Of a stretch of DNA of 64,000 nucleotides, positions 1 through 64,000 are shown one piece after another. How positions within the stretch are numbered: the stretch's first letter is position 1; every line of letters begins with the position of its first letter. Both the position numbers and the translations under genes were made by a program. The notes beneath the pieces are model-generated. The model saw nothing but the letters and a program-made list of their open reading frames with translations, was not told where the DNA came from and ran no database searches. This stretch comes from an uncultured Bacteroidota bacterium (lineage in GTDB: Bacteria; Bacteroidota; Bacteroidia; Bacteroidales; WCHB1-69), in assembly GCA_902774175.1 (NCBI GenBank), contig CACYHG010000033.1, positions 6,885 through 70,884 on the forward strand, written 5' to 3'.

Positions 1-3000
1 AGGTGTATACGCCGGTGTCACAGTGGTCAACTGTGTCGGCAAAGAGATACAGCGGATTGGTATACAGGAAGAAGCGCACAATACTGTCACAGCCGTACTG
101 GCTCTTGAGGGTATCGATGTAACGTCCCTTGACAGTAAGTATGTGTCCGTTCCACTTGTAGTGTTCGTTTTCGCAAATCACCGCGAAGTCGTTGGTCATC
201 TGGATTGAATGCACCCGCACGCAGAGGCTGTACACACTGTCGCAGCCGGCTATCGTACGCAGGCTGTCGGTATAGTATCCAGGCTGAACCAGATGCCGAC
301 CACGCCAGTCATAGGTCTCCTCTCCGCAAAGGTCGACCGTATCCGCAAAATGGTAGGTCGGCAGCATGGTAAGCGACAAGACGAAGATGCTGTCACACCC
401 CATCATGGTTTTCAGGCTGTCGGTATAGACCCCGGACTGGCGGATGCGCCGTCCGTGCCACAGGAAATTATCATTCCCGCAGATTACCACCGTATCGGCG
501 AACAGGTAAACGGGATTGACCTGCAGCCGGATCCGGAACACACTGTCGCAGCCGTTTTTCGTTTTCAGACTGTCGGTATAGGAACCGGAAACTGTAAGTT
601 TGCGTCCGCGCCATTCATAGGAGCTGCCGTTGCAGATCTGCCGGTTTTCCTCAATCAGGTAGGACGGATGCACGGTCAGCTGGAGACTGAAGACACTGTC
701 GCACCCCCTCCAGGTTGTGAGGCTGTCCGTATAGAGCCCGCTCTCGGACAGGACACGTCCGCGCCACACATAGCGCTGCGGCGCGCAGACCTCAGCCTTT
801 TCGGCAGAAAGATAGACCGGCCATACCGACAGACGGAGCACAAATATGCTGTCGCAGCCATGCACCGTCTTAAGGCTGTCATAATAGACACCTGCCGTAC
901 GGAATTTGCGTCCGTGCCACATATAACTGCCGCCATCGCAAATCCCCATGGTATCCTCATGCAGGTAGGTCGGATGTACCCGCAGCCAGAGGCGGTACAC
1001 CTCCGGACAGCCATCTTCCGTAACAAGGCTGTCGACATAGCCTCCCTGACGGGTAAGCATTTTTCCGCGCCACGAATAATATCCGTTGTCGCAGATATCA
1101 ACAGTATCATAATAGAAATATGACTGACGGACATCCAGATGCAGTTTGAAAATACTGTCGCATCCGTGGATGGTCTTCAGGCTGTCGAAATAATCCCCCG
1201 CTTTTGTCAGGCTACGGCCACGCCACCTGTAGGTCTCATGGCTGCAAATTGAGGCTCCGGAGACAAACAGGTGTGTGGGATGCACACGCAAGAACATGGT
1301 GAAGACGCTGTCGCAGCCATACATTGTCTTAAGGCTGTCATAATAGAGACCCTGCTTCCGGCACCACTGCCCGCGCCATTTTATGGAATCGTTGTCGCAG
1401 ACATCGATGGTGTCACGCTTCAGCCAGGTGGGATGCACGCGCAGCAGAAGCCTGCACACACTGTCACAACCCCACACGCTCTTCAGGGTGTCGGTATAGG
1501 TGCCACTGAGGGTCAGGTCACGCCCATGCCACCGGTAAACGGAATGGTCACAAATGGCCGCCGTGTCAACACGCAGGTAGACAGGATGCAGCCGCACAAC
1601 CAGACGGAACACGCTGTCGCAGCCCTGGGAGGCCTTCAGGCTGTCCATGTAGACACCTGATTGCGTAATCCGCTTACCACGCCAGTCATAGGACTGTCCG
1701 CTGCAGCCGTCAAGGGTGTCCTCGTTCAGATAAACCGGATTCACCCTGAGATCCAGGCGGTAAATGCTGTCACAGCCATACATGCTCTTCAGACTGTCTG
1801 TATAGACACCCGGTTGGTTCAGTTTCCGTCCGCGCCAGTTATGGAAGTCATTGTTGCAGATAGGCACAATCTCTTCAAAAAGATATGAGGGCCGGACAAT
1901 CAGCAGCAGCCGGTACACGCTGTCGCAGCCGTGCCTCGTCTTAAGGCTGTCCGAATAAGTGCCGGGAGCGGTCAGCACCCGCCCGCGCCAAGTGTGGCTG
2001 CGTCCGTCGCATATTGCAAAGGTGTCCGTACGAAGGAAAGTGGCACGGACTGTCAGGTTCAGTTTGTAGACACTGTCGCAACCGGCAGAGGTCTTCAGGC
2101 TGTCCCAGAAGACATAAGAGCCCGCGGGACGTTTCCCAACTGATACCGAATGGCCTTTCCATACGTATGTTTCATTATCGCATATTTCAACGTTCTCAAC
2201 AAAGGAATGGTTCGGACGGACAGTGAGTGTCAGCTTGTAGACGCTGTCGCATCCATGCTTCGTCTTCAGGCTGTCCCATATCACATAGGAACCGGGAGCA
2301 CGCTGTCCGATTGCAACCGCATGACCTTTCCATGTATATGTCTCATGTGCGCAGACAGCAGCCTGCTCAGTATAGCTGTAAGTCGGATAGACGGTCAGCA
2401 GCAGTTTGAATACGCTGTCGCAACCGGCCTTGGTCTTCAAGCTGTCCCAATACTGGTAGCTGCCTGCAGCTTTTTTGCCGATTCCGACCGAATGACCCGG
2501 CCAGACGTAAAGTTCATTGTCGCAAATGGAGACCCGCTGTTCGGTATAATAGTACGGGCGCACGGTAAGATTAAGTTTGTACACACTGTCGCAACCGTAA
2601 CGGCTTTTCAGGCTGTCCCAGATCACATAGGAACCGGGGGCGCGCTGTCCGATGGCGACCGAGTGGCCCTTCCACACATATGTTTCGTTTGCACATACTG
2701 TTGCGGAATTCACAAACTGGTATTTTGGACGGACGGTAAGCAACAGTTTGAAGACGCTGTCGCAGCCGGCCTTGGTCTTCAGACTGTCCCAATAGGTGTG
2801 GTTCCCTGCAGAGGGTTGGACGATGGAGACCGAATGGCCTTTCCAGGTGTAAGGCTGCCCGTAACAGACGGTATCCTTCTTTTCAAAATAATATGTATTG
2901 TGCAGTTCAAGCACAAGCCTGTATACACTGTCGCAACCATGACGGTTCTTGAGGCTGTCCGCATAGGTGCCGGAGGCGTACAGACGCCGTCCGCGCCAAA

Positions 3001-3650
3001 TATACCCGTTGGAACTGCAAACACGGGCCGACTGGCTGTTCAGGAAACCGCTGTCCACAGTCAGGTATAGGATATGTGTGCTGTCACATCCGGCAACCGT
3101 CTGGTATTTTTTAGTATAGGTACCCGACACGGTGTAACTCCCACCCTGCCATGCATAGGAGCTTCCGGCACAAATGACCGCAGTGTCACGTTTGGTGTAG
3201 ACCGGATAGTTGAACACCCGCAGCTGGTAGACGCTGTCGCAATGGACCACCGGCGTATAGGACCATGTGTGCACGCCTGCGGAGGAGATGGTACGTCCAC
3301 GCCACTGGAAGGAGGTGTTGGCGCAACGCCACATCGTGTCCACCTGCAGGAAACGCGAACGGACAACAAGTGTCAGCTTGTAACGGTCCTTGCAGCCGTT
3401 CTTGTTCACCACACTGTCAAGATAGACACCTGGCTTGTTATAGTACTTCCCGCGCCAGTAGCAGCTGCCGTCCGAGCAGATAATCACGGTCTTCTCCTCG
3501 TTCTTTGTTGGGATCACACTCAGATTAAGCTGATAGACGCTATCGGAACCATCCTGATTTATAACAACATCCTTATAAGTGCCCGTTTCCGTGAAAACCT
3601 TGCCACGCCACCGGTAGACATCCCCTTGGCAAACCATGGCCGAGTCGATA
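1..3650 (-). repeat. About 23 tandem coding repeats of 153-171 bp (51-57 aa); consensus vCxxxxYxWxGxxxxxxGxYxDSLKxxxGCDSVYxLxLxV
   Basis: The + strand motif CTGTCGCA(G/A)CC (reverse complement encodes GCDS) recurs about every 153 bp from ~235 to ~1920 and from ~2928 to ~3540. It recurs about every 171 bp from ~2072 to ~2928. Example translated units: VCSSNGYIWRGRRLYASGTYADSLKNRHGCDSVYRLVLEL and VCANETYVWKGHSVAIGQRAPGSYVIWDSLKSRYGCDSVYKLNLTV. Confidence 0.8.
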
Positions 3651-4285
3651 TGTATGAATGACGGATGCACCACAAAGGTCAGGGAATCTTTGGTCCACAG
3701 CGCCCGTTTATCACCGGTCAGGCTATAGGCGTCCTTGTACTTGGCGCAGGCCATCGTACCGATGTAGCTGACCGTCGCCCCCTTCTGGGAATAGGTCTCT
3801 ATCACCACCTTGTAGGTGCCTGGCACGTTGAAGTGCATGTAGAGCATCGGCACCCTGCCACGGTTGCATTTCGGGGTGGCATGCCCGAACAGCTGCTTCC
3901 CCGACTCCGCATTGATGACACTGATGCTGAAACTGTGCGCCACCATGCCTGCAAAAGGGATGGTACGTGGAAAATCGAAGGTGCCGGAGTCGAAGTTGCC
4001 GAAGACATATTCGGTACCCGCCTGCCGGAGTTTCAGCATTGCCCAGCCATACTTGGACACGGTGTCAATCAGCACGCCGTTGTGGTAGATCTTATAGTCG
4101 ATGGAAATCATGGAATCATGGTTGCCGTTCGCGTAAAGGCTGTCCGCAATGAAGGCGGAATCGTGCAGATTGTGCTGCGGTATCATTTTAAAGAAATGAA
4201 CCGGCGCGGTTGTAGCGTTCTGCGCTTTCAGCCCTGTTGCTGCCAACAACATGATTGACAGTGTGAAAAAGAAAAATTTTCTCAT
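1..4285 (-). CDS. Secreted cysteine-rich tandem-repeat protein; 5' end in window, runs off the left edge (at least 1428 codons)
   Basis: The minus-strand frame starts at ATG 4285 (MRKFFFFTLSIMLLAATGLKAQN..., signal-peptide-like). I hand-translated 4285 down to ~2500 and 300 down to ~180 and found no stop, and no other ORF in the track shares this frame. It is absent from the ORF track because it does not terminate inside the window. The + strand ORFs at 23..4258 are antisense shadows of it. Confidence 0.8.
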   Translation of the reverse strand, partial: MRKFFFFTLSIMLLAATGLKAQNATTAPVHFFKMIPQHNLHDSAFIADSLYANGNHDSMISIDYKIYHNGVLIDTVSKYGWAMLKLRQAGTEYVFGNFDSGTFDFPRTIPFAGMVAHSFSISVINAESGKQLFGHATPKCNRGRVPMLYMHFNVPGTYKVVIETYSQKGATVSYIGTMACAKYKDAYSLTGDKRALWTKDSLTFVVHPSFIHIDSAMVCQGDVYRWRGKVFTETGTYKDVVINQDGSDSVYQLNLSVIPTKNEEKTVIICSDGSCYWRGKYYNKPGVYLDSVVNKNGCKDRYKLTLVVRSRFLQVDTMWRCANTSFQWRGRTISSAGVHTWSYTPVVHCDSVYQLRVFNYPVYTKRDTAVICAGSSYAWQGGSYTVSGTYTKKYQTVAGCDSTHILYLTVDSGFLNSQSARVCSSNGYIWRGRRLYASGTYADSLKNRHGCDSVYRLVLELHNTYYFEKKDTVCYGQPYTWKGHSVSIVQPSAGNHTYWDSLKTKAGCDSVFKLLLTVRPKYQFVNSATVCANETYVWKGHSVAIGQRAPGSYVIWDSLKSRYGCDSVYKLNLTVRPYYYTEQRVSICDNELYVWPGHSVGIGKKAAGSYQYWDSLKTKAGCDSVFKLLLTVYPTYSYTEQAAVCAHETYTWKGHAVAIGQRAPGSYVIWDSLKTKHGCDSVYKLTLTVRPNHSFVENVEICDNETYVWKGHSVSVGKRPAGSYVFWDSLKTSAGCDSVYKLNLTVRATFLRTDTFAICDGRSHTWRGRVLTAPGTYSDSLKTRHGCDSVYRLLLIVRPSYLFEEIVPICNNDFHNWRGRKLNQPGVYTDSLKSMYGCDSIYRLDLRVNPVYLNEDTLDGCSGQSYDWRGKRITQSGVYMDSLKASQGCDSVFRLVVRLHPVYLRVDTAAICDHSVYRWHGRDLTLSGTYTDTLKSVWGCDSVCRLLLRVHPTWLKRDTIDVCDNDSIKWRGQWCRKQGLYYDSLKTMYGCDSVFTMFLRVHPTHLFVSGASICSHETYRWRGRSLTKAGDYFDSLKTIHGCDSIFKLHLDVRQSYFYYDTVDICDNGYYSWRGKMLTRQGGYVDSLVTEDGCPEVYRLWLRVHPTYLHEDTMGICDGGSYMWHGRKFRTAGVYYDSLKTVHGCDSIFVLRLSVWPVYLSAEKAEVCAPQRYVWRGRVLSESGLYTDSLTTWRGCDSVFSLQLTVHPSYLIEENRQICNGSSYEWRGRKLTVSGSYTDSLKTKNGCDSVFRIRLQVNPVYLFADTVVICGNDNFLWHGRRIRQSGVYTDSLKTMMGCDSIFVLSLTMLPTYHFADTVDLCGEETYDWRGRHLVQPGYYTDSLRTIAGCDSVYSLCVRVHSIQMTNDFAVICENEHYKWNGHILTVKGRYIDTLKSQYGCDSIVRFFLYTNPLYLFADTVDHCDTGVYT

Positions 4286-4311
4286 GTTCAGAATCGATTT
4301 TTACAAAAATG

Positions 4312-4319
4312 CAAAAGTA
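4312..4319 (-). promoter_or_regulatory. Bacteroidetes -7 box TACTTTTG for the repeat-protein gene
   Basis: Matches TAnnTTTG and ends 26 nt upstream of ATG 4285 on the minus strand. Confidence 0.5.
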
Positions 4320-4411
4320 GCATTTTATTCAATACAAAATGCAATGTGAAAAGATTTTCACATTTATTTTACTGTTTTCCAAAATGATTATGCAGTTGAG
4401 GCCGCCGTTGT

Positions 4412-7291
4412 TCAGTTCAGCCACCGGTACAGCAGCTCCACAGGATGCAGTGCCTGCACGCCGGTGCCATCCTTTATCTGCTGCCGGCAGGAGGTGCCTG
4501 GAGCCAGCACCACAGCCGGTTTGGCACTGTCCGCACCCACAGCCTTGCGCACCGCCGGAAAGAGCACCATCTCCCCTATTGCCAGCGAGGTGCGGTAATG
4601 CTCCTTCTCGTAGCCGAATGAGCCGGCCATTCCGCAGCATCCGCTCGGAATAACATGCACATCCGCCCCCTTCAGCAGCCGCAGCGCGGCGACAGTCTTA
4701 TCCACACCGACAAGCGCCTTCTGGTGGCAATGGCCGTGCAGCCAAATCTCCACCTCATCCGCTTTGAAATCCTCGGAGGTGATCCTTCCCGCCTCCATTT
4801 CCCGAACCAGGAACTCGTCAAACAGCAGGCAGTTCCTTGCAAGCTGCTGCGCCGGACGGCGCATTTCGGGCGGAAGCAAATCGGGATATTCATCGCGGAA
4901 CGAGAGGATGCAGGAGGGTTCGATGCCCACTAACGGGGTTTCATCCGTCACCTTATCCTTCAACAAGTTGAAATTTTTCAGGGCAAACTTTTTCGCCAAA
5001 CGGAGGCAGCCTTTTGAGATGGCGGCGCGACCGCTCTCAACATGGCGCGGTATCGCGACCTCATAGCCCAATCCGAGCAGCAGGCGTGCAAAGGTGAAGC
5101 CAAGCTCCGCCTCCTGAAAATTGGTGAACTCGTCCGCGAAGAGCCACACCTTGCCTTTCGGATGCTCCGGAGAGGCTTTCCGGCACTCGCGGCGCACCAG
5201 CATCCGCATAGTTTTACGGCTGAGTGTGGGGATCTGCCGCTCCGTCGAAAAGCGGATAATTTTCTTTATCAGAAATGAGGAGAGTGACCAGGAGGCAAAA
5301 AAGTTGTACAGCGGCCAGACAATATGGCCAATCCGGGCGACCGCGAAGGAGCGTAACGGCGTTCCCTTGCGGTCATATATCTGCTGCAGCACCTCCGCCC
5401 GTATCCGAGTCATATCCACATTGGAGGGGCACTCGCTGCGGCAGGCCTTGCATGCTAAGCAGGAATCCAGCACCTCCTTCACCTCAGGCGCTTCAAAACC
5501 TTCGCCATTGGTGAGGCATTCGCGCAGCACGTTGGCGCGGGCGCGGGTCGCCTTCAGCTCGTCGCCGGAAACCTTGAAGGCGGGACAGAGCGTGCCGCCC
5601 ATCCTTACCCCTTTGCGGCAGTCGCCTGCACCGTTGCACTGCTCGATGGAGCACATCAGGGCATGCTGCTGGGAGCGCACGCCGGATGCGCCCTCCACCC
5701 TGCACTCGTCAAAGGCGGCGCGCCAGTTAAAATAGGTCCTATTTTGTTTTTTACTTTTCTTTTCAATTACATAAGTCTGTCCCACCGCATAGCGCATCCA
5801 TTCGTCCATGGGCGGCGTGCCAGTGATTTTTCCGGGATTGAACAGCCCCTCCGGATCCCAGCATTGCTTGACCTCGCACATCATGCGGTAGCATTCCTCC
5901 CCATACATCAGGGGAATGAACTCCCCGCGCAGACGGCCGTCGCCATGTTCGCCGCTGAGGCTTCCGCGATGTTTGCGAACCAGCAGAGCGGTCTCCTCCG
6001 CCACCTCGCGGAACTTCGCCCGCCCCTCCGCTGTTTTCAGGTTCAGGATGGGACGCAGGTGCAGCTCGCCGGTGCCGATGTGGCCATAATAGACGCAGTC
6101 CAGCCCGATCCGCGACATCATCGCCATGAAGTCGGCCATATAGGCGGGCAGCCGCTCCGGAGCAACAGCCGTATCCTCAATAACACCAACCGGCTTGGCA
6201 TCGCCCTTCATGCCGCTGAGCACACCCAGTCCGGCCTTGCGCAACGCCCACACTCGGGAGACATCCGCACCGTAAACGCGGGTGCAGACCGAGGCCAACC
6301 CGTTTTCCACCAGCTCCTTTTCCAAGGCATCCGCCGCCAGCTCCCCATCCTGGCCGTTGAACTCGGCAATCAGCAGCGCGGCCGGGTCGCCTTCAACGAA
6401 GAAGCGGTTTTTCTCCGCCGAGGCATTGCCTTTGCCCAGCTCCAATATCTTTCCATCCATCAGTTCCACTGCCACCGGATTGTGTTTCAGTGCTGTCAGA
6501 TTGGCCTTGAAACTATCCTCCAACGAATGGCAGTGGGCGCACAGCACCATCTGCTCCTTTGGAGGGAGCGGGTCAAGCGAAACCTTGATTTCTGTAATAA
6601 AACAGAGCGTGCCCTCAGAACCGCAGATAAGTTTGCAAAGGTCAATGTCATCCTCAATCGCCTCGTCGATGGCATATCCGCAACTACGACGGCGCAGGGT
6701 CCTGTCGGGGAAACAATCTTCAATCAGTTTCCTTTTTGATGAATCGTCCCTCCATGCTTCAAGCTGGGCGTAAATCCGATTCTCAAGTTCACCGTCACCA
6801 CGCAGGGCTGTGTCAAAGAAAGAGCCGTCCGACAAATATCCCTTGAGCTGCAGCATATGGTGGCGGGTGGAACCATAAACCAACGAATGGGTTCCGCAAG
6901 AGTTGTTGCCCACCATGCCGCCTATGCAGCAGCGGTTGCTGGTTGAGGTCTCCGGACTGAAAAAGAGCCCGTATGGCTGCAATGCGAGGTTCAGTTCGTC
7001 GCGCACCACGCCCGGCTGCACCCACGCCCAGCGTTCCTCCGCATTCACCTCCAATATTTTGGTGAAATGGCGGCTGATGTCCACAACCAGGCCCTCCCCC
7101 ACCACCTGACCGGCGATGGAGGTGCCGCCCGCTCGGGGAATCAGGCTGATACCCTTTTCCCGCGCATAGCGGATAAGCTCACGGATATCCTCTTCATTTT
7201 CCGGATAGGCGACGCCATACGGCATTTCCCGGTATACGCTGGCATCCGTGGCATAGGCTATCCGGTGCAACCGGTCAGTATGGATCACCAT
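4412..7291 (-). CDS. FAD-linked oxidase fused to 4Fe-4S and cysteine-rich (CCG) domains; YdiJ / GlcD-GlcF-like 2-hydroxyacid dehydrogenase
   Basis: 959 aa. The N-terminus has an FAD-binding PCMH-type motif (RAGGTSIAGQ). The middle has ferredoxin-type cysteine clusters (CNGAGDC, CLACKACRSECP). The C-terminus has CCG motifs (PSGCCGMAGSFG). Confidence 0.85.
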   Translation of the reverse strand: MVIHTDRLHRIAYATDASVYREMPYGVAYPENEEDIRELIRYAREKGISLIPRAGGTSIAGQVVGEGLVVDISRHFTKILEVNAEERWAWVQPGVVRDELNLALQPYGLFFSPETSTSNRCCIGGMVGNNSCGTHSLVYGSTRHHMLQLKGYLSDGSFFDTALRGDGELENRIYAQLEAWRDDSSKRKLIEDCFPDRTLRRRSCGYAIDEAIEDDIDLCKLICGSEGTLCFITEIKVSLDPLPPKEQMVLCAHCHSLEDSFKANLTALKHNPVAVELMDGKILELGKGNASAEKNRFFVEGDPAALLIAEFNGQDGELAADALEKELVENGLASVCTRVYGADVSRVWALRKAGLGVLSGMKGDAKPVGVIEDTAVAPERLPAYMADFMAMMSRIGLDCVYYGHIGTGELHLRPILNLKTAEGRAKFREVAEETALLVRKHRGSLSGEHGDGRLRGEFIPLMYGEECYRMMCEVKQCWDPEGLFNPGKITGTPPMDEWMRYAVGQTYVIEKKSKKQNRTYFNWRAAFDECRVEGASGVRSQQHALMCSIEQCNGAGDCRKGVRMGGTLCPAFKVSGDELKATRARANVLRECLTNGEGFEAPEVKEVLDSCLACKACRSECPSNVDMTRIRAEVLQQIYDRKGTPLRSFAVARIGHIVWPLYNFFASWSLSSFLIKKIIRFSTERQIPTLSRKTMRMLVRRECRKASPEHPKGKVWLFADEFTNFQEAELGFTFARLLLGLGYEVAIPRHVESGRAAISKGCLRLAKKFALKNFNLLKDKVTDETPLVGIEPSCILSFRDEYPDLLPPEMRRPAQQLARNCLLFDEFLVREMEAGRITSEDFKADEVEIWLHGHCHQKALVGVDKTVAALRLLKGADVHVIPSGCCGMAGSFGYEKEHYRTSLAIGEMVLFPAVRKAVGADSAKPAVVLAPGTSCRQQIKDGTGVQALHPVELLYRWLN

Positions 7292-7818
7292 TCGAACGCG
7301 AAACGGAGTGATACGTTCGACAGGTTGGCATCCTCCCTGTGATAGCCCTCCTCCTCATACACATAGATGACATCTTCCAATGTGGTGAGGTATGAGGCGG
7401 CAACCATGATGGAAAAGGCGAATTTCTTGGGTGTGCCGAAACGCAGGCCGAAGGCCGCGTCCGCGTACTGGCCGCTCCCTTCGCCTATGTAATAGCCGAG
7501 CCTCACCTGACCGAAAGGCAGAATGCGCTTTTCGGTGAAGTTGTAACGGAACGAGGTGTAGATAGGCAGGACGAAGGCGTTCTTGTTCCAGAGGAAAGAG
7601 AAACCGGCCCCGACAAAGACGTTGCTGTTGAACTGGCAGCCGTGCGTCGTACCTAATGAGAAGGTGTTCATCCCATCCTTGAAGGCGAAGGCGTTGGATT
7701 GGTCCAAAAAGCCGACATAACCTGTCCTGATTGTGTAGTCGTCCTGTGCGGAAAGCGTTCCGCAAAACATCACGCCGCAGAGAAAGAGCGGCAACAAAAG
7801 CAACTGTTTTCTATTCAT
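7285..7818 (-). CDS. Small outer-membrane beta-barrel-like protein with signal peptide
   Basis: 177 aa. MNRKQLLLLPLFLCGVMFCGTLSAQ is followed by alternating aromatic/glycine beta-strand-like segments. The 3' end overlaps the start of the downstream gene by 7 nt. Confidence 0.6.
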   Translation of the reverse strand: MNRKQLLLLPLFLCGVMFCGTLSAQDDYTIRTGYVGFLDQSNAFAFKDGMNTFSLGTTHGCQFNSNVFVGAGFSFLWNKNAFVLPIYTSFRYNFTEKRILPFGQVRLGYYIGEGSGQYADAAFGLRFGTPKKFAFSIMVAASYLTTLEDVIYVYEEEGYHREDANLSNVSLRFAFEW

Positions 7819-8114
7819 AACACATAATTTTTAGTTTCAAAAACAACAATTCAGGTTGTGCAAACGCCGCATTGGGGATTTTATTGCGCAATATACGGAA
7901 GTTTTTTTGAAATGGGGTGAGAAACCTATCGGACACCGCAGTCATTACATGGATTTTCCTGCATTCCGGCCGTCAAAATTTCGGGGAAAATGGGTTTTTG
8001 GAGGAAAAAAATTTCGGGGAAAGTTGATTTAATTCGAATAACAACTTGATAAACAATCAGAAATGATAAAAGATACAGCGTATATCCCCGCCTTCATGAC
8101 CATGTTGTTGTAAA

Positions 8115-8159
8115 AAGAGAAAAAAGATGCCTGGTAGAGATGCGATTAATCGCGTCTCT
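8115..8159 (-). terminator. Intrinsic-terminator-like palindrome followed by a T-tract (read on the minus strand)
   Basis: Minus strand reads AGAGACGCGATTAATCGCATCTCT (12-bp stem with one G.U pair, 8136-8159), then ACCAGGCATCTTTTTTCTCTTTTT. It lies downstream of the minus-strand genes at 8368-9713. Confidence 0.5.
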
Positions 8160-8367
8160 GACTCATCGGGACGATGGAGTTTTTTGATAACGTTTCCTGT
8201 TGATCACCTTCCAAAGGGAATCGTTCCGGCTACAGCACCAATGCTGTGACACATATGATTCTACGGATTATGTTCTGTTTCATGGATTTTATGGTGTAAA
8301 GAATTGCTAAATTTTTGTGTTTAACGCCACCCTTCCGTTTATTGTTCAGGGTGTTCAAAAAAAATCA

Positions 8368-8550
8368 TCATACGTCCATTCCGCCACATTTTGTCCTGCC
8401 AGGCAAACGGCATGGAATTATCGTTGAATCCCGTTCCATCCGGAGCAGTTGCATTTTCCGGTCGATGCCGGCGGCATAGCCTGTCAGTGCGCCGTCCGCG
8501 GCCAAGGTGATGCCGCCGAGCGGCGATTCGTAACGGGTGATGTAATCCAT
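8368..8550 (-). pseudogene. Internally deleted methylated-DNA-protein-cysteine methyltransferase (Ogt/MGMT) remnant
   Basis: 60 aa. MDYITRYESPLGGITLAADG-ALTG resembles an MGMT N-terminal domain start. It is fused directly to YAAGIDRKMQLLRMER, which resembles the MGMT extreme C-terminus (..LTGYAGG..RK..LL..E). The PCHR active-site region is absent. Confidence 0.55.
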
Positions 8551-8560
8551 ATAATTGTGG

Positions 8561-9100
8561 TTATTGGGCGGCTGAAGAGGACTGCCCGTTAATTTGATGA
8601 TGACGCTGGAATGCCTTTAACCGCTCGTTCATCAAATCGCACAATGTTTGGGGCTTTATGGTCAGACCGCCGGCAGGAATGCTTTCCTGTGCACGTGCTA
8701 TTTTTTCATTTGCTTTCCGAATCAAACGTTCAAATTGTTTGGCATTGTCCATTTTTTTCTCCCTTACCCCCTTTTTATAGCGGATGCCTATCTGTTTGGT
8801 TTTTGAAATATCAATGATAAAAAACGCATTCACATCTTCAAAACGCACTTCAAAACTTTTTCCAGAACTTACAGAAACACCATTGTCTGTGATAACAATG
8901 CAAGGAGTGCCTGTTATTCTTTCTTTCAGGATTAAATATACCATGAAAAGTCCGCCACCGCCGAAAAACAATATTCCTAACCATTTTATCAGCTGTTTAT
9001 TTTCGAAATCCATCAAGAAAAAACCTGCCGTAAAGGCAAAACTTGATGCGATAAAGAGAAGATTTTTCCACAAAGAATGATACACCCTGACCTCTTCCAT
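8561..9100 (-). CDS. Hypothetical membrane protein (two N-terminal TM helices plus a soluble tail)
   Basis: 179 aa. Hydrophobic segments LLFIASSFAFTAGFFL and LGILFFGGGGLFMVYLIL. Region looks AT-richer by eye. I recognised no family. Confidence 0.5.
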   Translation of the reverse strand: MEEVRVYHSLWKNLLFIASSFAFTAGFFLMDFENKQLIKWLGILFFGGGGLFMVYLILKERITGTPCIVITDNGVSVSSGKSFEVRFEDVNAFFIIDISKTKQIGIRYKKGVREKKMDNAKQFERLIRKANEKIARAQESIPAGGLTIKPQTLCDLMNERLKAFQRHHQINGQSSSAAQ

Positions 9101-9104
9101 AATG

Positions 9105-9713
9105 CTATTTTTTCCCCGAAAGCTTTACGGCCATTAAAACTGAATCCTTGGCGGAGCCTATGTAACTTTTACCATTGAAGTGGAATACATCCGTATAGAT
9201 GGAATCTTTCATGCCATATCGGAGCACAATGGCATCTGCATCTTCATACACAAACAGTTGCGGATTATCGAATGGGAGGTAATACCAATCAAGATCACAT
9301 ACCGTGTAATCTATTATGCCTTCCCTTTGATACAAGGATAATCCAAAATACGAATTGTCCCAACCGTGGTAACAGCTGCGCATCAGATAGCGGTTGTCAT
9401 TGATGCATTTGTAACGCTTTTCAAAAAGCTGCCATTGTGACCTGCCTGCAACAATGGCGTAAAACAACCAGATAACGCTTATGATACCATACAGACACCA
9501 GGCAACTGTCTTGCTTTTCCGATTCCATCGTCTGGCAAGCAGCAGCAACCAAAGAGCGACAGCTATGGTACCGGTCACAACAGCTGTCAAGTACAAACAT
9601 TCGTCCAGATGACATGTAAGGAAACCATCCCAGCAGGACAATGAATAGAACAACAAAAACACCACCCATAAAAACACACTGACAATGGTCAGAATTACCG
9701 CTGTTTTCTTCAT
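9105..9713 (-). CDS. Hypothetical membrane protein (three predicted TM helices plus a C-terminal soluble domain)
   Basis: Start trimmed to ATG 9713 (MKKTAVILTIVSVFLWVVFLLF...). The track ORF extends to 9839 through non-coding-looking sequence. It lies 4 nt upstream of the 8561..9100 gene. Confidence 0.5.
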   Translation of the reverse strand: MKKTAVILTIVSVFLWVVFLLFYSLSCWDGFLTCHLDECLYLTAVVTGTIAVALWLLLLARRWNRKSKTVAWCLYGIISVIWLFYAIVAGRSQWQLFEKRYKCINDNRYLMRSCYHGWDNSYFGLSLYQREGIIDYTVCDLDWYYLPFDNPQLFVYEDADAIVLRYGMKDSIYTDVFHFNGKSYIGSAKDSVLMAVKLSGKK

Positions 9714-9858
9714 ACAGATATACTTTTTGTTTTTTCGTGTATATCCAACGCCGTCCTTCCGCGGTTTATTGCCCGAAAGACGAAAAAAAAAGATGCCTGA
9801 TAGAGACTTGTCAGAAGTTCTGGTTGCACAATACCGCATTTCATCACATTGGGCAAAC

Positions 9859-10698
9859 TCACAAATCCAACAAATATTTCATTCCGAAACCTATCATCCA
9901 GTAATCTCCCTTGTACAATAATTTGTCTGTAAAACAGGCCTCCTTGTCCTGTGGGTTATTTGTTTCCTTGTTCACATGAAATGTCCTGTAATAGAGACTC
10001 GTTTCACCCATGTTGCGTAAACCGGAGCAATAACTTGCCATGAAATACATCTGCCAATGGCGACAAAATGTGTATGAAATGCCTATATTGCTTTCTGCCA
10101 AAATATTGAATTTGGCATCACTGAATGAGGATTCCAGATGGTAGGCCAACCAGTACCGGTCATCACCGATGTAATATTCCTCAAAATAGGCTGTGGTATC
10201 CTCGTCCAAAAACAGCATTCCAGCATCACCCTGATATACAGGAATGTCAAGCACCAGACCCAAACCGGCAAAGAGATTCCAGGAATCTCCAAGATAAAAG
10301 TTATAGTTTGCCCGTAAAGGAATCTGCAAGGATTTATAATACAAAATACCGGAAACTTGTGAATAGCGGTTGCCGGCACCCTTCATGGAATGGGGGAACC
10401 ATGGATTGTATTCCTTGTAGGCAAAACCTGTCTGCAAACTTATCCGGTTGGGGAATTCTATGGTGAAATTGAGTTCCATGGGTATGCCGGATTCATTGGT
10501 GACAGAAGGGGAAATGGCTGTGTAATAGTCCATCTGACGGGAGGATGCCTGCATGATGTCAAAGGTGACACCTGTGCGGAAACCTATGGAACATATTGGT
10601 TTAACCGGTTTGGCAAACTCGTTTTGCGCGGACAGATTTATTCCAAAACCCAATAATAAGACACCTAAAACCACCCAAAAGCATTTTTTGTTCATCAT
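9859..10698 (-). CDS. Outer-membrane beta-barrel-like protein with signal peptide
   Basis: 279 aa. MMNKKCFWVVLGVLLLGFGINLSAQ, with a Y/F/G-rich alternating pattern. Confidence 0.55.
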   Translation of the reverse strand: MMNKKCFWVVLGVLLLGFGINLSAQNEFAKPVKPICSIGFRTGVTFDIMQASSRQMDYYTAISPSVTNESGIPMELNFTIEFPNRISLQTGFAYKEYNPWFPHSMKGAGNRYSQVSGILYYKSLQIPLRANYNFYLGDSWNLFAGLGLVLDIPVYQGDAGMLFLDEDTTAYFEEYYIGDDRYWLAYHLESSFSDAKFNILAESNIGISYTFCRHWQMYFMASYCSGLRNMGETSLYYRTFHVNKETNNPQDKEACFTDKLLYKGDYWMIGFGMKYLLDL

Positions 10699-10882
10699 TG
10701 AATCTACTTTAAAAAATTAATACACCTTTATAACGCTGGATTGTGGGGAAAAGTGTATGTCCCGAAAAAAATTTTCCGTATGCAACAATATTTGGAAACA
10801 ATATGCGTTTGTCAGAAGTTATGGTTGTGGCCTGCCGCAGCCAAAAGATAATTAAGTGTTTTATTAAGAAAACTTTAGAAAC

Positions 10883-12139
10883 ATGACAGACATTTTTACA
10901 AGAATTAAGGGCATCCCCGGACCACTCGGGCAGTATCAGGAATTTGCGGACGGATATTACATGTTCCCGCAGCTGGTGGGCGAAATCGGCCCGAATATGG
11001 AATTCAACGGCAAAAAAGTGCTTTGCTGGAGTCTGAACAACTACCTCGGACTGGCCAACGACCCCGAAGTGCGCAAAGCTGACGCGGAAGCCGCAGCAAA
11101 ATACGGCATGGCCGCCCCGATGGGCGCCCGCATGATGTCCGGCGACACAAAATACCACCACGAACTGGAGGACAAGCTGGCCGCCTTCGTCGGCAAACCG
11201 GCCGCATTCCTGGTGAACTACGGCTACCAGGCCATGATCTCCACCATTGACTGCCTGTTGGACCGCCGCGACGTGGTTGTCTTCGACATTGAATCCCACG
11301 CCTGCATCTACGACGGCATCCGCCTGCACATGGGACGCCGCTTCTCATACCGTCACAACGACATGTCGCACCTGCGCGAAGTGCTGGGACGCGCCACCAA
11401 ATTCGCCGAGGAGAGCGGCGGCGGCATCCTGGTCATCACCGAAGGTGTGTTCGGAATGTCGGGCGAACTTGGCAAACTGGACGAGATTGTTGCCATGAAG
11501 AAGGACTTCGACTTCCGCCTGCTCATCGACGATGCGCACGGCTTCGGCACCATGGGCAAGAACGGCACCGGCACCGCCGAACATTTCGGCGTTGAGGATG
11601 GCATCGACGTGCATTTCGCCGCCTTCGCCAAGAGCATGGCCGGTATCGGCGGCTTCGTCGCCTCCGAAAAGGCAATTGTGGATCACCTGCGCTTCAACAT
11701 GCGCTCCCAGACCTACGCAAAATCGCTCCCGATGCCGATGGTCATGGGTGCACTCAAGAGGCTGGAGCTGATACAGACCCGTCCGGAGCTGCGCGAAAAA
11801 CTCTGGACCATCACCAATGCGCTGAAGAAAGGGTTGCGTGAGAACGGCTTCAACATCGGCAACACCGAGGCCAATGTGACACCGGTCTTCCTGAACGGCA
11901 CCGTCGCACAGGCCACACAGATTGTGGTCGATATGCGTGAGAACTACGGCATATTCTGCTCCATGGTCCTCTATCCCGTGGTACCGAAAGGCACCATCGA
12001 GCTGCGCCTGATCCCGACCGCCGCACACACCCTGGAGGATGTGGAGCGCACCATCAACGTGTTCAAGGAGGTCCGCGCAAAGCTGGACCGCGGCGAATAC
12101 AGCGAAACCGAAATCAACAACCAGCGCATCAATTTCTAA
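10883..12139 (+). CDS. Alpha-oxoamine synthase family PLP enzyme; candidate cysteate-C-fatty acyltransferase (CapB/SulA type) or serine palmitoyltransferase
   Basis: 418 aa. NNYLGLANDPEV, DDAHGFG and a FAKSMAGIGGF lysine motif, as in the AONS/SPT/Kbl family. A cysteate-synthase-like gene starts 3 nt downstream. Confidence 0.8.
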   Translation: MTDIFTRIKGIPGPLGQYQEFADGYYMFPQLVGEIGPNMEFNGKKVLCWSLNNYLGLANDPEVRKADAEAAAKYGMAAPMGARMMSGDTKYHHELEDKLAAFVGKPAAFLVNYGYQAMISTIDCLLDRRDVVVFDIESHACIYDGIRLHMGRRFSYRHNDMSHLREVLGRATKFAEESGGGILVITEGVFGMSGELGKLDEIVAMKKDFDFRLLIDDAHGFGTMGKNGTGTAEHFGVEDGIDVHFAAFAKSMAGIGGFVASEKAIVDHLRFNMRSQTYAKSLPMPMVMGALKRLELIQTRPELREKLWTITNALKKGLRENGFNIGNTEANVTPVFLNGTVAQATQIVVDMRENYGIFCSMVLYPVVPKGTIELRLIPTAAHTLEDVERTINVFKEVRAKLDRGEYSETEINNQRINF

Positions 12140-12142
12140 GCC

Positions 12143-13465
12143 ATGGCCGAACAGAAGAAATACCGGCTCCGCTGCACGGAATGCGGAGCCGTCATCACCG
12201 ATTTCAAGGCATGGTTCGAACACGGGCAGAGCTGCCCGGAATGCCATTGCAAACAGGCGGAAATCGAATACACCGCCGATTACGCAAAACTGCCGGAACT
12301 GTTTAAGGGCAAGCCGGAGAGCTTCTGGCACTACTTCGATTTCCTGCCGCTTATGGACAGGGAAAACATCGTCAGCTGCGGCGAGGGGGCGATCCCCCTG
12401 GAACGCTGGGAGTTCCTGGAGCGGTTCGCGAACGACAACGGCATCAGTGACTGCAAGATATATGTGTATCGGAACGACCTGAACGGCGGCACAAACACCT
12501 TTAAGGACATCGCCGCCTCAATGGCCGCCAGCATATTCAAGGAGAACGGGGTGAAGCGCTACTGCATCGCCTCCACAGGCAACACGGCCACCGCCTATGG
12601 CAAATACCTCGCCATGGCCGGCATCAGCGCCGCCATCTTCATGCCGGACAACGCAGTCCCCTCCTCCATCGCGGAGATTGCCTCCTACGGGCAGAAGGTC
12701 TACCACGTTTCCGGAGACTACAGCGATGCGAAAGCCGTGGCCGCCGCATACGCGCAAAAGTACGGCATCCCCACCTCGGCGGGCAACATCGACCCCATAC
12801 GTGTGGAATCGAAGCGGACCATGGTGTTCGAATGGCTGCGGCAGCTGGGCACCATGCCGGATGTGTATGTGCAGGCGGTCAGCGGAGGAACCGGCCCGCT
12901 GGCATTGGACAAGGCCTACCGCGAGCTGGAGCCGCACATGCCCGGACTCACCTACCCGCGCCCCATCCTGATCCAGACCGACAAATGCGACCCGATGGTG
13001 CAGGGCTGGGAAAAGGCTGTGAAAAACGGCTTCCCGGAGGGTTTCGAAAAGGACTACCCTGTCATCAAGAACCCGCAGACGATGGTTTCCATCCTCGGCA
13101 CCGGCAACCCAGGCACCTATCCGAAAATCGCCAGAATCATGAAGCAGCGCAACGGCAATTTCCTCCGCGTGAAGGAGGACTGCCTTGCTGACGTAGCGCG
13201 GATAGTCGCATTCGAGCGCAAGACCCACGTCGGCCCCGCCTCCGCGGTCTGCATCGCAGGGCTGATGAAAGCCGTCATGCAACATGAGATCAAAAACGGA
13301 CAGACAGTGCTTGTAAACATGGGCGAGGGCATCAAGCGCGCACCGTGGTTCCTGGACATGCTCGGCCACCACATTTCGGAAGTGCGTTCCGTGGAGGAAT
13401 GCCATGTGCCAGAACTTGGCGAGACAAGGGAGGAACTCTGTAAAGCGTTGGACAAAAACATCTGA
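12143..13465 (+). CDS. Threonine-synthase-fold PLP enzyme with N-terminal Cys4 zinc ribbon; candidate cysteate synthase (CapA type)
   Basis: 440 aa. CTECG...CPEC ribbon, an FKD PLP-lysine motif and a STGNTA motif. Confidence 0.65.
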   Translation: MAEQKKYRLRCTECGAVITDFKAWFEHGQSCPECHCKQAEIEYTADYAKLPELFKGKPESFWHYFDFLPLMDRENIVSCGEGAIPLERWEFLERFANDNGISDCKIYVYRNDLNGGTNTFKDIAASMAASIFKENGVKRYCIASTGNTATAYGKYLAMAGISAAIFMPDNAVPSSIAEIASYGQKVYHVSGDYSDAKAVAAAYAQKYGIPTSAGNIDPIRVESKRTMVFEWLRQLGTMPDVYVQAVSGGTGPLALDKAYRELEPHMPGLTYPRPILIQTDKCDPMVQGWEKAVKNGFPEGFEKDYPVIKNPQTMVSILGTGNPGTYPKIARIMKQRNGNFLRVKEDCLADVARIVAFERKTHVGPASAVCIAGLMKAVMQHEIKNGQTVLVNMGEGIKRAPWFLDMLGHHISEVRSVEECHVPELGETREELCKALDKNI

Positions 13466-13471
13466 ACGTAT

Positions 13472-15577
13472 ATGAACAAGAAACTCTCACACCTGTTTTT
13501 TGCAATACTGGCATGCTGTTCGTGGATCGGAGTGTCGGCGCAGGCCATACCGGAGCATGATGCGTTGGAGACAGCCGCACGCTTCCTGGGTGCTCAAACC
13601 GGCCTGCACGTGCAGAAATCGGCTCTGAGCTGCGCCTACACCGAACAGGATGCCGATGCGCCGCTGTTCTATGTCTTCAACGGGGAGAACGCCTTCGTGG
13701 TGGTCTCTGCAGAGCAGAAGACAAAGGCCGTCCTGGCCTACTCAACCAGCCAGAACTTCGACCGCGACAGCATCGCCCCGGCCATGAAAATGTGGCTGGA
13801 CGCATATCGCCGCCAGATCCAGGCAGCCCGCCTGTCGGAACAGTCCTGCCTACAAACCTTGGACGAGGATTCAATACGCATTGTGGAAGAGACGGCGCCA
13901 TTGACCGAAAGCCATTGGGGACAGGGAATCCAATACAATTATTACTGCCCCAAAGACGACAATGGTCGTAACGAACGCTGCGTGACCGGCTGCGTGGCCA
14001 CCGCCATGGCCCAGCTGATGTACTACTTCCGCTGGCCCGAAAGCGGCACCGGCAGCTACCGCTACACCCACGACACATACGGGGAGCTTTCAGCAGACTT
14101 CAGTAGCAGCCGCTACGAATACCACAAGATGTGCGACCGTCCGGTTCACATCAACGGTGCCATCTCCCAACTGTGCCATCACAGCGGCGTGGCGGTGGAC
14201 ATGGTGTACGGTCCCAACTCCTCCGGCATGTACAACCACAAGGCCGCCTATGCAATGCGCACATACTTCAAGTATTCACCGGAAACCAAATACATTTTCA
14301 GGGACAGCAACGGCATGGCGCACGACAGCCTGCACCCCACCCCCTACCCGCTTGACTGGGACAGCGTGGTCGTCGCCCACCTGAAACGGCGTATTCCGGT
14401 CTATTACGCCGGCTGGAGCAAGCCCTGGACGGACGGACACGGATTTGTATGCGACGGTTACCAGAAATTCAGCGACGGCCGCTGCTACTTCCACTTCAAT
14501 TTCGGCTGGGATGGTCAGGCTGACGGCTATTTCCTTACCGGAAGCCTCAATCCGGGCACATACAATTTCAACCTTGCCCAAGAGGTCATCATCAACGCGG
14601 TGCCGGATACGCAGAGCTATGCCTATCCTCCATTGCAACCTGCCCGGGGAGAATGCACGCTGACCCACCGCACAGGCTCCTTTGAAAAAGGCGAAACAGG
14701 CATTGCATCCTGCACTCCCGGAGTGGACTACACATGGCACATCCGTCCCGACTTGGACAGCATTTCGCAGCTGAATGTGCAGCTGCACGTGCAGCTTATG
14801 GCAGGCGACACCCTGCGGATCAGCTCCACAGACAAGGGTTTCAGCGGAATAACGCTTACCGCCACCGATACCGCACTGCAAATCTCACCGAAGATCAATG
14901 TAATGGACATCCGACTGACCACCGCAACGGACAGCCGCAGCCTTGGTGTACACGGATGCTACGAGGCCGTATATCCGGAATTTTGCACCACAACCCGCCC
15001 GCACACAAAAGCCACCGCCACGTTGGATGACGGCAGTGGTGATTTGGACTACAACAGCAACACCTGCTGCCGGACAATAATCAATCTGAAGGGCTATGCC
15101 GGCATGAACCTGAAGTTCCACTACCTGGAAACGGAAAAGGAGCGGGATGTGCTCCATTTCTACGACTACAACGACAGCAACCGGCTGCTGCTGGAACTTT
15201 CCGGCCGGCTGGACAACGATTCAGTTTTCTTCCTGCGCTCCAACTTCGTGATTGTAGAGTTTGTCAGCGATGACAGCATTACTGACAAAGGCTGGAGCTT
15301 CACCTACACCGCATCAAGAACCGGCATCGTCGAGACTTCTACTGAAATGATGCGAATCTGGCCGAACCCTGCACAAACAGAACTGCATATTGAAAACATT
15401 TCCGGTGCACCCATCGGAGAAATCCGTCTGACCGACCTGACCGGCAGGCTGCTGCAACGCCGGGCGGCTGAAAGCGGGCAATGCACCATCAACGTGTCGG
15501 AGCTGCCTAAAGGGCTCTACCTGCTGCACATCCGCAATGAACAGGGCAGCCAAGTGCACAAATTTGTCAGGGAATAG
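13472..15577 (+). CDS. C10 (streptopain/SpeB-like) cysteine peptidase with two CUB-like domains and a T9SS C-terminal sorting domain
   Basis: 701 aa with a signal peptide. Catalytic Cys context VTGCVATAMAQLMYYF, His context GHGFVCDGY, and FHFNFGWDG. The C-terminus (IWPNPAQTELHI...LPKGLYLLHIRNEQGSQVHKFVRE) is typical of a Por/T9SS type A CTD. Confidence 0.85.
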   Translation: MNKKLSHLFFAILACCSWIGVSAQAIPEHDALETAARFLGAQTGLHVQKSALSCAYTEQDADAPLFYVFNGENAFVVVSAEQKTKAVLAYSTSQNFDRDSIAPAMKMWLDAYRRQIQAARLSEQSCLQTLDEDSIRIVEETAPLTESHWGQGIQYNYYCPKDDNGRNERCVTGCVATAMAQLMYYFRWPESGTGSYRYTHDTYGELSADFSSSRYEYHKMCDRPVHINGAISQLCHHSGVAVDMVYGPNSSGMYNHKAAYAMRTYFKYSPETKYIFRDSNGMAHDSLHPTPYPLDWDSVVVAHLKRRIPVYYAGWSKPWTDGHGFVCDGYQKFSDGRCYFHFNFGWDGQADGYFLTGSLNPGTYNFNLAQEVIINAVPDTQSYAYPPLQPARGECTLTHRTGSFEKGETGIASCTPGVDYTWHIRPDLDSISQLNVQLHVQLMAGDTLRISSTDKGFSGITLTATDTALQISPKINVMDIRLTTATDSRSLGVHGCYEAVYPEFCTTTRPHTKATATLDDGSGDLDYNSNTCCRTIINLKGYAGMNLKFHYLETEKERDVLHFYDYNDSNRLLLELSGRLDNDSVFFLRSNFVIVEFVSDDSITDKGWSFTYTASRTGIVETSTEMMRIWPNPAQTELHIENISGAPIGEIRLTDLTGRLLQRRAAESGQCTINVSELPKGLYLLHIRNEQGSQVHKFVRE

Positions 15578-15579
15578 CC

Positions 15580-16122
15580 ATGAGACTGCTGGACTTTGTA
15601 TTGCTGGCCGGCATGGCCTGGTATGCCTTCAAGGGGTTCCGCAAGGGCTTTTCCGGCGAACTCTTCTCGCTGCTGGCACTGCTGGTCGGCGGATGGTGCG
15701 CCATACCCGCCTCGCCATTGGTGCAGCGGCTTATCGTCCCATATACCGAAACCCGCTACCTGATAAGCCTTGTGGTTTCGTTCGTGGCATGCATCGCGGC
15801 GGTCTTCCTTTTGGGAAGGCTATTCAAGTTCGGCCTGAACTTCATCGTGCCTCCCGTGGTGGACAAGATTGCGGGCGGACTGTTCGGAGCCTTCAAGGTG
15901 ATGTTCTGCGCCGGAATACTGTTCTACTGCATAAATTCCGCAGACAAAAACGGGCAGATCCTGAAGTCGGAGAAGAAACAGGAGAGCCTGATGTACACCC
16001 CGTGCGCCAAAACCGCCGAATTCCTGCTGCCAAAGCTGGCCGACTTCAAAAGCAAGCTGGAAGAGAACGAACAATGGAAAAAACTGGGAGAACAAAACAA
16101 GGAACTGATTAAACGACATTGA
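15580..16122 (+). CDS. cvpA: CvpA family membrane protein
   Basis: 180 aa. Four hydrophobic helices with a CvpA-like N-terminus (LDFVLLAGMAWYAFKGFRKGF). Confidence 0.7.
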   Translation: MRLLDFVLLAGMAWYAFKGFRKGFSGELFSLLALLVGGWCAIPASPLVQRLIVPYTETRYLISLVVSFVACIAAVFLLGRLFKFGLNFIVPPVVDKIAGGLFGAFKVMFCAGILFYCINSADKNGQILKSEKKQESLMYTPCAKTAEFLLPKLADFKSKLEENEQWKKLGEQNKELIKRH

Positions 16123-16124
16123 AC

Positions 16125-17057
16125 ATGAACCAGAAGACCATACTATCCCCCGTCTCATTCAAAGGTGTCGGGCTGCATACCGGCAAGGAGCTGCAGGTGA
16201 CGCTGCTGCCTGCAACGGAAAACAGCGGCATCCGGTTCCGCCGCACCGACCTAAATCCGGCGGTTGAGATTCCCGCGCTGTACAGCCATATCGGCGACAC
16301 CGCCCGAAGCACCTCCGTCCGGGACCCTGAGACAGGCGCCGCAGTCGGCACCATCGAACATCTGATGGCGGCACTCGCCGCCCTCGGCATCACCAACCTC
16401 ACCGTCGAAACCGACGGAGAGGAGTTCCCCATACTGGACGGATGCTCAAAAATGCTTATCGGATACCTGCGGCAGGCCGGAATCAGGGAGCAGACCGCCC
16501 CGCGGAAAAAACTTGTTCTGACAGAGCCGCTGCACTACCGGCACGAAAACGGGGCCGAACTTCACGCCTACCCTTCCGACCGGTTCGAACTGGAGGTTAC
16601 GGTTGACTACCACACCCGCGTGCTTGGCGAACAAAAGGCGGCACTGCACTCCATTGATGAGGTGGAAAGGGAATTCGCCGGATGCCGCACCTTCTGCTTC
16701 CTGCATGAGATTTGGCCTCTGATACAGCACAACCTGGCGCGTGGCGGAAGCCTCGACAACGCCATCGTATATGTAGAGCGGCAGCCTGCGGAGGAGGAGC
16801 TGCGGAAAATTGCGGAATTCTTCCATGCCGAAGATATCCGCGTGGACCCGCAGGAGGGTATTCTGAGCAACACGCGTCTGCAGTTCGGCAACGAGGCGGC
16901 TCGGCACAAGCTGCTGGACCTGCTTGGCGACCTGCAGTTGGCCGGTGTGGAGCTTCAGGCTCGCATTACCGCCTGCTCTCCCGGACATGCGGCCAACACC
17001 GGCATGGTCAAGGAGATCGCCCGATGGATGCAACAACATCCGGAACAGTTGGTTTAA
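16125..17057 (+). CDS. lpxC: UDP-3-O-acyl-N-acetylglucosamine deacetylase (stand-alone, no FabZ fusion)
   Basis: FKGVGLHTGK, TIEHLMAALAALGI and ILDGS-like (ILDGCS) motifs. The track start at 16119 is TTG, so I prefer ATG 16125, 3 nt after the cvpA stop. Confidence 0.85.
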   Translation: MNQKTILSPVSFKGVGLHTGKELQVTLLPATENSGIRFRRTDLNPAVEIPALYSHIGDTARSTSVRDPETGAAVGTIEHLMAALAALGITNLTVETDGEEFPILDGCSKMLIGYLRQAGIREQTAPRKKLVLTEPLHYRHENGAELHAYPSDRFELEVTVDYHTRVLGEQKAALHSIDEVEREFAGCRTFCFLHEIWPLIQHNLARGGSLDNAIVYVERQPAEEELRKIAEFFHAEDIRVDPQEGILSNTRLQFGNEAARHKLLDLLGDLQLAGVELQARITACSPGHAANTGMVKEIARWMQQHPEQLV

Positions 17058-17078
17058 TGGATAATAAAATCTGAAAAA

Positions 17079-17801
17079 ATGTCTGTTTCTGTCAAAAACA
17101 TCAGCAAAATCTACGACACGCAGAAGGCGTTGGACAACGTCTCGTTTGAAATCAAAACCGGGGAGATTGTGGGGCTGCTCGGACCGAACGGTGCCGGCAA
17201 GTCCACTCTGATGAAAATAATCACATGCTACAAGCATCCCACATCCGGAAGCTGCAGCGTATGCGGACATGATGTGCTGGAGGATCCAATAGCCGTCAAA
17301 AAATGCATCGGATACCTGCCGGAGAACAACCCGCTCTACACCGACATGTATGTGCGTGAGAGCCTCGACTGGGTGGCATCCGTATATAAGATGGACAACC
17401 GCAAACAGCGGGTGGAACGGATGATTGAAATCACAGGACTTGGCCGCGAACAGCACAAGAAAATATCAGCGCTCTCCAAAGGTTACCGGCAGAGGGTCGG
17501 TCTGGCGCACGCACTCATACACGAGCCGAAGGTGCTTATTCTGGACGAGCCCACATCAGGACTTGATCCGAACCAGCTTCTGGAGATACGTCAGCTGATA
17601 CGTGACATGGCCGAAACCTCCACGGTTCTGCTCTCAACCCACATAATGCAGGAGGTGGAGGCGATGTGCCAGCGCGTCATCATAATTGACCGCGGCCGCA
17701 TCAAGGCGGACGACACGCTTGCGAACCTGAAGAGACGCGCCCCGCATCAGGATGCGCACACCAGCAGTCTGGAGGAGATTTTCCATCAGCTGACACAATA
17801 A
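17079..17801 (+). CDS. ABC transporter ATP-binding protein (GldA-like); no permease gene adjacent
   Basis: 240 aa. Walker A GPNGAGKST, signature LSKGYRQR, Walker B LILDEP. Confidence 0.85.
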   Translation: MSVSVKNISKIYDTQKALDNVSFEIKTGEIVGLLGPNGAGKSTLMKIITCYKHPTSGSCSVCGHDVLEDPIAVKKCIGYLPENNPLYTDMYVRESLDWVASVYKMDNRKQRVERMIEITGLGREQHKKISALSKGYRQRVGLAHALIHEPKVLILDEPTSGLDPNQLLEIRQLIRDMAETSTVLLSTHIMQEVEAMCQRVIIIDRGRIKADDTLANLKRRAPHQDAHTSSLEEIFHQLTQ

Positions 17802-17820
17802 ACAAATATCAGAAAAGACC

Positions 17821-19860
17821 ATGTCATTTGTACATCCTGCGTTTCTTTGGGGCCTTTTGGCGGTGGCGATACCTGTCATCATCCACCTCTTCCAGTTCCG
17901 GAGGTACCGCACACTCTATTTCTCCGACACGCGGTTCATTGAGGAGCTGCAGACGGAGCAGAAACGGCAGTCCCAACTAAAGAAACTGATTATCCTGTCC
18001 CTGCGAATTTTAGCCATAATTGCAATAGTCATGGCTTTCGCACAACCATACCGTCACCGTCCCAATGACAGATTCCGCGAAGGGACGGCCAGTGTGCTGC
18101 TTTATATTGACAATTCCTTCTCAATGGAGAACAGCTCCGACCAGGGTAGCCTCTTGAACGAAGCCAAGAACCAGGCGGCCGCCATTGTGGACGCATTTGA
18201 CGAATCGGCCTCCTTCATGCTTCTGACCAACGATCTGGAGGGAAGGCACGCCCACTTTTTCAACGCAACTGAAATCAAGGAGGAGATCGCACGCCTGCAA
18301 CCCAGCCCGAACAGCCGTACCATGGACCGTATGATGGAATATGGGCTCGGTTTCCTGGAACAGGAGAAGAGCGGCAACAGGCAGTTTTTCCTGATTTCAG
18401 ACTTCCAGCAGTCCACCGTACCGCTATCCCTCCTGCCTGACGACAGCAGTGTGCAGATAAGGATGGTTCCGCTGAAGCCGAACAGCCAGGACAACATTTA
18501 CATTGACAGCTGCTGGTTTGAATCGCCCCTCTTTTTACGCCAGCAGGAGTGCAAACTGCACCTGCAGGTGCGCAACAGCGGCCGGAATCCGGTTGAGCAG
18601 CTGCCTGTAAAACTGTACCTGAACGGACAGCAGAAAGCGATCGCAAACACGGACATCGCAGCCGAAGGCAAGGCACTTGTTGAAATGAGCTTCACACCTG
18701 ATGCGTCGGAATGGCAGCAGGGCTATGTGGAAATCACCGACCATCCCGTCACATTTGACGACCGCTATTATTTCTCGTTCCGCACCCGCGACCGGCATCC
18801 GGTGCTCTGCCTGTACGATGAAAATGAAAACCGATTCCTGCACGCGCTCTTTGCGGAGGATTCGGCCATCGGTTACCAGACCATGCGGCTGCAACAGATG
18901 GACTACAGCAGGCTCCCACAGCAGAATCTGGTCATACTTAACCCCACCAACGAAGTGGGGAGCGGCTGCCTGCAGGAGCTGCGGCGCTATGTGGAAAACG
19001 GAGGGTGCATGCTTGTCATTCCGAGTCCCAAGGCGGATGCAAACGCCAGCAACGCCATCAACAGCGCACTGGAACTGCCAGCCTTCACTCTTCTGGACAC
19101 CCACCGCACAAGGGTTTCGGAACTGCTGATGGAACACAGGATTTTCGCCCGCACAATGGAGAAGCCGACAGAACAGGTGCTGCTGCCGGCCGTTTTCCGG
19201 CACTACCGTCTGGCGCACAGCCTGCACCAGGGGAAAGAGGTGCTCATTTCCCTTGAAAACGGGGACGAGCTGCTAAGCGCCTACAGCATCGGACGTGGCT
19301 GCATATACCTGCTTTCAGTACCATTGGAGGATGCCTTCAGCGAATTCCAGCGGAATGCCATTTTTGTACCGGCAATATATAACATGGCGTTGTTCAAGAA
19401 CAACCCGCAGGCTCCCTGCTACCGCATGGGCGGGAACGACCCCATACCGATGGAGAGTGAGGCCGCACAAACGGACAAGCTGCCGGAACTGCGCAACGAC
19501 GCGCTGCAGTTCTCCTGCATTCCGGAAATCAGGAACAGCTATAACAACAGCGAAATCTTCATCCATGACCAGCTGCGCGAGGCGGGGAACTATCTGCTGT
19601 GCCAGCAGGAAGACACGCTTCAGACCCTCTCCTTCAACTACGACCGGCGCGAATCTGACCTTCATTACTGGAGCACAAAGGAGCTGAAAAAAGCCTGCAA
19701 CGGTTATCCGAACCGCGAAATCATGGCGATCAGCAACCTCTCCTCCGCCGCCGTGGCGGAGAAAATAAGCGGGAAAAACCGGCAGAACGGACTGTTCATC
19801 TGGCTGGCGCTTGCCTTCCTGCTTGCCGAAAGCATCCTTTTACGCCTATGGAAGGAATAG
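17821..19860 (+). CDS. BatA-N-terminal-domain (aerotolerance-type) membrane-anchored protein
   Basis: 679 aa. The N-terminus MSFVHPAFLWGLLAVAIPVIIHLF is characteristic of the BatA N-terminal double-TM domain. There is also a C-terminal TM helix. Confidence 0.65.
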   Translation: MSFVHPAFLWGLLAVAIPVIIHLFQFRRYRTLYFSDTRFIEELQTEQKRQSQLKKLIILSLRILAIIAIVMAFAQPYRHRPNDRFREGTASVLLYIDNSFSMENSSDQGSLLNEAKNQAAAIVDAFDESASFMLLTNDLEGRHAHFFNATEIKEEIARLQPSPNSRTMDRMMEYGLGFLEQEKSGNRQFFLISDFQQSTVPLSLLPDDSSVQIRMVPLKPNSQDNIYIDSCWFESPLFLRQQECKLHLQVRNSGRNPVEQLPVKLYLNGQQKAIANTDIAAEGKALVEMSFTPDASEWQQGYVEITDHPVTFDDRYYFSFRTRDRHPVLCLYDENENRFLHALFAEDSAIGYQTMRLQQMDYSRLPQQNLVILNPTNEVGSGCLQELRRYVENGGCMLVIPSPKADANASNAINSALELPAFTLLDTHRTRVSELLMEHRIFARTMEKPTEQVLLPAVFRHYRLAHSLHQGKEVLISLENGDELLSAYSIGRGCIYLLSVPLEDAFSEFQRNAIFVPAIYNMALFKNNPQAPCYRMGGNDPIPMESEAAQTDKLPELRNDALQFSCIPEIRNSYNNSEIFIHDQLREAGNYLLCQQEDTLQTLSFNYDRRESDLHYWSTKELKKACNGYPNREIMAISNLSSAAVAEKISGKNRQNGLFIWLALAFLLAESILLRLWKE

Positions 19861-20812
19861 AGGAGCGCATTTTCCGGGTAAGTTCCGCCAGTGAGTTCGA
19901 CGCGCTGGCCTTGGAGATTTTCCGCTTCCAGTACCGGAACTGTGCTGTTTACCGCCGCTATGCCGACGGCATCGGACGAACTCCGGAGCAGGTGCAATCG
20001 TTTTTTTCAAAACACACAAGATTACCAGCACCACACTGCCGGAGGAGATCATCTTCACCAGCAGCGGCACCACCGGAATGACTCCGTCGCACCATTACGT
20101 GCATTCGCTGGCACTTTACCGGCGAAGTTTCCGCGAAGCCTTCCGCGAGATGGTGGGCGACCCGAAGGATTTCGCCATCCTCGCGCTGCTCCCCTCCTAC
20201 ATGGAGCGGAAAGGCTCCTCCCTGCTCTACATGGTGCAGGAGCTGATGCAGGAGAGCGGGCACCCGATGAACCGATTTTACCTTCATAATCTGGAGGAGC
20301 TGGGCGACAATCTGGAAAAGCTGGCCGCCCAAGGGCAGCGGACAATCCTGTTCGGCGTGAGCTACGCGCTTCTGGATTTGGTGGAACAGCGCCGTTTCAG
20401 CCTTCCGGAACTCATTGTTTTCGAGACAGGAGGAATGAAGGGCCGGCGGAAGGAATACCTGCGGGAGGAGCTGCACCGTCTGCTGTGCGAAGGACTTGGT
20501 GTCAGCAGCATCCGCTCGGAATATGGCATGGCGGAGCTGATGTCGCAGGCCTATACCGATGGCGGCGAATGGTTCCGCTGCCCGCCATGGATGCGTGTCC
20601 TCATCCGTGATATGTATGACCCGCTCACCCTTACCGGCGCACCTGAAAGGAAGGGCGGCATCAACGTAATTGACCTGGCGAACATTTACAGCTGCTCATT
20701 CATCGCCACGCAGGACATCGGGGACCGCATGGAGGACGGCCGCTTCCGCGTGCTCGGCCGCTTCGACCAGGCCGACCTCCGCGGCTGCAACCTTCTGGTC
20801 ATGGAGGATTAG
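19848..20812 (+). pseudogene. LuxE/PaaK-family acyltransferase (acyl-protein synthetase-like) split by a frameshift in a T7 run
   Basis: ORF 19848..20081 (..FRFQYRNCAVYRRYADGIGRTPEQVQS) switches frame at TTTTTTT (20001-20007). It continues as FFKTHKITSTTLPEEIIFTSSGTTGMTPSHHYV into ORF 20078..20812. The combined length is ~321 codons. Confidence 0.65.
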
Positions 20813-20820
20813 CGTGATGG

Positions 20821-20875
20821 AAAAACTTTTTGTGGATATTCTTTCCGTATGCGGATTTTGAGTAATTTTGCAAAA
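20821..20875 (+). promoter_or_regulatory. Promoter cassette copy A (degenerate; about 12 nt shorter)
   Basis: AAAAACTTTTTGTGGATATTCTTTCCGTATGCGGATTTTGAGTAATTTTGCAAA, with TAATTTTG as the -7 box. It sits 37 nt upstream of ATG 20912. Confidence 0.55.
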
Positions 20876-20911
20876 TGAAACAACTATAAATTAACAGAAT
20901 AGATTAAAACT

Positions 20912-21613
20912 ATGAAAAGGTATTTTATGGTAATGACAATGGTCGGCTGCATCCTGACTGGCTACACGCAAACTGCGAAAGAAATGTATGAGGCACAAAA
21001 ATACATGAAACCTAATAATTATTCAGACTTTTCCATTGGAAAAGGGACAAGATTCGTTAGCGGAAGCGTTGGCCTTTCATTTGGATCCGTTTCCACATAT
21101 TGTTATTACGGAACCACTTCTGAATTTATTTCAAAGCCAAACCCGATTGAAATCTCACTTTCAGGTGGATTTGGAAGTTTTTTTTCAGACAAATGGACAA
21201 TAGGTGTGGAATTGGAATATGCACATAATACCACTCCTATATCCCAACTCGGAACAGGATGGTTAAAACAATATACCAATCTATTTGGAATAGCAATTGA
21301 TGTTACTGAACACTTAAAAATAACTGATAATTTTTTCTATACTGCAGGATTATCTTTTGGGGGATTAATTGGAGATTTGAAAGAAGATGTTGATTATACA
21401 AATTATATGTCATTTCAAGTAAATGGAATTGCATTGCAAGGATATTTGCTTGCATTTGAATTCAGACCAACCAATCGTTTAGCCATGAATGTAGGAGTTG
21501 GTTATTACGTGTTTGAGTTTATGAGATTAAAGAACACCGACATGAAAATGGAAGTTTGGGGTTCTGATTATAAACTTGGGAATGCCACTATCGGTGTTTC
21601 ATATTATTTTTGA
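20912..21613 (+). CDS. Outer-membrane beta-barrel-like protein in a visibly AT-rich segment
   Basis: 233 aa with a signal peptide, G/S/Y/F-rich alternating strands and a terminal ..GVSYYF. Confidence 0.55.
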   Translation: MKRYFMVMTMVGCILTGYTQTAKEMYEAQKYMKPNNYSDFSIGKGTRFVSGSVGLSFGSVSTYCYYGTTSEFISKPNPIEISLSGGFGSFFSDKWTIGVELEYAHNTTPISQLGTGWLKQYTNLFGIAIDVTEHLKITDNFFYTAGLSFGGLIGDLKEDVDYTNYMSFQVNGIALQGYLLAFEFRPTNRLAMNVGVGYYVFEFMRLKNTDMKMEVWGSDYKLGNATIGVSYYF

Positions 21614-21676
21614 GCGGTGGCAAATCGCCTGCCTGATATTGATTTGAGAGAAAACCTCAAATAAGTAGAATAGTTG

Positions 21677-21736
21677 GCAAAACTTTTTTTCCCTCCCACG
21701 TGGAATCCGTGTCGGGATTTTGAGTACTTTTGCAAA
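21677..21736 (+). promoter_or_regulatory. Promoter cassette copy B
   Basis: GGCAAAACTTTTTTTCCCTCCCACGTGGAATCCGTGTCGGGATTTTGAGTACTTTTGCAAA. The -7 box TACTTTTG is at 21725-21732, 32 nt before ATG 21764. Confidence 0.7.
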
Positions 21737-21763
21737 AAATGAAGTAACAAAAAAAACATAAAC

Positions 21764-22009
21764 ATGAATACACTAATTCCTTATCCTGAAGTTACAAGCA
21801 AAATTGTCACTATTCGAAAGCATGATGTGATTGCTGATGCGGATGTGGCGGAATTGTATGGCGTACAAACCAAAGAGGTGAACCAGGCGGTGCGGAACAA
21901 TCTGGACAAATTTCCAAGCGACTACATGTTTGAACTCACCAAGAGTGAATTACGAAGTTTGCGGTCAAAAATTTTGACCACAAAATGCAGCATTTTGGCG
22001 AAATGCTGA
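21764..22009 (+). pseudogene. ORF6N (KilA-N-like) domain gene, apparently truncated after the N-terminal domain
   Basis: 81 aa. VTIRKHDVIADADVAELYGVQTKEVNQAVRNNLDKFPSDYMFELTKSE..LRS matches the ORF6N domain as I remember it. The usual C-terminal half (~90-100 aa) is missing, and 220 bp of non-coding DNA follow. Confidence 0.55.
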
Positions 22010-22150
22010 CAGACATTGTGATGCCAGACCTCGAAACATCTGAGACAGAATCATCGCTGGAACTCAATTTTATAATAGGGATTATGATAACGAACAGGCA
22101 ACACTTCATATTGCTTTCAAGCCAAAAAAACTCCGAAGAGAAACATTAGA

Positions 22151-22207
22151 CAAAACTTTTTTCCCTCCCACGTGGAATCCGTGTCGGGATTTTGAGTACT
22201 TTTGCAA
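22151..22207 (+). promoter_or_regulatory. Promoter cassette copy C
   Basis: CAAAACTTTTTTCCCTCCCACGTGGAATCCGTGTCGGGATTTTGAGTACTTTTGCAAA. Nearly identical to copy B and 26 nt upstream of ATG 22233. Confidence 0.7.
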
Positions 22208-22232
22208 ACTGAAAATACAAATAATTCGTATT

Positions 22233-22805
22233 ATGAGTTCGCAAAATAATGCGCTGAAATTGATGCTGTCGGACAAGAGGACCGTATTCACCATACAGTC
22301 AATGGTGATGCTTTCAGGCATATCCGATGGAAACCGGCTGGCAAAAATGATGAATTATTATGTAAAAAAAGGGGAAATCATGAATCCACGACGGGGAATA
22401 TACACCAAACCGGCATACAATGCGGAAGAACTGGCATGTGCCATTTTCCATCCGTCATATATCTCCTTGGAGTATGTTTTGAAACAGGCGGGTGTGATAT
22501 TCCAATACGACTCAACAATCACCTCCATAAGCTATCTGTCCCGTTATGTGGAGGTTGATGGCCGAGCCTATTCATTCCGTCAAATCAAGCCCGAAATCTG
22601 GATGGACCTCTCAGGAATAAGACAAGTTGGAAACATTTGCATTGCCACACCGGAACGCGCTTTTTTGGACATGCTCTACCTTAGTGACGGAAACTGTCAC
22701 TTCGACAATCCGCATCCGATCAAATGCAAGGAAGTGAAGGCTCTGCTTCCCTCCTATCATTCCAAAACACTGGCGCAAACAGCCGCAAAATTGTTAAATC
22801 TCTGA
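22233..22805 (+). CDS. abiEi: AbiEi-family type IV toxin-antitoxin / abortive-infection antitoxin
   Basis: 190 aa. RGIYTKP....PSYISLEYVLKQAGVIFQ pattern, and it sits immediately upstream of the AbiEii gene with a 3-nt gap. Confidence 0.7.
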   Translation: MSSQNNALKLMLSDKRTVFTIQSMVMLSGISDGNRLAKMMNYYVKKGEIMNPRRGIYTKPAYNAEELACAIFHPSYISLEYVLKQAGVIFQYDSTITSISYLSRYVEVDGRAYSFRQIKPEIWMDLSGIRQVGNICIATPERAFLDMLYLSDGNCHFDNPHPIKCKEVKALLPSYHSKTLAQTAAKLLNL

Positions 22806-22808
22806 AAC

Positions 22809-23681
22809 ATGGACATTGCAAGACACAGATACTTCATGATGCAAGTGCTGCTTGCCATTTTCCGTGACAAGGAGCTTTCCGTCCAACTGGCTTTTAAGGG
22901 CGGCACGTCACTGTTGCTGTTCCACCAGCTTCCACGTTTTTCCACCGATTTGGACTTTAATCTGTTAGATGAAACCCAAGCGGCGGAAGTTTTCCGGAAG
23001 GTACGTCACATCCTGTTGAAATACGGTAAAATAGACGATGAAGCGCTGAAATTTTACGGCCCGATTCTGGTGCTTAACTATGGGGGCGGAAACCGCATGT
23101 TAAAAATTGAAATATCAACGCGCCAATACGACAATCACTATGAAATCAAGACATTGGCGGGAACCGATGTGCGTGTGATGACCCTCCCGGACATGTTTGC
23201 CCACAAACTGTGCGCACTGGGGGAACGGGTAACTCCACGCGATATTTTTGATGTATGGTTTTTCCTTCACAAGAACACCGGAATCAACCCGCATATCATC
23301 CAGTTACGCACTGGGCTGGATGTCACAGATTATGTGACACTATGCGCAGAACGGGTCAGGAACACAAGCCCAAAAACGCTTGTACAGGGGCTTGGCGAAC
23401 TGTTGGACGGGAATGTGACCAAATCGTTTGTGAAAAACAGCATGATAGAAGAAACAGCCTCCCTTCTTGAACTATTCTCCCTGTCACCGATAATTGCAGG
23501 CCAACCTGTTACAGAAAGAATGCAACTGATTGATACACATCCTGAAATATTGGAAAAACTTGAAAAAAACGATATAGACATCAGTATCGTGAGTGAAAAG
23601 CAGCTGCTTCAAATCATCAGGGAACACGCGACAGTGGAAATCCCGAACCGGAAAGGTAACAAGGTAACGTTTTCCCTGTAA
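22809..23681 (+). CDS. abiEii: AbiEii/AbiGii-family nucleotidyltransferase toxin (DUF1814)
   Basis: 290 aa. FKGGTSLLLF..PRFSTDLDF nucleotidyltransferase motif and DIFDVWF, both typical of AbiEii. Confidence 0.8.
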   Translation: MDIARHRYFMMQVLLAIFRDKELSVQLAFKGGTSLLLFHQLPRFSTDLDFNLLDETQAAEVFRKVRHILLKYGKIDDEALKFYGPILVLNYGGGNRMLKIEISTRQYDNHYEIKTLAGTDVRVMTLPDMFAHKLCALGERVTPRDIFDVWFFLHKNTGINPHIIQLRTGLDVTDYVTLCAERVRNTSPKTLVQGLGELLDGNVTKSFVKNSMIEETASLLELFSLSPIIAGQPVTERMQLIDTHPEILEKLEKNDIDISIVSEKQLLQIIREHATVEIPNRKGNKVTFSL

Positions 23682-23684
23682 AAC

Positions 23685-24146
23685 ATGCAACTGACCATCC
23701 GACATATCCGCCACTGGTACGAACCGAAGCTGCCCCATGCGGTTTTCCTTGACGGGCTTTTTGCCGGCATGATGCAAGGCGACCGGCTGCAAATAGAGGT
23801 GCCTCCGGGCATCTACAACCTGCGTGTGCAGTGCGGCGGCAGGCTTCCCATTGGCAAAAGCGGCAGGAGCATCGACCTGTCCCTTTCATCCACAGTGCCG
23901 GTGACTGTCCAGTACGGGTCAGGGACGGTTTGCGAGTTCCACGACCGCGAGCGGCTCTGGAACCTGCTGTTTGACGCCGATCTGGTGGCATGGCTGGTGT
24001 CGCTGTTCGTGACAATGCCGCCGCTCTACAAGATACTTTCCAATGCTTTTTTTGTTATCTGGCTGGTGCGGCTTTTCCTGATAAGGAAACGGTATTACAA
24101 AATTACAGTCCGTGCTTCAAATTCCACATCAGCATCCAGCCGGTAA
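23685..24146 (+). CDS. Hypothetical protein with an N-terminal beta-rich domain and two C-terminal TM helices; tightly coupled to abiEii
   Basis: 153 aa. ATG lies 3 nt after the abiEii stop. Hydrophobic segments LVAWLVSLFVTMPPL and AFFVIWLVRLFLI. Confidence 0.5.
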   Translation: MQLTIRHIRHWYEPKLPHAVFLDGLFAGMMQGDRLQIEVPPGIYNLRVQCGGRLPIGKSGRSIDLSLSSTVPVTVQYGSGTVCEFHDRERLWNLLFDADLVAWLVSLFVTMPPLYKILSNAFFVIWLVRLFLIRKRYYKITVRASNSTSASSR

Positions 24147-24173
24147 AAGACGATTCCGTTATTGTTGCCTGTT

Positions 24174-24235
24174 GGCAAAAACTTTTTCCCCCTCTATGCG
24201 GAATCCGTGTCGGGATTTTGAGTATTTTTGCAAAA
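24174..24235 (+). promoter_or_regulatory. Promoter cassette copy D
   Basis: GGCAAAAACTTTTTCCCCCTCTATGCGGAATCCGTGTCGGGATTTTGAGTATTTTTGCAAA, 55 nt upstream of ATG 24290. Confidence 0.7.
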
Positions 24236-24289
24236 AATATTTTTTGTGAAAAAATTGAAAATTTGACAAATATTTAAACAAAAGACATC

Positions 24290-24787
24290 ATGGAAAATAC
24301 CGGTGATATCATTATTTACCAGACCGATGACGGCCTGACAAAAATTGATGTGAAATTGGATCATGACACCGTATGGCTTAACCAGCAGCAGATGGTTCTT
24401 CTTTTTCACTCCAGTAAATCAAACATCAGTGAACACATAAAGCATATTTTTGCTGAAGGAGAATTGGAGGAGGATTCAGTTGTTCGGAAATTCCGAACAA
24501 CTGCCGATGACGGTAAAAAATATGAAGTGACATTCTACAACCTTGACATGATCATTTCGCTCGGATACCGTATCAAATCAATCATCGCGACACGTTTCCG
24601 CATTTGGGCAACGCAACGGTTGAAGGAATATATGATTAAGGGATTCACCATGGATGATGAACGGCTGAAAGGTAATGGCGGCGGCAAATACCGTAAATAC
24701 CAGAACAACACACTTTCACCAGTTGAAAAGGCTTATTTGGAGACCATCAGGGAAACGGCCAAACTTGTTAAAAAAAACATGCCATAA
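24290..24787 (+). pseudogene. RhuM-family gene, about half normal length (apparent internal deletion)
   Basis: 165 aa. The N-terminal ~130 aa (IIIYQTDDGLTKIDVKLDHDTVWLNQQQMVLLF..SKSNISEHIKHIFAEGEL...GYRIKS..ATRFRIWATQRLKEYMIKGFTMDDERLK) match RhuM as I remember it. Only ~30 further residues follow. Confidence 0.55.
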
Positions 24788-24830
24788 GTAGTTCTTCCGC
24801 CTCCATCGCATATTAGATAAGGCGAATCAT

Positions 24831-26051
24831 TTACCACGCCGCCATCCACTTCCGCTCGTTCTCGGTCAGCACCACCGATTTGCGGTCATAGTCCGGATCG
24901 GGCAGATACCATTGGGTGGACTCATAAAACTGCTGCATCTTTTTGTTCCGGAAACGGCGGCCACGGTAGGCGTATGGCAGTTCCCGCATAATGCGGTGTT
25001 GAAGACGGGAATACTGCGCCAACGGAACCCCTATATATTCAAAAAAGGATGAGTCAATATAGGGACTCAAATCGCAACGCGCCCATCTGATTGCATCCAT
25101 CATATCAGCTGCTGTGGGTTTATCTCCCGCCCAACTCATTTCCCACAACAGCTGGATAAACATCGGTTTGACAACCAACAATTCACCTTCAGGATGAAAA
25201 TTATTCCGGTGAAAGGTGACACCACCTTTCAGCACATGAAAAAAGGTCACGGGCATTTCATAAAGCGAATCCTCGCTTGTTCTTCCGCAACCATCAAACT
25301 GCCAGTCCCGCGCATTTTTGAAAAAGGAGTTTATGACCATAAAGGACTCAAAATTCCCCATCCTGAGGTGCAGCGTAAAATCGTCAATGCCATTGTTCGC
25401 CCAGCGGTTGGCTGCGGTCAATGTGTAAGGGAACCAATACTCGTCCCCCTGATGTGCGGAAAGCGAATAATGGTAGGTGTGCTGTATGATGTTCAGCCCT
25501 TTGCGGAAAAGCACCTTGAAATGATAGACATAATCAAAATTAGTTTTAGGATAGACACGCGGCATTTCAATACTGTCAAAAAATTCACCGCAGACAACGG
25601 AATCCAAACCGGCTATTTTCCCGTCCTGCATATAGGCCGGAATAAAACCGGACACACTGTCTCCCAGATAACGTGGAAACAGGCTCCTTTCAACCTGTGC
25701 GATTCCATAAGACAAGGGTATTCCGTTCACCGTCACACTGAAATTCCGGATAAAGGGATGCGCTGGAAACGAACGCCGCCTTTCAGCATAGGAATGCTCC
25801 GGTGCACCCGCCTCAAAACCGACCAGCAGCTCCTTCTCCTCCGCCGGGTTGAAAAACTCATAATAGACGTTCACCTCCAAATGGTCACCCACACGTGTGA
25901 TTGTCAGCACCTCCTTCTGCACCCGGATGTCAGTCTCCATTATCGGGACCAACTGGTTCCCAGAGGCTCGGAACACTCCGTCATTGGCGGAGGCCCGCCC
26001 CACAAAACCGCCTGCCACAACAAGCAAAAACAAAAAACGAAACGCTTTCAT
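24831..26051 (-). CDS. Secreted protein with a DUF4424-like N-terminal region and a C-terminal YARHG domain
   Basis: Start trimmed to ATG 26051 (MKAFRFLFLLVVAGGFVGRASA, signal peptide). The C-terminus LPYAYRGRRFRNKKMQQFYESTQWYLPDPDY fits the YARHG motif. Confidence 0.65.
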   Translation of the reverse strand: MKAFRFLFLLVVAGGFVGRASANDGVFRASGNQLVPIMETDIRVQKEVLTITRVGDHLEVNVYYEFFNPAEEKELLVGFEAGAPEHSYAERRRSFPAHPFIRNFSVTVNGIPLSYGIAQVERSLFPRYLGDSVSGFIPAYMQDGKIAGLDSVVCGEFFDSIEMPRVYPKTNFDYVYHFKVLFRKGLNIIQHTYHYSLSAHQGDEYWFPYTLTAANRWANNGIDDFTLHLRMGNFESFMVINSFFKNARDWQFDGCGRTSEDSLYEMPVTFFHVLKGGVTFHRNNFHPEGELLVVKPMFIQLLWEMSWAGDKPTAADMMDAIRWARCDLSPYIDSSFFEYIGVPLAQYSRLQHRIMRELPYAYRGRRFRNKKMQQFYESTQWYLPDPDYDRKSVVLTENERKWMAAW

Positions 26052-26106
26052 CTGTTTATTTTTCTGTTTTAAACGGGAGAAACGCAGCATTATTGCCCCG
26101 CAAAAA
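26043..26106. repeat. 64-bp direct repeat, copy 1 (5' region and first codons of the YARHG gene)
   Basis: CGCTTTCATCTGTTTATTTTTCTGTTTTAAACGGGAGAAACGCAGCATTATTGCCCCGCAAAAA. Identical to 28349-28411 apart from one C indel. Confidence 0.85.
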
Positions 26107-26156
26107 CTTTTTTCCATCCCATGCGGAATCCGTGTCGGGATTTTGAGTATTTTTGC
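26100..26156 (+). promoter_or_regulatory. Promoter cassette copy E
   Basis: GCAAAAACTTTTTTCCATCCCATGCGGAATCCGTGTCGGGATTTTGAGTATTTTTGCGG, 47 nt upstream of ATG 26203. Its left end abuts direct-repeat copy 1. Confidence 0.7.
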
Positions 26157-26202
26157 GGATTGAATAAAAAACATAACATTAACCTTTAAATCACATTATT
26201 AC

Positions 26203-27072
26203 ATGGAGGAGATTGTCGCAATTCAATTATTTGAAGGCAAGAAAGTTCGCGTTGTATGGGATGCGGAAAAGGAAAAGTATTTCTTTTCGGTGGTGGATAT
26301 CGTACAGGTGTTGACCGAAAGCCCTCGCCCAAGAAAATACTGGAGCGCGTTGAAAGCGAAGCTGAAGGAGGAGGGAGATGAAACGTCCCAAAAATTGGGA
26401 CAGTTGAAATTGTTATCTCCAGATGGGAAAAAACGTCTTACCGATGTGGCTGATTTGGAAGAGGTTTTCCGCATCATCCAATCTATTCCCTCTCCGAAGG
26501 CGGAGCCATTGAAGCGTTGGCTGGCCCAAGTAGGCAGCCATCGTGTGGACCAGATTATAGACCCGGAACAGACCTTCCAAATGGCTGTTGAAGACTATCG
26601 CAGACAGGGCTACAGTGACCGGTGGATTAACGAACGTATGAAATCCATCAAAATGCGCAAGGAACTGACGGACGAATGGGAACGGTCCGGAGTCCATGAC
26701 AAGAAAGACTTTGCCATTTTAACGAATGTGCTCACCAAGGCATGGAGCGGCATGACCACTGGAGAATACAAACAATACAAGGGACTTACCAAAGAGAATT
26801 TACGCGACAACATGACAAGTGTGGAACTGGCATTGAACACACTTGCCGAGGTGGCTACTGCTGAAATCTCACGCCAACGGAATCCGAAAGGACTTGAAGA
26901 AAGCCATAAAACGGCACAAGCGGGTGGCCGTATAGCCAGAAATGCACGTCGTGACTTGGAAACCGAAATCGGGCACAGTGTGCTTTCACCCTCCAAAGCC
27001 TCGGATTATTTGACACCAATGGAGGATGTTGAACCCAAAGAATTACCACAGGACATTTCAAATAAAGACTGA
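26203..27072 (+). CDS. Bro-N domain protein, DinD (DNA-damage-inducible protein D)-like
   Basis: 289 aa. The N-terminus FEGKKVRVVWDAEKEKYFFSVVDIVQVL is Bro-N-like, and the downstream region (RWINERMKSIKMRKELTDEW...) is DinD-like. Confidence 0.7.
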   Translation: MEEIVAIQLFEGKKVRVVWDAEKEKYFFSVVDIVQVLTESPRPRKYWSALKAKLKEEGDETSQKLGQLKLLSPDGKKRLTDVADLEEVFRIIQSIPSPKAEPLKRWLAQVGSHRVDQIIDPEQTFQMAVEDYRRQGYSDRWINERMKSIKMRKELTDEWERSGVHDKKDFAILTNVLTKAWSGMTTGEYKQYKGLTKENLRDNMTSVELALNTLAEVATAEISRQRNPKGLEESHKTAQAGGRIARNARRDLETEIGHSVLSPSKASDYLTPMEDVEPKELPQDISNKD

Positions 27073-27269
27073 ATGAAGTTTACAAAGTTTTATGCGTCCA
27101 AATTGTAATGTTCCAATGCTTTTGATACACTACGGGCACCTTCTTTCTGATCTGTTCGGAAAAACCGAACAGTTGACATCCTTTCCGGTTTCTTTATTTC
27201 CACCACGTGCAATAAAGCCATGCCGGATGCGTTATATAAAATGTATACATACTCTAAAATATTAAAGGC

Positions 27270-28139
27270 ATGAGAAAAACCGATATTTTTGGCATTATTT
27301 TGCTCGCTGTCGTGCTGATGACCGCGTGCGGAAATGATTTGAAGGTGGATTGTGGTACGTTAAACCCCAATGATATAGAAATAATTTTATCAGCAGGTAT
27401 TCCAATGAGACTAAACGATTCACCTACCATTATCTACAAAGATGGTATCTGTTATGATATTCCAAATGAATATGGAGAAAATGATTGGGCCATTAATTAT
27501 AAAGGACAAAAACAATGCGCGTTCCGGCATTTTAAGACAAATTGTAGACATTCTCACAAATACAATTTTTCTTTTTTTGGGAATCATGACACCATATACT
27601 GTATCATTGACATTCGTGGTAAAGATGCAGAAAAAGACACATTGATATTTAAGGAGTTAGAAAACAACAAATACAACCAACTTGATTCAAACGGTCTTAA
27701 ACAAGGAATTTGGCTTTCTGAAACACCCTCTGATCGAGTGGAAACCAATTATTATAACGGAAAACGTCATGGTATTTATATAGCATATTCTCGGAAAAGC
27801 AATAAAATATCTTCAATAGGTGAGTTTAGAAACAATGCCATGTCAGGAACTTGGTATACGTTTGACGATTATGGAATATTGCTGTCTAAAGTTGAGAATA
27901 TTGTTGAAAATAATGATTATTATTATTTTGCAGATGGGACATACTATTATGGGGGAAAACCCAAACACAAGGCTCATTACGTTAATTATTATCCCAATGG
28001 AAATATTAAGTCGGAAGGAACAATACTTTTCAGCGATACCTTTGAAACAGAAAGTAGTGAATATGGCTTTTGGAAATATTATGACGAGAAAGGCAATCTA
28101 ATAAAAACGGAGGAGATAGAAGGTGTGAAAAAAAAATAA
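27270..28139 (+). CDS. Lipoprotein with MORN-variant (YwqK-like) repeats in a strongly AT-rich segment
   Basis: 289 aa. Lipobox LLAVVLMTAC. Repeated G.K.G.W..Y..G motifs (NGKRHGIYIAY, NAMSGTWYTFDDYG, GFWKYYDEKGN). Confidence 0.6.
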   Translation: MRKTDIFGIILLAVVLMTACGNDLKVDCGTLNPNDIEIILSAGIPMRLNDSPTIIYKDGICYDIPNEYGENDWAINYKGQKQCAFRHFKTNCRHSHKYNFSFFGNHDTIYCIIDIRGKDAEKDTLIFKELENNKYNQLDSNGLKQGIWLSETPSDRVETNYYNGKRHGIYIAYSRKSNKISSIGEFRNNAMSGTWYTFDDYGILLSKVENIVENNDYYYFADGTYYYGGKPKHKAHYVNYYPNGNIKSEGTILFSDTFETESSEYGFWKYYDEKGNLIKTEEIEGVKKK

Positions 28140-28176
28140 TTTGACATGAAAGAAATGAACAAAGCACAAATGTAAC

Positions 28177-28347
28177 ATGGAGAAAATTCAGATATTCAAA
28201 GACAAAAAAAATCCGAACCCATTGGGATGCGGAACTTGGGGAATAGAACAGCGCACTGGACAACCAGTAATTAGTCCGATTAACGCTAACGACAAACACG
28301 CTCTTGACACCAATCTGGACGATGTGAAACAAATAGAAAGCAAATAA
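28177..28347 (+). pseudogene. Bro-N/DinD mini-gene remnant (N-terminal and C-terminal fragments only, with a frameshift)
   Basis: 56-codon ORF MEKIQIFKDKK.... A neighbouring frame reads KKIRTHWDAELGE, matching the paralog at 26203 (KKVRVVWDAEKEK). The tail GQPVISPINANDKHAL resembles the paralog's GHSVLSPSKASDYL. Just upstream (28146-28175), ATGAAAGAAATGAACAAAGC resembles the 5' end of the PD-(D/E)XK gene at 53200. Confidence 0.45.
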
Positions 28348-28348
28348 C

Positions 28349-28411
28349 CGCTTTCATCTGTTTATTTTTCTGTTTTAAACGGGAGAAACGCAGCATTATT
28401 GCCCGCAAAAA
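28349..28411. repeat. 64-bp direct repeat, copy 2 (orphan 5' region plus an MKA start codon stub)
   Basis: Same sequence as 26043-26106. On the minus strand it gives ATG AAA GCG and then diverges (track ORF 28286..28504 is an artefact of this stub). Confidence 0.85.
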
Positions 28412-28415
28412 ATAT

Positions 28416-29831
28416 TTATTCCCGCACAAATTTGGCAGAGAGGAGCGCATCGTCAACGGTGCGCAGTTGGAGCAGATACATGCCGGAGGGCAAGGCGGAG
28501 ACATCCAGTCCGGTTGAGGGAAGGTTCTCCGTTTGCAGCATAACCTGCCCCAACAGATTACGGACTGTAACCTGCGAAATGCCCTTTGCGGAATCCGGCA
28601 GTTGGATATGCAGAATCCCCGAAACCGGATTGGGCCAGACCTTCAAAGCCTCACCGGAGCGCGTAAAAGCGGCATCCGCCTGAGTGCTGCCGGGATATAT
28701 GTTCACGATAGCCCGCTCCAGATTGTTCCAGTCATCCGATCCGGAGTTGATGGAATCCAAAGTCACCCAGGAACCGGCTCCACCCCACCCCCAATTGAAA
28801 TGGAACATGCCGGTTTCGGAATCATAGCCGTCACAGACAAAGGCATGCGCCTCCAACTCCATCATCTCGTCCACCGCCGCATAAAAAACAGGCTTCCCGT
28901 CCATAATGTCGGACATAATGCTGTTTTTCCATTCCGCTTCATTCAATGCCCTTCTTATCAGTTTCGCACTTGAACGGTAACCGAATCCGGACACGAATGC
29001 ATTCCGCGCATCCGACGGCCATGCGAACGACTGGCATTCGCTTATACAATAGATAACATTGGCGGCGCTGCCACAATCGGCCAGGAGCCGTGCGACGGCG
29101 TGCCGTTCCGCCTCATAATTGGAGTTCGTGTCAATTTTGTTCCCATTCATGCGACAGAGCCTCAACTCGTCCGGCATGTTGTTCCAATCATACAGCTCCA
29201 TTTTCTTGGGTCTGCGGAGCGGCTGTTTCCAGTAATTCATGATCTGCGCCATGGCCACAGGGACACAACCGGCGGCACAACGGTTCTCCCGGTCACATCT
29301 GCTTGAAACGTAATAATTGTAGGCGTTCGGCTGCCCGTCATTGGAACTGGTCTGTTTCCAGCGGGTGGTGATATAGGGGCCATATTTTTCCCCACCCCGC
29401 ATTTGAACAATTGTATCCTCCAAAAGCATTTTCCATCGCCAGTCGGGATCACCGGAGCCGCTGTCCAATATCTGCCCGATTGCGGAGGCAAATTTCCCAA
29501 CAAAATGGGACATGCCGCTCCCGTCTGAATTCTGAAGGAAAGTGACGCTGTCGCCGCTGCTGTTGTAAGCCAGCACCGGCATCACGCTTTTCACGCCTGA
29601 AACCAGTGCGGAACAGCCGTTCCTGAAACAGACCTCATAAAGCAGGGTCTTTCCCTCCCTCTCCAAACGGCTTACATGCGACACATCCGCCGCCTGGAAA
29701 GATTTCTCCCTGAAAAAGCGCTGCATGTATTTTGACGAGGCATTTACGGCTTCCGCTTCAGTGACAATATTTTGGGCATTGCCCACAAGAAAGCAGGACA
29801 GCAATGACAGGACAACAACGAGATGTTTCAT
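28416..29831 (-). CDS. C10 (SpeB-like) cysteine peptidase with a T9SS C-terminal sorting domain
   Basis: Start trimmed to ATG 29831 (MKHLVVVLSLLSCFLVGNAQN). Cys context AAGCVPVAMAQIMNYW, His context AHAFVCDGY, and FHFNWGWGG. The CTD is VWPNPVSGILHIQL...LPSGMYLLQLRTVDDALLSAKFVRE. Confidence 0.85.
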   Translation of the reverse strand: MKHLVVVLSLLSCFLVGNAQNIVTEAEAVNASSKYMQRFFREKSFQAADVSHVSRLEREGKTLLYEVCFRNGCSALVSGVKSVMPVLAYNSSGDSVTFLQNSDGSGMSHFVGKFASAIGQILDSGSGDPDWRWKMLLEDTIVQMRGGEKYGPYITTRWKQTSSNDGQPNAYNYYVSSRCDRENRCAAGCVPVAMAQIMNYWKQPLRRPKKMELYDWNNMPDELRLCRMNGNKIDTNSNYEAERHAVARLLADCGSAANVIYCISECQSFAWPSDARNAFVSGFGYRSSAKLIRRALNEAEWKNSIMSDIMDGKPVFYAAVDEMMELEAHAFVCDGYDSETGMFHFNWGWGGAGSWVTLDSINSGSDDWNNLERAIVNIYPGSTQADAAFTRSGEALKVWPNPVSGILHIQLPDSAKGISQVTVRNLLGQVMLQTENLPSTGLDVSALPSGMYLLQLRTVDDALLSAKFVRE

Positions 29832-29878
29832 ATTATCCGGTTTAAGATCCAACGCCATTTGAAGAAGGGCTGAAAAGG

Positions 29879-31042
29879 CTACCGGTTGGCATAGCGCTCC
29901 ACATCCTCACCTGTGATGGTGCTGCCGCACAGGATAAGCAGACGCTCCACCATATTGTTCAGTTCACGGATGTTACCGCGCCATGGAAGCTGCTTCAAGG
30001 CGGCAATCGCATCCTCCGTAACCTGCGGCTGTGGCATGTGCTGGTGTTCGCAGGAAAGCTTCATGAAATGGTCCACCAAAAGCGGAATATCCTCCAGCCG
30101 TTCACGCAGCGGCGGCACATGTATGAGTATCACCCCCAGCCGGTGGTACAGGTCCTCACGGAAATTCTTCTGCTCAATCTCCTGACGCAGATCCTTGTTG
30201 GTGGCGGCTATCACCCTGACATCCACCTGAATTTTCTTCTCCCCGCCCACGCGGACAATCTGGTTCTCCTGCAAGGCGCGCAGAACCTTGGCCTGCGCTG
30301 ATAGGCTCATGTCACCAACCTCGTCCAGGAAAAGCGTCCCATGGTCAGCGATTTCAAAATTGCCCTTGCGCTGCTTGATTGCAGAGGTGAACGAACCCTT
30401 TTCATGGCCGAACAGCTCGCTCTCAATCAGCTCGGAAGGGATTGCCGCACAATTCACCTCCACAAATGGGTTGCCGGCCCGGTGGCTCATCTCATGCAGC
30501 CAATGCGCCACGGACTCCTTGCCGGTACCGTTCTCACCCGTGATAAGCACCCGCGCATCCGTTGGGGCCACCTTCCCGATAATCGCCTTCAGCTCCTGCA
30601 CCGCAGGTGATTCCCCGACAATCTCATAACGACGGTTAACCTTCTTTTTCAGCTGCCGCGTCTCCGTCACCAGCGACTGCCGCTCCTGCGCATGACGCAC
30701 TGAAATCAGCAGCCGGTTCAAATCTAACGGCTTAGTTATAAAATCGAATGCACCGGCCTTGATTGAGGCGACCGCCGTATCAATATCGCCGTGACCGGTA
30801 ATCATTATGACCGGAACATCCCGCAGGAGCCGTAATTTCTCCAGAAACTCCAGCCCGTCCATCTCCGGCATCTTGATGTCGCTGATGACCAGATCGAACT
30901 GCTCGTTTTCAAGAAGTTTCAACGCCTCCGGTGCGGACTGTATTGTCTGCACCGCATAGGATTCGTATTCCAGAACCTCCTTCAGCGCATCGCAAATGGC
31001 CGATTCATCGTCCACGACCAGTATTTTAGCAATGGTATCCAT
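29879..31042 (-). CDS. Response regulator with a sigma-54-activator-type AAA+ domain but no C-terminal HTH, and a variant GSFTSA loop
   Basis: Start trimmed to ATG 31042 (MDTIAKILVVDDE..). Receiver motif DLVISDIKMP, Walker A GENGTGKE, Walker B LFLDEVG. It has GHEKGSFTSA where GAFTGA is expected. The protein ends ~45 aa after PPLRER. Confidence 0.8.
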   Translation of the reverse strand: MDTIAKILVVDDESAICDALKEVLEYESYAVQTIQSAPEALKLLENEQFDLVISDIKMPEMDGLEFLEKLRLLRDVPVIMITGHGDIDTAVASIKAGAFDFITKPLDLNRLLISVRHAQERQSLVTETRQLKKKVNRRYEIVGESPAVQELKAIIGKVAPTDARVLITGENGTGKESVAHWLHEMSHRAGNPFVEVNCAAIPSELIESELFGHEKGSFTSAIKQRKGNFEIADHGTLFLDEVGDMSLSAQAKVLRALQENQIVRVGGEKKIQVDVRVIAATNKDLRQEIEQKNFREDLYHRLGVILIHVPPLRERLEDIPLLVDHFMKLSCEHQHMPQPQVTEDAIAALKQLPWRGNIRELNNMVERLLILCGSTITGEDVERYANR

Positions 31043-31068
31043 ATTTTGTCTGTTTATATTTCCAATAA

Positions 31069-32349
31069 TCAGGAACGCGGACCGACCAGCACGGTTGACA
31101 TCCCGTCCGGATCCAGATACTGCCGTGCCAGCTGGCGCAATTCCGGGGAAGTGACCGACACGACCATCTGGAAGTAGTCCCTCCAATAGGAGGCGTCCAT
31201 TCCGTCCGCCTGGACCTCCTCCCAACGTTCCATTTGCTGGAATAGTCCGTCAAAACGGCGCAACAGGCTGCCTGTCTCATATTTTTTCAAACGCTCCAGC
31301 TCCTCTGCCGGAACCTCCTCATCACAGAGCCTGCGCAACTCCACGGCGATTTTCCCCACCGCCTGCTCCGCCTGTGCGGCGTTGACATCGGCGGAAATGC
31401 ACAAATGACCCGCGTGACGCATGGGAGAGAGATGGGAATAGATGCCATAGGCAAAACCGCTCTTTTCCCGAATCTCTGTCATCAGACGGGAACCGAAATA
31501 GCCGCCCAGGAGACGGTTCAGCACACACATCCGCATCCAGTCCGGATGTGTGCGGTTAAAAAGCCGCCGTCCCATACAGATGGAGGTCTGCATAGTGCCG
31601 TGCCCCTCCAAGCGCAGTGTTTCCGCCTTAACTTCCGGTATCGGATATGAAGGCACCACAACTTCCGGACGCACCGGCAGACTGCCCAAAGTCTCCTCCA
31701 TCATACGCACCAGCCCAGGCTGCAGATTCCCGGCTATGAAAATCCGCATGTAGGCAGGACTGTAGCGTTCTTTATAAAAGGTCTCCAGCATTCCAGTATC
31801 CCAGTTTTCCACATCATCCAAGGTGAGTCTCCGCCCATAGGGATGCCCATCTGAATAAAGAGTGGAAAGGAACTGCCGGTATGCCAAATAGCTGTTTTTC
31901 TCAAGATTGACCGATAGCTGCTGCCTCTGCTGCATCTTCAGAAGCTGCAGCCGCTCCGCAGAAAATCGTGGTTCCGCAAACAGCTCCCGCACCAGCGGAA
32001 AAATGCGTCCGGCAACCTTTGCAGGAAAATGCAGGCTGATGACAGCCCAATCACGGTCAGTGGAACTGTCAATGTAGCACCCTTCCGCATCCAGGCAGGC
32101 CATCCAAGCCTCGTCAGGATGCGACAATGTGCCCTCCTGAAGCATTTTAAGCGTGGCCAAAGCCACTCCGGCACGGGACTGGAACCAGCCGCCAGCCTCA
32201 ATCCTTATGTCCATCCTCACCAAGGCATAATCCTCCTGCCGCCAGAGAAAGCAGGGAATCCCGTTCGGCAGACGGAGCTGCCCGACCGGCAACATGCCGG
32301 GGAAGGAAAACTGATGCCGCAAAGGCGCTTTTGTACGGTCTGCAGGCAT
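31069..32349 (-). CDS. M16 (pitrilysin) family protein lacking the HxxEH zinc motif (non-catalytic type)
   Basis: M16-like fold pattern. At the position where G.AH.LEH..F.GT is expected, the sequence reads GVALATLKMLQEGT. The track start 32376 is GTG and overlaps porX, so I prefer ATG 32349, 2 nt after the porX stop. Confidence 0.65.
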   Translation of the reverse strand: MPADRTKAPLRHQFSFPGMLPVGQLRLPNGIPCFLWRQEDYALVRMDIRIEAGGWFQSRAGVALATLKMLQEGTLSHPDEAWMACLDAEGCYIDSSTDRDWAVISLHFPAKVAGRIFPLVRELFAEPRFSAERLQLLKMQQRQQLSVNLEKNSYLAYRQFLSTLYSDGHPYGRRLTLDDVENWDTGMLETFYKERYSPAYMRIFIAGNLQPGLVRMMEETLGSLPVRPEVVVPSYPIPEVKAETLRLEGHGTMQTSICMGRRLFNRTHPDWMRMCVLNRLLGGYFGSRLMTEIREKSGFAYGIYSHLSPMRHAGHLCISADVNAAQAEQAVGKIAVELRRLCDEEVPAEELERLKKYETGSLLRRFDGLFQQMERWEEVQADGMDASYWRDYFQMVVSVTSPELRQLARQYLDPDGMSTVLVGPRS

Positions 32350-32351
32350 GG

Positions 32352-33905
32352 CTATCTGGGTGAAAGGATGATGCACGGTATCAGCATCTCCTCCATGGAG
32401 ACCCCGCCATGCTGGAATGTGTTCCTGTAATAATTTGAGAAATGGGTATAGTTGTTCGGATAGACAAAGAACTGGTCACCGATGGCAAACACATACTTTG
32501 AGGAGACATTAATACGCGGCAGGTAGGCCGATTCGGGATTGGAGATGACAAAGACCTCACGTTCGTCCAGCGACAGGTTCCTGCCCACCTTATAGCGCAG
32601 ATTGGTGTTTGTCTCGCGGTCGGCCTGTATCCGTACCGGATTCTTGATTCGGATGGTGCCATGGTCGGTGGTGATCATGACCCGGATTTTTTTCTCGGAG
32701 AGGAAGCGCAGCAGTTCAAGCACCTGCGAGTGCTCGAACCAGGACTTCACCACACTGCGGTAGGACTGCTCGTCGTTGGCGAGATTACGCACCACATCCG
32801 TTTCAGCATGTGCGTGCGAAAGCATGTCCACAAAGTTATAGACCCCGACAATCAGGGAGTTGTCCAGCAGGCTCGTGAAACGTTCGTTTATTTTCTTTCC
32901 AAATTCCTGGTTCAGAACCTTGTAATAGTAGTGCCTGTAATTTTTTCCGCAACGTTTCAGGTTTGAAGCCAGCAGTTCCGGCTCCTTCATATTCTTGTTG
33001 CCGTCATCGTTCTCGTTCAGCCACAAGTCAGGATATATCTTCCCGATTTGGGAAGGCAGCAGACCGGCGAAGAGGCTGTTGCGCGCATAATGGGTGGCTG
33101 TCGGCAGTATGCTGTAATACAGATCATCCTGCTCCACGCGGAAAAACTCGTTCAACAACGGCTGGATGGCCCGCCAGTGGTCATACCTGAGATTGTCGAT
33201 CACAATCAGCACCATCGGGCTGTCGGGAACAAGTTTAGGGAAAAGGGACTCCCTGAGCAGCGTGTGTGACATGACAGGACGGTCCTCCGCTCCAGCCAGC
33301 CAGCGCTCGTAGTTTTTTGAGATGAATTTTGCAAAGAGGGCGTTGGCCTCCTTCTTCTGGGTATAAAGTATCTCCTTGATGCCGTCATCCATGCTGTTGC
33401 CCAGCTCTATCTCCCAATAGACCATGTCGCGGTAAATCTCCTTCCAGTCGTCAGGAGTTGAGGCGAACGACATCTTCATGGAGAGCTCGCGGAATGACTG
33501 CTGGTAGTCCATGGTGCTCTTTTCCGTCACAAGACGGCGGTTCTCCGTGTGCTTTTTCAGGCAGTGCAGAATCTGCATCGGCTGTACCGGCTTGACCAGA
33601 TAGTCGCTGATGTTCGACCCTATGGCCTCCTCCATGATCCGCTCCTCCTCGCTTTTGGTGATCATCACTATCGGTATGGATGGGCGCTTGCTCTTTATGC
33701 GCTGGATGCAGTCCAGTCCCGACAAGCCGGGCATGTTCTCATCAAGAAACACGATGTCCACTGTCTGCTCGTCCAACATGTCAATCGCCTCGTTCCCGCT
33801 CAGCACAGGAATCACATGGTAGCCCTTTGACTCCAGAAAACGGATGTATGGATTCAGCAGCTCTATCTCATCGTCTGCCCACAATATGTGAATGTTGTCT
33901 GCCAT
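32352..33905 (-). CDS. porX: T9SS response regulator PorX (CheY receiver plus PglZ/alkaline-phosphatase-like domain)
   Basis: 517 aa. Receiver motifs ILWADDE..DIVFLDENMPGLSG..ITKSEE. The PglZ-type core has VLIVIDNLRYDHW. Length and architecture match PorX. Confidence 0.8.
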   Translation of the reverse strand: MADNIHILWADDEIELLNPYIRFLESKGYHVIPVLSGNEAIDMLDEQTVDIVFLDENMPGLSGLDCIQRIKSKRPSIPIVMITKSEEERIMEEAIGSNISDYLVKPVQPMQILHCLKKHTENRRLVTEKSTMDYQQSFRELSMKMSFASTPDDWKEIYRDMVYWEIELGNSMDDGIKEILYTQKKEANALFAKFISKNYERWLAGAEDRPVMSHTLLRESLFPKLVPDSPMVLIVIDNLRYDHWRAIQPLLNEFFRVEQDDLYYSILPTATHYARNSLFAGLLPSQIGKIYPDLWLNENDDGNKNMKEPELLASNLKRCGKNYRHYYYKVLNQEFGKKINERFTSLLDNSLIVGVYNFVDMLSHAHAETDVVRNLANDEQSYRSVVKSWFEHSQVLELLRFLSEKKIRVMITTDHGTIRIKNPVRIQADRETNTNLRYKVGRNLSLDEREVFVISNPESAYLPRINVSSKYVFAIGDQFFVYPNNYTHFSNYYRNTFQHGGVSMEEMLIPCIILSPR

Positions 33906-33956
33906 TGTCAGATGTCATTTAAGGTTTAATACTAACAAAACGTCGGGATGCCACAA

Positions 33957-35055
33957 TTATTGCGCTCTTCCACGTCCGAATTCCATCAGGAACGCCTTCA
34001 GGAAATCGTCGATATCGCCGTCAAGCACACCCTGCGTGTCGGAGGTTTCCAAACCTGTACGGTTGTCCTTCACCAGCTTGTAGGGATGAAGCACATAGCT
34101 GCGGATTTGCGACCCCCATTCAATCTTCTTCTTCCCACTCTCTATCTCATTGATTTTCTCATACTTTTTCTGCAGTTCAATCTCATACAGCCGCGATTTG
34201 AGCATTTGCAGCGCCTTTTCCTTGTTCTGCAGCTGGAAGCGGGTCACCTGGCATTCTATCACTATGCCGGTTGGCTTATGGTGCAGCCGCACAGCCGTCT
34301 CCACCTTGTTGACATTCTGCCCGCCGGGGCCGCCCGAACGGAAGGTGTCCCAAGTTATGTCCGCCGGCTTGACCTCTATCTCGATATTGTCATCAACCAT
34401 CGGACATACGAACACGGAGGCGAACGATGTGTGCCGGCGGTGGTCGGAATCGAACGGGGAAAGCCTCACCAGACGGTGCACGCCGTTCTCCCCCTTAAGG
34501 TTGCCATAGACATACTCCCCCTCAATTTCGATGGTAACCGACCTGATGCCTGCAACCTCACCATCCAGCCTGTCCAGCTCGCGCACCTGGTAATGGTGCT
34601 CCTCGGCCCAGCGCATATACATGCGCAGAAGCATCTCCGCCCAATCCTGGCTCTCGGTGCCGCCAGCTCCGGAGTTGATGGTCAGGGTCGCACCCAAACG
34701 GTCCTCCTCGTCATTGAGCATATTTTTGAATTCCAAATCCTCAATGGCCTTAAGCGCAACGGAATAATGGCTGTCGCACTCCTCCTCCGTCATTTCTCCG
34801 GCTCCGAAAAACTCAAGCGCAAGCTCCGCCTCCGAAAAGGCATTTTCCGCACCGGCATAGGCCTTTGTCCACCCTTTTAGCAGATTGATTGATTTCAGCT
34901 CCGCCTCAGCCTTTTTCGGGTCATCCCAGAATCCGGCCTCCTGCGTCGCCGCCTCACGTTCATTTATCTCGTTCTCCTTCTTTCCGATGTCAAAGACACC
35001 TCCGTAACTCGCCCAGCCGCTCACGCAGCGCCTCAATGGCGTCCTGTTGTACCAT
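33957..35055 (-). CDS. prfB: Peptide chain release factor 2, requiring a programmed +1 frameshift
   Basis: Frame 0 from ATG 35055 reads [21 protein letters not shown] then TGA (34990-34992). The +1 frame continues [11 protein letters not shown].. into the 359-aa track ORF, which carries the SPF and GGQ ([15 protein letters not shown]) motifs. Confidence 0.9.
34989..35004 (-). promoter_or_regulatory. prfB recoding site: internal Shine-Dalgarno-like GGAGG followed by CTT TGA C
   Basis: The minus strand reads CGGAGGTGTCTTTGAC, the canonical RF2 autoregulatory frameshift context. Confidence 0.85.
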
Positions 35056-35068
35056 AAATGTTTCCGTT

Positions 35069-38000
35069 TTATAATTGTGAGAAATTGATTTTCAAACTGA
35101 TTCCGGATTCAATCCGCAAGTTCTTGTAGGTGGAGGAGAGAACCGGTGTGGTAAGTGTATGCTCGTAGAAGGCCGCCAGCGAAATCTCCTTTGTCAGCTG
35201 GTATTCGGCTGTGAAGTCGATGTAAAGGATTTTCTGTCCGGCAGAGGGCAAGTTCAGATCCTCCTCGATTTTACGCAGCATTGTCTTGCTGTCACGCAGC
35301 GAGACGCTGACATTCAGGACCAGGTCGGCGATGCTCTGCTTGCGCACCCCGGCGAAGTTGTAGGTCACCTTCAGATCCTTGAAACGGTAGCCCGCCCCGA
35401 TGACAAACTCGTTGTTGGTCATCTCGGTTATCTGGAAAGCGGCTGTGCTCAGCGTCACCGTACGTGATTTTTTCCAGGAGGTCTTGAACTGGAAATTGTT
35501 CTTCATCTTCACATCCACCCCGACAATAGGGTTCATGTTCTCGGTCAGCGACATCTGGCCGAACTCATATTGTGAGATGAAGTTGTCCAATGCGTCGCGC
35601 ATGGACTGGAGGCTCCCCTCCGCATCGTTATAGACCAGATTGGTGGCATAGGAACCGATCTGATACACGCAGGTGTAGGCATGGCTCAGCGTCACGCTCT
35701 GGAAGACCTTGTCCAATCCGGGAATACGGGAGAGACCGTTGTAGTTGATATTCCAGTTTGGCAGCGGGAGCTTCATGAATGGCGATGAGACTCCGATCTG
35801 GTAAGGATCCTTCCCCAGATAGGCGGAGAGGAAGGCATAGCTCAGCACATCCTGGCTTGAGGAGCCGTAGCCGTCCGGGAAATCGCCGTTGCCCCGCACA
35901 TAATAGGGCTGCTCGGAGGAGCGGTAATCCGCCAGACGGTCGGCTATTATCCGGCGGTTGGTCTTGAACTGCTCGAACACTGCATTGGTGTTCCGCGCCC
36001 CATCCTTCACAAAGAAGGTGGAGAGCCCTATCGTTGAAATGCTGAAATTGCCGGTCCGCTGTGCCGTGTAGGTGCCGTAGGTCCCGCTCAAGCTGTCATA
36101 CAAATAATTGTATTGGTAGATATTGCTGTAGACGCGGTTCCCCGTCACCCGGATGCGGAAATCGCGCATCGGCTCCATTGTCACCTGGAACTGCATGTTG
36201 GTGTTGGTGCGCTGCTGGAACGGGTCGTTCAGCATCTGTGAGGTGGTGAGCCAGCTGTTCTGCATGGCCAAAGCGTCCACATCGCCCTGCGCTCCGAACA
36301 CAAAGCCGAACCCCGGCGCGTAACTGTTGCTGAACGACACGCCGAAGGCATCCGGCTCGAACATGAAGCCGGGCAGCAGCGTGGCATTACCCTCGGTATA
36401 GGAGAAACTGGCGTTCTTCAACAGCATTGCCAGCCGGAGGAAATTGTCAAGAATCTCCTTGCCGATGTTGGGTGGCTGGACTGCAGAGGTTTTGGCCGAA
36501 TCGTTTTTCGTCCGCATCTGCAGGGCCTCCTGTCTGGATTTGAGAATCGGCTTGTCGTGCAGGCTGCTGCCGAATGTGCCGCGGTTAACCTTCTGCAAAT
36601 ATTTGGATTTGTTGTACAAACCGGTGAAATTGGCAGTCAGGGTGAACTGCTTGCTGTTGCTGTTCTCAACATCGTTGCCGACATAGCTGACTGCCGGCGC
36701 CGCCGCAGTCCAGCCGTAGGTGGAGCCGTAACGGACCGAGGAGGTTATCCAGGAGAGTCCCGGCAGCTTGTTTATAGGCAGCTGGTAGCTGACATTGAAA
36801 CGCTGGTTGTAGAGGTTCATACGTCCCAACGTGGCCACATTCCGCCAGATGGAATCCTTCTTCTCACGAGTGTCTATCCGGCCCTGCGGCTCGTCAACCA
36901 CAGCCTCCGCCTGTGCTGAGAAGGTCATTTTCAGGGACTGCGTCAGATCCCAGGTCAGATCATAGTCGCGCGACCATTCGATGTTCTTTGTGAACATCGG
37001 GTCGGTGATGATGATTCCGGCACTGCGGTTCCGCAACTTGCTCTCGTTGTAGGTGCGGTACATCTCCGTGTTGAACGAAAAGGACTTTGGCAGCAGGTAG
37101 AAGTTGAAGTCGGTGATAAGTTTCAGCGCCTTGCTTTTTGAAAGATTCTCAAACGGCTTGTAGTTTTTAGGATTTGCGGAATAGGAATAGCCGAGAACAC
37201 CCTTGTGGGTGTGCAGGTCGTCGTATTCGTAATCCTCGTCACGCCGCTTTTCCTGCGTGTAGGCGTATGTGGCGTAAAAGTTCTCGATGTCCCACAGGTG
37301 GCTCTTGTCCTTGCCCTCACCCCTGTTTTTACGCAGGTTTACAATATTAAAGTTATGACGTGTCACCAGATCTACATTCTGCGCCTTTATGGAGTCACGC
37401 TCCGCACGGGTGGCGTAGGTCTTCAGATCCTCCTTCAGCTTCACATCCGGATTCAGGGTGTTGTACTCCGGAGTGGCTGCATTCCGGGAATAGTCGTAAT
37501 GCAGCGGGATGCTCACGTTCCATTTCGGGGGGAGCAGCTTGCCCATCTCCAGGTTTGTGGCGAAACTGAGTGCGGTGGTGGTCTCATCCTGCCTCCCGTA
37601 GGTTGTGGACTCCAACGGTCCGAACCCCGCCGTCTTGATGCAGGCGGCAGCCGCGACATCGCCCAGGTCGGCGAGGTTCACTGTCAGATTGCCACGGGCC
37701 GCCCAACCGGAGGATTCGTCAAAATCACCAAGGCGCAGTTCATTGACCCAGACCTCCACCGATTTCGGCAGCATGTCATCGTCATCGGAGAGCGAACGTT
37801 TTTTCGGATTGCGCAGACCCATCAGAATCACATTGACATCGGCCAGGTTGGGATTGCCCTTCACATAGATCATTCTCTCCCCGTCCGGCACGGCGTACCG
37901 CTCGTTGATGGGATAGGACGAGCCGCTGCGGTTTGCGATGTTCCGCTCCTGCTTGGCGTCTATCAGCTGCTGGAGATGTATTGCAATCTTGTTGGCAACA

Positions 38001-41000
38001 GGCCATATCAGCGAGGTGTCCGTTGTGTACCACGGCGTGTAGACCAACGGAATCTCATATTCGTAATAGTTGTTGGTGGCGTCTGTTCCCAACCGGATGA
38101 AGAAGGTCATGTCGTTGGGCTTGTTGTTGTCAGAGGCCTCCACATTCTCCGCATGGAGGTAGAAGCGCAGTTCGCCGAAGCGGCGCAGGTCGTAGGTGCA
38201 GTTCTTGTAGACCGCGTGGGCATCGCCGTCCATGATGTTCAAAGCCTTCAGAACCAGACTCTGCTCGTTCCTCTCCGAAACATTGCTGGTGGTGGTGTAC
38301 CATTTTTCCCGCTCCAGCCCTCCAGGCAACCTGTAAGGCACCGGTTCACGATAATAGTTCTCCTCAAGATTCAGGGTGGAGACCGAGAAGTTTCCGGTAT
38401 TGTCACCGAAATATTCGCCATCCTCCTTCAGGTCGTCCGTGCAGGTGCGCCAATCGCCACGAACAAGTTCAAGGGTGGCGAAACGAAGGACCACAGGATC
38501 GCTGAAGCCCTTCAGGAACATACGGATAAAGCGTATCGATGAGAAATCGTGCAGGTTGCCTATGACAGCATCCGGCGACTTGACCGGAACCTTGAACTGA
38601 TACCACTTCACCGTGACAGTCGAACCGTCATCCAGCTGCACGTTGTTGTTCTCCATAACGTCGGTGATGTAGCCCTCGCCGATTTTCATCTTGTCGGGCG
38701 AAAGGTTGATGACGTACTGGTAATAGCGCTCATCCTCATTAAGCGTGTTGTCGTTGTTGATATCCTCCATGTTCGGCATGGATGAGGACTGTGTCGGATA
38801 GGACTCCGGATTGTCGCTGTCGGTCGGGGAGTTGCCCTCCGTGTTGTTGAAATATTTGTACCGGCGGGTAATCTTGTAATCCCATCCGTCATAGTCAGAG
38901 CCGCGGAAATAGTGGTAGTTGTCCGCCGAAGGGTCAGCCTCGAAGGCAGAATAGACCGCAGGGGAAAGTATGTTCTTGACAGTGGCCAGATAGTTGGCGT
39001 AATGACGTTTCTCCATCTCGTCCTGCAGGCCGTCATAGCCGACATCCTGATATTTGCGCGAGGTGACCTCTGTGGAGAAGGCGGTCACAATGGACTGGCT
39101 GAGCGGCACACGGCCCCAGATGGTGGTGTCCACGCCGGTCAGGCTGCCGTCTTCAGGCAGGCCATGCTCGAAGCTCTTGCGGCCGTCCCGCAGGATATCC
39201 TCGGAAATGTCTCCCAAATTGATATAGAGCTGACCTCCGGAATGTGTCGGATTCTCATAGAAGGGATCCATCATCCAAAATTCGAGGTACTCAACATTGC
39301 TGACCTCAAAGTTGGTGTTGTCCAGTTTGCGCATGATACCGCCCCATCGTGAGGAGGGATTCTTAAGCGTACCATCCGCATTCAGACCGGATGAGACACC
39401 TGCAACGCCGTATGTGTCGAAGTTGTAAGGTCCCCTCTCGGACGGATAGAACGCCAGATTGAACACCGACAGGTACGGATCCTCGCTGGTGGCATCCACG
39501 CTGCGGTAGGGAAATACCTCCTTGATCAGCACGCGGCGGGCATACATGTCGGACTTGTCCGCACTGGTGATGTTGTCGGGCGTGCTGCGGCTGTTGTTGT
39601 GGAAAAGCGGGTCAATGACATACCAGGAGAGCAGTGCACGGTTGAAGCCGTATTGCAGGCCGGTGCCTATGGCCGCCTCAGGGAACATTCCCGGACGTGT
39701 CTGGTTCTGCGGGGTGGAGGCGAGATGCCACATGCCGACCGTGGTCAGGGTGCTGCTGGTCTGCGCCGCCTCAAAGTCGTCGATGTAGAGCGCAGCGGAC
39801 TCCTTTTTGCCGATACTGCGCGAATAGCCCGGAAGGAACTGCGCGAACTCCCCGTCAAACTTGATGGTTGAGATTTGCTTGGAGCTGTAGTTGGGAAGAT
39901 AGTTTAGCAAGTCGGTCACCTTTTGGGATTCCCTTTCAAAAGCGGTGTTGAATCCCCAGATGGTGTTGTTGATCGGCTCCTCGCCGAAATTAACCTTGAA
40001 GGTCTCCGACCGTTCGCTCAGGTTCAGCAGCGTGGCACCAACCATGAAGTTTTTGCTGAAGTTGTAGTCCGCGTGCAGCCCGATCATGGTCTGGGTGGTG
40101 CCGAGCGAATTCTCGCTCTCAACCGACACCGTGATGGGCGTGCCTGACTGCAGGTAGTTCTCGTTTATGATACGGACAGTTCCGGCGGTGTAATCGACCG
40201 TATAGTCGGTCCCCTCCGTCAGAACGATGCCGCCGGCCAGCACGGTCACCGACCCGGGCGACACATTGTAGGCGCCCAGCGAAATATCTGCTCCGTAGGA
40301 GGATTTGTAACGCCCCTCCAGATAGAACTTGTTACGGTTGGAATACTGCTGTGCCAAAGTTTTGGTCAGGGAATAGAGCGAATCGTATGCGTAAAGGTCG
40401 CCCGCACCGGGACTCCCCTTCAACGCCTCGCGCAAATCCTTGCCGAACGGCTCCGGCGTCGGGAAGAATATCTTGCCGGATTCCGACTGTATGGTACCGC
40501 CTTCGGTTGCAGCCTTGTCGATAAAGTCAAACACTCCGTCGGGATATTCGGCAAGCTGGCTGTTCAAGCGGTCCAGCCCCAGAATACGGATCAGGGAGAC
40601 ACCCTGCAGGGATTCCTCCACATTGGTGAAATAGCCTTTGCCCACGCCGTCATCCTCGCCTTTGTAGAGCACATTCAGCCGGAAGTCGTCCTTGGAGACC
40701 TGATAGGCACCTAAGGAATAGACATTTTTCATCATCAGTTTCCACAAGGGAATCTGCGTGTTGATGGCGGTGCTGCGCAACAGTTTCACAATGATGCAGC
40801 CCGGCGCAACCACTTCGTTGGAGAACTGCCCGACCTGATACACATTCGGGTCACCGTTGATGGTATACTGGAAGGCCACGGCCAGCACCTGGTCCGAATT
40901 CAGGCGCGTGTTCAGCGAGATAAAACCCAACTTCGGATTGAAGGTGTATTCGTTTGAGGTCAGCAGCCTGGCGGATTCGATTTTCTCGAAATCCACGCCG

Positions 41001-42292
41001 GATGTCATGCCGCCGCGATAAGTCTTAAGATAGGTTGAGACATTGCTGATGCTGCGCATCTGGCTATAGTCGATCCCCTGCAGGAAATCGTTGGCATTGC
41101 TGTCGGGATAGCCGCCCGGCAGATGATTGGAACTTATGCCCCTGTTGTAGGGGTTTGCCTCACCCAAATCGGTAATGGCAATGATGTTACGGTTCTGCTC
41201 GACCGCCGAGCCAATGTTGGTTTTCCACACCTCGATACGGGTGATGGTTATGCGCGAGTTGATCAGCGGCAGCGTCTTCATCGCCTCGGCATAGTGCTCG
41301 TAGAAATATTGTGCGATGAAAAAGTGCTTGTCCTCCTCGTAATCGTCCGCCTTGAACTCATATTCGGTGTATTCCGAACCGTTCTCCAGCTGGATCTGCC
41401 GCTTGTCCCCCTTCTTCTGCGACACGACCGTAGTGAGCATCAGTTTGCCGAACTGCGTCTGGACCTTGGCACCGAAAAGGTTCTGCGAGCCCTCTATCAG
41501 CGTGCTGGTCAATGGCATGTTGATGTTACCGAACTCCAGCAGCTTTATGATCTCATCCTCCTTGCCCTCATAGTTCAGCTTGAACTTGTTCTCGTCCAAA
41601 AGTGAGACCTGCTTTGACTTGAAGTTCATGTCATAGTGGATTTTGTCCCCGATGCTGGCCTTCAGGCTCAACTGGATGTCCTCATCGAAATCGAAACGGG
41701 TCTGTCTCCGCTGGTTCACAGCGAGATTCTTGTTGTCGGTCCGGTTATGCTCGATGCCGAACCGCATCTCGATGGAACCGGTCGGCCGTATGTCAATCTT
41801 GTTGCTGCCGAAAATATCCTCGAACACTTCGCCAGGAATGCGTATGTCCGGCAGGAAACCGCGGCTGCCGGTATCCTCCTTGCCAACCCCGGCACGCTCG
41901 CGCCAGTATTTCCGCATTGCGGCATCCATGTCGTACTGCAGATATTCCCCGACTGACATTTCCGTAGGCGGGCCGTAAGGGGTATTGCCAATCTTGCGCT
42001 GCAGCTGGTAGCTGTTGGTCACAGGATCGTAGACAACCTCCGTGGTGACGTTTTTCGGATCCTTAAGCTGGAGCGGATGCGCCTTGCTGCGATCCAGAGG
42101 ATTGGTCGGGATGCCGCGCACCTTCACCTTGGGTTTCGGTGTGACGGGCGTGTCCGCCGGATTGATGGCGCTCCGTGGTGTGATATCCGACAAACCCTCC
42201 ACATGATGATGTGGCGGAAGGAATGCGAACCATCCCCCGAACAACCAGGAAAAGACAAAAGCGGCAACCGCTATATTCAGGACTCTTCTCAC
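35069..42292 (-). CDS. sprA: T9SS translocon SprA (Sov)
   Basis: 2407 aa, a size and composition typical of SprA, with an N-terminal hydrophobic anchor/signal. The track start at 42292 is GTG, and an in-frame TAA lies 12 nt upstream. Confidence 0.85.
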
Positions 42293-42309
42293 GCTTCCTT
42301 TTTAGGTGT

Positions 42310-42903
42310 TTACAACATTTTTAATGCCTGTCGGATAATCTCCTCCACCGGCAGTTCCGCACCACCCGACTTCAGCACCTGCTGGACGGCTTTTGCGGCC
42401 ACCGGCTTGGAAAATCCCAACTGGACTAAAGCAGATAACGCCTCTTCTGCGGATATATTGTCCGGCACCAAATTATTTTTTGGTGTAATTTCCGGTGACA
42501 TTTTAAGAATTTTATCTTTCAGCTCCAACACAATGCGTTGGGCGGTCTTGGCACCAACCCCTTTAATGGACTGGACCATTCTGGTGTCTCCGGCGGCAAT
42601 GTGCGATGCAAGCTCCTCCGGCGGGAATGCGGACAGCATCATTCTGGCAGTCCCGGCACCGATGCCTGAAACCGACATGAGCAGCCTGAACAGCTCCCGC
42701 TCGTATAGTCCGGCAAAACCGAAAAGGGACTGCGAATCCTCCTTGACCACAAAATGGGTATACAGGCGGCAGCGCTCCTTCTCATCCGGCAGCTGCGAAT
42801 AGGTGTGCAGAGAAATATTGATCATGAAACCCACCCCGCCGCAGTCGATGACCGCATAGGTCGGAGTTTTTTCAAACAAAATGCCTTCAATGTGTGTGAT
42901 CAT
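42310..42903 (-). CDS. ruvA: Holliday junction branch-migration complex subunit RuvA
   Basis: Start trimmed to ATG 42903 (MITHIEGILFEKTPTYAVIDCGGVGF..). Helix-hairpin-helix motifs (GIGAGTARMML, VKGVGAKTAQRIV). Confidence 0.9.
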   Translation of the reverse strand: MITHIEGILFEKTPTYAVIDCGGVGFMINISLHTYSQLPDEKERCRLYTHFVVKEDSQSLFGFAGLYERELFRLLMSVSGIGAGTARMMLSAFPPEELASHIAAGDTRMVQSIKGVGAKTAQRIVLELKDKILKMSPEITPKNNLVPDNISAEEALSALVQLGFSKPVAAKAVQQVLKSGGAELPVEEIIRQALKML

Positions 42904-42907
42904 GGAT

Positions 42908-44043
42908 TCAAACTTTTGAGTCAAATTCCGGTTCGACATAGGCCGCCTGGCGTGCGGCGTCAAAATATTTTATATAGCAGCGCTTGCGCTTGTTCTGGAC
43001 ATGGTTGTAACCCTTCCAGTTCTGGATGGCCTTACGGTTGTTCTCCAACATGCCGGTGGTGTCCACGGTGGTCATGCCGTATCTTATCATCACCGGATAG
43101 GTTTCGGCTATCACGGCAGCACGCCGGTCAGGAAGAGGTCGATCGTGTCGTTATTTTTACGGCTGCGCAGGATGGCAGGCAGGCCGCGCCACAGCCTTCC
43201 GTTCGCCTTCTGCAGCGCACGGCTCAGAGAGGGGACGGGCACAATGGCGCCCACAAGCTCGCCCTCAGCATTCTTCACAATATGCACAAATTCCGGATTG
43301 ATGACAGAGACATAGGTGTCAAGCAGATAGTCAATCTGCGCATCGTCAAAGGCGATGAAGGAGAAGAGGTCGTCAAACGCGATGTTGAAGACATGGAAAA
43401 AATCACGACCGTAACGGCGCATCTCCTCCCTGTCATGCATCTGCTCCACCGTCAGGCCGAACCGCTGTTTCACCACACGTGAAAGCTGCACCGCCTTGGC
43501 CGGAACCTCCGGTTCCAGATAGAGGTTGAACTCAACCCAGTCCAGCAGCTTCTTATAGCCCAGACGCGCAAAATGCTCCTTATAGTACGGAAGATGATAG
43601 ACCGAGGCGACCGAAGCCAGCTGGTCAAAGCCCTCCACCAGAACAGCCTGGGTATCCACATTGGAAAAGCCCAACGGTCCGACAACAGCCTCCATGCCGC
43701 GTGCACGGATCCATTCCTCCGCCGTGCGGAACAGGGCATCCGAAACCTCCGCATCATCCACAAATTCCGGACGGGTTATGCGCCCGTACTTCTCTCCGGT
43801 CTTGGCATTGTACCGGTGGTGTATGATGGCACCGATGCGCCCGACAATCTTTCCATTCTTGCGTGCCAGCCAGAAGCAGGTGTCACAACCGTTGAAAAAA
43901 GGATTCTCCTCCGGATCAAGATCCTTTATTTCGGAACCGATCAGGGGCGGAACCCAATAGGAATTCCCCTTGTATATGGAAAAAGGCAGCTTTGCGAACT
44001 GCCGGCGCTGCCGCGCCGTCCTTACCTCAATAATCTCAACCAT
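42908..44043 (-). pseudogene. GNAT-like N-acetyltransferase split into 310-aa and 68-aa ORFs
   Basis: ORF 43111..44043 ends ..IDLFLTGVLP-stop. ORF 42908..43114 (GTG-initiated in the track) carries the family's C-terminus (..TTGMLENNRKAIQNWKGY..NKRKRCYIKY) in another frame. The break falls where the acetyl-CoA-binding Q/RxxGxG/A motif would be expected. Confidence 0.5.
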
Positions 44044-44046
44044 CTG

Positions 44047-45102
44047 CTATTGTTTCGCGTATTGTAAAACTTCGTCATGCATGAACTCCAGGCTGATGCC
44101 GGCGTGACGGAACATCTCCTCACTCTCCGCTCCCGCATGGTATTTCATCTCGCACACCACCCTGCGGATGCCGCAGTTGATGATCATCATGGCGCAGGTG
44201 CGGCACGGGGTCATCCGGCAATAGAGCGTGGCGCCCTCCAAAGAAATGCCTCTCTTGGCCGCCTGGCAGATGGCGTTCTGCTCCGCATGGACAGTCCGTG
44301 TGCAGTGGGTGGTGACAGTGCCGTCCTCATGCACCATCTGCTTCAGCTGGTGCCCCATCTCGTCACAGTGCGGCATGCCGACGGGAGAACCGACGTAGCC
44401 TGTCACAAGAATCTGACGGTCCTTAACCACCACGCAGCCGCTGCGTCCGCGGTCGCAGGTGGCGCGCTTGGCGACCGTATTGGCGATTTCCATGAAATAT
44501 TCGTCCCAGCTGGGGCGCACGTAGGGAACAGCGGGGACAGACTCCTTCCCCTCAATCTCACGCATCACCGACTCCACCTGGCCGAACAGCTCCTCCATGG
44601 TGCCGTCGTTCCGGAAGCGGTAGTCAGCCAGCTGGATGCAACGCTCCAGATTCTGCCGGTTCGGATCGGTGGAGCGGAATTCCCGCTCCTCATTGGCCAC
44701 AAAAGTTTCAAAACTGATATGGTCCGTTTCGGAGCCGCGCAGGTGCACCCGTTCGTACCGGCACTTCCGGTCCGCATCGACCGCGAAGAGGTAGAAATGC
44801 GGTTTCTGGCGCAAGGAAAGCACCTCCCCTTCGGCCCGCACGCTCTCGATGACCGCATTGCATCCCTCCTGCAACGCCCGCTTGTACAGTTCATCTGTAA
44901 TAAAGGAGGCGGAATGGGCGGCACGCAGCGCATTGCCCACCGCCGTCATGGAATCGCGGTTCTCCGGCATCCCCGCCTTGCGGATGATTTCCAGCAGGTA
45001 TTCCCTGACAGAATAGTGCCGGAATCCGCGCTTTTGCACCAAATATTCGACAATCGTGCCCTTTCCGGAACCGATTGTCCCTGTTATTCCGATTACAATC
45101 AT
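44047..45102 (-). CDS. Fusion of a P-loop nucleotide-kinase-like domain to a dCMP/cytidine deaminase domain
   Basis: 351 aa. N-terminal Walker A GITGTIGSGKGT. C-terminal zinc motifs HAEQNAI and PCRTCAMMI (ComEB/dCMP deaminase type). Confidence 0.8.
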   Translation of the reverse strand: MIVIGITGTIGSGKGTIVEYLVQKRGFRHYSVREYLLEIIRKAGMPENRDSMTAVGNALRAAHSASFITDELYKRALQEGCNAVIESVRAEGEVLSLRQKPHFYLFAVDADRKCRYERVHLRGSETDHISFETFVANEEREFRSTDPNRQNLERCIQLADYRFRNDGTMEELFGQVESVMREIEGKESVPAVPYVRPSWDEYFMEIANTVAKRATCDRGRSGCVVVKDRQILVTGYVGSPVGMPHCDEMGHQLKQMVHEDGTVTTHCTRTVHAEQNAICQAAKRGISLEGATLYCRMTPCRTCAMMIINCGIRRVVCEMKYHAGAESEEMFRHAGISLEFMHDEVLQYAKQ

Positions 45103-45286
45103 TTCATTATCAATTTATTAAAAATAGCGCAACCGTTTTTTCAAACTGTCGGGCAAATTTGCAAAGATAATAAAAAATTGTATAAAATCTGAAAATCCTG
45201 CCCTGACATTTTCTATGCGTCAGACCCTCCTCACGTATTGGAAAAAGTGCTATCTTTGCATTCTGAATTATTGAAGGGAAAACAAC

Positions 45287-46990
45287 ATGAACCATCGGAT
45301 ACTACTTGGACTGATTATCATTTTGGCGGCTGCCATTCCTGCAGCAACGGCGCAGCCGGAAACCGAGCCTGCAGACCCGAAGCCGGGGCCGCAGGAGGCA
45401 TGGAACCTCCTGAAAAAACCGCAATTCGTGTGGGGAAACACTGATGTGCGCTATTCACGCAGCCAGGTTCCGACTGCCGGAAAGGCACCTGAACTTTACG
45501 CATGGCGCGGGGAGAGGGTCTGCGCACAGGCGGTTTTCGCAACGCCCGAAGCGGCCACAATCACCGTCAGGGCAGGCGAACTCACCTGCGGAAAAAACCG
45601 GATTCCCGCCACCGCAATTCAATGCGCCTTTGTCCGCTACGTGATGACCGACACCTACAACAACCGCAGCGACTCCTTCCTGATGCCCGACATGCTTGAC
45701 ACCTCCGCACGATGTGAGGTGGCCGCCCGCACCACCCGTCCGCTCTGGATCACCATCCGCGTGCCACGCGCAGCCGTACCGGGCGATTACAAAGGAACCA
45801 TCACACTCACCTGCAACGGCAGGCCGATGCGGCTCGCCTACAGCCTGACTGTCAGCAAACGGACGCTGCCGGAACCTAAGGACTGGAAAATCCATCTCGA
45901 CCTGTGGCAGAACCCATACGCGGTGGCGCGCTATTTCAACGTGCCGCTCTGGAGCAGGGAACATTTCGACAGGCTGCGCCCGCTGATGGAGCAGTATGCA
46001 CAGGCTGGAGGCAAAGCAATTACAACCAGCATCATGCAGCACCCGTGGAAGAGCCAGACGCAGGATCCGTTTGAGAGCATGATTGTAAAGATGAAACACA
46101 TCGACGGCAGCTGGAGCTATGACTACACTGTTTTTGACCGCTGGGTGGAATTCATGTTCTCCTGCGGCGTCACAGGGCAGATCGACTGCTACACCATCGT
46201 GCCGTGGGGTTACCGTTTCGAATATGTGGATATGGCCACAAGCACACTGCAGCACATCGACTGCAAACCGGGCGAACCTGCCTACGAGGCCTACATCCTC
46301 CCCTTCCTTACCGATTTTGCAAGGCACCTGCGGGCGAAGGGATGGTTCAACCGCACCTGCATCGCCATGGACGAACGACCGATGGAGCAGTTCCGCGCCG
46401 CCTTCGACATAGTGAGACGCGCCGACCCGGAATTCCGCATCAAAGGGGCGATAGACTATTCACCGGAGATTGAAAAGCTGGTGCCGCTCATGCATGACAT
46501 CAGCCTCATCCACGACCATGCCGGAATCCCGGCAGAAGTGGTGGAACAGCGGCGGGATAACGGACAGTACACCACCTACTACACCTGCAACGCCCCGCTG
46601 CGCCCCAACACCTTCACCTTTTCGCCGCCTGCAGAAGCGACATGGATAGGCCTGCACGCCGCCGCCCTCGGGTTTGACGGCTATCTGCGCTGGGCATACA
46701 ACAGCTGGGTGGCAAGCCCCTGCACTGACAGCCGCTTCCGCAAATGGTACAGCGGCGACTGCTACCTTGTCTATCCGAACGGCAGCAGCATCCGCTTTGA
46801 GCGGCTGGTACAGGGCATACAGGATTATGAGAAGATCTGCCTTTTGCGCGAAGAGGCCAAAAGTTCCCCGACTAAACTAAAGGCATTGGAACAGCTGCTG
46901 GAGCCCTTCAAGGCGGTCCGGTACGACCCTGACACCGATGCGGGCAAACTGGTCCGGGAAGCGGAATCCGCACTAAAAAAATTGGAATAA
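45287..46990 (+). CDS. Secreted DUF4091 / GH123-like glycoside hydrolase family protein
   Basis: 567 aa with a signal peptide. The core WQNPYAVARYFNVPLWSREHFD..MQHPWKSQTQDPFESMI..DGSWSYDYTVFDRWVEF resembles DUF4091 as I remember it. A -7 box TATCTTTG lies at 45251-45258. Confidence 0.55.
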   Translation: MNHRILLGLIIILAAAIPAATAQPETEPADPKPGPQEAWNLLKKPQFVWGNTDVRYSRSQVPTAGKAPELYAWRGERVCAQAVFATPEAATITVRAGELTCGKNRIPATAIQCAFVRYVMTDTYNNRSDSFLMPDMLDTSARCEVAARTTRPLWITIRVPRAAVPGDYKGTITLTCNGRPMRLAYSLTVSKRTLPEPKDWKIHLDLWQNPYAVARYFNVPLWSREHFDRLRPLMEQYAQAGGKAITTSIMQHPWKSQTQDPFESMIVKMKHIDGSWSYDYTVFDRWVEFMFSCGVTGQIDCYTIVPWGYRFEYVDMATSTLQHIDCKPGEPAYEAYILPFLTDFARHLRAKGWFNRTCIAMDERPMEQFRAAFDIVRRADPEFRIKGAIDYSPEIEKLVPLMHDISLIHDHAGIPAEVVEQRRDNGQYTTYYTCNAPLRPNTFTFSPPAEATWIGLHAAALGFDGYLRWAYNSWVASPCTDSRFRKWYSGDCYLVYPNGSSIRFERLVQGIQDYEKICLLREEAKSSPTKLKALEQLLEPFKAVRYDPDTDAGKLVREAESALKKLE

Positions 46991-47017
46991 AATAACACAA
47001 AAATAAAACATCATCTT

Positions 47018-47494
47018 ATGGAAGAACAAGAGAATATTCCCTACACCGACCCCGAAGAGCCGAACCGTGCAGCTACTGGCGAGCGTCCAAGCTGGCTGAT
47101 GGTGCTCTGCATCCTCACCTTTATCGGCAGCGGCATTTCTTGCCTGGGGTATTTCCTTTTTACAGGCATATACTCCTCCCTGCCAATGATTATGGAACAG
47201 GCACGTGACATGATGGTCTCCATTTATGGGGACAAGGTGGATGTGTCGCAGGCGCTGGTGGTCCAGCCCCGCATGTACTACCTGCTGCTCTGCCTGCTGT
47301 ATGCGGCATCCGTCACAGGTGCGGCCTTCATGCTCGGACTTAGGAAGGTGGGATTCCACATCTACACTGTGGCACAGGCCCTGCTGCTTGTCGCTCCGGT
47401 GCTTTTCGTCCACCTGCCATTTGATGTCGGCGGCCTGCTGGTCACAGTAGCCTTTGTACTGCTCTACGCCACCTTCCTCAAACAGATGCACTGA
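47018..47494 (+). CDS. Hypothetical four-TM membrane protein
   Basis: 158 aa with hydrophobic helices. Its stop overlaps the sufS ATG (TGATG). Confidence 0.5.
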   Translation: MEEQENIPYTDPEEPNRAATGERPSWLMVLCILTFIGSGISCLGYFLFTGIYSSLPMIMEQARDMMVSIYGDKVDVSQALVVQPRMYYLLLCLLYAASVTGAAFMLGLRKVGFHIYTVAQALLLVAPVLFVHLPFDVGGLLVTVAFVLLYATFLKQMH

Positions 47495-48717
47495 TGACAC
47501 CCGAACAGCAACAACAGTTCCGGGAATCGTTCCCCATCCTGCAACGACAGGTGCACGACAAGCCGCTTATCTATCTTGACAACGCCGCCACCACGCAGAA
47601 ACCGGAGGCGGTGCTGCGTGCGGTGGAGGACTATTACAGGGAGACCAACAGCAACGTGCACCGCGGCGTGCACCATCTGAGCCAGCTGGCCACGGAGGCA
47701 TACGAGCAGGCACGGAAAACGGTGCAGCAGTTTCTGAACACCAGGCATCCGCATGAGATAGTCTTCACCAGAGGCACCACAGAGGCAATCAACCTTGTGG
47801 CACACGGATTCGGGAAGAGCATTTTGCAGGAGGGCGATGAGATTATCTGCAGCATCATGGAGCACCACTCCAACATTGTGCCCTGGCAGCTGGCCGGAGC
47901 CGGACAGAGTCCCAACATACGCGTCATTCCGATGCACGAAAATGGGGAGTTTGACATGGAGGCATACGAAAGGCTTTTCAGCGGAAAGACAAAAATTGTC
48001 GCCGTCACGCAGGCCTCGAATGTGCTGGGAACCATCACCCCGCTGAAGGAGATTATCCGCATCGCCCACTCTCACGGTGTGCCGGTGCTGGTGGACGGTG
48101 CGCAGGGGGTCAAGAGCTGCATTACCGATGTGCAGGAGCTGGACTGCGACTTCTACTGCTTTTCAGGACACAAGATTTATGCGCCGATGGGCATCGGGGT
48201 GCTGTACGGCAAGGAGAAAATGCTGGAGGCGCTTCCGCCCTACCAGGGTGGCGGCGACATGATCCGCCACGTCGGCTTCGACCGCACCACCTTCAACGAC
48301 CTGCCATTCAAGTTCGAGGCCGGCACGCCAAACGTGGCCGGAGCCATCGGGCTGCAGGCCGCGCTGGAGTTTGTCCGGCTGTACGGACACGAAAACCTCA
48401 TAAAATATGAATCGGAACTGACCGCCTACGCCACACAAAAGCTGATGCAGGAGGATCGCATCCGGATTATCGGCAACGCACCCGAAAAGGCCGCCGTCGT
48501 CTCCTTCCTGATGGAGCCGCACCATCCCACCGATGTGGGCACACTGATAGATTTTATGGGAATCGCCGTCCGCACGGGGCACCACTGCTGCCAGCCGCTG
48601 ATGGACAGTCTGGGCATACCCGGCACAGTACGTGCCTCATTCGCCGCCTACAACACCTTTGAAGAGGTTGACCGGCTGGTCGAATCCCTGCGCACCGCAC
48701 GGAAAATGCTGGGATAG
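47494..48717 (+). CDS. sufS: Cysteine desulfurase, SufS/CsdA subfamily
   Basis: 407 aa. ATTQKP, NSNVHRGVHHLS, the SGHKIYAPMGIG PLP-lysine motif, and RTGHHCCQP containing the active-site Cys. Confidence 0.85.
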   Translation: MTPEQQQQFRESFPILQRQVHDKPLIYLDNAATTQKPEAVLRAVEDYYRETNSNVHRGVHHLSQLATEAYEQARKTVQQFLNTRHPHEIVFTRGTTEAINLVAHGFGKSILQEGDEIICSIMEHHSNIVPWQLAGAGQSPNIRVIPMHENGEFDMEAYERLFSGKTKIVAVTQASNVLGTITPLKEIIRIAHSHGVPVLVDGAQGVKSCITDVQELDCDFYCFSGHKIYAPMGIGVLYGKEKMLEALPPYQGGGDMIRHVGFDRTTFNDLPFKFEAGTPNVAGAIGLQAALEFVRLYGHENLIKYESELTAYATQKLMQEDRIRIIGNAPEKAAVVSFLMEPHHPTDVGTLIDFMGIAVRTGHHCCQPLMDSLGIPGTVRASFAAYNTFEEVDRLVESLRTARKMLG

Positions 48718-49557
48718 TTACCCTTCGTCAGTATCATTGTCTTTTCCGGAAGCGGCACGGATGTTCTCCATCAGCCGCTCATAACCGATGCGCTGCATGG
48801 CGGAATCATGGAACTGGGCGTCAAACTGCTCCTGCGTGAGCTGCCGCCACTGCGCGTCCCCCCACGCGAACCATTCGGGCGTGCGCAGAAAATCATCCAC
48901 CTTTGTCTCCTCCGCATTACGGTTATAGGGACATACCTGCTGGCAGACATCGCAGCCGTAGATGCGGTGGCCCAAGGCAGTTTTCACCTCTTCCGGAAGA
49001 GGGAGCTCCTTCCGCTCGATGGTCTGATATGAGAGGCACCGCCGCGCATCCAGCCCCTCCGCAGAGAGCGCATGTGCCGGACAAGCCTCAACACAGGCGT
49101 TGCAGCCGCCGCAACGCTCCTCCACAGGCGCGTCAGGATGCAGTGGCAGCGAAGTGAAGATTTCCCCAATAAAAAAACGGCTGCCTTTTTCCGTCACCAA
49201 TAATGTGTTACGACCAATCCATCCAAGTCCGGCACGCCGCGCCAACGCCTTCTCCAGCACCGGCGCCGTATCCACGCAGCAGCGGGTTTTCACCCCCTCT
49301 CCCAGCGTCTGCACATACTGGGCCAGCAGATGAAGTTTTTCGCGCATCACGGCATGGTAGTCCCTTCCCAGCGCATATTCCGAAACCTGATGGTAGCGGA
49401 TATCACGATGGCGGGACATATAGTCCATTCCCGCCTGACGGCCTGCGGAGAGCCAACGTTCCAAACGGAACTGTTCCGACATGAGGTCGGAACAGTCAGT
49501 GAACGCACAGGCGGAAAAACCAAGCTCCTCCGCCTTTTGACGGATTGCATCTTCCAC
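48718..49557 (-). CDS. queG: tRNA epoxyqueuosine(34) reductase QueG
   Basis: 279 aa. LGFSACAF..DYMSRH and two ferredoxin-type motifs (CGGCNACVEACP, CDVCQQVCPYN). The start at 49557 is GTG. Confidence 0.75.
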   Translation of the reverse strand: MEDAIRQKAEELGFSACAFTDCSDLMSEQFRLERWLSAGRQAGMDYMSRHRDIRYHQVSEYALGRDYHAVMREKLHLLAQYVQTLGEGVKTRCCVDTAPVLEKALARRAGLGWIGRNTLLVTEKGSRFFIGEIFTSLPLHPDAPVEERCGGCNACVEACPAHALSAEGLDARRCLSYQTIERKELPLPEEVKTALGHRIYGCDVCQQVCPYNRNAEETKVDDFLRTPEWFAWGDAQWRQLTQEQFDAQFHDSAMQRIGYERLMENIRAASGKDNDTDEG

Positions 49558-51506
49558 TATTTGCCCACGATTTTGAATTCGGTGCGGCGGTTCAGCGCAC
49601 GTCCCTCCGGTGTGTCGTTGGAGGCCACCGGCTGGTCAAATCCGTAGCCCTTGTAGCGCATCCTGTCGGCCTTTATGCCATGCGCCACCAGATAGTCATA
49701 AACCGCCTTGGCGCGGTTGCGCGAGAGCGTGAGGTTATGCTCCTTCGAGCCCTGATTGTCGGTATGGCCGGCAATCTCCACGCGGATTTTCGGGTTGGAC
49801 TTCATCAGTTCGCAAAGCTTTTCAAGCTCCACCTCCGACTCCTTTTTCAGCGTGGAGCGGTCGGTGTCGAAAAAGACGTTGTTCAGCACGACGCTGCGCC
49901 CCGTCTCGATGGGGTTCATGTAGATATCCTTATGATAAGGCTTCAGCTGGTATGAGGAATCGAGCGTGAAATTGGCCGAATAGAACAGATATTCCGGATG
50001 CTGGGCATGCAGCGCATAGCTGCCGTTGGAGGGAATGCAGACCAGGAACTCGCCCGTCTCCGGGTCGGAGGAGGACATCACCTTCTCCTGCCCGCTCTCC
50101 AGATCGATCACCTTGAATTTGGCGCACATCACGGAGGAATCCTTGGCGTTGAAAATGCGTCCCTTCAGGTATGTGACAGGCTGCGGGCGCATCTTTTCAG
50201 GCATCTCGAACCAGTAGATGTCCATCCTGCCAAGCCCTCCCTTCTTGTTGGAGGAGACATAGCCGCGTGTGCCCTTCGCATTGACCACGATGTTGGTCTC
50301 GTCGGCGGAGGTGTTGATGGGATAGCCCATGTTCTGCGGCTGGTTCCAGCTGCCGTCGCTGTTCTGCAGGCTGTAGAAAAGATCCTGCCCGCCCATGCCG
50401 GGATGTCCGGTCGAGGCGAAATAGAGCACCGTTCCGTTGGGGTGCAGGTACGGTGCCAGCTCGTCGCCGGAGGTGTTGATGGGTTCGCCCACATTCACCG
50501 GCGTGCTGAAGACGCCGTCCTCAACCATGGTTGTCATCCAGATGTCGCACTTGCCCTTTCCGCCCGGACGGTTGGAGGTGTAGTAGATGGTTTTGCCGTC
50601 CGCACCGAAGGTGGGCTGAGACTCCCAGAACTGCGTGTTCACAGGTTTGCCCATGTTCTGCGGAACAGTCCAGCGGTTCCCCTCACGTTTGGACCAGTAA
50701 AGGTCGCAGCTGCCGTAGCCGTCATCACGGTGGCAGGCGGTGAAGAGCACATATTTGCCGTCCGGCGAGATGCACTGTGCCCCCTCGTTGTAATGGGAAT
50801 TCACAGGTTCGCCCAGCGGCTTGGCCGGCTGCCACTCCCCCTTTTCCTGACGGCTGAAGTAGAGGTCCTCCTCCGTGGAGCAGCCCTTGCATTCCGTAAG
50901 GGCGTCGGCGGGACGCAGCAGCGTGAAGACGATGCAGGACTCGTCGGCAGTGAACGAAGGCTGGTACTCGTCCAACGCGGAGTTGATGTTCGGACCCATG
51001 TTCACCAGCTTGATGTGGTTGGAATCCGTCATAAGTTTTGCGCGGTAGACGCACTGGTCGTAATGGGTGCGTATGTCGGCCGATGCCTTCGACTTGTCGA
51101 TGCCGGCATGGTCGAAATACTGCACAAAATATTCCAGCGCCTCGTTGTAATGGTTGCAGCGCATGTACTCCCTCGCGGTAAAATAGTAGAGCTGCGGGGA
51201 GAAATCAGGATCCACATAGAGTGCCTTCTGATAATACATCAGCGCAAGATCGGACTCCTGCTTCATGGAATAGGACTCAGCCACCATGAGGTATGCCTCA
51301 GTGAAGGAGACATCCTCCTGTATGGCCATTTTTGCATACCGGATGGCCTCGTCGAACTCCTTGTTGCGGATATGCTCCATACCCTTCTGGTACTGCTTTA
51401 TCGCCTTCTTGTTGGTGGAAGACTTCACCTGCTGTGCTGAAACTGTCAGTGCCGGCAACAGGAGCAGGCAGAGCAGCAATGATTTGAAAATATAGTTTTT
51501 CCTCAT
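49557..51506 (-). CDS. OmpA-family protein with N-terminal TPR and TolB-like beta-propeller repeats
   Basis: Start trimmed to ATG 51506 (MRKNYIFKSLLLCLLLLPALTVSAQQ). The C-terminus has AGHTDNQGSKEHNLTLSRNRAKAV...NRRTEFKIV, the OmpA peptidoglycan-binding motif. Confidence 0.8.
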   Translation of the reverse strand: MRKNYIFKSLLLCLLLLPALTVSAQQVKSSTNKKAIKQYQKGMEHIRNKEFDEAIRYAKMAIQEDVSFTEAYLMVAESYSMKQESDLALMYYQKALYVDPDFSPQLYYFTAREYMRCNHYNEALEYFVQYFDHAGIDKSKASADIRTHYDQCVYRAKLMTDSNHIKLVNMGPNINSALDEYQPSFTADESCIVFTLLRPADALTECKGCSTEEDLYFSRQEKGEWQPAKPLGEPVNSHYNEGAQCISPDGKYVLFTACHRDDGYGSCDLYWSKREGNRWTVPQNMGKPVNTQFWESQPTFGADGKTIYYTSNRPGGKGKCDIWMTTMVEDGVFSTPVNVGEPINTSGDELAPYLHPNGTVLYFASTGHPGMGGQDLFYSLQNSDGSWNQPQNMGYPINTSADETNIVVNAKGTRGYVSSNKKGGLGRMDIYWFEMPEKMRPQPVTYLKGRIFNAKDSSVMCAKFKVIDLESGQEKVMSSSDPETGEFLVCIPSNGSYALHAQHPEYLFYSANFTLDSSYQLKPYHKDIYMNPIETGRSVVLNNVFFDTDRSTLKKESEVELEKLCELMKSNPKIRVEIAGHTDNQGSKEHNLTLSRNRAKAVYDYLVAHGIKADRMRYKGYGFDQPVASNDTPEGRALNRRTEFKIVGK

Positions 51507-51513
51507 ACTTGTA

Positions 51514-52971
51514 TTATTTTCGTTGACTGTTATCTGGTACATACTCATAGGCCCCCAATGCGGGCGGATCCGGACGCGGATTGCCATTCCGGTCTGTCGG
51601 ATAGGCGGACAGGTATCTCCCCGCCCCGATGCATGGTGAATTTGCAGTCAGCCCATATTTTCCCGCGCGGACATCCTCCAGTTTCGGATCCTTGTCACGT
51701 TGGAGGTTGTCACCGAAGATATCGGCATATACGGTGTCGCAGCGCAGGATCCCGTCATGTATGGAGGCCTGGAACGATGCCTGAGGCAGATGGCTGCATG
51801 AAAATTCACGCGCCAAATTGCCATATATTGCATTGTTCACGAATTCCGCCTTGAAATCGCTCAGGTAGCGGATGTCACCCACATCGTAATAGTTGCTGAA
51901 GAAAACGGAAGGGCTCTTGCGGACGCCCAACGAATAGTAGTTGCAGACTGTATTGTGCACGAAATGGTAGTCGCCCCCCTGTACAAGCGCCAGGGCATAT
52001 TGTCCGCAATCTGAAAAGACATTGTTGTAGGCCTCAACGCGGTATCCGCGTCCGAAGAAACCTATGCCGGACGACTTTTCAATCACAGAATTGGAGAGCA
52101 CCAGCCGGTTCCCCATGTCCCCGTCCAGTATCTCCGCCTGGATTCCGATAAACGCGTTGCGGATAATGACATAGTCCATCTCGTTGTCCTCCGTCCCCTC
52201 GTTGATCCAGATGCGGCTCCACTGCGCGTAGTCCTTCTGGAAAAAAGATTCAAGCCTGTCACCCTGGAACACAATCGGATCCTGCAGGGTGCCGTGCGCC
52301 TTCAGGCAGCCGCCCTTGTACACCCATAATCCGCCCTCCTTGTGCACATACACCCGCACGCCAGGTTCAATGTCCAGCCTTCCAGTCGAATCGACCACCG
52401 CATAGCCGTAAATCACGTATGGCTTGTCGTTTTTCCACACGGTGTGCTCCCCTTCGCCGGCAACAATCTTGTATGGGAGGCTCCCGACACGGCTGTCCGC
52501 CACGATGAAATGGGCATCCTGGCCGGAGGCGACCAACTGCACCTGCTGCCGCACGCCGTCGGTCAGGAAATGCAGGGTGTCCGCCACCAGCAGCGGCGTA
52601 TCCTGCCCGTTGGGATGGATGTTCACCTTCACAAAAACAAATATGCTGTCCCGTGCCGGAATGCGCACCTCCCGTAATGAAGGCCCTGGCCTCCCGTTCA
52701 CATTTACAGAGAAATAGGATTGGCTGCCGCCGCCCAAAAGCACATCCGTCGTGACCTCACGGTTGGAGGGGTTGGTCACCACAAGCCGCTCCGTCACCGA
52801 TGTGATGGAGGTGAAGACGGTGTCGAAAGCCACTATCTCCGAAGAAAAGCGCAGCCCGCCCTCCTCGGAGAGCGGCTCCTTCCGGCAGGAACCGAGAAGC
52901 AATGGCAGCAGCAGCACGGCCGCCAGCACTCCTCCGACATATTTATATAATGTAGACATGCTCCGCATCAT
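51514..52971 (-). CDS. Hypothetical lipoprotein, possibly a parallel beta-helix
   Basis: 485 aa. Lipobox LLLGSC. Repetitive N/G/V-rich segments (NSVIEKSSGIGFFG, NNVFSDCGQYALAL, HNTVCNYY). Confidence 0.5.
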   Translation of the reverse strand: MMRSMSTLYKYVGGVLAAVLLLPLLLGSCRKEPLSEEGGLRFSSEIVAFDTVFTSITSVTERLVVTNPSNREVTTDVLLGGGSQSYFSVNVNGRPGPSLREVRIPARDSIFVFVKVNIHPNGQDTPLLVADTLHFLTDGVRQQVQLVASGQDAHFIVADSRVGSLPYKIVAGEGEHTVWKNDKPYVIYGYAVVDSTGRLDIEPGVRVYVHKEGGLWVYKGGCLKAHGTLQDPIVFQGDRLESFFQKDYAQWSRIWINEGTEDNEMDYVIIRNAFIGIQAEILDGDMGNRLVLSNSVIEKSSGIGFFGRGYRVEAYNNVFSDCGQYALALVQGGDYHFVHNTVCNYYSLGVRKSPSVFFSNYYDVGDIRYLSDFKAEFVNNAIYGNLAREFSCSHLPQASFQASIHDGILRCDTVYADIFGDNLQRDKDPKLEDVRAGKYGLTANSPCIGAGRYLSAYPTDRNGNPRPDPPALGAYEYVPDNSQRK

Positions 52972-53043
52972 TACCTTTAAATGATAGGATAACGCGGATG
53001 AAAAAGAATTATTGCGGATATTTCAATAAAAAATGGTGGAATG

Positions 53044-53097
53044 ATTTTTTTCCGCACGGGCGGAATTCCGTATTGGGATTTTGATTATTTTTGCAAA
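53044..53097 (+). promoter_or_regulatory. Promoter cassette copy F (diverged)
   Basis: ATTTTTTTCCGCACGGGCGGAATTCCGTATTGGGATTTTGATTATTTTTGCAAA. Its 5' UTR tail CATTAACCTTTAAA (53177-53190) is shared with copy E (26178-26191). Confidence 0.6.
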
Positions 53098-53157
53098 TCC
53101 ATTCTGCGGGAACGGAATGGATTTGTACCGTAGAGACGCGGCGCGCCACGTCTCTAC
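53095..53157 (+). repeat. Two consecutive perfect hairpins inserted between promoter copy F and its gene
   Basis: AAATCCATTC (53095-53104) pairs with GAATGGATTT (53115-53124). GTAGAGACG-CGGCGCGCCA-CGTCTCTAC occupies 53130-53157. Confidence 0.75.
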
Positions 53158-53199
53158 ACAAAACGGGAATAATACCATTAACCTTTAAAAATTAACAAA

Positions 53200-54186
53200 A
53201 TGAACAAAAAAGAAATGAACAAAAACGGAAACAACGAAATGGAAAAAAATGACACCCATTACATCCGGTTCGACTGGGCTGCAAAGCACATACTGCGCGA
53301 CAAGGCCGACTTCAGCGTGTTCGAAGGGTTCCTCACGGTGCTGCTGAAGGAGCGGGTGAAAATAGTGGAGCTGCTGGAGAGCGAAAGCAACCAGCAGAAC
53401 GAAGACGACAAGTTCAACCGTGTGGACATCAAGGCAAAGAACAGCAACGGCGAGATCATCCTCGTGGAGATACAGCAGTCGGAGGAGTACTACTACCTGC
53501 AGCGGATGGTCTACGGTGTGGCCAAGACCATCACCGAGCACATCACCAAGGGCAAGCAGTATTCAGATGTGAAGAAGGTCTATTCGGTCAACATCGTCTA
53601 CTTCGACCTTGGCGAGGGCAGCGACTACCTCTACCACGGCCAGAACCGCCTCATAGGAATGAACACTGGCGACGAACTGCAGATCACGGAGGAGGACCGC
53701 AACGGCATCAGGATACTATCGCCGAAGCATGTCTTCCCGGAGTACTACATCCTGCGTGTGAAGGCTTTCAACAAGGAACCGGAGAATGCGATGGACGAAT
53801 GGATGGACTACCTGAAGAACGAACGCATCCGCCAGGACACCACGGTGCCGGGACTGCAGGAGGCGCAACGCCGTCTGGACTACCTGAAAATGACGGTGGC
53901 GGAACAGAAAATATACGACAATTACCTGTACAACAAGTTCTACAGGGAAGACGTGCTCAACACCAGCCGCACCAAGGGCGTTGTGGAGGGCTTTCATGAG
54001 GGAAAAGCCGAAGGAAGAGCGGAAGGACGGGCGGAAGGCCTGCTGGAAGGTCTGGAAAAAGGAATTGAGAAAGGTCGTGCCAAAGAACGCATCGTGATTG
54101 CCGCAAAAATGAAACAGTTGGGGATTCCGGCTGAGCAGATTTCCCAATCCACAGGGATTCCTGTGGAGGAAATAAAAGGGATGTGA
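53200..54186 (+). CDS. PD-(D/E)XK nuclease family 'transposase' (Rpn/YhgA-like, PDDEXK_2)
   Basis: 328 aa. YIRFDWAAKHILRDKA...NRVDIKAKNSNGEIILVEIQ core. The C-terminus has EGRAEGRAEG repeats and an HTH-like tail. No terminal inverted repeats were seen around it. Confidence 0.7.
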   Translation: MNKKEMNKNGNNEMEKNDTHYIRFDWAAKHILRDKADFSVFEGFLTVLLKERVKIVELLESESNQQNEDDKFNRVDIKAKNSNGEIILVEIQQSEEYYYLQRMVYGVAKTITEHITKGKQYSDVKKVYSVNIVYFDLGEGSDYLYHGQNRLIGMNTGDELQITEEDRNGIRILSPKHVFPEYYILRVKAFNKEPENAMDEWMDYLKNERIRQDTTVPGLQEAQRRLDYLKMTVAEQKIYDNYLYNKFYREDVLNTSRTKGVVEGFHEGKAEGRAEGRAEGLLEGLEKGIEKGRAKERIVIAAKMKQLGIPAEQISQSTGIPVEEIKGM

Positions 54187-54193
54187 AAAACAA

Positions 54194-54228
54194 CTATTAA
54201 CTATAAACTATTAACTATTAACTATAAA
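54194..54228. repeat. 7-bp tandem repeat (CTATWAA) x5 between convergent genes
   Basis: CTATTAA CTATAAA CTATTAA CTATTAA CTATAAA. Confidence 0.8.
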
Positions 54229-54258
54229 CTGGATTACACCTCAAGACCGCCTGGCACC

Positions 54259-55878
54259 TCAGAACCCCGCTATCGGGAAAAAGAGCGTTGGCAGCAGCAG
54301 AAGGAAACCGACGACCAGCAGCAGAAGTATCCATTTGTAAATCCATTTCATCCACACCGCGTATGGGACCCTCGCCACACCAAGGCATCCGATCAGCACG
54401 CCGGAGGCGGGCGTAATCATGTTGGTGATGCCGTCCCCGAACTGGAAGGCAAGAACCATCGTCTGCCGCGATATTTCCAGCAGATCCGCAAACGGTGCCA
54501 TTATTGGAATTGTAAGCGCAGCCTTGGCCGAGCCGGAAGGGATCACAAGGTTCAGCGCATTCTGGAACAGGTACATGCCGGCTGCGGAACCGACCCTTCC
54601 GGTGCCATCCATCGCCTGTGCCATGCCATAAAGCAGAGTGTCGATGATGTGACCGTTCTCCAACATGACAATGATGCCGCCAGCCAGACCCACAACCAAT
54701 GCAGCCGTCAGCATGTCCCTGCAACCATCCAAAAAAAGTCGCATAATCCTGTCCAACCTGTATGAGCATGCGATGCCTGAAAGCAGCCCCATGGCAAAAA
54801 AGAGTGCGGCAATCTCACGGATATACCAGCCGTGTGAAAGAACACCGGCCACCAGCGCAAGCAGTGTCACCAGAAGCATGTCGAGCACAAAAAAGCGGAC
54901 ATCCTTCTGCAAGGCACGGAGACCTATCAGCACAAACAGAAGTGTGCAGAAGGGAATCCAAGGCACCATGAAGACAGAATGGTGAAGGTTCATTGCTGAA
55001 AGCGGCTCGCGGATGGAGAGGAAAACTCCCAAGGCGGCCAGCAGCCCGAAAATCAGGTATGCCGCTATACCGGCCGGATGCGCAGCATCATCGGTGCTGT
55101 TTTCCGATGCCTTCTCCCGCCAATAGTTGTCCGCAGCATACATTGGCGAAGACTGCGGATTCCTCGCAATGCGGCGGGCATAGCCCAGCACGAAAAGGAT
55201 ACCGGCCAACGTAAAGAGCACCCAGCACACCAGACGGTAGGTCAGGCCGGAAAAGGCAGGAAGATCGGCAAGCCCCTGCGCAATGCCGATTGTGAAAGGG
55301 TTCAGCATGCCGCCGGCAAAGCCGACATGGGCGGCCAGATAGCACATGCCCATCCCCACAAGTGAGTCATAGCCCATCGATATCGCAAGTGGGACAAAAA
55401 TAACCATGAAGGCCAATGTCTCCTCGCTCATACCGAAAACAGCGCCGAAAAGGCTGAACATGACCATGACCAGGGCAATGATAAGGAAATTGACATTTAT
55501 ATGCCGGAAAATGCCCTTGCTCCCCCAGCGTCCCGCCTTCACCAGAAACGCATCCACCCCCTTGGTGACGGCACCTGTGGAATTGACTATCCAGAATGCA
55601 CCTCCCACCATGAAGATAAACACAATGATATTGGCTGTCCTGACAAAACCGTCATAGAAGGCGGCGAACAGCTGCCAGGTCTGCGCCTGACGCTCCACAT
55701 GGTGATATGAACCGGGCACCACAACCTCCCTCGGCGCACCGCCCTCCACCGGCACCATCTGCCTCTCGAACATGCCGCCCGGCAACAGCCATGTCAGCGC
55801 GGCGGCCACCGCAACCGCAACCAGCACAATGGTGAAAGTGTGCGGAATATGCCATTGTCTCCTGCTGTTTTTCATCAT
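54259..55878 (-). CDS. YfcC-family (DcuC-like) integral membrane transporter
   Basis: 539 aa, polytopic. The N-terminus HIPHTFTIVLVAVAVAAALTWLLPGG is typical of YfcC. A -7 box TATTTTTG lies at 55893-55900 (minus). Confidence 0.7.
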   Translation of the reverse strand: MMKNSRRQWHIPHTFTIVLVAVAVAAALTWLLPGGMFERQMVPVEGGAPREVVVPGSYHHVERQAQTWQLFAAFYDGFVRTANIIVFIFMVGGAFWIVNSTGAVTKGVDAFLVKAGRWGSKGIFRHINVNFLIIALVMVMFSLFGAVFGMSEETLAFMVIFVPLAISMGYDSLVGMGMCYLAAHVGFAGGMLNPFTIGIAQGLADLPAFSGLTYRLVCWVLFTLAGILFVLGYARRIARNPQSSPMYAADNYWREKASENSTDDAAHPAGIAAYLIFGLLAALGVFLSIREPLSAMNLHHSVFMVPWIPFCTLLFVLIGLRALQKDVRFFVLDMLLVTLLALVAGVLSHGWYIREIAALFFAMGLLSGIACSYRLDRIMRLFLDGCRDMLTAALVVGLAGGIIVMLENGHIIDTLLYGMAQAMDGTGRVGSAAGMYLFQNALNLVIPSGSAKAALTIPIMAPFADLLEISRQTMVLAFQFGDGITNMITPASGVLIGCLGVARVPYAVWMKWIYKWILLLLVVGFLLLLPTLFFPIAGF

Positions 55879-56032
55879 GATGTAATTTTTTGCAAAAATA
55901 CGAATTCCTCACATATAATACACTATTTGGAGCATTGGTTTTTTCAACAATAATACAAACTATGTTTCAACATCTTACCCTTTTTTATACAAAATATATG
56001 AAAAAATCATGGCATGATGTTCCAAAAAATAC

Positions 56033-56040
56033 TACTTTTG
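56033..56040 (+). promoter_or_regulatory. -7 box TACTTTTG upstream of acpP
   Basis: Matches TAnnTTTG, 36 nt before ATG 56077. Confidence 0.5.
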
Positions 56041-56076
56041 CACGATTGAAATATTAACAAATACATTAGTCATATC

Positions 56077-56316
56077 ATGAACGTTGAAGAAAAAGTTATC
56101 GCGATTGTTGCCGACAAATTAGGCAGGGACGTTTCCGAAATTACGCCGGACAAGGACTTTGTGCAGGATCTGGCCGCAGATTCCCTCGACAAGGTTGAAC
56201 TGTTAATGGCTTTTGAAAGCGAATTCAAAATCAAAATCCCGGAAGAGGATCAGGAAAAGTTCCTTAAAGTTCAGGATGCCATCGATTTTGTAACCAACGC
56301 CACCAAAGAGAACTAA
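56077..56316 (+). CDS. acpP: Acyl carrier protein
   Basis: 79 aa with the DSLDKVELLMAFE phosphopantetheine-attachment motif. Confidence 0.9.
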   Translation: MNVEEKVIAIVADKLGRDVSEITPDKDFVQDLAADSLDKVELLMAFESEFKIKIPEEDQEKFLKVQDAIDFVTNATKEN

Positions 56317-56333
56317 AACCAACACCCCTTCTT

Positions 56334-57584
56334 ATGAAATTAAGAAGAGTTGTCATCACAGGACTTGGGGCCCTTACACCGATAGGAAATGACTGTCCGA
56401 CTTTTTGGGAGAATTTGCTATCCGGTGTAAGCGGAGCCGGCCCCATCACCCGTTTTGACGCCTCCTGCTTCAGAACAAGATTTGCTTGCGAAGTCAAGCA
56501 ATTTGACATTTTGCGCTATGTGAACCTCAAAGAGTCCCGCAAAATGGACCTGTTCACACAGTTTGCCGTGGCCGCCGCGGACGAGGCGATTGAAATGTCA
56601 CGCCTCAAGGATGGAAGCACCGACCTGAAGAGGGTCGGTGTAATCTTCAGCACCGGCATGGGCGGATGCGGCTCCTTTTATGAGGAAACGAAAAATCTGG
56701 ACATGCAGGATCCGAAACTATCCCCATTCTTTGTAACCAGGGTCATTTCGGACATTGCATCCGGACACATCGCCATCCGGCACGGCTTCATGGGATTGAA
56801 CTATTCCATATCATCCGCATGCGCCTCCTCGGCCAACGCCATCGCCGATGCCTTCACCAACATCCGCATCGGGAAGGCGGACGCCATTATCGCCGGCGGT
56901 GCGGAAGCCCCCATCACACCTCCGGGCGTATTGGGATTCAACGCATCCCACGCCCTTTCAACACGCAACGAGGAGCCGGAGAAGGCCTCCCGCCCCTTCG
57001 ACAGGGACCGCGACGGTTTTGTCATGGGCGAGGGTGCAGGCGCATTGGTACTGGAGGAATATGAACATGCCATACGCAGGGGTGCACCGATCCTGGCAGA
57101 AATTGTTGGCAGCGGCATGTCGGCAGACGCCTACCACATCACCCTGCCGCATCCTGAAGGAATCGGGGCGGCCCTCTCCATGCGCTACGCTTTGGAAGAT
57201 GCCGGAATAACCACGGATGAGGTCGGTTTCATCAACACGCACGGCACCTCCACACCGGCCGGTGACCTTGCTGAAATAAACGCCATCCGCACCCTGTTCG
57301 GGGAAGGCATGTCAAAGGTTGCCCTCACTTCGAACAAATCTGCCATAGGGCACCTGCTTGGCGCAGCCGGAGCCGTCGAAGCCATTGCAACCGTCTTCTC
57401 CCTGCGCGAGGGCATAATCCCCCCGACCTGCAATGTGGAGAATCTGGACGAAAAAATGCCGCCTGAAATGCAGCTTGTAAGGGACAAGGCGCAGAAAAAG
57501 GACATCCGGTACGCCCTTTCCAACTCCTTCGGTTTCGGAGGGCATAACATAACCCTTCTCCTGAAGAGATATGACGAACAATAA
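56334..57584 (+). CDS. fabF: Beta-ketoacyl-ACP synthase II
   Basis: 416 aa. Active-site context SSACASSANAI, plus NTHGTSTP and GHLLGAAG. Confidence 0.9.
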   Translation: MKLRRVVITGLGALTPIGNDCPTFWENLLSGVSGAGPITRFDASCFRTRFACEVKQFDILRYVNLKESRKMDLFTQFAVAAADEAIEMSRLKDGSTDLKRVGVIFSTGMGGCGSFYEETKNLDMQDPKLSPFFVTRVISDIASGHIAIRHGFMGLNYSISSACASSANAIADAFTNIRIGKADAIIAGGAEAPITPPGVLGFNASHALSTRNEEPEKASRPFDRDRDGFVMGEGAGALVLEEYEHAIRRGAPILAEIVGSGMSADAYHITLPHPEGIGAALSMRYALEDAGITTDEVGFINTHGTSTPAGDLAEINAIRTLFGEGMSKVALTSNKSAIGHLLGAAGAVEAIATVFSLREGIIPPTCNVENLDEKMPPEMQLVRDKAQKKDIRYALSNSFGFGGHNITLLLKRYDEQ

Positions 57585-58296
57585 CCCATCCGAGCTGAAG
57601 GGCAACGCACTGAAAAAATTCCTTCGGAGACAATTCGGGATACGGGTTCCGGCCCGAAGCCTGCCGCTATTCGAATCGGCCTGGCATACAAAAACATCCG
57701 TTCCAAAGGATGCCCCGAACAACGAGCGGCTCTCTTTCCTTGGGGAAAATGTGCTGGACAGCGTGCTGGTGGGATTCCTGTATGAAAAGTTCCCATTCAT
57801 GGATTCCGCATTTCTGGAAGAGATGCGGAACCGGATCGCGCACCACGCCAGACTTAGCCGCATGGCCCAACGGCTGCAAATCACCGGCCGTTCCGCATCG
57901 AACGACGAGAACGCCCTGCTGCTGAGGGACCATATAAACAGCGACATACTGAAAGCGCTTATCGGCGCCATAAGCCTCTGCAACGGGTACGATACAGCCG
58001 CCAGACTTATACAAAAGCAATTGAAGCAGCAGGAACAGACCATAAAGGATGTTGCTTCCGACAACACCAACTACAAAGGCAAAATAATGGCCTGGGGGCA
58101 GCGCAACAAGGCCGAAGTCCGCTTCAAACTGACCAAAGAGATCATGTACAACGGAAAGAACCTGCATGTGGTCTCACTATACATCAATAATGAATGGGTG
58201 GCCAACGGCTGCGACATCTTAGTCAAGAACGCGGAGCAGCACGCCTCGTTGAATGCGCTGGAATCCCTAAGCATCAACAACGAATACGAGCAATGA
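57571..58296 (+). CDS. rnc: RNase III homolog with a non-canonical catalytic signature
   Basis: 241 aa in the conserved acpP-fabF-rnc position. It has NERLSFLGENVL where NERLEFLGDS is expected, and SDILKALIGA where ADxxEALIGA is expected. A C-terminal dsRBD is present (..KNAEQHASLNALESL). Confidence 0.75.
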   Translation: MTNNNPSELKGNALKKFLRRQFGIRVPARSLPLFESAWHTKTSVPKDAPNNERLSFLGENVLDSVLVGFLYEKFPFMDSAFLEEMRNRIAHHARLSRMAQRLQITGRSASNDENALLLRDHINSDILKALIGAISLCNGYDTAARLIQKQLKQQEQTIKDVASDNTNYKGKIMAWGQRNKAEVRFKLTKEIMYNGKNLHVVSLYINNEWVANGCDILVKNAEQHASLNALESLSINNEYEQ

Positions 58297-60557
58297 GACA
58301 CCGCATCCTTCTCCTGTTCCTGGTGTTTTCCACCGTGCTGCAAGCCCAGACAGGCATGTTCAGGGGAAGCGTGCGCGACGAATCGAACGACAATCCCATC
58401 GCCTACTGCAACATCATTATATACGGCATCGGCAAAGGTGCCGTCACCGATGACAAGGGATTCTTTTCAATCAGCCGGATTCCGGCCGGGGAGTACAAGG
58501 TGCGCGTCAGCTGTGTGGGATACGACTCCATTACAACCACCATACGAATCGGCAAGGATGAGATTGTCAGCAGGGTTTTCCGCATCAAACCGTCGGTGCA
58601 CCAGTTGAGCGGAACCATAATTTCCGCTGAACGGGCAGCCAACCTTACGGACGTGCGTGTCGCAATGCAGTATGTGGCGCCAAAACAGATAGAGCAGTTA
58701 CCCACCGTCGGCGGAATCCCCGACCTTGCCCAGTACCTTCAGGTGCTGCCGGGAATTGTCTCCACCGGCGACCAGGGCGGGCAGCTATACGTTCGGGGCG
58801 GCACACCCATCCAGAACAAGGTGCTGCTGGACGGAATGAACATTTACAACCCGTTCCATTCAATCGGGCTCTTCTCTATTTTCGACACCGACATCCTGAA
58901 AGAGGCTGACGTATACACTGCAGGTTTCCATGCGGAATACGGCGGACGCACCTCATCGGTCATGGACGTGCGCACCCGCAACGGAAACAAAAAGCGGTTC
59001 GGCGGCAAGGCGGACATCAGCACATTCGGCTCAAAACTGGTGCTGGAAGGTCCGCTGCGCAAATGGGATATGGACAATAAAAAGGCAGCCTCCCCTATTT
59101 CCTTCATCACCAGCATAAAGGGATCATATCTGGAGCAGACCTCAAAACTGCTTTACCGCTACGCCAATGCGGACGGGCTCCCCTACAACTATCTTGACGC
59201 ATACGGCAAAATCACCATCGAGCCCTCCGACAACAACCATATCAACCTCTTCGGATTCAGCTTTAACGATCAGGTAAACTATCCGGAAATCGCCCGATAC
59301 CATTGGAACGCATGGGGCATCGGCTCGAACTTTCTGGTGGTCCCCTCCCATTCAGAACAGATAATCCAGGGTGTTCTGGCCTATTCAAACTACGGGATGG
59401 GGCTTGACGAGCACAACGAGTTCGGCAGGAACAGCGGAATGAGGGATTTCACCTTCTCCACCAACTTCACCTACCATTTCGACAAAAACACCTTCAAATA
59501 CGGTTTCGACCTGACAGGGACCTGGGTGGATTACAATTTCACAAATGCCTTGGGGGTGGATTGCGGACAAAAGACCTTCAACAGCGAAATCGCCATATAC
59601 ACAAAATACAAATGGAACCTCCGCAAGTGGATTATAGAGCCGGGACTGCGGCTGGACAACTACGCCTCGCAGAACGCCACCTCCTTAGAACCGCGTTTTG
59701 CCGCCAAATACCTGATGAAAGAAAACATTCGGTTCAAGATGGCGGCGGGACTCTATTCCCAGAACCTGATTGGCGCGACTTCCGACCAGGATGTGGTGAA
59801 CCTCTTCTACGGTTTCCTGACAGTTCCAGAGACAGATGAGCTTTCCGGCAAAAAAATCCGTAACAGTCTCCAGAAGGGGCAGCATGTTGTATGCGGCATG
59901 GAATATGACTTTTCAAGATTCATGACCGCCAACATGGAGGTCTACTACAAGAATTTCTCCCAGCTGACCAACATCAACAGGTATCAGGTTTTTGAGAGCG
60001 ACGATGAGTTCCTGCTGGAGACAGGACGTGCCTACGGCGGGGACATCACCCTGAAATTCGACAAGGACAATCTGTACGTCTGGACAGTCTATTCATTGAA
60101 CTGGGTCACACGCCACGACGGCAAAATCCGCTACCGCACCCATTTCGACCGCCGGCACAACCTTAACATCACCGCCGCCTACCGTTGGGGAAAGAACCAA
60201 TGCTGGCATGCAGACCTCCGCTGGAACTACGGTTCGGGCTTCCCGTTCACAATGACAAAGGCCTTTTATCCCAACATAATCAATTTGGATGACCTGCACA
60301 CCGACATCATCGGGGCGAACGAGACCCTCGGCACCGCACTGGACGATCTTAACCAGGGGCAGATGCCTGACTACCACCGGCTCGATTTCACCCTCAGCCG
60401 CACCTTCATCCATTCCGATGTCAGCCGTTCGGAAATCGGCATCGGAGCAACAAACCTGTATAACTACGCCAACATATTTTACGTCAGCCGTAAGACAAAC
60501 GAAAAGATATACCAGCTGCCATTCCTATGGAGCCTGCATTGGAACATCCGGTTCTGA
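58293..60557 (+). CDS. TonB-dependent receptor with an N-terminal carboxypeptidase-regulatory-like domain
   Basis: Start trimmed to ATG 58293 (MRHRILLLFLVFSTVLQAQ), which overlaps the rnc stop (ATGA). Plug-like region and C-terminal ..WNIRF. Confidence 0.8.
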   Translation: MRHRILLLFLVFSTVLQAQTGMFRGSVRDESNDNPIAYCNIIIYGIGKGAVTDDKGFFSISRIPAGEYKVRVSCVGYDSITTTIRIGKDEIVSRVFRIKPSVHQLSGTIISAERAANLTDVRVAMQYVAPKQIEQLPTVGGIPDLAQYLQVLPGIVSTGDQGGQLYVRGGTPIQNKVLLDGMNIYNPFHSIGLFSIFDTDILKEADVYTAGFHAEYGGRTSSVMDVRTRNGNKKRFGGKADISTFGSKLVLEGPLRKWDMDNKKAASPISFITSIKGSYLEQTSKLLYRYANADGLPYNYLDAYGKITIEPSDNNHINLFGFSFNDQVNYPEIARYHWNAWGIGSNFLVVPSHSEQIIQGVLAYSNYGMGLDEHNEFGRNSGMRDFTFSTNFTYHFDKNTFKYGFDLTGTWVDYNFTNALGVDCGQKTFNSEIAIYTKYKWNLRKWIIEPGLRLDNYASQNATSLEPRFAAKYLMKENIRFKMAAGLYSQNLIGATSDQDVVNLFYGFLTVPETDELSGKKIRNSLQKGQHVVCGMEYDFSRFMTANMEVYYKNFSQLTNINRYQVFESDDEFLLETGRAYGGDITLKFDKDNLYVWTVYSLNWVTRHDGKIRYRTHFDRRHNLNITAAYRWGKNQCWHADLRWNYGSGFPFTMTKAFYPNIINLDDLHTDIIGANETLGTALDDLNQGQMPDYHRLDFTLSRTFIHSDVSRSEIGIGATNLYNYANIFYVSRKTNEKIYQLPFLWSLHWNIRF

Positions 60558-60580
60558 CACCGGTCTGAAGTCCGGAACCT

Positions 60581-61495
60581 CTACCAGAGATGCTCCGGAT
60601 AGACGCCCTCCTTGTACAGATTGCGGAAAGAGCGAACCACTCCGGGACGGTCCTCCTGATAGGTGATGCCGAACCACTCCGCATCGGTCTTCAGCACCTT
60701 GACGCGGGCCTGTCCGCTCCGGATAAGCTCGTCAACCACACTCGGAATGTAGCACTCCGCCTTGGACTGGTTCAGGTTCTCCTTAAGGAATTCCTTGAAA
60801 ATACGCTCAATGTGATCAAAAAGCGAGGGATGGAAGCCCCAAAAATTCATGGAGACCAATGTGTCCGCATCCAACGGCACGCGGCTGCCGTCATCGTTGG
60901 TATGGGCGATACCGTCTTCCGTGCGTGAAATTTTGGTATACTCGCGCACGCCCGTCAGGAAACCGTCGGCATCCGCCTGACATACACCGCGGGAGACACT
61001 GCCGTTTTCCGACAAGGTGTGCGAAAGCCTGTAGGCCACCATGCTGTACATGTCGGAATCATTTTCAATGGAAAGGGAATTCAGGTATTCCGCCATGGTC
61101 TGGAAGGCATGAGCACCATAAAAATCGTCCCCGTTGATGACCGCGAAAAAGCCGTTTATCTTCCCCTTGGCCATCAGTATGGCATGTGCGGTGCCCCATG
61201 GTTTGATCCGCTCGGCCGGACATTTGAACCCCTCTGGCAGGAACTCCAGCTCCTGCAAAACATAATCCACCTCGGCATGGCCTTTATATTTGTTGAAAAT
61301 AACCTCCTTGAAATCATCCTCAATGCTTTTCCGGATTACAAAGACCACCCTGCCGAAACCGGCACGAAGAGCATCATAAATGGAATAGTCGATGATTGTC
61401 TCCCCATTCGGACCCAATTTGTCAATCTGTTTTACACCGCCGTAACGGCTTCCCATACCGGCGGCCAACACCAATAATGTAGGTTTCTGTTGCAT
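60581..61495 (-). CDS. Sugar-phosphate nucleotidyltransferase family protein
   Basis: 304 aa with an N-terminal LVLAAGMGSRYGG..KQ NTP-transferase motif. Confidence 0.7.
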   Translation of the reverse strand: MQQKPTLLVLAAGMGSRYGGVKQIDKLGPNGETIIDYSIYDALRAGFGRVVFVIRKSIEDDFKEVIFNKYKGHAEVDYVLQELEFLPEGFKCPAERIKPWGTAHAILMAKGKINGFFAVINGDDFYGAHAFQTMAEYLNSLSIENDSDMYSMVAYRLSHTLSENGSVSRGVCQADADGFLTGVREYTKISRTEDGIAHTNDDGSRVPLDADTLVSMNFWGFHPSLFDHIERIFKEFLKENLNQSKAECYIPSVVDELIRSGQARVKVLKTDAEWFGITYQEDRPGVVRSFRNLYKEGVYPEHLW

Positions 61496-61522
61496 GTTTT
61501 TAGGTTTTCAAAACTGAATCTG

Positions 61523-61530
61523 CAAAGATA
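61523..61530 (-). promoter_or_regulatory. -7 box TATCTTTG for the nucleotidyltransferase gene
   Basis: Matches TAnnTTTG on the minus strand, 27 nt upstream of ATG 61495. Confidence 0.5.
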
Positions 61531-61587
61531 CCAACTTTATCAATACGAAATGTTTTTTCCATGTAAAAAAAGTGAAGACATGAACGC

Positions 61588-61712
61588 CCCCTTAACCTCT
61601 TAAACCTCTTAAACCCCTTAAACTTCTCAAACCTCTTAAACTTCTCAAACCTCTCAAACCTCTTAAACCTCTTAAACCTCTTAAACCTCTTAAACTTCTT
61701 AAACCCCTTAAC
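61588..61712. repeat. 9-bp tandem repeat array, 13 full units plus 2 partial (plus strand YYCTYAAAC, minus strand GTTTRAGRR)
   Basis: CTCTTAAAC appears 7 times, with variants CCCTTAAAC, TTCTCAAAC, CTCTCAAAC and TTCTTAAAC. The array starts at the stop codon of 61708..62154 and ends ~60 bp upstream of the -7 box of the next gene. Confidence 0.9.
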
Positions 61713-62154
61713 ATCCCAACAAAACAATCTCACTGTACGGGGGCAGTGAGGCCACCGGACGGTAGCCCTCCGGCGTGCGTCGGCAGACAAACTGCTGCCG
61801 GCCGTTGAACAGAACGACATATTCCGCCTGCAACACATGATTGTACATGGCGGCCTGGTAAAGGGTGTCGCCGGAAAGCGGCACAGTCTCCGCCTTGCAC
61901 TCGACCAAAAGAAGGATACCTCCGTCAGGACGGCAGGCTACAATGTCATACCTGCGGGTCATCCCGTTGTACACCACCTTTTTTTCAACGGTGATGGCAA
62001 TCAAAGGGAAACCAAGCTCCCCAACAAGATAGCGCAGATAACTCTGACGCACGGCCTCCTCTGGTGTCAGGGGGACAAAACGTCTGCGGACAGGGTCAAA
62101 AATTTCCCTTTTCCCATCCTTTTCGCGGATGCGCACCGGAAGCTGGCCGGCCAT
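61708..62154 (-). CDS. HsdR-N-terminal-domain (PD-(D/E)XK-like) small protein
   Basis: 148 aa. ..EEAVRQSYLRYLVGELGFP...RYDIVACRPDGGILLLVECKA.., as in the stand-alone HSDR_N_2 family. Its ATG shares one base with the moxR stop (TAATG). Confidence 0.65.
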   Translation of the reverse strand: MAGQLPVRIREKDGKREIFDPVRRRFVPLTPEEAVRQSYLRYLVGELGFPLIAITVEKKVVYNGMTRRYDIVACRPDGGILLLVECKAETVPLSGDTLYQAAMYNHVLQAEYVVLFNGRQQFVCRRTPEGYRPVASLPPYSEIVLLGC

Positions 62155-63131
62155 TATTCGCGAACCTTTAAAAATTCCTCAATGATGCGCTCTATCGAAA
62201 CATTCTCCGCCTCCGCCCTGTAGTTCTTGACCATACGGTGCCGCATCACAAGGCATGCCACCGCCTGCACGTCCTCTATGTCAGGCGAGAGCTTGCCCGA
62301 AAGCACCGCATTGCATTTGGCGGCGATAATCAGGTTCTGGGAGCAGCGCGGGCCCGCGCCCCAAGCCAGATACTGGTTTGCCCAAGGGTGGGCGGAAGGT
62401 GTTCCCGGACGGGTTATCACCGAAAGCTTGACCGCATACCGGTAAACGTTGTCCGCCACCGGCACCCGCTGCAGCAGTTTCTGGAAATAAAGAATCTCCT
62501 CGCGGTCAATCACCTGCTTCGGCTCATACATCGCACCGCCGATTGTACCCTTCACAATATCGACCTCCTCGTCAAAGGTGGGGTAATCCAGGTAAATGTT
62601 GAACATGAAACGGTCCAGCTGAGCCTCCGGCAGAGGATAGGTCCCCTCCTGCTCTATCGGGTTCTGCGTGGCCAGCACGAAAAACGGGTCGGGAAGCGGG
62701 CGAGTCTCACCTGCCACGGAGACGCTGCGCTCCTGCATCGCCTCCAGCAGGGCGGACTGCGTCTTGGGCGGCGTGCGGTTAATTTCGTCCGCCAGCACGA
62801 TGTGGGAGAAAATCGGCCCCTTCACAAACTTGAAATTGCGGTTCTCGTCCAGAATTTCAGTACCCATGATGTCCGAAGGCATCAGGTCGGGGGTGAACTG
62901 GATTCGGTTGTAGGAAAGCCCCAGCGTCTTGGCGATGGTTGTCACCATCAGCGTCTTGGCCAAGCCCGGCACCCCTATCAGCAGCACATGGCCGCGACCG
63001 AATATTGTGATCAGAATCTGTTTCAGAACCTCATCCTGGCCGACAATAACCCTGCCGACCTCCTCCTTCAACTGGGCGTATTTTTCGGTGAACGCCCGAA
63101 CCGCTTCAACATCTGATTTGTATGTTATCAT
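62154..63131 (-). CDS. MoxR-family AAA+ ATPase
   Basis: 325 aa. GHVLLIGVPGLAKT Walker A, LADEINR Walker B, and FVLATQNPIEQEGTYPLPEAQLDRF. Confidence 0.9.
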   Translation of the reverse strand: MITYKSDVEAVRAFTEKYAQLKEEVGRVIVGQDEVLKQILITIFGRGHVLLIGVPGLAKTLMVTTIAKTLGLSYNRIQFTPDLMPSDIMGTEILDENRNFKFVKGPIFSHIVLADEINRTPPKTQSALLEAMQERSVSVAGETRPLPDPFFVLATQNPIEQEGTYPLPEAQLDRFMFNIYLDYPTFDEEVDIVKGTIGGAMYEPKQVIDREEILYFQKLLQRVPVADNVYRYAVKLSVITRPGTPSAHPWANQYLAWGAGPRCSQNLIIAAKCNAVLSGKLSPDIEDVQAVACLVMRHRMVKNYRAEAENVSIERIIEEFLKVRE

Positions 63132-63233
63132 GCCTATCTATTTTTGCATCCATAACAACGATGCTACACAATGTATATTGTGTGAGGGAAAAAGAAAATG
63201 CCACAAAATGTGGTTTTGTGTCCGGATTTCAAC

Positions 63234-63241
63234 TATCTTTG
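63234..63241 (+). promoter_or_regulatory. -7 box TATCTTTG upstream of the GT2 gene
   Basis: Matches TAnnTTTG, 19 nt before ATG 63261. Confidence 0.5.
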
Positions 63242-63260
63242 CACTTAAAAACAGAAACAG

Positions 63261-64000
63261 ATGGACATATCAGTTGTTATTCCGTTATTTAACGAGGAGG
63301 AATCCCTGCCCGAACTCTGTGCATGGATAGACAGGGTTATGAAAGACAACAATTTCACCTATGAAATTGTGATGGTGGACGACGGCAGCACCGACCGCTC
63401 GTGGGAGGTCATAAGCCGCCTGCAGCAGGAGAACGCACAGGTGCACGGCATCCGTTTCCAGCGAAATTATGGAAAATCGGCCGCGCTGAACGTCGGTTTC
63501 GAGGCAGTGCAGGGCGATGTGGTCATCACCATGGACGCCGACCTGCAGGACAGCCCCGACGAGATTCCGGAACTCTACCGCAAAATCACAAAGGATGGCT
63601 ACGACCTGGTCTCCGGATGGAAAAAGGTGCGCTACGACTCCAAAATAGCCAAGAACATCCCATCCAAATTCTTCAACTGGACAACACGCCGCATGTCCGG
63701 CATAAAGCTGCACGACTTCAACTGCGGGCTCAAGGCCTACCGCAAGGAGGTTGTGAAGAACATCGAGGTATACGGCGAGATGCACCGGTACATTCCGGTC
63801 ATCGCAAAATGGGAGGGGTTCAACAAGATTGGCGAGCAGGTGGTAAAGCACCAGAAAAGGAAATACGGCACCACAAAGTTCGGGCTTAACCGCTTTGTCA
63901 ATGGTTACCTTGACCTGTTCACCATCATGTTCATTTCGAAGTTCGGCAAGCAGCCGATGCACTTCTTCGGACTGGTCGGTTCGGTCTCCTTCCTGCTGGG
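63261..64000 (+). CDS. Family 2 glycosyltransferase (polyprenol-phosphate glycosyltransferase-like), 3' end beyond the window
   Basis: Hand translation gives MDISVVIPLFNEEESLPELCAWI..VMVDDGSTDRS..ITMDADLQDSPDEIP... The frame stays open to position 64000. It is absent from the track because it does not terminate in the window. Confidence 0.85.
   Translation, partial: MDISVVIPLFNEEESLPELCAWIDRVMKDNNFTYEIVMVDDGSTDRSWEVISRLQQENAQVHGIRFQRNYGKSAALNVGFEAVQGDVVITMDADLQDSPDEIPELYRKITKDGYDLVSGWKKVRYDSKIAKNIPSKFFNWTTRRMSGIKLHDFNCGLKAYRKEVVKNIEVYGEMHRYIPVIAKWEGFNKIGEQVVKHQKRKYGTTKFGLNRFVNGYLDLFTIMFISKFGKQPMHFFGLVGSVSFLL

Follow-up and report, generated by a model that had tools for sequence, protein, structure and literature searches.

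Organization of the locus

The window, i.e. the whole stretch of 64,000 nt that was analysed, contains six copies of a short repeated element, all on the plus strand. Their positions were already given in a first-pass annotation made from the sequence, and the nhmmer search recovered all six (Table 1). Five copies (A-E) sit in an island (20.8-28.4 kb) with core genes on either side. The 27-nt core CCGTRTNNGGATTTTGAKTANTTTTGC has six matches in the window, against 0.00 expected from 100 shuffles, and the 25-mer GGAATCCGTGTCGGGATTTTGAGTA is identical across copies B-E. Identity among copies B-E is 87-98% over 57-68 nt (B-C, 98% over 59 nt; D-E, 91% over 57 nt; B-D, 87% over 68 nt; C-E, 89% over 62 nt), unlike their flanks and downstream genes, which are unrelated; homology among the copies stops within about 10-20 nt past TTTGC.

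Without exception the element points towards an ORF on its own strand that lies 23-116 nt further on, or 332 nt in the case of an hsdM-like gene. Measured from TTTTGC, the ATG lies at +40 for A, +30 for B, +27 for C, +58 for D, +46 for E and +105 for F; the 27-58 nt measured for A-E come close to the 26-55 nt annotated at first. The genes behind A-E (the unassigned 233-aa protein, ORF6N, AbiEi, RhuM and Bro-N) belong to different families and are not paralogues, which argues against a single segmental duplication including the coding regions. AbiEi and AbiEii are encoded by adjacent genes, as in AbiE type IV toxin-antitoxin systems (PADLOC 1.4e-75 and 9.3e-93; Pfam AbiEii 1.2e-22). For ORF6N and RhuM the family calls of the first-pass annotation stand, but both genes are truncated fragments; its beta-barrel call for the gene after A is kept as putative, with a lipoprotein as the other option; no family matched significantly. 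F-type copies, in contrast to those in the island, were duplicated along with their Rpn/PDDEXK_2 gene. The duplicated segment at the right edge of the island ends with a truncated module start, GCAAAAAATATTTATTCC.

Table 1. Features of the element family and of the island in the window
Feature	Position	Strand	Remarks
Copy A	20821-20877	+	5' half degenerate; begins 9 nt past LuxE-like stop codon; first in island
Copy B	21674-21739	+	before truncated ORF6N gene
Copy C	22147-22211	+	before abiEi-abiEii and a third gene
Copy D	24172-24236	+	before truncated RhuM gene; partner in D×E deletions of other strains
Copy E	26098-26162	+	before Bro-N/DinD-like gene; divergent from YARHG gene
Copy F	53045-53098	+	diverged subfamily; travels with Rpn/PDDEXK_2 paralogues
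Variable island	20813-28415		low GC; hotspot between LuxE-like gene and Peptidase_C10 gene
Putative outer-membrane beta-barrel or lipoprotein, 233 aa	20912-21613	+	after copy A; no significant family
ORF6N N-terminal fragment, 81 aa	21764-22009	+	PDC-S05; Pfam profile positions 1-62/86
AbiE operon	22233-24146	+	AbiEi 22233-22805; AbiEii 22809-23681; 153-aa protein, function not assigned, 23685-24146
RhuM N-terminal fragment, 165 aa	24290-24787	+	PDC-S05; Pfam profile positions 1-76/252
YARHG/DUF4424 protein	24831-26051	-	inside D-E interval missing from some strains
Bro-N/DinD-like protein	26203-27072	+	PDC-S13
Lipoprotein, 289 aa	27270-28139	+	weak parallel-beta-helix similarity; stop codon within next cassette's leader
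Second Bro-N gene, leader and internally deleted remnant	28133-28345	+	own copy E' kept in other strains, lost here
Duplicated YARHG 5'-end/E-start junction	28346-28420	+	92% to 26040-26111; island right edge
Rpn-family PD-(D/E)XK nuclease ('putative transposase')	53200-54186	+	after copy F

Anatomy of the repeated module

The module consists of an A/T tract (AAAACTTTTTT, about -58 to -46) similar to an UP element, whose role it may share, a C-rich variable block, and a near-invariant 25-nt core (GGAATCCGTGTCGGGATTTTGAG, about -36 to -13). It runs into a -7 box, TA[ACT]TTTTG, in six of six copies; the consensus of sigma-ABfr at this position is TAnnTTTG (PMC7366714). TAnnTTTGC is commoner in the window than expected (19 vs 7.1). 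Nine other such sites match the element in the box only, and seven of these nine are intergenic promoter candidates of core genes, so in the window the element is not the generic upstream sequence of most genes. The canonical -33 TTTG was absent 19-21 nt upstream of the -7 box, where copies B-E read GGAA, TGGA or GTGG, and the promoter may thus need an activator or another sigma factor; the -33 motif is weak or absent in other Bacteroidetes too (PMC7366714). Judged from this layout, the module is probably part of a promoter from which transcription would start a few bases past TTTGC, giving each cassette its own transcript. The conservation had been described as far beyond what a promoter needs. 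This was overstated, as a complete promoter that includes an UP-like A/T tract would likewise span -60 to -1.

Comparison with other taxa separates the module from what the cassettes bring along. In copy C, the AbiE cassette itself supplies the -7 box and the leader (from 22197): AbiEi homologues of other taxa (70% and 56% identity) keep TATTTTTGCAAACTGAAAATACAAAT...ATG, whereas the sequence upstream is unrelated. The module is also missing from Bro-N homologues of other species (85% and 79% identity), which are preceded by a different promoter or by none. Homologous cassettes in other species are single-gene insertions, and the homology native to the cassettes starts there at, or just past, the -7 box. 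The module thus appears foreign to the cassettes it precedes. What had been called a promoter-bearing element does end in a -7 box, but because the AbiEi homologues keep box and leader and lack the module, the common part is better described as the stretch of about 50-55 nt preceding a -7 box of the generic Bacteroidetes type, to which it would have been joined.

The inverted repeat AATCC-N6-GGATT that had been pointed out earlier is present in copies B-E, and the leaders of E and F do share the block CATTAACCTTTAAA, as was also proposed. As RNA, the core could form an 8-bp hairpin (GGAAUCC...GGGAUUUU) with a U-rich tail overlapping the -7 box, and each copy would then end the transcript of the preceding cassette and start the next one. 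The copies lie between co-directional genes, a terminator scan flagged D and E (only these two), and RNA folds of -8.4 to -9.9 kcal/mol were predicted for B, D and F. However, the z-scores of the folds (-0.65 to -1.7) are not significant, stems measure only 3-4 bp in other subfamilies, the repeat shows no covariation (the observed score was reached in 96 of 500 shuffles), and copy E, located between divergent genes, receives no transcript from upstream. A combined terminator and promoter is therefore unlikely. Rfam 15 gave no match to the element; its sole match, Hammerhead_II (E = 0.74), is at chance level and lies outside the element.

Strain variation and recombination between copies

The island exists in at least four variants within the species, a sister species carries a different island, and the site is empty in a more distant relative. 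Fixed flanks, strain-variable content and an empty site mark the locus as a genomic-island hotspot; the element was found neither in the island of the sister species nor at the empty site. Other strains have a seventh island copy, E', of which the window keeps only the leader (at 28133). In other strains copy A is followed by DUF1016/YhcG, and abiEi stands behind copy C in every strain compared.

Copy E was a partner in D×E and E×E' recombinants alike. Six metagenome contigs from different samples (L018, L022, L025, L043, L044, L049) carry a D/E hybrid element and lack 24232-26099, i.e. the truncated RhuM gene and the YARHG gene; they represent three hybrid haplotypes, and the crossover positions relative to the variable block differ among them. 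In UBA1195 the hybrid is one of E and E', and the Bro-N cassette is gone. Alleles of the variable block reassort among positions C, D, E and E'; in contig L053 the D and E blocks are identical, while they differ in the window. These hybrids with clean deletions, together with the reassorted alleles, bear out the earlier suggestion that the repeat serves as homology for deletion and shuffling of cassettes.

We favour, with a probability of about 60%, the view of the repeat as a putative mobile promoter module, specific to the species, that doubles as recombination homology. An upstream module of about 50-55 nt would have been joined to the generic sigma-ABfr -7 box (TAnnTTTGC) of unrelated genes, and the five to seven direct-repeat copies in one chromosomal hotspot island provide portable homology. 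Recombination of copy with copy, probably of the RecA type, removes the cassettes in between, and gene conversion would homogenise and reshuffle the copies. Homologous recombination accounts for the loss of cassettes, but not for a module placed precisely in front of about 20 unlinked -7 boxes. In the window, the junctions after A and at the lost E' both coincide with the module's 3' edge and have no partner copy, a pattern that simple repeat by repeat exchange does not predict.

These two junctions would fit site-specific capture, in which the module or its -7 junction is the recombination site for promoterless cassettes of leader and gene and the enzyme is encoded elsewhere. The array layout with a degenerate first copy straight after a core gene also suits this idea, as do the single-gene insertions and the start of native homology at or just past the -7 box in other species. 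On the other hand, Pfam found no recombinase domain in the island genes and the larger ORFs of the window past its repeat-rich first 4.3 kb, and no tyrosine or serine recombinase or transposase appears in the precomputed gene calls of contigs identical to 12837-33681, nor in the SprA gene beyond. A stable or conserved fold is lacking, with no attC-like structure in single-stranded DNA (z-scores -0.05 to -2.0) and no RYYYAAC/GTTRRRY ends on reading the sequence. Each cassette has its own -7 box, the D×E crossovers differ in position, and the lost-E' junction shows an 8-nt microhomology, AAAATAAT, typical of illegitimate deletion. Site-specific capture is hence very unlikely, and the integron analogy drawn at first breaks down at the integrase, the attC structure and the promoterless cassettes. 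Sedentary chromosomal integrons store defence genes (bioRxiv 10.1101/2024.07.02.601686), and their arrays resemble the island in having co-oriented, short, unrelated defence-type cassettes separated by a repeated element of about 60 nt, with strain-variable content. In integrons, however, the repeat is a 3' recombination site, whereas here it lies 5' of the gene as a putative promoter part; integrase and attI/attC structure are missing, the cassettes seem to be promoted individually and their exchange looks homologous.

Distribution and associated genes

The element is restricted to a single rumen Bacteroidales species, UBA1195-like. Of 185,579 species genomes searched, no more than 3 MAGs contain its strict core; UBA1195 has 12 strict matches, spread over 11 contigs. 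No match was obtained in viral, JGI metagenome, phage or plasmid collections. This absence from phage and plasmid collections also speaks against insertion of a transposable-element remnant upstream of the genes, be it a MITE or a solo IS end, with its promoter facing outward. Island copies do start with GCAAAAA and end with TTTTTGC, a terminal inverted repeat of 5-7 nt, but this repeat is missing from the F, L001, L003 and L013 subfamilies, target-site duplications are absent, no longer parent element was found, the upstream flanks are all unrelated and the orientation is always towards the gene. We regard such an origin as extremely unlikely. Correia elements and ERIC are promoter-bearing dispersed repeats (cited in PMC3575422) and, as here, short intergenic sequences that give promoter function and can mediate rearrangements; they are bounded by terminal inverted repeats, come with target duplications and are found in either orientation, in contrast to this element, which lacks these features and always faces the gene.

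Throughout the species at least 16 copies of the module precede genes of defence or mobilome type, and the unrelated genes with this upstream segment number about 20, so the link to defence-associated genes proposed from the window holds for the species' copies. The families are ORF6N, KilA-N, hsdM+hsdS, AAA-ATPase+PDDEXK_9, PDDEXK_4, Rpn, DUF1016, AbiE, RhuM and Bro-N, mostly single-gene defence candidates, toxin-antitoxin, restriction-modification and nuclease genes. Subfamilies of the element are only 65-80% alike, yet the layout is kept, which hints at functional constraint beyond recent copying.

This coherent gene set and the layout kept by diverged subfamilies would also be expected of a dedicated regulon, with the core and its AATCC-N6-GGATT (about -36 to -13) as the operator of a single repressor or activator acting in trans, or as an alternative sigma site; the defence and mobilome genes of the species would then be controlled together. 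The core occupies the region bound by repressors and class II activators, and the canonical -33 box is absent. AbiEi-type antitoxins autoregulate via inverted repeats in their own promoter, and the constant position of abiEi behind copy C agrees with this. Nevertheless, no candidate regulator consistently accompanies the element, and a small HTH gene of some island variants is missing in the window strain. The left half-site is lost in several subfamilies (ATTCC, CTTTCC, TGACC), and same-position copies from strains at 95-99% identity differ within the core, e.g. GGGTTTTTGATTACC. Since AbiEi homologues elsewhere lack the module sequence, it is not an ancestral AbiE operator. Co-regulation is thus a tentative possibility, compatible with the mobile promoter module and not exclusive of it.

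More doubtful is a wider role as the cis-site of a dedicated system in this Bacteroidales lineage, either a defensome-wide operator or a docking site that captures promoterless defence cassettes. An operator of this scope would place AbiE, type I restriction-modification, KilA-N, ORF6N, Bro-N, RhuM, DUF1016 and PD-(D/E)XK under one switch. A docking site would be an integrase-independent functional analogue of the integron, with cassettes captured just downstream of a ready-made promoter.

Comparison with described systems

The favoured mobile promoter module is closest to putative mobile promoters (PMPs; Matus-Garcia, Nijveen & van Passel 2012, PMC3575422), defined by upstream regions that are 80% or more identical across 50 nt or longer and whose downstream coding sequences are not paralogous. 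Copies B-E fall within this definition (87-98%, unrelated genes), whereas F-type copies, duplicated with Rpn, lack the non-paralogy. As in PMPs, closely similar sequence stands before non-homologous genes in one genome, has no link to a known mobile element, and is copied by a mechanism not known for either. It differs from PMPs in that the common part stops at a generic -7 box brought by at least one cassette itself, the family is tied to one functional class (defence/mobilome), and the copies form a tandem array in a hotspot, with recombination between them seen directly in population data. Overall this is a clear case of promoter reuse and no new kind of genetic system.

Like other defence-island hotspots, the locus has fixed flanks (the LuxE-like gene, and Peptidase_C10 / sigma-54 activator) around variable low-GC content. 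To our knowledge, an internal repeated promoter module is no described feature of such hotspots. Phage morons (promoter-gene-terminator) are likewise autonomous units for expression of single accessory genes, but bring unrelated promoters of their own, whereas here the upstream promoter part is shared and would be supplied by the host species.

How newly acquired defence genes gain expression and how defence islands turn over is poorly understood. The island offers a concrete, testable case in which acquired genes would be domesticated through promoter reuse, with natural strain variation in which the repeats drive cassette loss and evolve in concert. It may also represent co-regulated defence genes in Bacteroidota, a phylum with little-explored promoter biology. 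Assemblies break in the island because of the repeated motif copies there, and for annotation the motif can serve as a marker of accessory and defence genes in this lineage.

Identification of a repeated, putative promoter element

Five co-oriented copies (A-E) of an element of ~57-65 nt lie at 20.8-26.2 kb of the window, and a sixth (F) at 53.05 kb. The repetition reported in the first-pass annotation was confirmed: the core CCGTRTNNGGATTTTGAKTANTTTTGC is present at six places across 64 kb, always on the plus strand (expected 0.00), and one 25-mer is identical across copies B-E. Pairwise identity among B-E is 87-98% over 57-68 nt, the homology stops within 10-20 nt past TTTTGC, and an ATG-initiated ORF begins 27-105 nt 3' of every copy (6/6). 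The inverted repeat AATCC-N6-GGATT and a block common to the leaders of E and F (CATTAACCTTTAAA), both described in that first reading, were found as well. The element is a real, well-delimited repeat family.

At about -60 to -1, the whole unit is as long as a complete promoter. The canonical -33 TTTG is absent at the expected spacing, and AAAACTTTTTT occupies the position at which a UP element would presumably be expected. Neither a sigma-54 site (GG-N10-GC) nor an ECF-type motif (GGAAC-N16-CGT) gave a fit when the element sequence was read for them.

Copies A-E sit in a segment of low GC content (20.8-28.4 kb; 35-50% vs about 55% in the flanks). The genes behind these copies show no paralogy among each other, and PADLOC assigned cassette genes to AbiE and to the defence-candidate families PDC-S05, PDC-S13 and PDC-S02.

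Two explanations had been named at the outset as fatal to the idea of a reused element, namely that it is the generic upstream sequence of this genome or that one segmental duplication, coding regions included, produced all copies. Neither holds, with the F subfamily as an exception to the second. The window has more -7 boxes of the form TAnnTTTGC than expected (19 vs 7.1), and core-gene promoters with this box have nothing else in common with the element, which is therefore not generic upstream sequence. A single duplication was rejected since copies A-E precede genes that are not paralogous; solely the F subfamily was duplicated jointly with its Rpn gene.

Positions and contents of the element copies, their surroundings and further features in the window and in compared contigs (L handles)
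Feature	Position	Strand	Content
Array of diverged 153/171-nt repeats	window 1-4260	-	coding; at least 14 units, 60-70% identity
Second low-GC segment	window 8000-11330	-	41-42% GC; four genes, none above Pfam cut-off, one weak OMP beta-barrel match
Left flank of island			LpxC, ABC ATPase, BatA, LuxE-like gene
Deletion in LuxE-like gene	window about 19820-20078		28 nt vs ENA contigs L016 and L017, otherwise identical
Hammerhead_II match	window 20686-20768	-	within LuxE-like coding region; 22.2 bits vs gathering score 37, E = 0.74
Copies A-E	window 20821-26162	+	
Copy A		+	233-aa protein, no family
Copy B		+	ORF6N fragment, 81 aa
Copy C		+	AbiEi-AbiEii + 153-aa protein
Copy D		+	RhuM fragment, 165 aa, then YARHG gene, convergent
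Copy E		+	Bro-N/DinD-like gene, then 289-aa lipoprotein, then remnant of second Bro-N gene
ORF6N fragment	window 21764-22080		kept alone
Leader of lost copy E'	window 28133		
Right flank of island			Peptidase_C10, sigma-54 activator, M16 peptidase, PglZ, RF-1, SprA
Copy F	window 53045-53098	+	Rpn-family PD-(D/E)XK nuclease
Leader after copy F	window 53098-53160		two perfect hairpins, AAATCCATTC-N10-GAATGGATTT and GTAGAGACG-N10-CGTCTCTAC
9-nt tandem tract	window 61567-61737		AACCTCTTA + variants, ~19 repeats; just upstream of minus-strand gene that ends at 61495
UBA1195 boundary syntenic to second low-GC segment	L001:937-990		element copy + full-length ORF6N gene instead of the 8000-11330 segment
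UBA1195 array	L003:934-5545	-	YidC, ABC-F, element, KilA-N, element, hsdM-like gene (HSDR_N + N6_Mtase), hsdS
Full-length ORF6N gene	L043:14303-15263	opposite	3' end overlapped by copy-B ORF6N fragment (some strains)
Sister-species island	L057-L062, 11.0-20.1 kb		~9 kb; ATPase_2/DUF234, DUF4160, PIN_3 toxin pair

Distribution of the element and the genes behind it

An exact scan for the core in one genome per species (185,579 species) gave matches in 3 MAGs only; the rumen MAG 'Bacteroidales bacterium UBA1195' has 12, spread over 11 contigs. This MAG belongs to the same species as the window (95-98% nucleotide identity over the locus) and holds at least 16 copies when those found by profile search in the retrieved DNA are included. 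A loosened pattern had no match in viral contigs, and its 11 sites in JGI metagenomes were nearly all ordinary -7-box promoters, none with the module, i.e. the upstream segment. BLAST against phage and plasmid records gave no match to the element, and an Rfam scan of 20-29 kb revealed nothing relevant. The element also occurs, together with near-identical counterparts of the UBA1195 KilA-N genes, on two contigs of 2.5 kb each (L005 and L011, CAMZEQ01). Their bin is labelled 'uncultured Alphaproteobacteria', almost certainly a binning error for Bacteroidales DNA.

The dispersed copies share one orientation relative to the genes behind them. They precede a full-length ORF6N gene, three KilA-N genes, an AAA-ATPase/PDDEXK_9 gene, a PDDEXK_4 gene, several Rpn paralogues and an hsdM-like gene followed by hsdS, directly upstream of which lies a KilA-N cassette with a copy of its own. 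The hsdM leader in this last array is 332 nt long and contains hairpins. At 3 additional loci, upstream of DUF4919, YjbR and a membrane protein, the 3' half of the element alone is matched. Since the UBA1195 boundary syntenic to the second low-GC segment holds an element copy and an ORF6N gene, that segment is probably another variable spot.

The module is not native to the cassettes. In other taxa, AbiEi homologues (70% and 56% identity) retain the -7 box and leader of copy C (TATTTTTGCAAACTGAAAATACAAAT...ATG), and there the sequence 5' of the box is unrelated and the module absent; the core as an ancestral AbiE operator was thus rejected. Bro-N homologues (85% and 79% identity) are single-gene insertions between core genes with a different promoter or none, so that a core native to Bro-N was likewise rejected. 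What is portable and species-specific is thus the stretch of ~50 nt that precedes the -7 box, and the AbiE box and leader arrived with the cassette or stand at a fixed distance from it.

Cassette turnover at the island

Contigs for comparison were chosen by carrying the same flanking or cassette proteins. Several island versions exist inside one species. Behind copy A, most strains have a full-length DUF1016/YhcG gene (384 aa), which in UBA1195 and L056 is reduced to a 118-aa fragment; in the window copy A is fused straight to a 26-nt leader block found downstream of DUF1016 in other strains. A D/E hybrid with the 5' flank of D on one side and the E leader on the other was detected, in three haplotypes, in six contigs from different samples (L018, L022, L025, L043, L044 and L049), all without RhuM' and YARHG. 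Four contigs (L043, L049, L053 and L054) carry an extra copy, E', ahead of the second Bro-N gene. UBA1195 has one E/E' hybrid and the intervening cassette is missing, and the window has lost E' but retained its leader. Alleles of a C-rich variable block (CCCTCCCACGYGG, CCACTCCCACGYGG, CCCCCTCTATGCGG, CCATCCCATGCGG and others) vary in position by strain, and D and E have one and the same block in L053, a sign of gene conversion. The early proposal that the repeat provides homology for cassette shuffling and deletion is borne out by these hybrids and reshuffled alleles; recombination between copies demonstrably removes cassettes.

In the sister species (LuxE 83% identical) the site is occupied by a different island of 9 kb, and in a more distant relative (LuxE 76%) it is empty, with LuxE adjoining the sigma-54 activator; the site is therefore a hotspot. 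An nhmmer profile scan of the sister-species island and of the empty site returned no element copy. The element is young and restricted to one species.

The cassettes had also been likened to an integron in layout. A capture system of this kind is unlikely on three grounds: neither an integrase nor a transposase emerged from Pfam scans covering the island genes and larger window ORFs or from the gene calls of identical contigs (the sole nuclease- or recombination-related matches were the Rpn-like gene and housekeeping RuvA), attC features are absent and every cassette is individually promoted. In these respects the element differs from integrons (10.1101/2024.07.02.601686).

Single-stranded DNA folds of the copies were no better than shuffles (z -0.05 to -2.0), RNA folds of the island copies gave an 8-bp hairpin of -8 to -10 kcal/mol with non-significant z-scores, and a terminator scan flagged D and E and no other copy. 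Among 23 distinct copies the AATCC/GGATT pairing showed one compensatory change, and 96/500 shuffles scored equally high. An attC-like or RNA-structural role is thus not supported and was dropped; these tests address nucleic-acid structure rather than protein-binding palindromes.

A putative mobile promoter

The evidence best supports a putative mobile promoter family as understood by Nijveen, Matus-Garcia and van Passel (PMC3575422), with upstream sequence reused before non-homologous genes. An upstream promoter module would be placed before defence and mobilome genes and joined to their sigma-ABfr -7 boxes (PMC7366714), and arrayed copies provide the homology through which cassettes are deleted and copies converted. 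This reading does not account for two junctions that fall exactly at the 3' edge of the module, or for its placement at about 20 unlinked -7 boxes. A possible regulon, compatible with this reading, would have the element as an operator for shared control of the genes behind it: the gene set is functionally coherent, the -33 box is missing and diverged subfamilies keep the layout, whereas no candidate regulator was found, near-identical strains differ inside the core and the half-sites are unconserved. Read as a putative mobile promoter, the element illustrates well, in a natural setting, how promoters are reused and how repeats mediate the turnover of cassettes at a defence hotspot; its significance would grow considerably if a dedicated regulator or capture mechanism were involved.

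Further observations

The overlap of the full-length and fragmentary ORF6N genes suggests an inversion or inverted duplication. The deletion in the LuxE-like gene causes a frameshift (244-aa ORF vs 330 aa), for which strain variation or misassembly may account; the sub-threshold Hammerhead_II match is most likely due to chance. Several Rpn paralogues of UBA1195 have the hairpins of the copy F leader conserved ahead of them; these may represent an RNA element of the 5' UTR. The 153/171-nt array probably encodes a giant repeat-domain surface protein running off the window start, and the 9-nt tract might be phase-variable or specify a repeat peptide.
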